A DNA stretch of 61,351 nucleotides, counting the filler, from Sphacelaria rigidula (Eukaryota), in NCBI GenBank assembly GCA_964200075.2. It is 4 parts of 4 records of this genome, joined end to end, with 100 filler letters (N's around TTAATTAATTAA, not from the genome) between each part and the next. Parts side by side here need not be neighbours in the genome. Positions count along the whole stretch, not along the records: positions 30,735 to 45,995 come from CAXNAA020001834.1; 3 more parts are not named here. One strand, written 5' to 3'. Below the pieces are notes generated by a model. The model saw only the letters and a list, made by a program, of their open reading frames with translations. It was not told where the DNA came from and made no database searches. Position numbers and translations under genes: made by a program. How positions within the stretch are numbered: the first letter of the stretch is position 1; the number at the start of each line of letters is the position of its first letter. Positions 1 through 61,351 of this stretch are shown piece by piece.

Positions 1-66
1 GGTCCCAAGATATAGAGTTTTTCCCGCCAGGTGCCTTAAGCGTATCTTAATTGGTACATTTTCCTC

Positions 67-400
67 TATAGGATAGGATTGAGAGTGAAAAGCGGCCAAT
101 TAGTGAATGAATCACTTCAGTTCCGAAATGCCCCTTCACGAGGCCCGATATGCTCTCTGTAGTAGCTTGCCACTGAGGCCCTTGATACCCCTGAGTAGGA
201 TATCGACGTGTGGCTGTAAGCACACGCCATTGATTGAGACAAGGAAAAGCCTACACGGAATAAAAAAAATGGCCAAGTTCGATAAATGACCAAAGTCACT
301 CTCAATCAGCGCTCTACTCAAAATCTCACGAAGACGTTTTTGTATGTGGTATCGAGAAAAAAGCCGCAACATCTGGGTGAACTGCAGATGAGGCATTCGC
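67..400 (+). repeat. Dispersed repeat, diverged copy of 48549-48852 (opposite strand); probable decayed TE
   Basis: Blocks such as GATTGAGAGTGAAAAGCGG, CCGAAATGCCCC.CACGAGGCCC and TGTAGTAGCTTGCCACTGAGGCCC recur as reverse complement in scaffold D; ORFs 107..289 and 48462..48812 translate alike (FSSEMPLHEA.Y..CSSLPLRP.I.LS). Confidence 0.75.
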
Positions 401-798
401 CGAAATATTTACCAGCAAACTCTGCTCCAGCGCACTGTAAGTTGACATTGCTAGGACACAACCATGACCACCTTGCCGGCTGCCAGACTGTCACAGACTG
501 ACAGGACGTAGGATCTGCTAGCATTGCTACTGTCTGTACGGGGGTGTTGCCCCCTTGTCAGGTACGTTTTGGCGCATGATAGTAGATGAAGATCATCCTT
601 CCTCGTACATGGGCACCAAACGCTGGGGGTTCTCACTCAAGACTTCGATTTGGAGGATGATACTAGGCAAGCAGCGGCAACTGCTGTGTGTTCAGGTTCC
701 CCTTGGAGCAGGATGCGTTTGGCGTCTGTTTGACGAAGTTTTTCCCAAAAAACGAAATCGATAGGGGTTTCAGAGTGGGAAAATCTAGCAAAAAAACT

Positions 799-892
799 AT
801 CGCAAGAGTCGGGTCGCAAGAATCAGGTCGCAATAGTCAAGTCGCAGAAATCAAGTCGCAGAAATCCTGACGCAAAAATGGAGTCGCAGAAG
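799..892. repeat. Short degenerate tandem array (~14-bp unit AAGTCGCAGAAATC)
   Basis: About six TCGCA-containing units in series. Confidence 0.6.
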
Positions 893-2001
893 ACCAGTCA
901 GTCGAAGTTTTACCCGCAGCAGAAACCAACTTCACTTTGTGAAATTGGAAAAGATGGAATGTGTTCTTGTTTTCGGCTTTTCACACTAAAACCAACCAAC
1001 TTAACGCCTCGGCTGGTTTTCGCTTCAAAATGACCCCTTTCGAACAAGACACAAAATGTTCTAGAAAAAACGCATGAAAGGCAAAAGCCTAGGCGTTCAG
1101 CATCCTCCCAGTATGAGCGGCTTAATTTTTTCTCTGAATCTTCACGTTAGGAGACGTCTGAACACTTCGGACAACAGCGCAACACTTCGCAGCCCTGGCC
1201 TGAGAGCACGCCTTGGCGCTCGCCAGCGTGCGAGAGTTATCAGAAACCCTACCAGTGACACCCTGGGTCATATCGCAGCGTAAAAAGCGACGTGGGTTGG
1301 CGGTGTCCATCTTCTTAGACTGTGTGCGTCAGCAGAGGTGGTCAAGCTGTTAGGGTCAGCACGCTGGTGTTGGTCTCAAAACCACCATAGGTAACTAAAA
1401 ACTGAGCACTTGCTGACAATCGTTTCGTCTACCCGTTTTCACCGACCGATTAGCTGCTTATACTTGTATTCGTTTATTAACAATGCGACCATCTTTGCAT
1501 CTTTCCATCCGCTCTTTGGTTCTGCGAAAATGGATAAACAACAACACAGCTTCATGCTGAATGGATTTCGTCCCTATGCCGTATATTCCACACCCCCATC
1601 AAAGAGTATCATACCAGCATCGCATAGGGCAATATCATCGACATCACCGCCAATGAAGTTCCAAATTATCATATCAACATGCAGTGCAGCCATGCTGCGT
1701 GCAGTATCGAGGCTGCTTATGCCTCAGACTGTATGGAACACTCATCAGTGCTGGCTATCGGGGGTCCCTGCCCATTTTCCAAGCCTGGAGTGGAAACCAA
1801 GACCGCGATGAAACAAAAGCCGTTCTACACTCCAAATTTCGAAGAAAACAAAAGGAAGCTCTGCTTGGAAAATCTACGACGGTAGGAACAAAAATGACCC
1901 CGTTTTTCATAAAGAACCTCCCTGGCTGTGCTGTCGCCGGTGCAGGTAAGGACTCTGATAAAATCAAAACGAGCATGGTAGATGGAAAACGGAATAAAAA
2001 A

Positions 2002-2077
2002 TCACGCTCTGTACTCGTCGCCCACGTCGCCGATGACCGTCATCAAATCTCGGGCTTGCTCCGTCACGCCCGAAATC
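2002..2077 (-). CDS. Aldo/keto reductase family protein, last coding exon ((R)ISGVTEQARDLMTVIGDVGDEYRA*)
   Basis: TAG acceptor at 2080-2078; phase 2 matches the upstream exon; TGA at 2004-2002; C-terminus resembles the DLLxVIGDCGDEYR end of plant At2g27680-type AKRs. Confidence 0.9.
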
Positions 2078-2834
2078 CTACGTAGCAGTTGATTGATTGG
2101 TTGGTGCCCAAAACCCAACACGGAACAGAAACCAGCCGAATTGCAGTGCCCGCCAATAGAAAAGACCCACGTCGACGAACATGCACATATATGCATAAGA
2201 ATATGTATACATATATATTTATACACGGAAAAGGAAGCCACAGAGCGCGCACGCGTAGAGGGGGGAGGGAGATACGGAGGAGGCGTCACGAAACGAACTT
2301 TGATGCGAACCATCAGCGGTGTTTCTGTTCTTGTCAAATGGAATTGGTGCGGTAAAACTGGCCGTGACAAATGTACTTCATAACATCGAGCTATTTGTGC
2401 CTGGCTGGAACGCAGTCGCGCCCGGGTGGTGTGATGGTCCGACTGTTGCCAGTAGGGTGAAGAGAACGTGGGTTCGGCTTCAGATGCGCTGGGTTTTCCC
2501 TTCGAAGTATCTGATTCCCACCATTGACAGCGCGAGGACCTGAGCAGGCAAGAAGCATTTCCTTAGTTTTTTTGGCGAGAGTTGACGCGGCATGGGAGTG
2601 CTGACCCACTCCGCGAGTACAAAATGCAACGCGTGTACAGGGGAGAGATGATTTCATCCCTTGAGACAAAACAGTCGTTTCAAGGAAGGGGCTAGCTTCG
2701 AGTGTGACAAAAACAGGATTTGAAAAAAAAAAAAAAAAAAAAAAAGGAGNNNNNNNNNNAACACGAGAAAAGGGGAGAGAAGATTTAAACCCATGAAAAA
2801 AAAAAGACGATAAAAGAAAGGGGAAAAAAAAAAG

Positions 2835-2878
<44 letters not shown>

Positions 2879-4075
2879 GTGGCCACAGGATTTTCTTTGT
2901 TCAGGAATGCCTTGTTCGTGTTCGTGCTCGTTTGTTCGTCCGTGACGAAATAATCTCTCTCACAATCGGTACAGTATACGGCGACCTTTTTAAATCATTC
3001 AAGATTTTTAGAGAGCGAAAACACAAAATCCGGAAATTTTTCATCAACAGTGATGATGCGACAGGGATTGTTGCTCTTCGCCGATTTGGCTTTCGTCGTC
3101 GCACGGTAGATGAAATGGAACAGCTTGGTCAGAAGAACGGTGCCAATGAATATCATACATGATAAATCGCAGTAGTCGATTCCACGCGGTGAAGTTCCGA
3201 GGAACAGCCTTGAGAACCCCGGCCTCTGGATAATGACTCATAACACCATCACCTTTCAAAAATGGGGGAGGTGTGGAAAATAAGCTGCTCGTCAAGGAGA
3301 AAATGACTGCAAGCATCATGTACAGTATATTCGTGAAATGCCAAACAATCCGTCGAGCAATAGTATCCGGATACTACAGTGTATGCACATCTGCTGGGCG
3401 GTTGTTTTGACCTCGTATACAGTAGGTAGTACGGACGGGATAATTCAGCAGGAAATGCGATGTTACGAACGACGAGAAGCATAGTCATGATCCACATGTA
3501 GGTCAAAAATTCATTTTTTTTCGCAATATCTAACGCTAGCGCGCGCGCACTGCGCAGAACGCCTTTTGTGCGGATAGATTATACTACTCCCAGAATAGAT
3601 CATTTGCAACCGAACGGGTGTGCTCGTTGAGTGAAAATTGCACCGCACCCGGTGAAACGTTTGACCGCCAGGGTGGATCATCTGTCGCATCGACGTCACT
3701 TTTTTTTTTAAACCTGTGTGAGCCCCACATCACCCACCATGGCGGTCGAAGGGATGATGTTCAAACTTTTGAATGAAAAAAACGGATTTGGAATTTCCTT
3801 TCGAAAAAGAACTCATTAGAAATACAGTTTGTACAACAGTATTTCTTCGTGGGTATACTTCATTTTAATCCCTCTTGTCTTCTCTTTCCCTTCTTCACCT
3901 GTATAAATATTTAGCAGGTCTGATGGATTTGCACTTAACTCTTCCCCATCTACTCCGGGGGAAGATATTTGTCTTCATTTTCTGGACATCCTTCTCATTG
4001 GTTTTTGTTTTGTTTTATCTTTTATTCGTATTTGGAGCCTCAGATATAAATCAGTGAAAGCTGTATGTCTTTGAA

Positions 4076-4181
4076 GGAATACGAGTAGCAGGGACGGTAT
4101 TGGAAAGACGACGAGTCTTACGTCTGTGACCACGGGTTGGAGATATCGGGCTAATGTGCGAAAACAATATTAATGATAATA

Positions 4182-4231
<50 letters not shown>

Positions 4232-4233
4232 AA
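4076..4233 (+). mobile_element. Retroposon (LINE/SINE) 3' end with (GAT/AAT)n tail
   Basis: Shares GACGGTATTGGAAAGAC, TACGTCTGTGACCA and ATGTGCG with 20126-20345; both run into a trinucleotide microsatellite tail. Confidence 0.7.
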
Positions 4234-5096
4234 TTGTAGCAATAATTTTAGCGCGCAGGCAGGAGGGGGGGTGGGGGAAAGAAGGGGTGCTTGAATGTAG
4301 AGGTATGGCGCCCCTCGAGCAGGTTTAACCCACGACGAGGTCCCAGAGCATAACCGACTTAATGGTATTATGTATATTGATACGACGACAAAACCTGTTC
4401 CCTATCGTGGTACACGTGGTTCTACATCATCTTTTCTTCTCTCCTGGCGGCATATGGAGCACGTGGCATCACCATATATCCGAAACGTGTTAGCGGGGAC
4501 AGGCACAACAAAACGGGAACATGAAAAGGGGGGGGGGGGGGGGGAAATTTACCCCCACCAACAAAACGGGAGAAAAAAATATTGTTTAAAAAAAAAAAAA
4601 AAAAAAATATAATAANNNNNNNNNGCGTATAGGAACATGCTCACTCAAACTCAAGAAGGGAGAGCGGAAGACGAAAAAGAAAAAAGAGAAGGAAGGGGGG
4701 GGGGGGGGGGGGGGGGGGGGGACATTTCACCCCAACTCAACACGCGGTATCAAATAATTTGTGTAAAACAACATAAAACAGATTATATACTATAAGCAGA
4801 GTAAGTTTACTATTTTACCAATGGTGTATCTTGTCCCGGGTGTGACTTATGATCGTGCGGCAAAGCGAAGGCATAGCGAAGCACACCGAAGCACAGCGAG
4901 GGACCCCTTGAGCAAGTTCAACCCACGACGGGGTCCCAGACCGTAACCGACTTGATGGCACTCGGCAGAAATTGTACTAATAATGCGTGCGGTATCGAAA
5001 ATATTGTGCATTACAACAGAAAACAAATGATATCCAATAAGCAGAGTAAATTTACTCTTCTGCCAATGGTGTATCTTGTCCAGGGTGACTTGTGAT

Positions 5097-5152
5097 CGAA
5101 GCATAGCGAAGCATAGCGAAGCATAGCGAAGCATAGCGAAGCATAGCGAAGC
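5097..5152. repeat. 10-bp tandem repeat (GCATAGCGAA)x5
   Basis: Perfect units directly visible, a few bases into the intron from the AKR donor; degenerate copy at 4864-4899. Confidence 0.9.
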
Positions 5153-5160
5153 GGTCACAC

Positions 5161-5268
5161 CTGCTTCGGTCTTCCTCATCCAATTTGAGGTTGAAAACCT
5201 TCCTGTTATCGTCGGCATGATCTGTTAGCCCGAGACGCGTGCCCACGATAGCTCCGGCGACAGCTGGT
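5161..5268 (-). CDS. Aldo/keto reductase internal exon ((R)PAVAGAIVGTRLGLTDHADDNRKVFNLKLDEEDRS(R))
   Basis: CAG acceptor 5271-5269, GT donor 5160-5159, 108 nt, phase 2-2; AKR NADPH-binding C-terminal region. Confidence 0.92.
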
Positions 5269-5337
5269 CTGCTCACAACACACACATGCACAAACGGAGA
5301 TGCACAAACACGCTGACGAGTCATGCTACGATAGGGG

Positions 5338-5643
5338 CACTCATGATCTTGCATGCCGTACTCGTATGACCATTGACTTTGCATCCCAATAAGGTCGGAA
5401 CGGAGCACGCCGGGTTTTCGTCGGATCAGCCTCGCACTCAATCACCAAGCGAGGAGCGAGGAGCGCCGTGATATATTCGGCGAGTCGCATGAAGGGTTCG
5501 CTCCATCCTGCTGAGATTGTTCGGCCCGGAGCATGCTGAATATCTTGCATTTGGATGACAGCTTCCAATGAGATGCTTCATTTTCTGGTATTGCCACTTC
5601 CGGAGACAGCCACGGGTTACACACTGCCTCGTGAATATCTCAC
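5338..5643 (-). mobile_element. 5'-truncated LINE 3' end (family 2, terminus GGCATGCAAGATCATGAGTG) with 16-bp TSD
   Basis: Flanked by CATGCTACGATAGGGG (5322-5337) and CATGCTACGATAGGAG (5644-5659); terminus matches 34356-34452 and 44213-44259; encodes a GCKVNG motif like the GCVVNG end of the 29796-30634 LINE. Confidence 0.8.
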
Positions 5644-6902
5644 CATGCTACGATAGGAGTGGGTGCTTGATTCTACGAAATAAAAGGGCTCTCACAGGAG
5701 TGTCAGACGACCTTACACACGCACAGTGCGCTTGCATCTGGATATAACCGGCGTCAAGCAGTATGAACGAGCGGAGTTTATCGGTAACAAGCACTTGCGA
5801 ACAACCGTTGCTGCTTTCAACGACAATATGAAGTGAAAGTTCGAGGAAGAAGTGGTCCAAAATACCCCCCCCCCCCCCCCCCCCCCCCCCTTTCTTTCGC
5901 CTACTCCCCCCACCCCCAAAACCAATATTAATAAATATTTTTTACATCTCACCAGAAACCCATCCTCCTGTTGTAGCCTGACTCCACACACACGGTCAAA
6001 ATATATGTATGAATACATTTTTACTCCCCCTGAACAGCAGTACACGGTCGGTTTGGATATTCCGCACAACGAGTAATGAACGAACACTTATGATTTTTCG
6101 AGTCGTGAGTTTGATTTCCATCCCAAAATCACACCGCGTTTCTTCCGAAAACAGGTACTTTTCTCCCTTCAAAGTTGATTTTTCTCCGTGCTGTTTCTTC
6201 GCTGGAAGGGTTTCCTCCGTTAGCCACCACGTAGTTTTGCCTTCGGTCAACGTAAAAAATGAAATAAAGGAAATAATAAAAGTGTGGTTCTGCATGTAGC
6301 TGAAGTAGCCAAGATCACCACGCGAAAAATACGTGTTTCTTCTTGTCTGCACGGTAGAACATACGACACCCTGGTACATCCACTAACAAAAAATCTTCGC
6401 CACATTCATACAGGAGTATATAGTCCCGGGAGAGGAGATGGAAGATGACCATCCCTTTTTCACGGTATTTCTTTAAACGTTCCGCCTTGCAGGGCATGAT
6501 AAAGAACAAATGATGCAGGGAAAACCTTGCTTGAGCCCTCAAATGTAATCGACCTTATATTTGTGATCAGAAGGGATACCTATGTATATATATGTGTATA
6601 TATATATTAATATTCAAGCTCCTGCGCCCCGATGGTCTAACTAGTACAACAACAACAACAATGCTTGTGATTTTTTTTTGTGCTCTTTTTCCTTTGCTCT
6701 TTCCCTCTTCTCCCTCCTTCCTCCACATGTCTTTCTTTTCTTCTTGCACTGGCGTTGCCTGTTGTCAAAGGCCACAATATACCGTTTCCCCTCGAAGCAC
6801 CCGACCAACCCCCGTCACAATCGTACACGGATGAATATGTGTATCATACTCCTTCGTACATTTATAAACAAAAAACTTCATTGTTTGTTGGTAGTATACC
6901 AG

Positions 6903-7170
6903 ATCGCCGGTCGCCCCGGTCGCCCCGGTCGCCCCGTTGGTAACCTCGACACCTTCGAAATCTTCTGACGGTTGGGTCGTGAGTTCAAATCTCGGTGAAG
7001 CTAGACGATCTAGGATTTTTCGTCACACCATCCTCAACACTGTAGAGCGGCTGTCTCGTAAGTACACAAAATTCAATCTCACCCTGGACGAGTGAAATGG
7101 ACCATTGAACTTCTCTCTCGATAAAAAATACGGCAAACACCGCAGAAGGAAGTTCGAGAACCGGAACAAG
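6903..7170 (+). mobile_element. tRNA-derived SINE-like repeat
   Basis: Head homologous to 15369-15470, with B-box GAGTTCAAATC; 3' part resembles 48160-48240 on the minus strand; ends in an AT-rich tail. Confidence 0.65.
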
Positions 7171-7342
7171 ATTAATATGTATAATATAATATATATTAGC
7201 CTTCCTTTCGTGTAACTCCGACTGATGTGCCCACATACACCGAAAAGTGTAGACTGGCGTGCAGAATAGATGGGATAACACACAACAAATACGTGATATT
7301 GCTGTCCTTCGAACGTTTTGTTTTGCCCAAATTTTGACTTGC

Positions 7343-7470
7343 CTGTCAAGTACCCAGCGCACAGCAACATTCGGCACGCTGACGCCATGCTTATCGGCAA
7401 CGTCCTTAACGACAGACAGCAGCTCCTGGAACAGAGGCCAACCGCCCCACCGGCGGATCATATTGTAGTA
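7343..7470 (-). CDS. Aldo/keto reductase internal exon (YYNMIRRWGGWPLFQELLSVVKDVADKHGVSVPNVAVRWVLD(R))
   Basis: AG acceptor 7472-7471; 128 nt, phase 0-2; non-canonical donor AG|GCAAGT; WGGW.LFQ.LL...A.KHGVS...VAVRWVL is characteristic of this AKR subfamily. Confidence 0.92.
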
Positions 7471-8106
7471 CTTCGAGGAGCAGAAACGGCAGGAAACGCG
7501 GAAGTCAAACAGGGGGGATAGCGGGACGGCTGTTTATTAGTTTTCGTTTGTGCTCGTTTTTTTGCTCAAATATTTTCGCTCTTTCTTCTTCTAGTATTTT
7601 TTCTTCATCAACAAACTTCAAATCATTCAGTCGTCGTTCTCTTCCTTGTTGCTCTGCTGCCTTCAGCCTCTCTCTTCTTTTCTGTCTCTTTTTACTGTTT
7701 CTTCATGTTTTTAATTAGTCATTTGGCTCTGCCCCCCCCCCCCCTCCTTTTTTTGCCGTTTTCTCATTGCCCAGTGCCAATTGCTTGCTTTTGCTATTGC
7801 CTTCGCTTCGCTCCTCTCCGCTTGATTTTCACTTCTCCTTTCGTTTTCCCCTCTCCGTTCCTTTGCTTGCTTTGTGCGCCCTGCCGGAAAACAAAAAAAA
7901 AACGCACTGCGTAATATATTACTTTAACGACAGAAAAAAAAAAAAAAAAAAATCTGTCGGGAATCGGATTCGTGACCGACCTTCCTGAGGTATCGTGTAA
8001 GACGAACAGGGGACATACAAAGACCCNNNNNNNNNNCCCCCACTCCATTCCTTTGCTATCTTAGAGACCCAAAAAAAAAAAAAAAAAAAAACAAAAAGAG
8101 AAAAAA

Positions 8107-8139
<33 letters not shown>

Positions 8140-8214
8140 GATCTGTCGGGATTCGAATTCGTGACCTTCATGACTGGAGTCTCCTGTATCACTTGGATTA
8201 CAGGGGCGCAGCGG
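8140..8214 (-). mobile_element. tRNA-like Pol III head (SINE remnant) followed by poly(T)
   Basis: Minus strand has A-box-like TGTAATCCAAGTGA and B-box-like TTCGAATCC, then a T-run; no intact cloverleaf. Confidence 0.4.
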
Positions 8215-8309
8215 TGTCACAAAAAACGTTCCAGGCTGGGCCCAATTCGAGGAGATTTCGGCCGAATTTCCACCAGGGTCTTCTGCACGCAAGTACGTCG
8301 AATGTTGTA

Positions 8310-11045
8310 CGTAAGTACAACTACATTAGTTGATAGTTGTATTTCAAACAACTAACTGTTCAGAATCGTGTGCAACGAGTTGTTTCCAAATAGCTAACGG
8401 TTCCGAATCGTGTGCAACTAGCTGTTACCGAACAACTACCGTGTACTTGGTCGACAAACAACTAACTTCACTCGGTTACGGGTGAAAAAAATGAAGACGC
8501 TATATGGTAGTGGTGTCAACTCGTATATGTTCAGGACAGGGAGTAGGCCAGAAAGATCAGGCCCATCTATTCTATGATAAAGGAAAAGACAGAAGTATGC
8601 GGTGTGACGCAAGGCAAAGGCATACGTCATTCGGGGCGCGAGCATGACACGTTCAAGATTTAGGCTTCACTGCTGCTGTTCCATGTATGCATCAAGTCCA
8701 ACTAGCGTGATCAACCACGGTTCCCCTCGGACATCGAAACACAAGCCTGTTTGCTGGCCACCATCTCCTGGTGCTGGTGTAGGAGTAGCTGGTGCTGGTG
8801 TAGGGCCGGCTGGTGGCACAGCTGCCATTTGGTGCGCTTGGTCTCTCGTGTGTGTTTTGTGTGAGTGCGTGGAGTGCTCACATGTTCATGCGTCAGCACG
8901 ATCTCGGCGGGCAACAGTCTAATTGTAATTGTTCCACGATGTCTACAACTACTCGGGCCATCAAACCACTACTTGTTCAGAGTCGTGTGAAACTAGTTGT
9001 TTCCAAACAACAGCCTGTTCAAAATCGTGCGCAACTAGTTGTTTCCAAAAAACTGCTGTTCCAAAACCGTGCGCAACTAACTGTTTCCAAACAACTACTG
9101 TTCCAAAACTGTGCGCGACTAGTTGCTTCCAAACAACCAAGGTTGTGCTCCGTAGGGTACGGGTTTCTGTATACCCGGGGTATCTTTTGCCGGGTATTTA
9201 CCATACCCGACCGTTCTGTGACTTCTGTAAGACTTTCATACCGGCACCCGACAAGTCTGTAAACTCTGTAAAACTTCCATACCCTCACCAGGTAGTTCTG
9301 TAATGTCTGAAAGACTCCCGAACCGTTACCGGTGGGCACGGGTATGCTCTTGATAAGATACCCGGTTGCGGGCATGATTTTCTGTGCAACCTCAATACCC
9401 TACCCGCCAGTTTCTATGAGTTCTGTAAGCCTCGCATACCCTTACCCGACAGGTCTGTGAGTTCTGTACAGAATGTTTACCCGTCCCCGCAGTGTGGGTA
9501 TGCTCTTGAAGGATACCTGATTGCCGGTATCGGTTTTCTGTAAGCTTCCCATACCGTCCCCAAAAGTTCTGTAATTTCTATAAGCCTTCCATCCGGTACC
9601 GGTACCCGACAGTTCTGTGAGCTCTGTAAGCCTGCCATACCTCTACCCGGGGTGAGGGTATACCTTTATAGATATACCCGATTACAGGTATGAGCACAGG
9701 TATATATCTCGGGGAGGCACGGATATAGGTTCAATCCAAACACAACCTCATGACCTGAACATGTATCTCCCATCGATCAACCCACTAAATTCCTTCATTC
9801 AAAACTGCACACCAACAATAATTTAATGTTGACAAGTTCTGTAGCTTGGAATCTGGCGGGATACGAGGTACCGCTGAGTAGAGACACGAACATGAGCAGC
9901 ACTGCAGACCGTCAGAATGGATCACCCCAAGACTCGAATGGTGACTCGAGCGGGGATGGGGATCAAGTAGCAAGACGCATGCCATCTACGTTGATGGTGG
10001 TTGTGTCGTGGTCATCAACCCCCAGGCCGTTATCGACATGTACAGCACAGAATATGAGCTGCCACCGAAAGTCGTCAAGGCCGTCGGCGATTTCGTCGCA
10101 TGCCGAAGGGCTTCCAGAGAACGGGCAGCCGTGAATACTGCTTCATGTACTCTCTGGGAGTGTACGTGAAGCCGATGGATGTTGATGATCCCATGCACAT
10201 GTACTACTGCGATTGTTCGTGTAGTCTCTCTCTATCAACCCCGTGAAGTCGTTCAGAGTTTTCGTGAGCTGTCATCTCCTGTATTTCGCCACTGCTGTAG
10301 TGACGTAGGTCCCACCACAGGGGTGATGATAATACCAAGGTCTTGTTTTGGAGGGTACGGTTTTCTGTATACCCGAGGTATTCGGGGGGTATTTACCGTA
10401 CCCGACAGTTCTGTAAACTCTGTAAGATTTCTATACCGGCACCCGACATTTCTGTAAACCCTGTAAGACCTTCATACCCGTACCCGATAGTTCTGTGAGT
10501 TCTGTGGGCCTCCCGTACCGTTACCGGGGGGCACGGGTATGCTTTTGATAAGATACCCGGTTGCGGGTACGGTTTTCTGGGCAACCTCCATACCCTCCCT
10601 ACCCGACAGTTTCTGTGAGTTCTGCAAGCCTCCCATACCCTTACCCGACAGTTGTGTAAGTTATGTAAGAAACCTTTACCCTAACCCGAGGGACGGGTAT
10701 GCCCTAAAAGAGTTACCTGATTGCTGGTACCCTTTTTCTGTAAGCCTCCCATACCGTACCCGACAAGTTCTGTGACTTCTGCAAGACTTTCATACCGTAC
10801 CCGACAGTGCGGTAAACTCTGTAAGACTTTCATACCGGTACTCGACGGTTCTGTAAGTTCTGTAAGGAATCTCATACCCTACAGAACGTACCCGTACCTT
10901 ACAGAACACAACCTTGCAAACAACTACACTTTCAAAATCGTGTGCAGGTAGTTGTTTCCAAACGACTAATCTCTCGGAATCGTGCGCAACCACGGGTAGT
11001 TGTTTGGAAACAGCTAGCCGGTTGTTGGTGGACAAACAACTAACT
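8310..11045. repeat. ~39-bp minisatellite arrays (CAAACAACTACTGTTCCAAAATCGTGCGCAACTAGTTGTTTC) at 8310-8468, 8944-9137 and 10917-11045; the second array is split by a hAT insertion
   Basis: Units directly visible; both arrays end in TTGGT(C/G)GACAAACAACTAACTT. Confidence 0.75.
9138..10916 (+). mobile_element. Non-autonomous composite hAT-like DNA transposon
   Basis: 26-bp TIR CAAGGTTGTGCTCCGTAGGGTACGGG / CCCGTACCTTACAGAACACAACCTTG; perfect 8-bp TSD CAAACAAC (9130-9137, 10917-10924); subterminal TACCCGACAGTTCTGT repeats; second 5' TIR at 10336. Confidence 0.9.
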
Positions 11046-11794
11046 TACTTAGTAGTTAGTCATAGTTGTACAGGGTGTGCGAAATGTTTTAGGAATACCG
11101 TCGTTTTTCGTTTTGGTTCAGAGTCATGACGTTTTTCCAGTTTCTGCTGAATTCCAAATCGATCTAACTTTCTGTGGACTATTTTCTCTGGCACCCCGGC
11201 AACATGCTGCGTGTGTTAATTAAAATGTCGTGTCAAAGCGTTCCTCAAGTCGTGGCTCATACGCACATCCATAGTAAAAGTCAGGAAAAAATCCATCTAC
11301 TTTTGCAGAATATGCGCACGAAAAATGCCGTGGCGGCTGGAAAATGACCCATATATATATATATATTAATATCAAATGGAGTACAACAGCTGTCGCCTGT
11401 CGCCTGTCGCCATGTCCTGGTGGTTTATTTCAAAATGGTACAGGAATCATGGTCGGTTCAGTGCCGAGGGTTGGGAGTTCCAATGACGACAGACGCGGCG
11501 TTTGCGAAAAGTAGCATCTGCTTTGCGTCGTTGACGGCGTGAGGAAGTGAGCCACACAAGAAATTCGGCGAGAGAGACCACGGCTTGCAGCCATGCTGAT
11601 CCAACCCGCGATACCAAGCTGTCAGGGAGGTAGCGAGGGAGAAATCAGATGGGTTGATCCATTGATATGGCGTGCTCGTCTCGAGGAAGGGATACAGGGA
11701 TTCATAATATGACGTGAATATATAAATACTGTAAGAGGCATGTATATATGTGCATGACGTACATAAATACATACTGTACGAAGAATATGAAGCA

Positions 11795-14506
11795 GTTTTC
11801 AGCTGAAATAGGGCATTTCTGTAATCATTCCGTGGTCGGCCATTATCGATTGCTTTTTCGCGCGCCACCGCTGATCCCAGTGAGTACTTGATCCCAAAGT
11901 TTGGGGATCGGGAGATACTAGGCATGCGCTCCACATTCCGGAACAAAAATCATACCTGCGCTTAATATTGAACGTCTTACGGGCTGGATTGACAGGGGGT
12001 GTTTTTTTACCGTTTTTGGTCCAAATACACACTTATTTTCGGCTCTAGTACAACGAATAGGTGAAACGAAAAAGATAGGGGTCTGAATAATTATTTACGA
12101 GAACGAATGGGATTGTTTCGAGGGTAGGTCGAGTAGAGTATTGACTTTTTGAGTGCTCGAGTAAAACACTCAGGTATTTACTCTAATCGACGTTTGAGTA
12201 GGTCGAGTACGGTCTCAAATAATATATTCAAATTTTGGGTAGGTCGAGTACGGCCTCAAATACTTTACTAAAATTTTGAGTACGTCGATTACGACCTCAA
12301 ATACTTTACTCAAATATTGAGTAAGCACTCTCAGTAATACTTGAGTATAGAGTATCACTTGGGAATGACCTCAATACTCTACTCAAATTTTGAGTAGGTC
12401 GAGTACGGTCTCAAATACTCTACTCAAATTTTGAGTAGGTTGAGTATGGTCTCAAATACTCTACATTACTCAAATTTGGAGTACGTACTCCCAGTGATAC
12501 TCGTGTATAGAGTATCACTTGGGAATGACCTCAATACTCTACTCAAATTTCGAGTAGTTTGAGTATGGTCTCAAATAGTCTACTCGAATTTTGAGTAGGT
12601 TGAGTATGGTCTTAAATACTCTACTCAAATTTTGAGTAAGTACTCCCAGTAATACTCGAGTGTAGAGTATCACTTGGGTATGACCCCAATACTCTACTCA
12701 AAGTTCGAGTAGGTCGAGTATGGTCTCAAATGCTTTACTAAAATTTTGAGTAGGTTGAGTACGACCTCAAATACTCTACTCAAATACTGAGTAAGCACAC
12801 TCAGTAACACTTGAGTGAAGAGTACCCCTTAGGTATGGTGAATACGCCTGACAGTCGGTGACTTCGTGACGTCACTCCACAGACTATGTCGAATGCATGG
12901 GCAAACGATGGCCATCAGTTAGATGGGCGGCGTTACATCACAGCCAACAAGGAGTGTGAGCGAATGATGGCCATAAAAAAAATCAAAAAGTGTGCAGGTT
13001 AACAAACCAACTTGCCCCAGCGCCCCATCTCACCAGCCCCCACCCACGGCAGTTCATACTTGATACCTCGCAACGCCTTCGATATTACTTTCAGTACAGA
13101 GCGCTACTCACCACCATCGAGTAATCGAGTAGACGAGTAGACAAGTAGGCAAGTAGTCGAGTAGGTATTATAAAAATGAGCGACTCTACTGGCCACGCAC
13201 GGTTTGACAAGGCAGTTTGGCCTTGAATCAACACTCATCATGGGTGAGCAACTCTAGGAATACCTCGGTATTTCCTCTACCCGAGTTTGAGTATCTTGCG
13301 TACGAACTTGAATATTGAAGCTGAAGTTATAGGTGTTCGGTACACCGGAACCGGCCTCAGATACTCCACTTAAATTTTATTAGGCCTAGTAAGGCCTCGC
13401 AATACTCTACTCAAATTTTGAGTACGTTGAGTACGGCCTCAAGTCCTCTACTCAAATTTTGAGTACGTCGAGTACGGCCTCAACTACTCTACTCAAATTT
13501 TGAGTAAGCACTCTCAGTGATAGTTGAGTATAGAGTATCACTTGAGTATGACCTCAATACTCTTCTCAGATTTTGAGTAGGTTGAGTATGGTCTCAAATG
13601 CTTTACTCAAATTTCGAGTGCGTTGAGCACGGCTTCCAACACTCTACTCAAATTTTGAGTAGATCGAGCACGACCTCAGATACTCTACTCAAACATTGAG
13701 TAAGCACTCTCAGGAATACTCGAGTACAGAGTATCACTCGAGTATGACCTCAATACTCCACTCAAATTTCGAGTAGACTGAGTATGATCTCAAATAACGT
13801 ACTCGAATAATTGAGTTGGTTGAGTACGACCTCAAATACTCTACTCAAATTTCGAGTACTAAAAGTATGACTCTTCAAAAATACTGAGTATTGAGTATAC
13901 TCTGCTCGACCTACCCTTGGATTGTTTCGTCCGCCCTTGTGCCATGCAGAGCTTGGTTGAGCAATTTCTGTCGCTGGTACTTTCTGGATTTTCGTGCATG
14001 ATATTCTTCTTGAGCACGCGAAAGACCCAGCATCGACCGATATTGGGAGACGAAGCAGGTTGTGCTCAGGGCACAATCCTCAGTTGGTGTTGTCAGGTTG
14101 ATACGCGATGACTACCTCGTTTGTCAGGGGGTGTTATCGACCTTCACTGGTCCGAAGCACGAAGTCTTTCAGGTCTAACGCAATAAATAAGTATCAAATA
14201 AAATAAAATCAATCTTATTTGTTCACGAGAGCGATCGGGGTTGCTTCAATCCAGCAAAATTAATCGGGGGTCAGAACTTGGAGCTGGATAGCCGCAGGAC
14301 CCCCGGAAACCGGACAGCCCGTAAGCCATTCAATATCAACGGCAGAGACGATTATTTTCGGAATATGAAGCGGATACCTAGTATCTCCTGATCCTCGAAC
14401 TTTGGGATCAAGCATTCACTGGGATGAGCGGTCACACGCGAAAACATCATTGATAATCGCAGACTACGAAAAAGCTACGAAAACCCCCTATTTCAGCTGG
14501 ATAGTA
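11795..14506. mobile_element. Old long-TIR element (~190-bp diverged inverted arms at ~11800-11986 and ~14315-14498) hosting the 12119-13919 hAT
   Basis: CAGCTGAAATAGGG, ATCCCAGTGA, CTTGATCCCAAAGTT, GGAGATACTAGG and CTTACGGGCTG are mirrored on the right arm; right end ACTG|TA hints at Tc1/mariner but the left end is degenerate. Confidence 0.7.
12119..13919. mobile_element. Non-autonomous hAT-like element with satellite-like subterminal arrays
   Basis: 23-bp TIR CGAGGGTAGGTCGAGTAGAGTAT / ATACTCTGCTCGACCTACCCTTG; perfect 8-bp TSD GATTGTTT (12111-12118, 13920-13927); arrays of TACTCTACTCAAATTTTGAGTAGG at ~12180-12830 and ~13340-13900. Confidence 0.92.
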
Positions 14507-14671
14507 CTGTACATATATGACAATATAGACATACTGTACGAAGTATGTATATAGGAACTCTCTAGAAGGTAATCATTAGAGTACGACACACACACTGGAT
14601 CATGACACACTGAACCATGACACACACTACTAATAGAGCATGGCACACATCAGAGTATGGCAAGCACACAC

Positions 14672-14845
14672 CTTCCCCTCCGACACAGTGGTGAAATCAC
14701 CCCGCTTAGGCTCAGGATGCCCTATCCACTTCTCCGACAAGAGTCCCCCCAATACGGTACCGTAGCACAGCAGTTTGACACCCCTCTCTTCGCACAGGGT
14801 AGACATCTTCTGGCCTGGCCGTTGGTCCAGGATGCTGTACTGAAC
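14672..14845 (-). CDS. Aldo/keto reductase internal exon (VQYSILDQRPGQKMSTLCEERGVKLLCYGTVLGGLLSEKWIGHPEPKRGDFTTVSEGK); 5' exons lie outside the scaffold
   Basis: CAG acceptor 14848-14846, GT donor 14671-14670, 174 nt, phase 0-0; AKR motifs QV.YS.LD.R and YG...GGLLS. Confidence 0.93.
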
Positions 14846-15196
14846 CTGCAGGGGTACATGGCGAAAAATAACGACGATTAATTCATACGAAAACAAGAAA
14901 CAACAGTCCCAGCAGTAACTAACAACATTGATAACAACAAAAATTAAATGATCATGACAACGATAAAGACAACGATAATGAATCCTCATAACAGTCACAA
15001 CGAACGCAAACGATCATACGAGTATGAATAGTAAGTGGTAGACTTAAGTAATAGCGAAGATCAACTGAGTAGCAATAAAACAGAAAATACTAGTTTTTTC
15101 TTTAATACAATCGACACTTTGTTTTACCCGACCAGGAGAGTTATCCAAGCGCACCCCCTCCCTCACCACACACACACCACAACCGCAATCGCCACC

Positions 15197-15205
<9 letters not shown>

Positions 15206-15268
<63 letters not shown>
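15206..15268. repeat. (ACT)n microsatellite at scaffold end
   Basis: Directly visible. Confidence 0.95.
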
Positions 15269-15368
15269 NNNNNNNNNNNNNNNNNNNNNNNNNNNNNNNN
15301 NNNNNNNNNNNNTTAATTAATTAANNNNNNNNNNNNNNNNNNNNNNNNNNNNNNNNNNNNNNNNNNNN
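15269..15368. other. Artificial scaffold spacer
   Basis: 44 N + TTAATTAATTAA + 44 N, identical at three places. Confidence 0.97.
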
Positions 15369-15470
15369 ATGGTGTGAGAAAAAATCCTAGATCGCTGCGA
15401 GAATTGAACTCACGACCCAACCGTCAGAATATTTCAAGGTTACCAACTGAGCCACCGGGGCGACCGGTCT
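15369..15470 (-). mobile_element. tRNA-derived SINE head (cut by scaffold edge)
   Basis: Minus strand has A-box TGGCTCAGTTGG and B-box GAGTTCAATTC; homologous to 6903-7031. Confidence 0.7.
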
Positions 15471-15780
15471 GTATCACGGATATTTGACCGCCCATGTGTA
15501 CGATGATTTATGGTAACCGAGAGATAGGAACACCCTTCATCGCCGAAACCGTTCACCGCCCTTCATATTCAAGACCCATTCAGCAAACATAAGGGCACAG
15601 GACTTAACAATTGGGTAAGCGAGGCCTGAACTATGACCACTAACACTACGGGTGGAACACGGATGCATGTACTGACAACCATGGAACCATCAACTATCAT
15701 AACCCGTTCCTAACACTACATGTTGTTTTCGCATCCTAACTCTGCGGTACTCGGTAGACTCGACGTGCCTTCCTCACTAC

Positions 15781-15945
15781 CCTCCCCCCCGCTTTGTCGA
15801 CCATCAGCTCCTTGGAACGCTTGGCGATACACGCGGCCGCGTACAAGCGGCAATCAACTCCCAGCGTGCCTGATGGTCCCCCAAGCTATCTGTGCTCCGC
15901 GACCTCCTTGGCGGAAAGTCGGTCTGCCGGAGATACCGTCAAGAG
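15781..15945 (-). pseudogene. Inverted dead copy of the kinase exon (LLTVSPADRLSAKEVAEHR*LGG...)
   Basis: 165 nt with CAG/GT ends mirroring 16093-16257; TGG>TAG stop. Confidence 0.75.
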
Positions 15946-16092
15946 CTGTATGATCGGCGGGACGCGTCAGGGATAGGGAGGGAGGGAGGGGGTGAATTCA
16001 TGATCTTGCATGCCGACTGCACCCTCGGCATCCAAGATCATGAATTCACCTCCCCCCCTTCCTATCCCTGACGCGTCCCGCCGGTCATACAG

Positions 16093-16257
16093 CTCTTGAC
16101 GGTATCTCCGGCAGACCGACTTTCCGCCAAGGACGCATCGGAGCACAGATGGCTTGGGGGATCATCAGGCACGCAAGGAGTTGACTACCGCTCGTACGCG
16201 ATCGCGCGTACCACCAAGCGATCTAAGGAGCTGGAGGCCGACAACGCGAGGAAGAGG
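16093..16257 (+). pseudogene. Orphan Ser/Thr protein kinase exon, subdomain XI (LLTVSPADRLSAKDASEHRWLGG...)
   Basis: CTGAC branch-like site, CAG acceptor 16090-16092, GT at 16258, 165 nt open; fits the LL..dP..R.sa.eal.HpWl pattern; no other kinase exon seen in scaffold B. Confidence 0.7.
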
Positions 16258-17141
16258 GTAGTCAGGAAGGGACGACGAGTCTGCCGAGTACCGTTGAGTT
16301 AGGTTGTGGCAACAGAACAGTGTTAGGGACGGTTGTGATAGTTGATGTTCCCATGGTTGTCGGTACATGCATTCGTGTTTCACCCGCAATGTTAGTAGTG
16401 TTGTCACAATCCCCCCGCGTTCGTTTGGTTCATCTTTTCATGGGCATGGGCCGTGTCACACGGAAATATCAACAGACAACACCTCATCGAGAGAAGAAAT
16501 GAAGTCTCGGTACGAAAATACATCGCCAACGACAATATACTTTTCCTCTTTCCCAAGTGTAGTCTCTCATAATTGGGTGAGACTCTCATCATTAACGTTC
16601 TCAGAATTCCATGAGTTGTGTCAGTGCCCAACTTCTGGGATCATCTATCAATCAATGACACTTTCTACGATAGCCCCCCCCCCAAAAGTGCATGGTTTTG
16701 GGAGGCAAAATCTTCACGTAAATCAAAATGGGAAAAGCCGAGCACAACGAACAGCTGGGGATTTTCACGCTTGGGCTCGTTCAATCAAAGTGTTCTAGCG
16801 CCGAATATCCCTTGTAAGAGGGAAGTATGCCCCGTGAAAGAAACGAAACACCCTACGGCAGCGGAGAAGAGGGTTCTCTTTCGTGGTCGCTGAAACAACA
16901 TGCAAAGCGCAGCACTTTCCAGCCAGCCGAGTGTTACTTTCACAGCTTGCGTTTCTGGCGATAACCCCCTCACCATCCGGGACGGAAACGCAAAAGAAGC
17001 GAACTATACAACAGTGCACATGCCAGACACGGAAGCATCCCTAGGAAAGGGGGCTATTCTCCTTTCTCTATCAAGTACATTTTGTCAAGATATGCGTTTT
17101 CAGTGTTGAACGTCAACATGTCGCACCCCACACACGAAGTT

Positions 17142-17670
17142 CTAGCCTCGAAACACATGGAACTCTGCTTCAGCAACAGCAAAAATCAGCGTTGCCCGAG
17201 TCTCTATACTCCTTGCGGATGATGTAATCATGGGACTAGAGGAGCAAGACACAATACAAGAAATGACAGCACCTTTCAGCGGATGTCTTGTACATATCAG
17301 ACCGTGACGTGGATATCCGCAAGTATATTTCGATTGTCTAGCCTGGTGCGTATATGTTTTGCGGTCTCTCCGTCCACCGGTACGAGCCATCACGCGCTGC
17401 GGTGAATGAACAACTGAAATCTGGTCCGAGATGTTTCAATTCAGCGTTGCCACGTCCAAAACCCAATCAAGGTACTCCACGGAAATGGCGGGAACCCTTA
17501 CACTCCAAGCACTAAGCACGTGATACAAAAAATGCCATCCCGAGGTGCTATTTCGTACGAAACCCCACTTCAGTTCGGCCGTATTCGGAGTACTCTGAGA
17601 AGGTGGGCATTGCACAACATGCATGCAAAACACTCCTTTGTTGATATCGAGAACCATCGCCTTGTGCATG
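17142..17670 (-). mobile_element. Possible highly decayed Ty1/Copia RT-RNaseH fragment
   Basis: Weak motif echoes: IYLRISTSRSDM (cf. LMYL..TRPDI), FAVAEAEF (cf. LSTAEAEY), WGFVRN (cf. LGF.RS); frames broken. Confidence 0.3.
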
Positions 17671-17837
17671 AAGCTCTCTCACCTGTCAAGTTTGTAGCAA
17701 TAGTGAGCAAGACTGCACTACTCTACTTTACAGTACTACTGCTATATGCATGATATGGAACCTTGGGATATGCGAAGGGTGTATAAGTGTCACTAGCGTT
17801 TCTGTAACTGTAACTACAGTTGTTGGTGGTTTTAGTC

Positions 17838-19395
17838 ATGGCGAATGCCGGCAGCTCTAATTCACTCTGAACTTTGGTATCCCTGCTGCGCCTGTGCCAA
17901 CTGATGCTGTTGGATAAACTGGGTTGCCTTGGGTTTATATCGCATACCCCTCGAGTACAGCAGTCCTGTCAGATTAGAGCCCCGTTGATGTGATGAGCCG
18001 TCGCGAAGGATACGCAGAGTCTGCCTTGAAAAAGGGCTACGCAGCATTCAGCGCCGATTATGGTGCATATCACGGCTGGTATACCGTCCAACTATCATCG
18101 ATACTCGAATAAGGTCTCGGCACCATATTGACCGGAGAAACAACAGCACCACCGGCACCAGAAGCCAATCCTCCTGAAGCGCAGATGCGAGCTGACAATG
18201 GAGCGCTCAGCGTATACAATGAAGAGAACGGTAAGCTCTTCACAAGACTACTTTTGGCTACGAGCGATAATGCTGAGGGCCACGAAAGCGTGTCGGCCCA
18301 GATAGTGCTGGTACATGCCGATAGGGTATTACACGCCCTGCGGAGACGGCCGTGCTGCGATACTAGCTTGGATACTAAGTATCTCAGGGGTGGTGAGTCC
18401 CGAATGCAGGGATTGCATAACGAGCTATCATAGCTAGTGAATACATTGAAGGGTGGGTATGATCCCTCTCCGATAAATCAATAAACTCCGCCGAATTTGC
18501 GCTGAAACTGGACATGCTCGGAGATAGAGTGATATTTTCTAGGAAGAAGTTTGCAGTAATGAAGGCGTTGCCTCATCCACAGTATGCCCCGATAAAATTT
18601 GCGCTGATATGTGACAAGGGGGGCATACAGGGAAGATCCTGATACGTTCGTTGCAGCAGTGACAGAGAAGTATACTCTCCAACTTCGTGATAGGTACTTC
18701 GGCAAATCTAGGGCTGGATTTCGCGACAATGGGGTTGAGACCGTCATGAGCACAACGGACCCAGGCGCGAGAGGATGTCGTCGCCACAACGGCCGTGGTC
18801 GCGAGCACGTAAAGAGCAGTTTCACTACCAGTTCCTCACGCCAGACTACTGATAACACTGGCGGGCGATCCCGCGGCGAAGCTGGATCTGGTCGAGGAAC
18901 ACCTGGAAGAGGACATGGCCGTGGTGTCAGTAGACGTGGTCGATGCAGCTAATGTCGCGACTCGTTTGAGTATGGATGGAATGATTGCCCCCTCCGCCTC
19001 GAACACGAACGCGTTGACGCTCGGACACAGCAAGCTGCAGCAACTACCACGCAAACCTCCACTACCACCACGACCATAGAAAATTAAATTACCTTCATGA
19101 TGAATGCTGCCAGTGACGCTCCCACAGCAGAAACAATCGCTACTGCGTGGTGTACGCGTTTGATTCACGATAATGTGGCAGACAACCCGCTTGAAGAAGT
19201 GTATGTTGACTGTGCAGCAACCGCGCGTATGGTCACTGAGTCATCGAAATTTGCCGATTCAGTGATACATACCATCGAAGGAGTGAAACGTTACAACCAA
19301 GGGGTCGTGCGGAACAACGGTTGCTAATGAGCGGGGAATATTATTGTTCCCATTGATGAACCAGCATGAAGGACTTGTCTGGATCTCTGCGGAGG
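17838..19395 (+). mobile_element. Decayed Ty1/Copia gag-protease relic
   Basis: Fragmented ORFs: LTGETTAPP..YNEENGKLFTRLLLA (gag-like), an RG-rich stretch, then YVDCAATARM (Copia protease DSGAT.HM-like); many stops and frameshifts. Confidence 0.6.
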
Positions 19396-19600
19396 CCAGT
19401 AGATCGACCTCCGTAGAGATCCGGACAAGTCGTTCATGCTGGTTCTTTAATGGGAGTAATGGCATTCCACGCTCGTTAGCAACCGTTGTTCCGCACGACC
19501 CCTTGGTTGTAACGTTGCACTCCTTCGTAGGAATAACCGAATCAGCGAATTTCGATGGCTCAGTGACCATATGCGCGGTTGCTGCACAACCATTATACAT
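19200..19600. repeat. Fold-back inverted duplication of the Copia protease region, ~195-bp arms, 12-nt loop (19396-19407)
   Basis: GGATCTCTGCGGAGG / CCTCCGTAGAGATCC at the axis; arms encode CAATARMVTESSKFADSVI (+) and CAATAHMVTEPSKFADSVI (-). Confidence 0.92.
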
Positions 19601-20125
19601 TATTTTTTCGGCTTCAGGAGTTCACTGTGTAGTCGCCTTTGGGGGTCATGTGCCTTTCCGCCTCGTCGTGCGCATCATATCTTAGTTCCATCCCTTTGTC
19701 AGCTTCCTTTGATGCTTGCTTTGCCTCCTGTCCATCACAGGGTGCAGCCGCGGCAGCTCCGAGATGTCCATCCTCCTCTCTGGGTCTGTCGGACGGTAAG
19801 AACCGGTTTCGAAGGGCCAGTCTTCAGTCATTTTCATGGTATTTATGCGGGCATTTTGCGTGGCGATCGTCCAGTGTAACCATCCATCGGTAATCATGTC
19901 CAAGATGTAACGGTTCCGGGGGAATGGCTAGAAGGTACCCAAGAGATGTAGTATGTGTGAGAATATCTTGCAAAAACATTTCACCCCGTTGAACTCGGGG
20001 AAGCTACTTCTCATGTTTTTCTTGGCGTCTGTCTTCGTATTTTCATTTTGGTGATATTTTAGTTGATTGCGTTTGTTTTTGTAATTAGGCTGCAGTCTCG
20101 AAAACAAATCATGGAGGACTCAGTG

Positions 20126-20345
<220 letters not shown>

Positions 20346-21344
20346 TTACTGCGCATAATGGTCGTGATTACAATATGCTCCCCATGCTCTTGACACATCT
20401 ATAGGTTTTCGATCATGGGAAAATGATTAAACAACGTTGGCGCACGGCACAACGCAAGACCACGCGAGTATCCATTAAGTTTCTTTTTTCATTGTCCGTG
20501 TGCCACTGTAATGGGTGCGACATAGGCACAAATGCGTCACCGACCAAAATCACGAACGGACACAAGCAGGCCGACGTTTGCGGCTTATCCGGGCTCGTGG
20601 GGTAAAATGTGCCCTGTCATCGGAAGAGAACGACATGGATCCGGAATTTATATCGAGAAAAAGCGGACTATATTCTAAAATCAGAACCCTACTGTGGCTG
20701 CCGATGGCATTCCGGCGTATCGCAAGCGCGGACGAAAAGCGACGCAGTAGTATGAAATATATGAGGAACAACAACGGAAATCATGGTGTAAGGGAAAAAT
20801 GAATGGACCGGGGAAGCAAAAGCAAGCGCAAGGCAAAAGACACTTAGACGCTGTTAGCCCCGTTTTACGTCGTCGCTCGTGCCTCATCGTGGTCGCAAGT
20901 GCGCATGTAGTATGCAAAATACTCTACTTAGGTGTTGGCGAATGACGTGTATCGTTTTGGTCACACTAAGAACATGTCAGACGACGCCGCTCAGTTTGCG
21001 TAGTCGCTTCCAAGGGGTCCGCCAAACCAGGACGCTAAACCAATTTCTTTTGGGGGATGCGAATCAAAATTGGGCCAAAATCATGTGCTCAACATGCGAC
21101 AGAGCCATATGTACTGATGAACTTCAACGAAAACGTCCTTGGTACACACGAGTGGGGTGCAAACAGTCGCCAGGTGCGTGATGTGGGCTGGGTGGATGTT
21201 GGTCGACCACCTCGTCATGTTTTGAGGAGCTTCATGGAATATCTGATGTCATCATGCCATCGTTCCGCAAGTTTTGGCGGATTAATGACTCGCCTTGTGC
21301 AAGTGTAGTTGTTATTCCGTGGACAGTTCATTTCATTTGAATTG

Positions 21345-21660
21345 TTTTATTTAATTTGTCGCACTTTGCACCCCTTCCCTTCCTCAGGATTAGTCCGTGG
21401 ACTCAAGGGGTGAACCCATTTCTCCCCCGGTACACGCCGTGCATTTTGGTCTCGCGGATTGGGTCATGACTATCAGCACTCCCGCACCGCGTCAACTCAA
21501 GTCACACAAATCCAGGTGATTACTCTTGTGTACTCACGTTCTCACGTTTCCCACGGTGGAAATCAGACATGAAGAAAAACCCAACGGATCGGGAATCGAA
21601 CCCTCGTTTCCTCCACCTTAATGGCGACAGTCCGATAATTACAGCCCCGGGGCGCGGCGG
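21345..21660 (-). mobile_element. tRNA-derived SINE-like repeat (second family)
   Basis: Minus-strand B-box GGTTCGATTCC near 21593-21603; body matches 36983-37140 and partly 34476-34610; AAAT-type tail. Confidence 0.65.
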
Positions 21661-21923
21661 CAACGGGACATGGCTTTTCATTTCATGACCATGATATTAA
21701 TCGGACTCCAAAGATATTTGTGTTTCAAGAGGGAATGAAAACAAACCGTCGTGCGTCACCCACCAGTGTCGATACAACGGACGCGTGTCTCAGGACGGGT
21801 GGGTCCAATGAAAGACATGAACGGAGCTTCGGTGCCATGTCGCTTCAGCAAAAATGGGCCAACGACTTAATGCTTTCATCTGTGCCGTCTTGACGCAGTA
21901 TAGTTCACCATTTGGGAGGGTAA

Positions 21924-22040
21924 GGGCGCCGATTTGAGGTCTGGCAACGCACACTTCGCCTAGGGAACACTTTGCACCCCTCTCGCCCGAGGGTTCTCGG
22001 TATGCCTTCGTTGTGGTCAGGGCTAGGGTTGGTATTAGTG
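21924..22040. repeat. Dispersed repeat ending in TTAGGG-like units; copy at 60798-60880
   Basis: GGGCGCCGATTTGAGGTCTGGCAACGCAC and GCCCGAGGGTTCTCGGT.TGCCTTCGTTG are shared. Confidence 0.8.
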
Positions 22041-23491
22041 CTACGATTCGTTCGCTTCGCTGCTGCAAGGTCGCGAAGATGCTTGCTTTTTCGTTCGTGT
22101 GGCTCATTATTCTGCCGACACGAGCGATGCATAGACGGGGGTATATGTCTCGCGGGCACAGCCCACGGGGGGTCGGTCGAAGGTTCAAATTCCACACCTG
22201 TCGAACATTCCACACATCCCATGTATGAACCATCTGCATTATCAAGAGTCATGCATGGGTGTGATCTATTCTGAGGTCGTTGGACAGGGGTGAGGTTCTC
22301 GCGTATGGTCGAAACCGGCGAGGGTTGCAGGCGCTTGTTTGCACTCATAGCCCAAACCGTTTCCCCAAATACTCATCGCCAAGGCCATCGATTGGGATAC
22401 GATTTTTTGCATCACCTGCGCCAAGACGAGAGCTACAACTTGACGGGACATTCTTCTCACCTCAACAGGATCCGAGTTTCATAACGAGTCAAGTGGAGGA
22501 AACATGGGGTTTCTTTTGCGATTTTCTCGATCGCCATAACTTATCTGGTGACAAAATAATGTCAAATTTCAGCTTGCACAAATACACGCCGGTGACTAGC
22601 CGAAACACGCCGTGGTTCGTAGTCCGGGACGAGAAAAATGGGAAATCGTAAAGTGTAAACCCCACCCAAATCACAAGTACTTTGGGTGGTTTATGGCATG
22701 CATCATCAGGCGGGGATAAACAAAATCTGCGGTCTCTTCGTGCTTTTGTTCGGTTACACTTTTTCCGTCTCTTTTGCGGGGTCAGGCGCACCCGTAACTG
22801 TATTGTCGAGTTCGCAGGTGTCAAAACAGTGTCAAGGTCCTTAGGGTAGAGTAGGGCTGTGCAAGCATGCTAGGATTCCTCATTATTCGTAGTATTCAAC
22901 CCTGCGGAGTACCCGGAGTACTGAATGTCGGAAGTACTTGGTGTCGTCCAGGGCATACCCATTTCAAATATCTAGTACCACGAGCACCTGAAGTGCGGAC
23001 TACAGAACACATTGGGCTTATCGGGGTAACCGGAGAACGCATTGCTCAAAATACTGCGTACTCAGGAATACCCGGCGTACCCCCCCTTCAAAATACTCAG
23101 TACCGCACTCCTTCTACCCGGCAAATACTCAGCATCCCGAGTTCCTGCAGGTATCGTCCATGTGAACTGCGGGGTATTATATCGTACCCGGAGTGCCGAC
23201 TGGCGAAAAACGGGGTACTGTATTGCAGACTGCCCCGTGAAGCAACATCCCGAATTGGTGCGTATTCCAGCCCGAGTGCTGAAATACGGGGTATTACAAG
23301 GTACCTACCCTATGGACTCCCTGAAAAACAGAATACCCCGCGGTAGTGTGCCATACTGGGCAGCTGTCATGAGTCGTGGCCACACATCAAGGTTGTTCGA
23401 TAACGTGCGGAGTACACGAAACTTTTGCCATACCGGGAAGCTAGAAGGTTTGACGTTTTTTCATGAGGAAGGAAGATAGAGAGGCGCTATT

Positions 23492-23861
23492 TGTTCCTTC
23501 AGACAGTTTGGTGGCAGGTTGACTTACAGATTATCCGATCTGTTCATGGAATTACTCTCATAGGTTTTGGGGAAGATTGGCATACAGACTGGTGTACCCC
23601 AGCCTCGAGGAGGAGGAACGCCTTCTCGGGCCTAGGTCAGATAGGTTGTGTTGCTTACACCCTCGATCACTCCTTGAGCTGGACCATCTGCATCTACTGC
23701 TTACCTTTGGTGCGAACAGTACGCTAGGCGAGCAAGACAATAATAAGCGAGACTAACAAGATACCAAGCCTCCGAGCTCTTTTGTTTATTTGCTACTGTT
23801 GACCAACAGTCACGTGAACCTGTGTGTGAAGCACATATCTGCAGCTTGTTCTACTCGAACA
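23492..23861. mobile_element. Solo LTR, 370 bp
   Basis: Starts TGTTC, ends GAACA; flanked by 4-bp direct repeat TATT (23488-23491, 23862-23865); no ORF. Confidence 0.7.
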
Positions 23862-23906
23862 TATTGCACCTTGTGCATCTTACCAAGCTTGCAGTGCTTT
23901 AATATA

Positions 23907-24469
23907 TAAAGGAGGCCTTACTTGCCTGACGGTCGGTGAGGGCCGTGCGGATCGCGTTGAGGCGTACTGACGGTGTCTGGATGTAGACGAGCTTGAAGAC
24001 TGGTTGCCAAAGCGTTTGTGGCTGCCCCGGGTTGTACGGCGACCGTTGTTGTTCTCACGGTTGGTTCCCTGTCCGCGGCGTGGTTCGGCGCCGGGTTGGT
24101 CGTCGTCGAAATTGACATCATCACGACGGTGATGAGAGGGGTGGGGTGTGATCCAGTCATCAGCATCGGCGTGTTATGGGCGGCACGCATAGCAGTGAAA
24201 AGGGCAGCGACGGCGGTCTCGTAAGTGGGGCGATTGTTCCCGGTACCAATCGTACTTTACCTCACGAATGGTACCGGGAACAATCGCCCCACTTACGAGA
24301 CCGCCGTCGCTGCCCTTTTCACTGTTACAACGGTCGCCGTACAACCCAGGGCAGCCACAAACGCTCTGGCAACCAGTCTTCAAGCTCGTCTACATCCAGA
24401 CACCGTCAGTACGCCTCAACGCGATCCGCACGGCCCTCACCGGCCGTCAGGCAAGTAACGCCTCCTTTA
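23907..24469. repeat. Near-perfect fold-back of the gag 5' region; 10-nt loop (24254-24263); 140 bp (24050-24189) present only in the left arm
   Basis: 23907-24049 pairs with 24327-24469 and 24190-24253 pairs with ~24264-24327, with few mismatches; ORFs 23918..24190(-) and 24225..24458(+) share TTVAVQP.AATNALATSLQARLHPDTVSTPQRDPHGPHRPSGK. Confidence 0.95.
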
Positions 24470-26012
24470 GCAGATGCGTCTGCTCGCCTTCTAGATCTTA
24501 CGGATAGGGATAGTGACAATTCGGCTCGCCCATTGTCTTCTACCTCAGCTCGGTCACTGCCTGACGCCACCGCAGCCAAGCAACAAGCTGCCGCTGATAA
24601 AGCCGCTTCCGATACTCGTAGAGAAGCATCTCGTGTCGCTGCAATCAAGCGTGAGTACTTACAGATGGATGTCAAGAAACTATGGCATATCAAAAACCAT
24701 GCCTGCTGCAGACAATGAAGACTCTGGTCAGTTTACATCCGCTCTCATTTCCTCAATGCGTCGAAGTATTCGCAACAACCTCGAGTTGGCCGACGCAACT
24801 GGACAACAACGTTTCGAAGACTCTGACTGGATTGATGGATGGCAAACCCCGTTACATAAGGCTTTGCAACGCTCAATCAGCCGCCGCTCCCCTGACATCG
24901 CTGCTTCCTTGACGCAGATTCACGACTCCTTCTTCCAAGCCATGGATCAAGATTGTGCCGGCGGGCAAACAGCACCGCTACTATTCGGCAATTTGGAAAT
25001 GCGTATCATAAGTTATTTTGATAAGTCCGACCAGGCCGGCGCCATCGAGCGCCTTAGCTCCTTCGCTGTGGCAACGGATGTATCCTTTGCTGACTACCTA
25101 CGCGACTTCAAGCTTTTGGTGTCTGGTGTAACTGGTACTGACCGACAGAATGGCCCTAGTGATGCTATTTGTCAGACGTATGTTCGCAATCGTATCGCTC
25201 AGCGATTTCCGACGCTGATGCCGTCTCTGTTTCCGGGAGCTCTGGCGCACAAAGAGGTGCCTTACGCCTCCGTAGACGCGATGTGGACTGCGTTTGTAGA
25301 TCAGGAACATAATTTAACGCCTGCCATTCGTGGCACACAGTGTTCTTCCGGGTCTTCGCAAACTTTGCGTGCCGCATCCACGAGTACCTCCAGGTCTTGT
25401 GGACGCACTCACTCTTTATCCAGTAATACACCCAACTCTGTCGGTGGATCAGTCATGTCTGTTCATAGCAACAAAGACCCGTTTCGAGCAAGCTTCGACG
25501 CTTGGCCTTATTCGGCAGAAACGTTTGATGACGTTCACGTCGTTCCCACGACTGCTTTCATCACAGATGACCCACATTTGTGGACCCCCTTGCTTTCGCC
25601 TTCAGCTCGCAAGGATGCTTTTCGTCGCATTGCTAACACATGCATCAACTGCAATGGTACTGGTCACAGTATGCGTGACTGCCCTGAACTTTGCATCAAT
25701 ACTTTTTCGCTCATGAACCCTAAACTTCAGAGCAACGGGCCGGCGTGGCACCAATGGCAAAAACGCATGCGCGAGTATCGTACACCATCTCGCCACCATC
25801 GCCAGTCTTACCACCATCATAGCGACTCTCGCTCAAATCGCGACCGCCGCCACACCACCACCACCGTCTCAGGTACTCGCCACAGAGATAGTTATTTCCG
25901 CCCTTCTCAGTCTTCGCATGGTCATCACCAGCGAACGGGGCCGAGTCACGACAACTCAAACCCCAGTGCCAGAAACCCTGGTTCTTTTAAGACGGATCGA
26001 AACGATCCATGA
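24264..26012 (+). mobile_element. Ty3/Gypsy-like gag (frameshifted near 24691-24698)
   Basis: 499-codon ORF with zinc knuckle CINCNGTGHSMRDC (CX2CX4HX4C) and FADYLRDFKLL capsid-like helix; upstream frame 24176..24718 overlaps it at a CAAAAACC run. Confidence 0.8.
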
Positions 26013-27461
26013 CACGCCGAAGACGGCGTTAAGTCTTCGGCGCCGCCGATAGCAGAATCGAAGACTCATCCAACACACACCGCCGCTCGGGTGACAAGAC
26101 GTTCTCACCCAAACTTTTCGACTCTATGTAGGAAATCTAAGGACGGCCGTTCTTCTCGACCCCCGTCTCTATCTTCTCACACACAGCGTAACCGCTGTGT
26201 TGACCCACCACCCAGCTCTATGCTTGGCTCCAGAATTGGTTCTCCTGAACCAAGTATAAATCTGAGGCGTGGGAAGACCGACCGCGGACCCTTGAGACAC
26301 AGGCTTCCCTCAACGACCACACGCACCGGTTGTAGCAGACGTCCTTCAACTGGTTCTGGTGTCGACGGTTTGAAACTGACCACTTCAAATCCTTCGACTC
26401 CTACCCAGCCTGATCGCAGTCGTTCTTCGCGCCACCCTTCTGCCGCGAAACTACCCCGACATACAACGGACAACACTCGTCCCCTTTCACATTTAGCAGT
26501 GCCCTTTGTACCGAGCTTGCCAGCGGCCGAGCATGCCCCGATGCTGACAACATCACCTCAACTGGACGCAGTTGCAGTTTCCCAAGAAGTCTTGGAAGTT
26601 CCCAGTCACTTGTCACGGCACGAGAGGAAGCCTCGTCGTTATGCCCCCAGAAAAGCGCGAGCATTGACACGTACCCCTCCCGCCAGCGGAAAATTCCGAC
26701 CTCGTTCTCCCCAAAAAGCGGCGACTTTGAGCTCGATGACATTGCCAGGCATCCAAGAGGAATCCGAATCGGACCTTTCAGACGGTACCGCATCCTCAAC
26801 TGATAACCCCCGTGGCACTTCGCAGCAATCTCTCTTCAACGACAACCCTTGTGTTTCCAAGCCAGTCATCTACGAGATTGATCAAAATCCTGATTCACGC
26901 TGCCCCTCACGATCGGATCACATCCCCACGCTGTCTACTGATACCTTTGAACCCCCCGCGGATCGCCCGCCATCCGCCTTCACGGTCAGTCCGACTTATC
27001 CTGATCCATTCACGTTATCTGAACATGGCCCTGATCTCGTTGGTGGTAAGGTGCCCGTTGACCCTGCCAACTTCACTATCCGCGTAGCATTACACTGCGG
27101 CCCTTACGCCACCGCGCGCGCCGAGTGCGTCTCGTTGCTAGACAGCGGTAGTCCACAGATATTCATCAAAGAATCCATGTGGAATCATATGAAGCAGACT
27201 AGCGCTGCTTCCGATGTCTGCGAAATCACCACCCAACCTCGCGTTTGGGGCGGTTTCGACGACTCCAAAACACCCTTGATGACACGAAAATCTATTCGTC
27301 TCAGTGTAAAATTTTCCCACAATGATACACGTTCGGCTAGTCTCGCAGTCTGGGCTTACATCGTCCCTGATAGCACCATGCATCATGCTCTCCTTCTTGG
27401 CAGAGACAGCTACATGCGGTTCAGAAATCTGTTCGTCGTAGCCAGATCAGGCAGTAATTGA
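26013..27461 (+). mobile_element. Retrotransposon pol 5' part: S/P-rich linker plus aspartic protease, truncated before RT
   Basis: LLDSGS catalytic motif and LLLGRD C-terminal motif of retropepsins; same frame as gag after a single TGA; no RT or integrase motifs follow. Confidence 0.82.
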
Positions 27462-28130
27462 TCAATTTAAGACTTACCACACATTTCTCCGGAAATCTAG
27501 CGTCGGATTTTTGTTTCCAGCAACCTTGTTTCGGAGAAGTTGGGGGGGAAGGTGGGGGGACATTCTGGAAGACTTGAACAAACATGTGGGTCCGACTTCT
27601 TCACGGCTCCCTTCTTGGATTTCCCTGTCAGCCCTCCTGAGCGCTGTCCTGTCCTCAATTAACCCTCTAGCCGCATCCAGCTGTTGTGTGGAAACCATGA
27701 AAAAAGTCTGAAAAAAAACGACGTGAATAAAACCCCTCAGCCCAACTCTAATGGGAGCCGCTCAAAAATTGACTTTTCAAAAAATTCAAATGCGTTTTTT
27801 TGCTGCCACAATTCTGAACCGGGACCAAAACAAACCACACCCACCATTACGGCATAAATTTGGAGTTGTATACGAATGTTGAAGTTGGCGTGGCCTAGGA
27901 GGTCTAGGAGGTGTGCATCTCTACAACAGCACCCCAAAAACATACATAACATGAGGCGGAATTTTGACGAAACAAGAAAAGTGAGAATCATTTCGTGATA
28001 TAGTGATAGTGACGTGACGGTTCACAAAATTCACATTCACGGAAAATTACAAGTCGTTCCAATGTAGGGGAAAAGACGAGTGATGCAATGACGGTAACAG
28101 CACACGAATAGACCAGCAACTTCAGGCAGT

Positions 28131-28390
28131 GCGGCAATCACGCGCAAGGGTGTATGGGCATTGTCGCCGGTCGAAACGCGGGCGGCCTCTTGCTCGAGAA
28201 GGAGAAAAGGTAATAGCAGCGGCAGCAGCAGCGGCAGCATCTTTACCACCGGTGGATTGATACGGCTGTGGGTGGGTCTGAATCAGCCGGTGCCGATACT
28301 GCTGCTGCTGCTGCTGCTCTTTGTCTTGCGGGAAAGGGCCCGCGTTTCGATCGTGCCACAACGCCCACGCACCTCGCGCGTGATAGCCGC
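28131..28390. repeat. Imperfect fold-back with CAG/CTG arms
   Basis: GCGGCAATCACGCGC..TCGAAACGCGGGC..(GCA)n pairs with (TGC)n..GCCCGCGTTTCGA..GCGCGTGATAGCCGC. Confidence 0.8.
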
Positions 28391-29046
28391 CGTGCTGGAA
28401 AGCGCTAGTCCGTACTTCCCGCTGACGGGTCCATGCTCCCTCACTCGGCTAAATTCTGAGAGAGATAGCAGTGCGAAGCCCTCTGTGGGAGCTGTGCAAG
28501 TCGAGTGTGTCTCACACGCGTTGTTACTGCTGGTCATGGGAATAAAGCCAACGCCCCTTACAGGGAAAACAAGTGATACGTACTTGAAGCGCAGTGGGGG
28601 TGACAACCACAATCAATTCAAAGGAGGGAGGCAATAACGCGCCAGGTGATGGATATTGTTGCGGGTCAAAATACGGACCGTCTACCGCACGGAAAGGAGA
28701 AAAAGCATGAGCAGCAGCAGCAGCAGCAACAGCATCTTTACTGCCAGTAGATGTGTACGGCTGGGAGTGGGTCTAAGTCAGCCCGTGCCAATACTGCTGC
28801 TGCTGCTGCTACTGCTCTTTCTCGTGCGAGAGACGGTCCGCGTTTCGATCGTGCCACAACGCCCACGCACCTTGCGCGCGATAGCCGCCGTGCTGGAAAG
28901 CGCCAGTCCGTACTACCCGCCGATGGGTCCATGCTTGCTCACTCGGCGAGGTGCTGGGAGATGTAGCTGTGCGAATTGCTTTGGGGGAGCTGTGCACGTG
29001 GAGTGTGTCTCACGCGTGGCTACTGCTGGTGATGGGATTAAAGCCA
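28197..29046. repeat. Diverged ~350-bp direct duplication (28197-28549 vs 28690-29046)
   Basis: ORFs 28161..28637 and 28656..29243 translate alike (VGL.QPVPILLLLLLLF..RE..RVSIVPQRPRT...IAAVLESASPY). Confidence 0.85.
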
Positions 29047-29795
29047 GCGTGGCTACTGCTAGCGATGGAAACCAGCTGTGCGCCCATGAACAGTCACGTG
29101 AATTTTATACTTCGTGTCAACAGCATTGCATTTTCAACTTCGACAAGACAGTACTCCCTGCCAACTGCATTCGTTCGAAATGCAATAGTAGTACAGCAGC
29201 TCGGGTAATCCAGCAGAGACCAGACAGGTTTGGCAAGATTTAAATACACGATTGTGCAATGACAGGTGCAGCACATGAGAGAGTCGTCTGCGTGCGCTGC
29301 TGTACAACAAAACATGACATGTCCCTTTTCACTTCTTGTGCCACCTTTGAAACAGGTCCTCAAGCCTTTAGAATCGTCCCCCAATTCTGAGCGCTTGGTC
29401 AAAATGTTGCAATTTTTGGGGTCCGTTCAGAATTTTGGGGGTCTAAATCTTGACGGTTTTGTTTCATAATGGTCACTTTTGTGACCATCTGTTGAAAAAA
29501 AAGGAAAAATAAAATCTGAACGGCTCCCTTTAGAGTAGGTCTTAGAGTTGGCCTAAGAAGTGGTTTTTTGGGCTGTTATCAGAAAACGCATTATTTATTC
29601 ATACCGTTTTTTTGCAATTAAGATGCAAAAAAGCACCGCACCAACTAGCCTTCCAACAGGGGGCACACAAGATGATGACATGTACAAACGAGTAAACGAG
29701 ACCATCGGGCGGGGATATGAACGCGCATCGGCGTGGAGTGGTATGATCACGGCACAGTATACTACTGCATCAGAGTCATGCTCTGATAGGGGGGG

Positions 29796-30634
29796 CGTAC
29801 TCATTCGTTGCTTGCTTTAGTCGTTTGGCCATTGACCACGCATCCCTTTCGAGACGGAGCGCTCTTCCCCCTCCAAATAGAGACACCTTCAACATTCCGG
29901 CGCTCATCACGCTCCTTCTCTACACTACACGAAAACATTTCACATATCTTATCCCCGTCCTGTTTCGCTGTCTGTGACCACCATCTATCTCCTAGTATAG
30001 CCATCGTTTTCTCCCTACTGTCTAACGCATCAAACAATTCCATGCCATCTTTGTTTCCATCCCGCATTTTTCTCTCTAGCACGTCCTGTTGCTCCTTGTA
30101 TAGTTCACATTCTGCCACTACATGAGTTCTGCTCTCTATTGCTTTGCCACAGGGGCAATTCTGTGCATCTACGTCCATCTCTCGAATACTGGTATTTCTC
30201 TTTATTTTTTCTGGCAGGTCCAGGTCCCCCACCCGAAACCGCAATTTCATATTTTTCGCAGCGTCCATTGGGCCATGCAGATATGTTTACATTCCGATCC
30301 CCTCTCTCGACCACCCGTATATCTTCAGGTGTTCTTCCTCGTCTACGTTTCGCTGAGCGCTCCTTATTCTCTTATTTCGATCATGTCTCTTACTTTTGTC
30401 TTGTACCCCGCGCCTTCACCTATGGACAGTATTTCGTCTTGGTTTCCTCCTATCGCCTTCCATACTTTCTCGACTTCTCTACCCCATCTCATTCCAGCGT
30501 TCCCATTCGTACTTTTGTTCCATACAGCCTCATTAACTATAGCTGGCAAACTCTTTCTCCGCATATTCTTTACGCTATACTGCCATCGCAATTTCCTCAT
30601 GTCTCTGTTTGTTTCAAGTGAGTACATTCCCAAC
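29796..30634 (-). mobile_element. Non-LTR retrotransposon (LINE) ORF2 C-terminus, family 1, decayed; cut by scaffold end
   Basis: Post-RT region with knuckle CPCGKAIESRTHVVAEC, KLRFRVGDLDL and ILGDRWW; stop codon ~5 nt from the element end, then a C-run; internal stops. Confidence 0.85.
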
Positions 30635-30734
30635 NNNNNNNNNNNNNNNNNNNNNNNNNNNNNNNNNNNNNNNNNNNNTTAATTAATTAANNNNNNNNNN
30701 NNNNNNNNNNNNNNNNNNNNNNNNNNNNNNNNNN
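30635..30734. other. Artificial scaffold spacer
   Basis: 44 N + TTAATTAATTAA + 44 N. Confidence 0.97.
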
Positions 30735-33391
30735 CCTTCTTCGCTTCTCTCTCCCTCGAACCCACATGAGCATACTCTGCAAAGCCGGCGGATGAGGGTG
30801 TTTCACCCAAATAGTGCGGTTGACAACTCACCATTGCTGAGTAGTCGCGGCCTGTTGCCACGGCAAACTGCCTTTCCTGGAGCCTGTCGGTTTCTTCTTG
30901 AGTTCAGGATTAGACGTCAGTCTACCGTTTTTGTCAGACTATCATTTTCTGCCGTTTGCATCTCTCCTTCCTTTTTGCGGCTACCCCTTTCCCTCGAAGG
31001 ACATCATTTTAGCAGTTGCTACCTAACCGGTAGACTATGAAGAATTCGGGCGCATTTGTTGGAGAAGGAAAAATATCAGTAGAGAAACGTCCGCAAGTGG
31101 CCGCCGTGGACATGGATGTTGCGCTGCGGAAAAGAGTAACCCATGCTCGACGATTGCGAAGGCCATTGCGCAAGAAATGGTACTGGAACACTCTTGCCTA
31201 AGCCGCGGTCACTCAATGTTTTCTTGAAACAGTTACGCGTTATGGTCGGAGTCAGCCCCTGTTTCAGTAGCACCAGTGGCAATGGGGTATGTATGTCCCA
31301 TTGTCTGGTCTTGTTTTTCGTGTCGCATACACCACATGCTCGAAATACCAGGACCGGAGCAAAAAACTAGCATGTCTGAAATTAGATCGTGCACGTTCAC
31401 TTGGTTTTATGTGGAAATAGCCTGCATCATTCGCTGCAAGTCGGTGACATGGATGCTAGGGATGGGCCTCTCGGGAAGGAAGTGAGAACTACTAGTAAAC
31501 AGCACTGCTCGTTCCCCCGGCCTGCTAAAAGCTTACCTTCGCAGCAGGTTTTGTGTAGGGGTACGGCCAGCGGTTTTTTCATCAATGAAGTGTCATGTCC
31601 CGTGAACGAGATCGTTCCAATATGTAGCTGAAATGTTTGTGCGTGCATGTAAAAGACCAAGCCTAGAATGTAAGTGACGTCTGTTGCATGCACCAATCAT
31701 GAACCAAAGTACCCGGAGCAACACTCGGCACATCTTGAACCCGGTGTTGGAGCACAAAAAGTATATCCAGGTAGCACCGAGCAAGAGCATCGGAGATAGA
31801 GATAACATTTTGAAGTCATGAGCTACGAATGCATCGGTGTGCGGTGTGTGCGATACGGGCGCGTCCTTGGTGATGGTGGGAACGTACATTGAGTTTGCCC
31901 AGGGTCACCAAGGAGTTTCCGTCGTTATGAGTGCTGCGGACCGCCCTTTTCGCAATAACATCGCCGTGGGTTCGGAGTTCCGAGGAGGGGTGGACCGTGG
32001 ATGATCGCCGAAACATTCGCGTCATGAGCGCTACCGAGCGTACACCAAGTATGTACGGTATCAGCGAGTGAAACTTGTCGTTACTACAGGGGTTCTCCTG
32101 CAGAGACGAACGGGAACCCAAACCCCGAAACCTCAGTCAAGCCCCGCCTACCGGCCTTTGTGGGCATGCCTATCTAGCCGATCCACGTGAACAGATACTC
32201 ACAGATCTTGCGTACAAAAAGTCGGTATTGTTCTACTACTGTTGGATGTGCAGCACGAAGCTGCCACCTACTACTTCATTCAAAACAGCGATGGGGTTAG
32301 GTTTGAGGTGTGGCAGTTGGTGGCAACTGCCGATAATATTCTTGAGAGTTTATTTGTTGTTCGAGTCCACTCGTGAGTGTCTTGCTCAAGACTTTGACCA
32401 GGTTCGAGTTCGGGCTGTGGTGATGCCGGTAGGCTCGGTGCACTGAGAGTGAGTGATTCGCCAAGGAAATGACTCGAGATAGAAATCAATATGAACTGGC
32501 CCGGTGTGAGTACGGGTTCATGGTTTTGATATCACGTGGCACGCGTGTTCACACGTAGCACTTCATAGTAGTTTGTCGCGATGTCGCTCGTCATGCAGTA
32601 ACGATCACGCTGAAAGAGATCTCTTGATTGTTCCTTGATTTTGGCCCCGAATGGTTGAGATGTGCGCGATCCGCAACGGTTGTCGCTGAAATTGATTCCG
32701 AAGATGGAGTTATTCAGAGCGGTCATCGACAGCTTTCTAACTTTGTAGCTAAGACCCGTGTCCTTGAGCTATTGACCCCCGAGCTTCCGATGTACCAGGT
32801 ACGGGACAGAGGCCATCCTCGAAGGGCTCGGGTCCTACCTTCACACCAATACGCGTTAGCCCGGAAACGTCGCAACGGGCATTTGCGGCACAATACAGAA
32901 CGCATTGTTTGTGTATTCGTTCTCAAGAAAAACAGTTTCCTTTAAACACGCATTTCACCATACGTTGACTGAAAGGGCCTCAGTGTCTTGATTTGATATA
33001 ATGCATCTAATGCGGACCGCTCCGGCAAAATTTTTCGAGTTGTTGCGTCGCAGTCATCATGCGATATTCGCAAAGCGGACAGGTTCCGGCGTGTGCGTAA
33101 ATATTGAAATATTTGAGGACGAGCATGTACATCCTTCTGTGAAAACACAGAGCGGAAAGCGCGCAATCATGCGCGGTGCCGTACGTCTAGAACTATTGTG
33201 TGCACTGGTAAGGGGTAGCCCGGGCTGATAACCAAGCTACGGCAGCGGGCGTTAGGTATCTCGCGCAGAGTTTCCCGATGTCTGACTCTACCGCTTTTGT
33301 GACACCACGTGTTTTGTTGGCGTCTCAAATCTCAAGCAACCTCGATCTAGATCTCCAGTGCATGCACGGTACGGCCGGCCCCTCTGCACAG

Positions 33392-33571
33392 GTTCCCCCG
33401 AGACGGATCGCGCAGCGCTGCTTGACCTCTACAACGAGACCGGCGGCCCATATTGGAAAAACAATCGTGGGTGGCAGGACAATGATCTGGACCTCAGGAA
33501 CTGGTACGGTGTCACCACCGATTCAGACGGCAGGGTGGTAAAGTTGGAGCTCTTCGGCAACAATCTCCGAG
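33392..33571 (+). CDS. Leucine-rich repeat protein, N-cap exon ((G)SPETDRAALLDLYNETGGPYWKNNRGW...WYGVTTDSDGRVVKLELFGNNLR(G))
   Basis: CAG acceptor 33389-33391, GTAATG donor, 180 nt, phase 1-1; DR.AL..LY..TGG..W....GW...W.GV...GRV..L.L..NNL.G cap typical of brown-algal LRR/ROCO proteins. Confidence 0.88.
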
Positions 33572-34355
33572 GTAATGGGCGCGCGTTTCCAAAATACATC
33601 CCCTGCCGTTTGAGACATGCTGCGAAATCGACACTCGGTTGATGAATGACGTGACTAGTACCGTTGTAGAGCGCAGATATGCATCCATCCGATTCGAGTC
33701 TCCACGAGTTTTCGTTGAGCTTCATTGAGATGAATCACGTTCGCGTCGAATGAGTTGAGACAACACCTGGAATGGACTTTCCGTGTAGCCAAGGTTTTGA
33801 ACTGAACTTTTTCAACGAGCGCGCAATGCCCATTCCGTTGAGCGTGAGACAGGGGGATGTTTTGGTCGTTTGCAATCGTTATTCGTTGTCGTTGGCGTGA
33901 TGAGATCGTCTGAGTTGACATCGGAGTACGTGGGCTTATTGCTGGAGTATCGCTTATAGTTAGATGGTTCGACAGCACTTGAGATCAACTGTTAATTTTA
34001 GAGTTTCAGATATGATGGTGAGCACGCTTGTGCACACGAATCATACGCGTCACCGATTGCCGAAAAGCAGTGAAACGAGCTGAGTCGCGGTCTGTGTTCG
34101 GGGAAGCGTTGGGATGAACTATTCCTAAAACCTGTCACAGGCCGGAACATTAGCATCAAATGAAGACGCTTCTCGATGCCGACACATGATCAAGGTTGTG
34201 TTTATTACACCTATTTGGCTCATCGCCACCATCAATGTGTGCAACTGGTTGTGGAGGTGCGTTATTTTTTGTTCACTCTCTATCCTCCTTCCCACCCTTC
34301 CTCGGGACGAGCCCATGGTCAAAACAGAACCCATCGTCCCCCCCCCCACTACACG

Positions 34356-34452
34356 AGCCTCGTCCGGCGAAAACCCGGCGTGCTGCGTCCCGGCTTTGTA
34401 GGGGTGCGAGGTCAATGGTCTTATGACTACGGCATGCATGAACATGAGTACA
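34356..34452 (+). mobile_element. 97-bp LINE 3' stub (family 2) with 17-bp TSD
   Basis: Flanked by CCCCCCCCCACTACACG at 34339-34355 and 34453-34469; encodes GCEVNGLMTTA. Confidence 0.85.
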
Positions 34453-35028
34453 CCCCCCCCCACTACACGCCTTACATTTTCGTATCGCGGGTAGGGTCAG
34501 CTCGTCTGCGCACAGCGTCAACTTTCGTCATTCAAACGTAGTTAACTAATTTTTGTCTAACCACGTGCTTGCGCTTCCGACGGTGGAAATCATCCACTTT
34601 GAAGAAATGAACCGACGCATCTGGCGGATAACTAAGCCACATTCTCTCCGATAGTCGAAGCACTAGACCACTAGGGCGCGCGATGGAGATGAGAGGGAGA
34701 TGTCGTACATTTCTAGTGGGTAATTTGAACTTCGTGATGTTCTCAAATTTCGATTTCGTATTGCTCGACCGCCTTTTTTTCCCCTACCGCTCTGTGTGGT
34801 GTTCCGTTTATTGCTCGAGAATGATGGGCTTATTCGAGACAAGCGGGTAATTCCAGATATCGGGAAAAGCAGACAGTAACACAAAACCGGAAGAAAAGAG
34901 ACTGGCTCTGCCCAGCTGCGACCTCGTGGCAGTGGATACGCCAGCTCTCGGGCGAACCCTTCACCTCTGTCTTTGAGTATTTCTGCCCCCCCCTTTGCGG
35001 AGGTGGTCAGCACTTTCCTTCCGGAATC

Positions 35029-35352
35029 CTATTTAAACAAACAAAAAAGAGGTACACACAAGACCAACCCAGGGAAAAGGTAATTGAACAAGAAGGGACC
35101 AATCACCATACCCTGGTTCCACCCTCTCTGGAGTAGTTCGTCGGTGGACTGACTGTCGTGCACACCCAAGTGACTGCTGCCTTTTCTCAACACTTGGAGA
35201 TGTGGAGTGCTTTCGGCTTGGTTGTTGAACACAACCGAGGACGTGGGGGGAAAGTGAGGGGTAGTTTCACTCTCCCGTCTTGACCGCTCCGACGATTGGC
35301 CATCCGCCAACGAAAAACCTCTATTATAATCAGTCATCATCCGCCAGCACAC
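35029..35352 (-). mobile_element. Possible decayed LINE reverse transcriptase fragment
   Basis: QRGWNQGMVIGPFLFN resembles the RT motif GVPQGSVLGPLLFN; no YADD seen. Confidence 0.35.
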
Positions 35353-35437
35353 ATGTTGAATTTACACGAAATCGTACGTACCATTTGGCTGTCGTGCATT
35401 GTATGGACACCGAACAGGGCAGAAAATGGATTTTTTT

Positions 35438-35665
35438 CTAGCCCTCAGCCGCCGAAAAGTAGGTCATGACAGAGTACGTAGTGTTTGCTACAACGCATCT
35501 TTGATTTGTCACACCTGTTATTCGAGAAATCCCGGAACGCACATGTGGGCACCAGAGTCCTGAACCTTTCCGACCGTATGCGAAGACGGAGTCTCGTCGG
35601 AGTGGAATACAGACAATTTCTTTGTATAACCACTCCTTGCTCCACGAGCATTTGTCCTGTTTGAC
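35438..35665. repeat. Dispersed repeat, diverged copy at 45667-45902
   Basis: Shared TAGCCCTCA.CCGCCGA, CACATGTGGGCA and CCTTGCTCCAC.AGCA.TTGTCCTGTTTGACA. Confidence 0.75.
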
Positions 35666-36982
35666 ATTACCTCGTCGGAAAGCAGTCTTGCAATAGATCC
35701 GGATGTGCTCCAGCCCGCGAGGTTTTGTCAACCATCGACGGCACAAGCTGCAGATACACCCTCAGCCAGCTAGGGTATCCGATAGTACGTTCAAATTCGA
35801 ATGTAGTGAAGATGACGAACTCTTGGTGATCGAAGGGTTAATTTCAGTGTCAGGGACGGGGAGCCTCTCGGGACGATGATGACGCAGCGTCCATGTATAC
35901 AATATGTAATGCGCGTGGGTAGTTTACACCATGTACGATTCACAGGGTTGAGCGGCACTGTGTGGTCCAGTACTGTGAGTGCCGTAGCTGAACGCTGCCT
36001 GTCCTGTAGCTTGTAGTGCTGTCTGATGATGGTACATTGTAGGTTGCTAGATCGTCGTCATCGTCGCATGTATCAGCTCCAGCCATCAAATATCACATAA
36101 CGCAACGTACACACGATTGGCTGTATGTTAGATACGGTCCATCTCAGCAATCAATCTTTATTATCCCTGGGCCATATTGCAGCCAAGCTTGTTAAAAAAC
36201 TTGTCAACATGGAGCGAGGTGTCGACAGGTCCTATGCATCGGTTCCGAAGTTCGGTCCAGTCTGTCGAGATGTCTTTTTCTGATTTCGTCATCACGCCGC
36301 GTCTCGATGAACCGCTGGTACGTGCGGAAGTGCACTATGACATACACACAATGACAGTGGAACCGTGACTGGAGATTTCGGCGTAGCAGTGGGTTCCAAC
36401 TGTTCAACGTAGTACGCGTTATGTTCCACGCACGCCGCGCTCGTGGCAGATGAATGAGAACAAGCACCCAAATAACACGGTATTTGCGTTTGTGGTTTTG
36501 TGTAACGTTGGGATTCACACACCAGAGCGCAAAACCGCCCCCTTTGTAAAGGCTGGAACAGGACACAAAATCTGATTGTTGGAAGTACTTGAACTTCGTG
36601 ACATTCGGATATTTGACGTTGTAACATGCACGATTTTGCAGCGCTACGTTCCGTGGGGTACGGGTTTCTGTACTCTCGGGATCTAAGCTTCAAACAGTCC
36701 CCGCACCGCTAAAATGCCCACCTCCCGCTGGCGAGGAGCCGGCGGCGGCGAAAATTTGGGAGATGTCAGCACAATTTTCATCGCAATGTCACTACAGATT
36801 ACAGTGTGAAGTGTGTAGCAACGTTGTTGTTTCTGCTCTTGCACATTCGAAGCCGTTTCGATACCTGCCAGGCACTTCTTCCGTACTGGGCATCTGATGC
36901 GGACGCCTTCCGTGGTCACAGGCTAACTACCCAGAATGCGGCACAGGGAAATCCATAAAAAATGAACTGTTTATTGTTTTTT

Positions 36983-37240
36983 CATTTATTTATTTATTTG
37001 TCGCACTTCGAACCGCTCCCCTCCCCCGAGACTAGGCCGTGATCTCAAGGGATCAACCTGTCTCTCCCCCCCACAGGCCTTGAATTTTGGTGTTGCGGGT
37101 TAGATCAGCACTCACGCACCACGTCAACTCACGTCAAAACAAGCTCAGCCGACTACTTTGCAAATACTTCAAAACCGTCTCCGTCCGTGTACAGTAGGGC
37201 GTAGAAAGGATTCGAACCACGTGCAGTGCAGACACTACGG
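36983..37240 (-). mobile_element. SINE-like repeat related to 21345-21660
   Basis: TTTGTCGCACTT, CTCAAGGG, ATCAGCACTC and CGTCAACTCA shared; minus-strand B-box GGTTCGAATCC near 37208-37218. Confidence 0.62.
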
Positions 37241-37689
37241 TGATGTCTGTACCTTCTGGATACAGTTGGGTGTAGACGACGGTTTGCATACAGCAGTACA
37301 GCGGTCTGCGGACAGCATCAAAGAAGGTTGCCTCCCCTGTGGATGATTAGGGAAGACAGTCAATTAGTCATCGCTGCTTCATTTTTATCCAGTGTCGTTT
37401 ATGATGATACAGAACGCTCTCCTCGTGTGTCTTCCAACGTTATGGCGGGAAATAGTCGCCCGGAACTTTGTTTTGGCTCAACGTCGAGCTAAACGGACCT
37501 GACTTGTTTCTTCTCCTTTGGCGATTTGGATTATGCCGCACATTTGTCTTGGCCTGCGGCGAAAAGCTCTGCCCGGCAGAATTGGCATGCGTGATCAGCC
37601 ACATTGCAGGATGTGCGCATTCCCTCCTTTTCAGTCCATCCCGTGCGGAACCGCAACAGCGCAATTCCTATTTCAAGCAAGCCGTGCCT

Positions 37690-38030
37690 GGAGTATTTAC
37701 CCGGTTCGTACCCGTACCCCACGGTTTTTTTCAGTTGTGGAAGCCTTCCATACCCATATACGGGACACGGGTTCACCCTTGTAGGAATGTCCGAATGAGG
37801 GCGCGGTTTTTCGTACAGTGTACATACCCGTACTCGACAGTTCTGTCGGTTCTGCAAGCCCCCCACATCGATACGTGGCGGTTTCTGTAAGTTGTGTTAG
37901 ATTATCATACACCTAGCTGACAGTTCTGTTGAGTTCTGTGAGGCTCCTTTACCCGTAGCCGGCATGCTGGTCTACCCGTCAACAAAAACCCGTTGCTGGT
38001 GCGAGCAGGGGTATATGCCCTGGGTGTATA
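37690..38030. mobile_element. Decayed fragments of the TACCCG/GACAGTTCTGT hAT family (also ~36650-36680 and ~38710-38790)
   Basis: Same subterminal motifs as 9138-10916; no intact TIR pair. Confidence 0.5.
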
Positions 38031-39217
38031 TGGAGGTGGGATCAGTCCCGACACACTCTGACGTTATAATGACACACACACACACACACACGCGCGCGCA
38101 TCATACATACCCACCTCGTCCACTCAAAACCAAAACCACACACTTATAGAACAAATGTTGGAAGCGGATGTGAACTATAAATATAGTGTTTATTTGCGCG
38201 GGTGGGTGGCCTTCGTGTATCGCTTTGTTGACTCCTGCACGTTGTGTCGGTGGAACTCAACAAAATGTGGCATGCTTGAAGGCGCGCAACGAATACGCGT
38301 GATGGACTCGAAACAATAAGTTGTCATTTGTGCGGTTTGTATAATGAGTACAATACGTTCATGGTTCGCTTTCTTATTCATTTCGGTGTTGACCATTTTT
38401 GTTTCTACTTGCACCGTGTCCAATTTCTATTTTCAAGGGGAGTTCAGGGTTCTACAACCATCGGTCCTCTATCATTATTAATGGTAATATTAATAATATT
38501 GATGATTCATGTTGCATTTTCGGCATGCAAGTATGAGCTGTTGACACTTATCATCAATGCGCTCCGTATTTCAATCGCGTTCATGCACTAGCCCTACGTA
38601 GTAACCTTCGTGTCGGTCATCAGTATATCGTGTATCACTTGCGGTATACGGCATGCATTCGCTTGTTTTTCGCCCCATGATGCCGGAAACGTGCCGGATA
38701 TGCCCAGGCTATTTACCCTGGCATTTCCCGTACCCCACAGTTCTGTCCGACAGTTCTGTACTAAGGTTGACCTTTACCAGGGTTAGGGTATTCCAGAGGT
38801 GCACGAAAAGAATATCCCGCACACCTACGTACTCCTCACGCCCCCCCCCTCCCCCATCCTCCTCCGCGGGGCCTGTAAAAAAAATTGAAGTGTCTTTTTT
38901 TGTTTATTTTCGTTCTTCTGCCTTTCCCCTCTCAATCCGTGTGTATAGTCAATGCACGTTATCTTTCAAAAGAAGTGCTAAATACTCGCACTTACCTGTT
39001 GCAAACACGTGCATGCTGCTGTGGGTTGGCATGGCTTCGTTTGATGGTCGTGGTTTGAGACGATCCCGGACCAAGACCATCCCCCGCGGCGGCAACCTTC
39101 GACAAATGTTACTAGGAGCGAGAACAAGTTACATCTAAGCTTGTGCAAATCGGTATTGATGGAAGGGACTCATCGAGCCTACAACGATGGTAGTGTGCAC
39201 AGTGTTGAAAATAGTTC

Positions 39218-40436
39218 CAAGGTTTTGTTCTGTAGGGTACGGTTCGGGTTTCTGTAAACCCGAGGTATTTTGCTGGGTATTTATCGTGCCCGACAGTCCC
39301 GTGACTTCTAGAAGACATTTATACCGGTGCCCGACAGTTCTGCAATCTCTGTAAGACTTTAATATCCTTACGCGATAGTTCTGTAATCGCTGTAAGACTC
39401 ACGTACCGTTACCGGGGGGCACGGGTACGCTCTTGATAAGATACCTGATTGCGGGTACGGTTTTCAGCGCGACCTCCATGCCCTACCCGACAGTTCCTGT
39501 GAGTCCTGTAAGCGTCCCATACCCTCACACGATAATTCTGCGAGTTCTGTACATAATCTTTACCCGTACCCGGAGCGCGGGTATGCTCCTGAACAACTAC
39601 CCGATTGCCGGTACCGGTTTTCTGTAAGCCTCCCATACCGTACCGGACAAGTTCTGTAATTTCTGTAAGACTTTCATCCAGTACCAATGCCCCGACAGTT
39701 CTGTGAGCTCTGTAAGCCTCTCATACCCCTCCCCGGGGTTAGGGTATACCGTTACAGATATACCCGATTGAAGGTTCGAGACAGGTACATACCTTGGAAA
39801 GGTACGAATATGGATTCGATCCAAACACAATCTCATGACCTGAACATGTACCTCGCATCGATCAACCCATCCAACTCCTTCATTCAAAACTGCACACCAA
39901 CAATAATTCGATGTTGAGAAGTTCTCTAGTTTGGGATCTGACGGCAAACGAGGTACCGCTGAGTGGAAGCACGAAACATGAGCAGCACAGCAGACGGTCA
40001 GGATGGATCACCCCCAGACTTGAGTGGTGGCTCGAGCGGGGGTGGTTCATGCGCCACCAGGGGATCAAGCAGCAAGACGCACGTCATCGACGTTGATGCT
40101 GGTTGTGTCGTGGTCATCAAACCCCAGGCCGTTATCGACATGTACAGCACAGACTAAGAGCTACCACTGAAAGTCGTCGAGGCCATCAGCGATTTTGTCG
40201 CGTGCCAAGGGGCATCCGGAGAACGGGCAGCCGTGAATGCTCCTTCATGTACTCTCTGGGAGTGTACGTGAAACCGATAGATGTTGACGATCCCGTGCAC
40301 ATGTACTACTTACTGCGAGTGTTCGTGTAGTCTTTCCTCATCAACCCCGTGAAGCCGTTCAGAGGTTTCGTGAACTGTCATCTGTATTTCGCCAGTGTTG
40401 TAGTGACGTAGGTCCCACCACAGGGGTGATGAGAAT
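39218..40436 (+). mobile_element. Second copy of the left 1.2 kb of the 9138-10916 hAT element
   Basis: Starts CAAGGTTTTGTTCTGTAGGGTACGG; colinear with 9138-10335 through GGTCCCACCACAGGGGTGATGA.AATAC; no 3' TIR or TSD found. Confidence 0.85.
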
Positions 40437-41573
40437 ACCACAGGGGTGATGGTCGCTACAGAAGAAGGCCCGGAGAGTGGAGTAAACTGTGGACAGGAAG
40501 CATGCAAATATACACACGCGAATAACAAGCAGAAAGTGTGCAGAAAAGAACTAGAGAACAAGGAAAAACAGTCTCGGTGAAAAAGATGAGAAAATAAGCA
40601 AGAGAGAGTGAATCGAAATGGCACTAGGAATGGGGGGGGGCTGCATCATGGTGTCAGGTGAAATAAGCCGTGCGATAAATGCACATACACTCCCACGACA
40701 ATACTGCTCCACATGTTGGTTCATCTACACGCTGCGCGACGTCAGCAGGTGTATTTTCATCTACCGAGCTGTTCTTAATAATGTCTGTCTCATCGGGACG
40801 CGAAATGTCACGTTCGAGAAACAGCCCCCCCGTGATCGATCGCAGCTATACCGCCTTTCCCACCAGCCCCCCCTCGAAATCATTTTCAGATGGAATGTGG
40901 CGTCTGGTCCAGGAATGTAATTTCGAACGACGTCTTTATGTAGTTTGTGCAAAATATGTGGATTATGTTGAAAACATGACATGCCTCGAAAGGGAAGAAC
41001 ATGGTGATCCCTAGGCGGTGCGTACTGAGATCCGACGTTACACACGCGTATGGCATACAGCCACTCATGAAGTTTCGAGGCCCGCAACGGGCAAGCAAGG
41101 AAATCATAGAGCGGGCGGTAGATGTCGATCGGCTGCTCGGTTAGTAAGGAGTGTGTTGAAAAATCGATGATGTCCGACCATATGTGTTTACGCCTACTGT
41201 TACGACTCATGTACCACCACCAATATCTCCCCTGAACACTAGCACATACACTGCCGCAATTTGGAAATGGCTTCTGAAGGTGACGTGATAGCATCCCAAT
41301 ACTATAGCGACGCTCAGCCCTGACCGCATGATGCTAAATGAACGAGACATGTGGCATGGGCGAGTCAACCGGAGGCAGGTGTGGTGTATATAGGGCATGG
41401 CTGTGGTGCGTTTCCATGATAGGTATGGGTACAGGTCTCCACAGATGCCCGTGATTGTGTTGCGGTGTGCACGCCGTGGTGGGCACGTTGTGTAGCATTG
41501 TGCGGTATGGCTTGTCCACGCTTGATGCTTTGCAGGTATGCTGAGAGTCCCCCTTTCGCATGTTACCGGGCAG

Positions 41574-41645
41574 GCTCTATCCCTTCCTCACTGGAGAACC
41601 TGACACGGCTGACGTGGCTGTACCTATCTGGCAACCAGCTGAACG
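41574..41645 (+). CDS. Single 24-aa LRR exon ((G)SIPSSLENLTRLTWLYLSGNQLN(G))
   Basis: CTGAG branch-like site, CAG acceptor 41571-41573, GTGAGT donor, exactly 72 nt, phase 1-1; plant-type LRR consensus; in phase with 33392-33571. Confidence 0.92.
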
Positions 41646-44125
41646 GTGAGTGAAACATTGTGTTCACCGGGATATGTGGTCACGTGCAATATATACGGGT
41701 AACTAGGCATTTGTGTAGCTGCAAGGCACCGCACGAAACGTCGCGAGGGCGCGCTGGAGGGACGTACGTGGAAATAGCATCGGTGGTAAGAGGTGAATCA
41801 GGTGTGTAGTGTGAATGGACAGTAGTTCATGGATATGTTGAGTTGTCCATGACACTTTTGAGCGCCGCTGTACAGGAATTCGCGTTGCATGTTCTCTAAG
41901 GCTTCGTATCACCATGCCGTAACGTAGAGTAGTTTCATATGGTCTAGTGAGTACTTGAGCCGGATACGACCACGACACTTGTCACATGTTTCCAGCTTTT
42001 GTAGGAGTGCGTGAAGAGAAACGATACGAGAAATGCACGATTTCTATAACCGCGCCCGAGAGTACCCTGGTATAGAAAGACTTACTTCCAACTTAGTTCT
42101 GTTGACGCAATATCGACATTCTCTTTTCAAGCAAAGGGTACTGAAAATGCCTTAAAAGTAGGCAGTCCTGTCTCCTGGTACTAAGAGAACACGGACAGTC
42201 GGTGTCAACTTCTAGTAATCTCCATCCTTTTGGTACTCCATCTCTTTGGCAAGAATTATGGATATGGATATGTTTGATATCTTGGAGTCTTCGGCAAGCA
42301 TGCTCCCCCGAAACCGAATTCTCACACAACAGTACTCGCGGAAGAGCTGTCAATAGCATCCACTCTTATTTATACACTACCCCAGCGGATTTTTTACATG
42401 CACGCCCGGGCAGACAAGGAGGTAGTATGATCAGCACCCAGCTGTAGTATTACACAAACATCACCGTAAGAGTCGATACGACCCGCGGAGGCGCTGGCTG
42501 TACTGAAACAGAGGGTGGAAACCGGCAGCCCATTCCAGACTAAAACACGCGATATATGAGTGCACCGGTGAGATTCAGTGGTGACAACGCGTGTGCAGAA
42601 ACAATAGCATACCCGGCGATATAGCCATGAGAGAAGAAAATGTGGGCTGTACAAGCGAGCACGTTTGTTGTACGTGGCAAGTGCGGGCGTACTGTTCTTC
42701 CTTTTGTATTAGTGAATGCATTGCGCATGGGTTGTTTTGATGTGCGCTGTTGCACCCCAGCTGTGCTGAGGGTCGTACTGTATCTGACGCAATAGCATGA
42801 AGTTCAGTAGCCTAGGTCCCCTGCTTACAAGCTCAAAGTGATGACATCCCACGAAGCGGCGACGGAGTTGTAGCTGTCCGCCAATCGGGGTTGCGCTATC
42901 TTCACAAGTTCTCGTGCGACTGATGCACACATTTGTTTTTTCGATGAAGAACAGTCGTGAAACACGCCCCTCACTGCTGATATGGCGATCGTTCTAACTC
43001 ACTTGCGCTGACCACAACATACACGCGGCAACCACGAGCTGGGCATGGTCGGAGAGCTGAGATCCACACCTTCACGCCCATGCAGGTCACGTGATGATGC
43101 CTTGCGGATATTTCAAAACGATTGAAAAACAACGGGGAAATTTGATTTTTGTTTTTATTGGGCAGTGTTACAAGGTCAAAATGCAAGAGATCAGAAGTTT
43201 ACTACTTCTGGCGGATGTGACCACATAGTGTGGGCGGTGGATTTTTGTAGTCCTTCATGGTACGGAGGAAAAGCTGACCTGTAGTACGCTGACAGCAATC
43301 TCCCAGCTTCTCAGCCCCACACTACCGAGTTACTTGGGTGCTATTTGGAACATGTGACCATCACTACAGGATTTACTTTGGCCGGGTCGGATCCGTGAGT
43401 ACCGTGTGAAGCGCTAACTGTGTAGAACTTGTTGCTCGAGCAGTCCCCTTCGATATGAGCGGAAGCACGTTTGCTGCGCAACTATGTTCGTACGCATGTT
43501 TTGTACGGTCGGCTTCCACTACCGCACTCTTGCACTTCCTCCCCTGAACATATGTTCATATATATATATATATATGTATATGTACATCGCGCCACATGCC
43601 GCTGACGAAAAAGACTACAGAGGGAAAACGTCGAGGCGTACTTAAACGGCCGATAGGATGGTACTCGGAGGGCAATCGGCAATGCTGCTCGAGCGAAGCG
43701 TTACACCTGTGCGGTATTCATTGCTACTAGTTTCATGTGCGTAATGTGTGGTACCCGTCCCCCCCGCTCGGTTGGAGGCTCCTGTACTGGGACGTCGTCT
43801 CGAAAGGGATGCGTGGTCAGAGGTGACGTGACCATGGCAAATACCAAATAACAACGTCCCCTCATCCTCGGAACGATTCCGTATTCCCAAGTAATTAAAT
43901 CAAACTCGTTTCTCCACTGGTGCCTGCCTTACATTTTGGTATTTGCGGATCGAATCGGCACTCCCGCTGGAGATCATGTACTGGTAGGGATTCGAATTCC
44001 CAGCCTTTCGCGCTAATTTGGCATTTGTGGATCAGTGAGACTGCAGGTTGGAACAGTATCTTGTTTCGCGCGCAACCAAATGCAACCTCTTGCTATACCA
44101 TGGTGGTCTGGGTACGTTTGGGGGG

Positions 44126-44188
44126 GGTGTACTCATTTGTCGCTTGCCTTAGTCGTTTGACCATTGACCACGTATCCCTTTCGAGACG
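44126..44188 (-). mobile_element. ~60-bp LINE 3' stub (family 1) with 16-bp TSD
   Basis: Flanked by GGGTACGTTTGGGGGG at 44110-44125 and 44189-44204; matches 29796-29857 and 61169-61230. Confidence 0.85.
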
Positions 44189-44212
44189 GGGTACGTTTGG
44201 GGGGAGGGGGGG

Positions 44213-44259
44213 GTACTCATGATCATGCATGCCATAGTCATGAGATCATTGACCTCGCA
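44213..44259 (-). mobile_element. LINE 3' stub (family 2) between G-runs
   Basis: GTACTCATGATCATGCATGCC..CATTGACCTCGCA matches the reverse complement of 34405-34451. Confidence 0.75.
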
Positions 44260-45242
44260 GGTGGGGGGGGATGGGGAGGGATGCTCGGCATCTCTTCAGA
44301 GCGGTTTGACCGTCCAGTGCATAGATCCTGCCGTCGAGTAAGTTGAGTACAAGCTCTTGTTTATTCGGCGGACGTAGTTGGCATTGACGTGAGGAGACGA
44401 TGTAAGCTTGGAGTTATTAGCGTGGGCACATGACAAATTACCTAGACCATTTAATTACAGTCGTAGATGGTGCAGTCTTGCTCGAGTTGTGATGAAGCTA
44501 AATAAAATGACGTACCACGAACGCTGCGCTCCTCACGAATGAACGAACGCAAGCGCACAACTCCAGCTCCGTAACAAAGCCTGGAACAGGACGGAAATAT
44601 TCACTGCTCCAAAGTTCTCGAACGTGGCAGGGGTTCGTGACAGGTAGATATTTGACGTTGTGAAACGCACAGGTTCCCGCCGGAAACAACATCCTCAATA
44701 ACAAAATAGGTGTAGACCACTCGGCAGCACGTGCTCTTCTCGAGTTGTACTTGGATATCGCGGCATACACGATCATTTCCCAATGCGGTTCATACACGCT
44801 GTCAGTTTCCAAAACAATCATAATGCTTGTCCTCACGAAGCTGCAGCTTTGTCCTTACAGCAAGTAGCGGAGAAGGTGTTCCCAAACCGCTTGACAACCT
44901 TCGTCCGGCAGTGAGATGCCAGGGATGACATGCTCGGCATGTGACTCGATTTAGCGGTCACATTGGAGTGAGAAAACACGAAAATAAACAACAGCGAGGA
45001 ATTGAGGACGCTTTAAATTGAGGAATTCCAGACACGCTCTTGGTCTTTACGTCAGCGGTGATGTTGTGAGCCTATGTCTTACAAGTTGAGCAGCTCCGAG
45101 TTTTTTCAGTCGTCCCGCACAAAACATGCAAATCGCGAAATGCCGATTTTAACACATGTAAGTCTTCAAAAGTGCCATCTGTATGTGGTATTGATCCTTG
45201 GTCACCCATCAAGTGGTTCCTCAGGGGCACAGCTGTGGTCAT

Positions 45243-45447
45243 TGTAATGCGTGGGAAAACCGCGTGCTTGGGGGACCGCATCGAAATTTACAAATCCCTG
45301 TGATAAGGGTTAGGGTTAGTGTTTGGATTAGGGTCAGGGGCGTGGTCCCTGCAGGGACTGGCTCGAATGGCTTTGAAAATCGTCGATCCTGAGGTGTTTT
45401 GAACTACGATGCGGTCCCCTAAACACGCGGTTCTCCGACGCATTACA
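45243..45447. mobile_element. MITE-like element, ~41-bp inverted arms around TTAGGG-like units
   Basis: TGTAATGCGT..AACCGCGTG.TT.GGGGACCGCATCG (45243-45283) is mirrored at 45407-45447; AGGGTTAGGGTTAG inside. Confidence 0.7.
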
Positions 45448-45995
45448 GTCATTTCTCAAAGGATTCACGCATCCCAGGGGAAAAACACCGTTTCGATTGC
45501 TGCAGGAGCAAAAGTGGGAGAAGACAGAACAAGGATCCACGAAACGAAGCGAGCAAAAACAACACCAGACAAGCAGAACAAAAACAAGATTTACAAGTCA
45601 TTAGTGCCTGGGGCGGCCGGGATTCGGAATTGCATTCTGCAAGTCATTCACCAGCCCATATTTCGTAGCCCTCAACCGCCGAGAAGTGAAGCATCACAAA
45701 TACCTAGTGCTCCCTACTCCGTACCTTTGGTTTGCGACATCTTTGACTCGAGAAACCCCAAAACACACATGTGGGCATCCGAGCCCTGAACGTTTCTGAC
45801 CATGCGCGAAGACCTCTTTTCGTCGAAGTCGCATGCAAAACAGCGTTTTTGTCTGAGAAACCATTGCTACACCTTGCTCCACCAGCACTTGTCCTGTTTG
45901 ACAAGACAGCACGCGTTCCACGCTCCCCCCCCCCCACCCCCCCCCCCCCCCCCCCCCCCCCGCTCCCCCCCGCGGGCCGCCGGGGGCCCAGGGCC

Positions 45996-46095
45996 NNNNN
46001 NNNNNNNNNNNNNNNNNNNNNNNNNNNNNNNNNNNNNNNTTAATTAATTAANNNNNNNNNNNNNNNNNNNNNNNNNNNNNNNNNNNNNNNNNNNN
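45996..46095. other. Artificial scaffold spacer
   Basis: 44 N + TTAATTAATTAA + 44 N. Confidence 0.97.
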
Positions 46096-46786
46096 CCGCG
46101 CTCACCGGGGGCCCGGGTGGGCGGTCCCCGCCCCCTGGGCTAGCCAGGGTTGTGCTTTTTTTTTTGTTCCCCCCCCCCCCCCCCCCCCCTCCTCGACCTT
46201 GTTGATGTACGGGCCGTTTGGAGTTACAACTCGTGATTCTGTGCGTGGTTTGTCTTTTGTGTGAGTACCTACTTTTATTTGATATCTTGATTTGTCCTTG
46301 AACTGGTCTTGAGGGGAGATCGGTGTGTAACAGCTTCTGGTTTACGACCAGCTGTGAGCGGTACATATGCGTCGGCGTGTGCGCACAAGATTCTGGACGT
46401 GAGTTCTGGGGCTCGCGTTCCGGGACCGCTCGAAGTGGTGTCGCTCCGTAGCAAAGTCGTTGCTCGTTGTGGCTCAGGCCGCGGAGAGGATTCACTATGC
46501 TACTCGTGTAGTCTCGAACCGTGGTACCCAGTGGCTGTGAATTATCATCATCATCTGTTGTGTGAATACATTTTCAAGCCTGAGTTGCGATGCCCTCATC
46601 GTACACACCTCTAGTCGCTTTGCTTTGGAGACGCCACTTGGTTCATCAATTATTTCCTCAACAGCAGCCCTACACACAAGCCGACTCACCCTCCTCCTAC
46701 TCGAATCCATGGCATATGTTTTGCTTGCTCTGTCGGTCGTCATTCTCATGCTGCGTTACGTTACGTCGCCTCACGTAACATTTCAG

Positions 46787-46837
46787 CTGCACGCCAAGGA
46801 GCACAGCGACATCATGCAGGACGCTATCCACGCATGA
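46787..46837 (+). CDS. Possible terminal exon of an unidentified gene (LHAKEHSDIMQDAIHA*)
   Basis: TTTCAG acceptor, strongly GC3-biased codons, TGA; no homology recognised. Confidence 0.3.
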   Translation: MHAKEHSDIMQDAIHA

Positions 46838-48548
46838 GCGAGGGCGCCTTGAGCTTCATGGCTAGGTTCAGGCTGCCCTCCAGGGATCGTGCCCCGCTCA
46901 ACTCTCACCTATCTTCGTCTCTCGTGCGGCCGCAGCATTCACGATATACGTGTTTTTGGTCTGCTGCGGTGACGATCCCAATTTTTAGTCTTTGGAATTT
47001 GTCCACAAGCCGTAAAGGATAGAGAGAGGGTATGTGTGTGTATAGGCGTGGGCGGGATACCTTTTTCGTCGTGAGGGTGCAGCTGTTGCTCGAGAGGGCA
47101 ATATGTGTATTGGTATGTGAGTTTTGGAAACCATCGGTGAGATGAGAGGGCGAGCAGGCCTGATTGATGGAGAGCGGGCACAGCAAGACGTAGAAGAGTA
47201 AGCTTGCTTTTGGCTGTACACATGTACGTCCAAGGAGATCTCGATACGCCATGCATCTTTGCTTGATTATGTTGAACGGTTTAGAGCTATGGTGTATGCT
47301 GTGCATCCATCCCTCAGTTGAAGGGCAGCATTGTTTATGGTTTATCGTTTTTTTTCCTCCTTTGATTGAGCCGGAAGGAGAGGAGAGGAAACACCGATCA
47401 GGTGAAGATCGACACTGCTGTTGTTCCTCCTGATTCGTCAAGTAGCGCAGAAGGCCACCCTAGTATTCGTGTTGATACGCGTCGGGTGTCGGAACACGGC
47501 TTATTGGACGGTGGTGGCTTGTAGTTGCTTATTCGCTCTCTCAACCCTTTTGACTGCTATTGCAATACTGCAGGTGTTTTAATCCGTACTGCCTTCCCCT
47601 TGCCCAACCCCCCTCGAAAAACGAAAAACCATCACATCTTATCCACCACAACCAAACACGAAACACCCATCCACACGAACTTTACTCTTTTTTTGTCTTC
47701 CCCTCCGTAACCGTTAGACCGCAAGGTGTAGTCCATCTGAGTCATTCATACTTTCTTCAGTTGAAATCGATGCCGACTGAACAGATGACCTACTTTGCGT
47801 TCGAAGGGTTACAGTACAAAACCCCCCAAACAACCCAAACAACCCAACCCCCACCCCACACCCAACTTTTGATCTACTGCAGTGTGAGAGCTCGTGTGCC
47901 TTGCTCTTCATACATGCCCATAAGTGAATCAGCCTACAGTGAAGATCCCGAAATTTACGCCATCATCAAAGAGTCCTTCTTTTATTCTCAAATATGACGT
48001 CGTACCTCCAAATCTGTGCTTCCCCTCATGTAACCTGTGATACAGGCATCTATTGTATTGTCGTCCCATCTATTCTATGGACGCCGGTCTACACCTTTCA
48101 GTAAATGTGGGCGCAACAGCCGGGGTCACTCTGAAGGAAGGCCAACACAGGAGCTTTTTTACCTTTTTTTTGTTTCATTTCTCCACCTTCCTTCTGCTGT
48201 GCTCGCCTTTTTTATCGCGAGAGAGGTTCAGGCCGTGTCTCATCAAATTGTTTTCATGTCGAAAACGTGCGGTCGAATCGAATTCGCTTGTTTCTGATTC
48301 GTCCACGCGTTTTTTTTCTCGGATGGTTGAGAACATGGTTACATCGTACGTTCTCGACTCGATTTTTCGGGTCGAAAACAAGGCGGCAAGACAAGGCTAT
48401 AGCAGTCCCTTTCCCTTCTCGACCGACACGTCGAATTTTTCATGATCTACTTGCTTTGTCTCTATACAATGCAACGTCCCTCGATCGCGTGGATACTTCT
48501 TTGACGTTTTTTTTTGTTACTTCTCCGTGCCCGCAACACTCCTTCTAA

Positions 48549-48852
48549 GGCGAAGCGTATTTCACCACTGAATTCAGCACCCCCAATTGATGCGAGATGA
48601 CACTTAACATCGTTTTCGTGAGATTGAGAGTAAAGCGCTGATTGAGATTGGCCTTGATCATCCGCGTTGACTCGGCCAATTTTCCATTTATTGTGTGCTT
48701 TTCTTTGACATGTCGATATCCCACTCAGGGAAATTATGGGCCTCAGTGGCAAGCTACTACAGAAATCATATTGGGCCTCGTGGAGGGGCATTTCGGAGCT
48801 GAAGCGATCCATTAACTAATTTGACCGCTTTTCACTCTCAATCGTATCCTCT
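48549..48852 (-). repeat. Dispersed repeat, copy of 67-400
   Basis: See 67-400; a broken minus-strand frame extends to ~49070. Confidence 0.75.
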
Positions 48853-50488
48853 ACTCTCAATCTCACGAAAACATTGTCACTTATGCTCAGCGCTCTGAGG
48901 GTACTGCTGGTAGAAGCCGCTGAAGAAACATCCACTGTATCTAGGGGCATTAGGTCGAGGGAAGATTCACTAGTAAAGTCGGTCACAGCTACTTTTCTTA
49001 GGTTGGGGAAAGCGCTGTTGTGTCGGAGTTGAACCTCATACTTGACGGAAAAACCCTCTTCCGACTCCACATGTTGGATATCAACTCAGTAGCGCTATCA
49101 GGTACGAATCATCCTCAGTTTCGGGTACTGTTTTCTATTTCTTCAACCTCGACCGTTGATTCAGCGATTGATAAAAGTTCTTTGACGAAGAAAAAAATAA
49201 AAAATTCACGTTCATTAGATTTTCGGCAGCCTACTGTACGCTCTCGTGTTTTATTTCTTGACCAAAAAAATAACCCCATTGACCGCCAGCAGCGTAGTTG
49301 ATACGGGGTCCCAGTCTTTCAAGTTCAAATGATGCGGATCAATTAATGAATGGACCTACACGAGACATCGTAGCCATTACGAGCTGGTTCACGGTTATCA
49401 CCCAAAAATGGTGTCATCAGCAAATGTCTTTCGCAATACGCACCCACTAGTCGCATTTATGGTATCATACTGACCGCAATGAAGAGACGAAGAGGGTGAC
49501 ATAGCCGGAATTTCGTTTGAGGCCGTAGCGGTGGCGCTATGGAAGAAAATACATCTCAGCCAATCGACGCCTTTCAAACCGTTCCGAGATCGAAATTACG
49601 AATTCCAAGCCCAAATTTCACCCAATCTCCTCATGCTTCAAATCGTAGTAACCGTCATCGGCTCGGGAATCTAACGAAAAAAATTATATTTGCAAACGGT
49701 TAACTATAATCGAAACCGTGATGTTTCGGTGATGTCGGGTGTTGACGTCGTCTGATTTCCACCAATAATACGCACGAAAAACCCAGGGAGCCTCGTGACG
49801 ATGTCCGCAATAATATCTGTTGCAGAAGATCAGATCGCCCTCATACTTGGCAGTTCTGTAGATATTGATGCTCCAAATCTAGGTAAAAAAATGCGAATTC
49901 GTCGGCAAACTACAAATAATCCGTTTCTAGGCTGGCTCAGTCTCTATATACCCCAATGTTTTTCTAATTTCGGTGGCGACAAGATGCTTTCAGTACCCAT
50001 GCTCGCCATTTGCCCGAAATGTACAGTATATCCGTTCAAGTCCTTTTAATCGCTTGGGTGTGATTTTAGTTGCACCCAGCACTGGGTGGATGACGAACTT
50101 TCCGTTGGTGTCATATACTATATGAGGCTTTTCGTGTCCACAAAAATACACACGCCAGAACATATGTCGCCTGCTCTTGGAGGGGTGTGCATCTTTTTTG
50201 CCGTTGGGCTATTTTTGCTCTAAAATCCAAAATCGGCCCACACGGCGCTTTTTGTTTTGTCCTCATTCCGCGGTGCCATCATAACCCGCTGTCTCACAGC
50301 CCTCAACTCTCCACACAAGGGTATACAGTACTGTACGTCAAGTAAGTTTTCTTGCATAATGCACGGATACATTTTTTTTCCAGTAATATACCGAGTCTTT
50401 GATCCTAGTGTAAACCGTGGCCATCACACTATTTTCAGGGGTCACACGTGTTTCGATCGTGTGATTCTTCGCCGAAGGACCGACCTCA

Positions 50489-50690
50489 GGAGCGGCCTCA
50501 CCTGAATTTTAGACAGAGATTTCACAAATCGGGGCATATAAAGCAAGGTGTGAATTTGAAATAGAAAGTTGATACCCATCCCTTGCCCATCCCTGATTCA
50601 GCGGAGCGGCCTCACCTGAATTTTAGACAGAGATTTCACAAATCGGGGAACAAAAAATAAAGTTCGACTGGAAAATTGATACCCGTCCCC
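50489..50690. repeat. Local duplication with an identical ~46-bp core
   Basis: GGAGCGGCCTCACCTGAATTTTAGACAGAGATTTCACAAATCGGGG at ~50489 and ~50603. Confidence 0.9.
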
Positions 50691-53227
50691 AATGACAGCA
50701 TGACGGGGCCATGGCTCGAGACTTGTTGGAAAGATGTTCAAGAGGGGTGGCTCGTTGGGCCATCGGTATTCATGATTTTTCATCGGCTGGGTATGACACA
50801 GGTATGTAAACGCGAGAAAAATCTCCAATGATTGGATCGAGAACGACCGAGCAAAAACTGAAGAAAATCCAATGGCGGAAACAAAATCCAATCCGAGTCA
50901 ACCTGAATACGCAGCGAGTTTTCCGTGTCACATTACGATGCACCAAAGCCCACATCATCACATCCGACAACTCCCCACACATTGCGACACGCGGATCCAG
51001 CTGTCCCACATAATTCACCAAAACACCTCCTGGGGCAGTTCAACACGTCTTGGGGCACGACGTTGACCGTGGCAGTCATGCCGGCGTGGGGTGACCTGTA
51101 CAGCTTTTGCATCAATTTTCCAGATCTTTTGTGCCGCCGTTGGATTTTTGGGTCGTTTTTCATTGTTGGAAGATTGGAAGGGCCTAATCAATCAGGGCTA
51201 ACACGAGTAAGGCTTTCACCGTTACTGGTTACAACCGGTAGCAGTATGACGACATCAGTCAATCACATGCCCTGACTTTATGCGGAATGTTCAAGCAATG
51301 CGTCGGCGTCGGTACGGTATTTTCTCGAGTTGAATCCATTCGTCGCGATGCGTGTCGGCGATTCTAGGCTACAACAAAATACAAACTACGGCACGTCGCA
51401 ATAAAAGCTATTACACCGCCGTCCACCACATGCCGATTTGATGCACGCAAGTGATGAAAACATCCAAATCTTCTTGGATAGCTGCTTCTTCTGTTGTGAA
51501 TTCGTTTTCGGAAAGTGGCCGTTGGGGAAAGTTGGGAGCCATGGGGCTCGGAAAAGTGGATCAGAATCCTCTCAGCGAGATGCGCACGTATGTCTAGCAA
51601 GGCAGTATAAGAGACAAGTTGAGCGATATTAGCTGTTTTCGAGCTGTCATAATATCCCATCGCACGAAAATCCAATAACGGAGCAGGATGAAGAAAGTTT
51701 TTTTTCGCCCAAGGGCGGCATACTGATAATGTAGGTGAAACTGCGGAGTTTAAAGCACAATACTTGCACGTACTTCCTCTCAAAATGTGATATATGTCAA
51801 AATGTTCGATCCAGATTGGAACTAATGACAAGTGGACATGAAAGAAGGGCTGGAGCCGGGGATAGCTTGAACGAGAATGCTCATTCGGCGGCAGAGAGGA
51901 AACGCGAAATGAACAGGGAAACGCTCTGCGCAGGGATCGAACTGCCGGCTGGGCTTGTCGTGCTGAATCCTGTGACGCATCTTTGAATCCCGTGATCTGC
52001 TGCGTCTCCTATCATCCGAACATCAAGACAAAACACCTGCACAATATGTTCACAGCAACATGCACGTCGGACGATTGCAGCTCATTAGTTTCCAGAGAGG
52101 GGGTATATGACTCCAATCTGCACATTTTTCTATCTATTTCAGCACTTTTGTAGTTGTAGTGGATCGCGGTCAGAAACAAGATAAAATCCAGAGATGTTGA
52201 CTGTTGAGCCGAGTCTCTAGAGGAAGGTTCTACGGAAATATCCAACGTCAAAGAAAGGTGGGATGACGAACGGATAAGATATCTCTGTGTCAAGAAGGTG
52301 ATGGGTTCATGAGCATCGGCGGTCACCTGGACACAGCAGTAGCCTACAAGAGAGAGGCGCCCCATTGCAATGCTGTATGGCATCTTACTGTTCGGCGACC
52401 GATGAACCGACCTCCCCGTACCGATGCTACACAGTACAGTGCAAATGGTGCAATATTTTTAGTGTAGTACTTGGTAATGAGTGCAGCTTGCTGCGCATCC
52501 GAAAAATACGTGAAATAGTATGGGTTTCGGTTATGCATGCATGACACATTAATTTTACATCCAAATCCACGAAAGAGTCAAAAAAGAAGAAGAAATAGTC
52601 ATCACCCAACTTTCTCTAGACGAACAGAATTTTTAATTTCGCATACGCATATAAAAAGAACAGAACCCTGCAACCACCAGCATACGAAAAAGGAGAAGCC
52701 TTCAACCTCGTGGTCCACGTCTATCGTGAACAGCACGAGGAGAAACGAAGCAGCTGGCTTCCCAACAGGGTCGAAAAGGTGCGTGGACGGGTGTGCTCAC
52801 TATAGGGACAGCGTTTGGGTCGGGTTACAGCCGCCCCATTTGCACATAATAAAGCCGTTGAAAAATCAGTACAATCAGGCAGGGCAGCCCTATTTTCAAA
52901 TTTTTGTCGGTGGACAGCCTCCCGCCAAAATCACCACCCCAAACCCCAGAGGCAGCAGGACACTGACACAACAGCGGGTGCAAGGGCAGATCACCTAAAT
53001 ATTTTTCTGCACCTCTTACCCCACCCCCCCGCCCCGCGTGTTTCGGACTTCGACTTGCAGTAACGGTGTCGGAGGCTACGGTGGTGACTATTGCGCATTC
53101 GGCTGACAGTACAGTGCACTACGGGCAGGACCGTGTCACACTGCATACAGTCGGTGGGGGTCCGGTGCACAACAAAAACAAGAAACAAGTTATTTTTACT
53201 GGGATTTAGGGTAACAAAGTTGGGTCT

Positions 53228-56200
53228 ATGCCTAGGCGCACCAGCTACAGGCTCCGAGGGGGGGCGACGCCAGGCGCGGCTGGTGGCAGCAACAACCCAC
53301 CAGATGGCGAAACTGGTGGAAGCGACGACCACGCCGTGCTCTGCCCGCCTCTACCGGCCTCCCCTGGCAAGCGCAAGGCCCGTAGCCCTGTGGAGGAAAT
53401 GATGGATGATCATGGGGGATTATCGGCCCCCAGCTCCACCGTGAGATGCTCCTCTTTGGCATTCCAGTCTCCCAAGAAGAAACCTTCGGCAGACAGGGGT
53501 GCCGCCGCCGCCGGTGTCCTGGACCGGCTCAATGCAGCCCCCCTACACAAGGAAAGTGATTTGGCCGCCGGCTGTGGTTCTAGCATCAGCGGTGCCGCAC
53601 TTACCGCTCCGTTTGCATTCGGGCACACGGGGCACAGCAACAGCACCAGCGGTTTTCTGCACAGCGGGGCAGGTGGTGGCTCTTTTCGTCTGTCTGCCTT
53701 TAGCGCCTTCAGTAGCAGCAGCAGCAGCAGCAGCAGTAGCACCATCAGTAGCAGAGACATTGTGAGGAGGAGGACACGGGAGGAATGTCCTACGCCTGGA
53801 CGAGGCCCTGCGCCTGCCGCGACCGCGGTCAACCATGCATCGTCCCCGAGCAACCACCTTCAGTTTCATCGTGCTCATTCCGGTGGCGGAGACATGGCGA
53901 AACCCACTCCGTTGCCATTTTTGCTGCCCCCTGCAAACATCACCAGCTCCCCGGACTTGGGGAACAAGACAGGCTCGCGACGGGCGCGGCGCACTTGCAG
54001 GATCACGCGCAGCCGGGACAGCGGTACCAGCAGTAACAACGGGAGTCCGTCCCCTGCTCTGACGCCCGCGGCGAGGTCCATGCCTTGGAGAGGTACGGCA
54101 AGAACAGCAGCGACCGGCCGGGCCGAAACCGCGGATTTCACTCCAATCGCGTCGCGGGGAAGGTCTTTATCAGGAACCGGCTGCGCCGCCGCCGGTGGCC
54201 GCCGTGCAGCGACCAGCGCAACCACAGCGTCGCCTGCGTGCGCTGCTAGCCCTCCGCCGGGAGAAAAATCGAGCGGTGGCGGACCGGCCGGGGCATGCCG
54301 GAGCGGCGGGGGCGGGTGTGATTCTGAGACGGACCAGTCTCCCACGTGTAGATCTCCCATACGGTCTCCTGTACATCGCCTCACGGAATCACTCCAGAAG
54401 TGGGCTCCCGGGAGTAGGTACAAAAGCATCCGTGATGATGCCGATGCAGTTTCGACGGCGGTGGAAGCGCCCGTGGCGACAAAAAGTGGTCAAAAGGACA
54501 GGAGAAGGCACAACGACAGCGCGAGATCGTGTGTTGCTGGTGCCGCTTCCACTTCTGCTTCATCAAAAATAGCAATCGCAACGACAGCGGCGTTAACAGG
54601 AGGAACCGGACGCGACGTTTGCGCGGGGGTAGTCGCCAGCAGCTGGAGTGGACAAGAGCTGAGGCGTACTCTCGAGCAGGAGAGCGTGTCCTCGGCCGTG
54701 GCGGGGGACGTTTGCCAGGGTCACCGACGCGCGCGCGCGCACACGGAAGAGGTGATGTTCCCGCACGACAGGTTCCAGGATTCGCCGGCCTACTCCCCCA
54801 TCTCGCCCGCTTCTAGCGTGGGATCGATCAACCTCGCCGGTGCCGAAGACAGGGCTGGAGATGGGATCCGCGGGTTCGCGTTTGGAGCCAGCAGCGGTGA
54901 AGGCGGCGGCGCGACGCCTGCGAGTGCCGGACGCCCATGGCGGTCGTCTCCATCTAGGGCAAGCAGGAGTGGCGGGGGAATGAGGCACACTGCTGACTCC
55001 GGGCGCAGCCGCGTTGGAGCGGGCACGGCGGAGCGTTTCGCAATGGTCAGGATGCAAGGCTCGTGGTCAGATGATGAAGACGTTAGCGGAGACGGGGGTT
55101 CGTCGGCGACAGTCATGCGCCTCGCTTTTTCGCCCGGTGGCGGTGGTGGAAGGGAGGCAGAGGCGCCGTCAACGGCGGCAGTACCTGGTACAAGAACACA
55201 ATCTGGCGCTGGTGGCTCGGGAGCTGGAGTGGAGGCGGTTGCGCCCGCGGTGGCGGCAACTGCCCTCCCGCCACCGGCGTGGGAAAGTCCGCTGTCACCC
55301 ATGAAGGGAAAACGTCCGGGTGTACCCAGTGTGTTCGCAAGAGGGGCGGGTGCGGGCGCAGCGGCGCGGGTAGCGAAGGGAACTGCGAGCGAATTGGCGC
55401 GTAGCCCGGGTTCCTCCCTGGGTTCACCAATGCCGTCGAGGATCGCGAGGAGGGGCTTGTTGCGCTCCGAATCGCCGGAGGATCACTCACTCCAGTCGGT
55501 GCGTGATCTAATGGACGAGGGCACCGACGAGGAAGATGAGGGCGGTGACGGACACGGCGGTGGCGGCCGCTTGTTTAGGCGGCGGCGGCGGCGACAGCTG
55601 CCGGGGCTGGGTCTGCGAGCGTTGGAAATGCCGGATGCCTCAGCAGACCTCACTGTCGTGGATGGAGAGGGCGAGGAAGGTAGGACAGGAGAAGGAACGT
55701 CGACGTCTTGCGGAGGATCCATGATGATGATGACCATGGACGACGATGAGGTTACCATCACGACAACAGACAACGCCGCCGCCGCCACGACCTCACCACC
55801 GTGCCAAAACACACCAAATCCTCTATCATCTCCAGCCGCCCCGGACGGTGGCGCCTGCGACAGCAGCAAGTGGTCGCTGAGTAATACTGGAGGTGGAATA
55901 GGAGGGGCGCTGGACAACAGCAGCTGTCCGACCACTTGCGGGCGGTGGGAGTACCAGGACGCGAGCGGCGACGGCGGTGGTGCTCCCGGGCCGCTTGAGT
56001 CTACGCGAATAGATGCGGACGAGGGTCCCTCAACGCTGGAAGAGACTTGGACACGCAACCGGGAAGATAAAGGTAAGAATAGTGCCACGGACGGCGGCGA
56101 GGGAAAGCGTGTTTGGGCACCGTCCACGGAGGGCTTCGGGACCAGCAGTAGCCCTGAGGGAGGACGGGATGTGACGCAGGTGTCGGACAGCAGCAACACG

Positions 56201-56317
56201 AGTACTAATAGCGCAGCGGCGTTGGGGATTGACGGCGTCAGCGGATTGAGTGGAGCGGACACGTCGGGAGCGTCTGACACGTCTACTTCGTTCAAGTCTC
56301 GTCCTATTCCGGACCAG
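53228..56317 (+). CDS. WEE1: WEE1/MYT1-family kinase, exon 1 (1,030 codons, low-complexity S/G/A/R-rich regulatory region)
   Basis: ATG at 53228, uninterrupted ORF, CAG|GTGAAT donor after RPIPDQ, phase 0 into exon 2; many S/T-P sites. Confidence 0.8.
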
Positions 56318-56717
56318 GTGAATGATGGATGGAAGGGCGACATCGTATTTCAACACCCAACACCGATTATTGGCTTGGTTTTCGTTTTTTGTGTGCAGAG
56401 GGCCTTCGTCGCAGAGTTATTTTCTGTTGATGCTAGCTCTTGTTGTCTTGTAAGCATCCGCAAATTCAACAGAGGTGAATATTGCCAGGATATCCTAAGC
56501 TTGGACACATTTGGAGCGTAATGTAATTTAGTGGAGAAGTTCCAAACCCTTAACTGAAACCATTTTCCCCCTCGACATGGTACACAGATTGTTATCGGTC
56601 GTTCTTCGTAGCGCGCTTACACCCTTTCCCCTTTGCTCGTGTCCCCTCGGCCTCCGCAACTCGTCTGTCCACCGCTCTTCCTCTCTTTTTCCTCCACTCC
56701 CTACTCCGCCCCTACAG

Positions 56718-57794
56718 TCAGCGTTTTCCTCCACAAGAATAAGCAGGGGCGGCGCAGGCGCCCCGCTCTCTCCGCAAGCCGGCGGTGGCCCGGCTATCGG
56801 CCCCGGCCCCCTGTGCGTCACGCCACGGAAGTCGGTGATGCGATGCCCTCCAACCCCGCAGCGAACGCCGACGTGGGACGGCTTGGAAGATAGCCTGCTA
56901 TTGGAAGGCGCGGGAAGTGGTGGCCGTAGTGGTCGCGTGGGCCTCGGCGGTGCTGGCGATGGCGTTTGTGGTTCGGGTGGTGAATCCGGTGGAAGCGTTC
57001 GGCGGTCCCTGCGCTCGCATAGCAAGTTGCGAGGGAGCAGCGGCAGCGGCGACAAGCATATCGGAAGAGGAGGAGGTGCAGGTTTCGGTGACGGCATTGT
57101 AATCGACACCGGGCTCGCGAACACGTCGGAGTTTTGCTCTCTGTTGGCAGAAGCGGCCGACGAAAAGCATCCTGGAGCTGGAAGAGTCTTTACGAGAAGC
57201 GGTGGCGGGTTGGTCGCAGAGGTTAACGAAGGATCTGGTACGTCATCCCGCAATCATGGGAGTGCCAGAACAGTTGGGCAGGGTTCTTCAAGAGCCCGTG
57301 GGGGTAGGCGAAGAGTAATCGCCGCCGCTGCCGCCAGGAGCGGAGGCGACGACAATGGCAGCGGCAGTGGCGGCGGCATCGGTAATGGTGGCGGTACCGG
57401 CATCGCAGCAGGTAGCACGGAAAGCACCTCCAAGCGCGGTGGTCTGTCGACTCGAAGGGCTGGCGAAACAGCGGCCTCAGGTGCTCGCGGCGAAGACAAG
57501 CTCGGTTTCAAGAACGATTTCGTGCAGATGGGGCCTATCGGCGAGGGCGGCTTCTCTGTTGTGTGGAAGGTCAGGGCGAAGGGTACCGGACGGCTGTACG
57601 CCATCAAGCGTAGCAAGAGGGAATTTCGCGGGAAGCGAGACCGCGACCGGTGCCTGCTGGAGGCGCGAGCGCTGCACCGACTCGGCGAGCACCCGGGAGT
57701 GCTACGGTTTGAGCGCGCGTGGCAAGAGGAGGGGCATTTTTGTCTGCAGACGGAGCTGTGCGAGCTTGGAACGCTCAAAGATTTCCTCGAGCGG
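56718..57794 (+). CDS. WEE1: WEE1/MYT1-family kinase, exon 2 (kinase subdomains I-V)
   Basis: Pyrimidine tract and CAG acceptor; CPPTPQRTPTW; IGEGGFSVVWKV, YAIKRSKREFRG, AWQEEGHFCLQTELC; GTGAGA donor. Confidence 0.92.
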
Positions 57795-58879
57795 GTGAGA
57801 TTTTTTATTCCATGTTTTTTGCGGAGTGCGGTACAGGGTGTCGTTTGGGCGCTGTGGAAAGACTTGAGGAGTCGGAACGGAGTCGACTTTTGATCTGTTG
57901 GGCTGATAGGGCGTTATTTGGAGAGGGGGGGGGTTGTCTCCCTCAGGGTATTCATCCATCACTTGTCAGCTTCGTAATCTTTTTTGTACGTAGTCCGAGT
58001 GCGTGTTGCTCGATATAATTGGTTCCTGCTTTTTGGTTGTTTTTTTGCCTCATGTTCTGTTGCAATGTACGGCACGGGTTAGGGTGCGCAAGAAGTGATC
58101 CATCTTGTTTTTAACCACTTTTGTTTTACTGGGTCTGCCTTATTTTCTCCTCGCCTTTGCGCCAGTTTTGTTGATCGTCTCGTATTCCCGCGGGGCTTGA
58201 AAAAAGTACGCATTTAGCCGCAAGGCGACTTTCCTCTTGGATTATCGAGTACCCTGTTGGGGAGGTTACTGTGCTGGGGTTGTATCGTTTGAATTCTGAG
58301 GGTGACAATGCGCCGCTGAACAGGCACGTGCTAACCGCCGATCGGAGACGATGAAGTGACCCTCTCAATGATGAAAATTCATACGCTATCTTCACAGGAC
58401 TTATATCTGTGCACTGCAATAGCCGGCAATAGTTGTCACAAATTTCGGAACGAGTCGGCTGCACAAGCGCACGCGGTTTCCCTCACTAACTCACCATCAT
58501 GGTGGATCTCCGTACCATGTATGTACTGTAGGTCGTACAGTCGTTTTTTATTGTGGTGAGCTTTGCAGAGCCTCGTGGCAGGTGAGTAGACGTCCTGACT
58601 GCCCCTTGCCACCACAGCGTGTTTTTGTGCGTCTATGAAAAAATAGAAGCTTGAAGTGGTATTTGCTCCAAATTTTAGTGACGAGAATTGTGTGCGTGTG
58701 TTTTCAAGGTCATAGGCCCCACGACTTTCTATGTATCGCTCCTCCGACTATTACTGCATTTAATTACTTTTTGTTTGCAATCCCCTTCGCATCCCCCTCC
58801 CCTCCCCCGCGCGCGCGCTTTACCCACAAATGCTATTTCGTCTCTCTGACGCCTGTTTTTCACCCGCCGAACGGAACAG

Positions 58880-59018
58880 CTTCCGACGAGGTGGGAAATA
58901 CCGGAACCGGCGGTTTGGCAAGTTTTGCACGATGTCGGACAGGCGTTACGGCACGTACACGCCACGCAACTGGTGCACCTGGACGTGAAGCCGGCGAATC
59001 TCCTCATCGGAGACGAAG
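58880..59018 (+). CDS. WEE1: WEE1/MYT1-family kinase, exon 3 (LPTRWEIPEPAVWQVLHDVGQALRHVHATQLVHLDVKPANLLIGDE)
   Basis: CAG acceptor, 139 nt, phase 0-1; catalytic loop HLDVKPAN. Confidence 0.93.
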
Positions 59019-59440
59019 GTGATGATGGTTGGTGATGTACTTGACGCACGAGATGAAGAATATTTCGGTCATGTGTTTGGATCTTGATGAAGATATACGC
59101 GGAACGTGGTGGTATTGTAGGGTATATCCTGGGTATATATATATATATATATATATTTGACAACACCACCATGCTGCAGGGGAGGCAAGCGTTTTTTTTT
59201 TTCTTACTTTGTTTTGACGGACGAAAGATCAAGCATTGTTGGGTGGGGTCGCTTGTTGCTCCTCGGGTGCATCGGAAAGAATTAAATGTTTCGAAAAAAA
59301 AAAAATGATGGAACAGTCGGAATATCCGGGTATTTTATGAGGCCATGCTACTGCAGAAATATCATCAGACGTCTGTCTCTATGATTCGTCGAGCACGAAA
59401 CAACATGTTCGTGTTTCTGTTGTTTTCCCTTTTTGAACAG

Positions 59441-59591
59441 GTGGTCGATTGAAGCTCGCAGATTTCGGCATGGCGACGGGCTACGGCGAAGGGGCGGAAG
59501 GTTCGGGAGATTGCCAAGAGGGCGACACTCTGTACATGGCTAAGGAGCTACTATCCTCCACCGAACGTCTCCCTTCTGCGGACATGTTTAG
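59441..59591 (+). CDS. WEE1: WEE1/MYT1-family kinase, exon 4 (GGRLKLADFGMATG...QEGDTLYMAKELL...ADMFS); gene continues beyond the window
   Basis: CAG acceptor, 151 nt, phase 1-2; DFG and the Wee-family EGD motif; GTGCGT donor. Confidence 0.93.
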
Positions 59592-60797
59592 GTGCGTGAG
59601 GGTTACACCTCTGTATTCTGACATTTAATCGTGACATCAGCCATACTATTTTTGGAGACCCGCGGTCGAATCGGTTTTTCCCCAGGCAAACATGCTCGAA
59701 TAACATCGCTTTTTTGGTGGGCGGTACGTCGTGTGTCGTGTGGATGGTGCTCTCCCAACGCTGATGAAAGCACACGATGAATTTGACGAGATCAACCGAG
59801 CAACAGCCTATGCATAGAGCAGAAAGGAAGCCATCAAATACCCAGAGTGGAGGGCAATATTATTACACCACGTGTTACTGGTTGGAAAACACACCAAAAT
59901 ACCCTATCCATGACTATCGGAGATACGCAGAAGACATGCAAATATGTGAAAAACTGACTTGCTCCGCCGGGACCATGAAGGTGCCCATGGAGCGGGTGTT
60001 TGATCGGCTACCCTAGTGACTTTCGTGTTTCGTGCTTCGCTGTTTGCGCCACTTGTGCAGACAAATCACATCACATAGGCTAGCGTTGTTTTCTCGCAAG
60101 TTGTCCTCTTCTGCCCAGCTGTTGTTGTTGTTGATGATGATGATGATGATGTTGGCGTGCTGCCGTCGTCACAATCGTGAAGTGTTTTGATGCAAAAATC
60201 ACATCCAAGAGATTCAATCAGATGTCATGACGGGCCTTGGACAGGACCTGAGATCGTAAAGTGCGTGTTTTATTGAGAGCGGCTTCGGCGAGTTGTCGTT
60301 TTTCCTAAAGTAGCGTTTTTTTTTGCATTGCGCGTGGGTGCGTGTACATTGATTGTCGCCCCAACTGATATAGCAGGGATCCCGCAGTGGTCGGTTACAT
60401 GATGGACGTACTCGGGATATAAATACAAAATGAATATGTACAGTAAATAGCAAAACATCTCATTCGAACTCTCTCGGGACCAACATCAACATCAACATAG
60501 CACGAGTACACACACACACCGCTCAGACATCATCTTCGCATGAACACCCACATCATGTGTGACATGAGATCCCGAGGTCTTGTAAAACAAACCCATCATC
60601 GCATGATCACTCCTGCGCACAGCACGCCAAATGGCACTCTGCAGCAGTAGAGTATACCACTTGTGATGGTGAGAAATTTCTCAGATAGTTCGACTTTATT
60701 TCAGTGTTGATGGCGAAAATCCGGATTTTGAATGGGGCTATGCTCCAGGTGTGCTCCTAGCTTGCGCAGAACGCGTTTTGGTCGAGATCGGCGCCAG

Positions 60798-60880
60798 GGG
60801 CGCCGATTTGAGGTCTGGCAACGCACCCCCTTGCCCGAGGGTTCTCGGTGTGCCTTCGTTGGGGTTAGGGTTAGTGTCGG
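60798..60880. repeat. Copy of the 21924-22040 repeat with GGGTTAGGGTTAG
   Basis: Direct sequence match; overlaps the small palindrome ATCGGCGCC-AGG-GGCGCCGAT at 60787-60807. Confidence 0.8.
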
Positions 60881-61168
60881 TGTTGAAGCTTGTTCGAACT
60901 TTAGTTTCTCAGAAGTTTCTCACCATCCCATGTGGTGAACTGACCTCCTCTGCAGATAAGACAGAGAACAGTTTACCATCTCCAGAGTTTTTTTTCCCGA
61001 AATTTGGATTTTCATTCAGGATTTGAGTAGCCTCAAGCGTTCCTGTATACTTCCTGGACCCGGGGATAACTTCCGCCATTGTGCCGCAGCGTCCTCCGTA
61101 ACGCGTTCGGCTCTACTACTACCTGTGTGGTTCCTCTGGGCAAGAAGTAGCGCAAAACACTCCACCAT

Positions 61169-61230
61169 CCGTCTCGAAAGGGATGCGTGGTCAATGGTCA
61201 AATGACTAAGGCAAGCAACAAATGAGTACG
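61169..61230 (+). mobile_element. LINE 3' stub (family 1) followed by C11
   Basis: CCGTCTCGAAAGGGATGCGTGGTCAATGG..AAGCAAC.AATGAGTACG matches 29796-29857. Confidence 0.85.
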
Positions 61231-61351
61231 CCCCCCCCCCCTGCCCTTTCCCCCATCACGGGATTTGTGTCAGGTTGTCAGGTACAACACTTGCGAAACG
61301 AACCCCTCGACTAGAAGATGACCCACCAAATATTTTTACACCCTGTTACCC

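Follow-up and report, generated by a model that had tools for sequence, protein, structure and literature searches.

Results

The window analysed here is a stretch of 61,351 nucleotides of Sphacelaria rigidula DNA, in which four scaffolds of a source assembly of 244 Mb in 27,214 contigs are joined by N linkers. Its plus strand holds, at 34356..34452, a 97-nt, 5'-truncated copy of family A, a short element that appears as the non-autonomous partner of the LINE family B, and this copy begins at a 48-nt segment of which full-length A has a second copy at its 5' end. The copy is enclosed by a target site duplication (TSD) of 17 bp, whose 5' side (34339..34355, plus strand; nine C and eight unique bases) has one further C just outside and shares its last two bases with the family A sequence, and whose 3' side (34453..34469, plus strand; nine C and eight bases) carries no extra tail in this copy. 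The insertion was taken by a dispersed host repeat (34285..34607, plus strand, limits approximate), of which eight unoccupied paralogues show a short C/T tract at the corresponding position. The C10 at the 34339 site is not demonstrably original, since these paralogues carry only a short run, and their short runs fit a preference for the longest run without proving it. Other copies of the host repeat lie in the window at 21424-21577, 2417-2665 and 36963-37142, and three family B 5' junctions (L227, L249, L040) were seen just behind the same short C-run in copies elsewhere.

In the window, six 3' ends are clear; each terminates in ATGAGTAC(R) or a sequence close to it and passes into Cs: 5338 (minus), 29796 (minus), 34452 (plus), 44128 (minus), 44213 (minus) and 61230 (plus). 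Family A accounts for an approximately 309-nt, 5'-truncated copy that entered a MITE terminal repeat at its C-run (5338..5646, minus strand), with a 16-bp TSD containing one mismatch (5322-5337 and 5644-5659), and for a 47-nt copy flanked on either side by C-runs (44213..44259, minus strand). Family B is represented by the 3' 839 nt of a LINE cut by the scaffold end (29796..30634, minus strand), which encodes the C-terminus of the ORF with its Cys/His cluster, has its stop 5 nt before the end and is followed by C7 and the MITE terminal-repeat motif; by a 62-nt copy (44128..44189, minus strand) in C-rich sequence that follows an older end of family A, with a 16-bp TSD (44110-44125 and 44189-44204); and by a 63-nt copy followed by C11 (61168..61230, plus strand), on the 5' side of which neither a C-run nor a TSD was seen. 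A decayed family B 3' fragment of 80% identity (43796..43849, plus strand) has an unrecognisable terminus. The three window TSDs are present as first described, and their last one to three bases double as microhomology with the element.

A seventh end, at about 16048, had been counted with these six in the sequence-only reading, but it proved to be a weak pair of fragments below the BLAST threshold used. Here two A-like 3' ends of about 23 nt stand back to back (15993..16048, no strand assigned), each followed by a C-rich tract; they read ATGAATTC and lie at the centre of a 770-bp palindrome (15636-16399). An inverted copy of the element end was also seen at the 5' junction in other loci (L185, L173, L359), in L185 together with about 20 nt of the 3' flank, and these inverted ends and the palindrome suggest fold-back of the new cDNA. 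Unrelated to the LINE ends are a tandem-like repeat region at 11800-14000 and several long stop-free frames, among them those at 53210-56521 (plus strand; 1103 aa) and 24495-27461 (plus strand; 505 and 482 aa).

The single ORF of family B encodes an APE-type endonuclease, a reverse transcriptase (RT) and, at the C-terminus, a Cys/His cluster. The early observation that the ORF stops about 5 nt from the element end, leaving almost no 3' UTR, holds for this family; L1 differs from it in having an additional reading frame, ORF1, and a genuine 3' UTR. In the degraded copies L228 and L226 the RT domain (PF00078) scored above the Pfam cut-off, in two degraded copies the endonuclease families PF03372/PF14529 remained below theirs, and the APE motifs are present in the majority reading of 15 loci. 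Both endonuclease families and the RT exceed their cut-offs in P0001, an intact homologue of 1360 aa and 76% identity, whose residues 1 to 1360 can all be aligned to L203 and, with a deletion, to L301. The best solved relatives of the protein are L1 ORF2p and the L1 endonuclease. Family B is thus an APE-type non-LTR retrotransposon with an N-terminal endonuclease rather than a C-terminal RLE, and it also has a fixed 3' end, 5' truncation and TSDs of variable length, callable in only 10-17% of copies. Near-complete copies (L302, L307) measure about 5.15 kb plus a variable 5' monomer array of up to about 0.8 kb, and the fragmented assembly under-samples such long copies. The array at the LINE 5' end (L271-L300, L301:178-950) consists of tandem monomers of about 62 nt, at least 13 of them in L301, and resembles the promoter monomers of mouse L1.

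The nearest named proteins come from brown algae, namely Ectocarpus sp. CCAP 1310/34 (65% identity over the RT, 36% over the C-terminal part) and S. rigidula (65%). Of 80 metagenome loci with relatives, 79 show 21-36% identity to P0001, L371 being the one close match; L371 and L372 are without the 3' end. A long C-run after the stop was not seen in the printed metagenome relatives with a putative 3' region, a weak negative given single copies with undefined ends, and several of the distant ones carry A/T-rich microsatellites there. Among P0001-P0057, the C-terminal motif encoded by the 3' end that families A and B have in common is still recognisable in relatives only about 35% identical overall. 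Among the 128 family B copies with both ends, the truncation lengths peak sharply at 60-69 nt (55/128), with 21/128 at 33-59 nt and 9/128 at 70-99 nt; the peak, exemplified by 44128-44189 and 61168-61230, falls where the segment common to A and B begins, as does a possible hairpin, and perhaps marks a stopping point of the RT or a footprint within which the RNA is protected.

Family A is about 560-570 nt at full length, its longest stop-free frame is 56 aa, and no RT similarity was found in it beyond the shared 3' end. The initial description of two LINE families therefore stands for B, with its APE-endonuclease/RT ORF, but not for A, which is without an RT-coding ORF, the copy at 34356-34452 included. 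The 3' end common to both families is about 65 nt long, with 81% identity over the 52 nt aligned by BLAST, and could form a 6-bp hairpin whose pairs are compatible with both families; its folding z-scores (+1.6 to -1.5) are not significant, and none of its pairs was seen to change on both sides. In full-length A the 48-nt segment stands at the 5' end and again 96 nt from the 3' end (e.g., L073, L121, L002). Copy lengths peak at about 90-109, 290-309 and 490-570 nt, the first peak arising partly from the query used. Classification of A as a classical SINE, with a head from tRNA, 5S or 7SL RNA, was not supported (no tRNA in seven loci, no Rfam match at E<=1 in four), although a decayed head could be missed in copies this old.

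In the whole genome, N-CCC comes next after 1490 of the 1848 exact family B termini and 268 of the 399 exact family A termini, and the C-run after these ends is not due to chance. Only 10/1848 exact family B ends have no C at all in the three following bases, and none of the ten reads AAA. Among the 309 usable of 319 distinct termini from the fetched loci and the window, C4 begins within 3 nt of the terminus in 225 and A4 in none. The base right after GTAC is A in 121/153 A ends and G in 124/156 B ends, and because it is family-specific it was taken as part of the element.

The C-run pre-exists in the target, and insertion is strand-specific. With 5' junctions placed by alignment to family references, independently of TSD calling, C5 was present within 25 nt upstream of the junction in 75 of the 122 copies of a pattern-selected set (18/140 dropped for edges, gaps or fold-backs), against a background of 3.4% and a single G5. 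The larger set (253 copies used, 66/319 dropped) gave 149 with C5, as compared with 3 for G5, 9 for A5 and 4 for T5. When copies nested behind other elements were left aside, at least 5 C lay just upstream of the junction in 122/214 and a G-run in 3/214, the window background being about 2.3%, and enrichment rose with run length from 2-fold for C4 and 8-fold for C5 to about 30-fold for C6-7 and 60-80-fold for at least C8. G-runs are not enriched at 5' junctions, although A/T runs are no rarer in the window. Among TSDs anchored on non-C bases, the target side had at least 3 C in 25 of the 27 called in the strict set (276 copies examined, 75/351 dropped; shuffled-pair rate 0.24%) and in 36 of the 42 called among the 253 copies under looser rules (shuffled rate 0.9%, background 2.7%). 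The reference for family B was 2318 nt in the larger and strict sets, from which 3 and 5 longer copies, respectively, were excluded. TSD lengths are mostly about 9-19 bp, the predicted second nick lying a median 7 nt beyond the run.

This survey of TSDs and 5' junctions against background supports the original proposal of insertion at C-runs, and the general absence of the run from the 5' side, named beforehand as evidence against it, was not what the 25/27 strict TSDs displayed. The targeting is a strong bias, not an exclusive rule: 72/214 non-nested copies have no run of at least 4 C at the 5' junction, and only 5/19 copies longer than 600 nt have C5 there. In L015 and L105 the C-run lies outside the TSD, and L352, L069 and L070 keep only 2 C from a run of 6-9 (in L352, C8 before the element and 2 C after it). 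As many as 37 of the 253 copies stand directly behind an older terminus, within 50 nt of it (background 1.7%). Among the joints listed for contigs of four runs on 30740-45900, a repeat-swamped set, none removes an insertion and no orthologous empty allele was seen, which is no evidence either way; loose contig ends on this stretch have Cs behind the 3' end in 4/4 runs and, as the majority, a C-run immediately before the ~65-nt point, on its 5' side, in 1/4 runs.

Paralogous empty sites are offered by a MITE-like host element of about 250 bp (230-253 bp in eight intact copies), each terminal repeat of which contains a C-run. At each end a G-run comes after a 16-bp terminal motif, which has 416 exact matches; in the window this motif lies at 5318-5333 and 29773-29788, and further loci are L321-L370. 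Unoccupied ends carry at least 5 C in 45/51 cases, so that, by this paralogous proxy, empty sites do hold the run, the contrary outcome having been specified in advance as refuting the proposal. An A or B 3' end stands at the MITE C-run in 6/57 ends, or 3/30 in the unselected first set (three later loci were chosen for being longer, and one of them is filled), where the chance rate, estimated from six ends in 61 kb, is near 0.15% per end.

A short oligo(C) tail is likely to be added to the 3' end as well, because targets with 3-5 C show 7-17 C on the 3' side in seven of eight cases. In the strict set the eight show 3, 7, 8, 9, 11, 12, 13 and 17 C after the element, which amounts to 4-13 extra C in the seven, and five of them, with exactly 3 C in the target, have 7-13 C behind exact anchors of 6-15 nt. 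The strict set was used for this purpose since 5/16 'short-target' rows of the looser set were anchor miscalls with zero target C. The inference is confined to this small subset because the copies are old (mean divergence of 7-12% from the family majority), C-runs are mutable, and differences of at least 3 C go both ways, the 3' side being longer in 10 cases and the 5' side in 8; C-runs are also hard to assemble. In favour of a tail, the 3' C count does not track that of the target, without significant correlation between the two (rho 0.23, p 0.24). L015 and L105 show that the tail is dispensable. Poly(A) is absent, as the sequence-only reading had it, but 'no tail' was too strong given the likely oligo(C), and the companion statement that the C-run belongs to the target and not to a tail is right about its pre-existence but too narrow in confining it to the target, as seven of the eight short targets gain C.

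Discussion

The reading that we find somewhat probable is that the family B LINE nicks the G-rich strand in or beside a C-run and starts reverse transcription on an RNA with a few terminal Cs, family A sharing this end. Target-primed reverse transcription follows from family membership. The LINE protein would cut the G strand within the run or next to it, the endonuclease itself having some preference for G-runs; the Cs of the RNA would pair with the exposed Gs at variable register, leaving from 0 to about 13 extra C; and a further nick, at a median distance of 7 nt past the run, would produce the TSDs of mostly 9-19 bp. Family B would mobilise family A through the shared 3' end and its possible 6-bp hairpin. 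Each insertion would duplicate and often lengthen the C-run, and nested clusters would be expected because such duplicated or lengthened runs make new targets.

The division of labour between protein and RNA is where the closest alternative lies. The same elements with the same C tail could have an endonuclease without any preference for G-runs, or use pre-existing breaks at G-runs, so that the bias would come from RNA-DNA pairing only. We regard this as somewhat unlikely, although tail-target concordance of this kind has been proposed for RTE-clade LINEs and SINEs (PMC6007223), five insertions with a gain of 7-13 C needed no more than three G, the endonuclease hairpin region aligns ungapped to that of L1, and longer runs would also offer more pairing registers. 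Pairing at the run is difficult to reconcile with L015 and L105, in which the C-run outside the duplication means that the primer end held no G-run, and with the three further insertions that keep only 2 C; these five, with 0-2 C of the run retained, lean towards the endonuclease over pairing as the putative chooser of the site, though they are few and could reflect primer trimming.

A different division, which we consider distinctly improbable, would place the C-run in the target only and leave the RNA without a tail, the longer 3' runs being due to later slippage or assembly error. All three window TSDs are without 3' excess, the differences of at least 3 C go both ways, and for targets of at least 9 C the 3' count is never higher (10/10), as that account would have it. 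It must nonetheless explain the five 3-C targets with their exact anchors, and a rise in slippage is reported only for runs of about 8-9 units or more (PMC3812793), while the curators of the Ectocarpus repeats list '(C)n 3'' for RTEX-1a (PMC12477816). That the C-run is solely an element-encoded tail, with the 5' C-runs being tails of older neighbours, is scarcely credible: copies within 50 nt behind another terminus do exceed background, but the 5' signal persists without nested copies, the unoccupied MITE ends carry the run, and TSDs include it on both sides.

Taking the nicking of a G-rich strand by family B as the preferred reading, one may go a step further and imagine, somewhat short of probability, a G-homopolymer-specific endonuclease joined to a C-ended, non-polyadenylated RNA, which would make a C:G mirror of the L1 system of poly(A) and T-tracts, seeding its own targets and helping to build the C-runs of brown-algal genomes. 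The known tail or target repeats in the papers cited here are A/T-based or of 2-4-nt units, and a LINE with C on both sides offers a clean test of target choice by endonuclease versus RNA-DNA pairing. It also raises the matter of how a LINE RNA gains a C-ended 3' end without poly(A), and for brown-algal genomics it accounts for nested repeat clusters and for insertions into MITE ends.

Several known systems resemble parts of this one. Like B and presumably A, human L1 and Alu combine an APE-RT protein with a short partner mobilised in trans, and their homopolymer tail pairs with a homopolymer-rich nicked strand (PMC3812793), but with A/T instead of the C/G of our families. Waldo, Mino, Kibi, Koshi and Dong are likewise non-LTR elements that insert into simple repeats, in their case ACAY, AC, TC, TTC and TAA repeats, (C)n being absent from the targets given for them in that paper (PMC3812793); the bias of A and B is strong without being exclusive. 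In RTE-clade LINEs and SINEs the tail base is the first TSD base, and tail-target pairing was proposed for site choice or priming (PMC6007223); as described there, these elements have A/T-based tail repeats and a T stretch about 10 nt upstream, whereas the tail here is mononucleotide C, and no T peak was found at that distance from the TSD in 136 targets. The poly-C of Blepharisma was set aside as a precedent, as it concerns the TIR of a DNA transposon and not a LINE (PMC9942856, 10.1101/2022.05.02.489906). A study of C-run targeting by a LINE was not found in the literature covered, a weak negative given that most subscription journals and Repbase fell outside its scope, and the accessible text of PMC5753468 names RTEX only as a clade.

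The closest systems are those curated in Ectocarpus. In a supplementary table of PMC12477816 (MOESM3), RTEX-1_Ec32 is entered as 'single EN-RT ORF; (C)n 3'' and RTEX-2_Ec32 with '(C)n termini/TSD', and all of RTEX-1, -2, -N1 and -N2_Ec32 are listed with 'C-rich' TSDs; the table holds no counts, target-versus-tail analysis or mechanism, and the main-text passages covered, which describe RTEX-N1, do not mention the C trait. The idea that such a specificity was undescribed must accordingly be given up, since the trait is already recorded in that table for what are likely the same families. Compared by features and not by sequence, family B agrees with RTEX-1/-2_Ec32 in its single EN-RT ORF, (C)n 3' end and C-rich TSD, with about 5.15 kb and a variable monomer array against their 5.5-5.9 kb (PMC12477816). 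RTEX-N1/-N2_Ec32 are non-autonomous elements of about 600 bp, with a 60-bp 3' end 83% like that of the LINE, a 5' head given as unknown and tandem arrangement entered as possible (PMC12477816). Family A, compared in the same way, is non-coding like RTEX-N1_Ec32, similar in length and in the likeness of its 3' end to the LINE (81% over 52 nt), and often nested where RTEX-N1/-N2_Ec32 may be in tandem; it differs from these in being about 40 nt shorter and in the 48-nt direct repeat at its 5' end, a feature unmentioned in the table. The A/B pair is very probably the counterpart of these curated Ectocarpus RTE-X families, so that the phenomenon itself was already on record, and what is new here is its quantification and the separation of target from tail.
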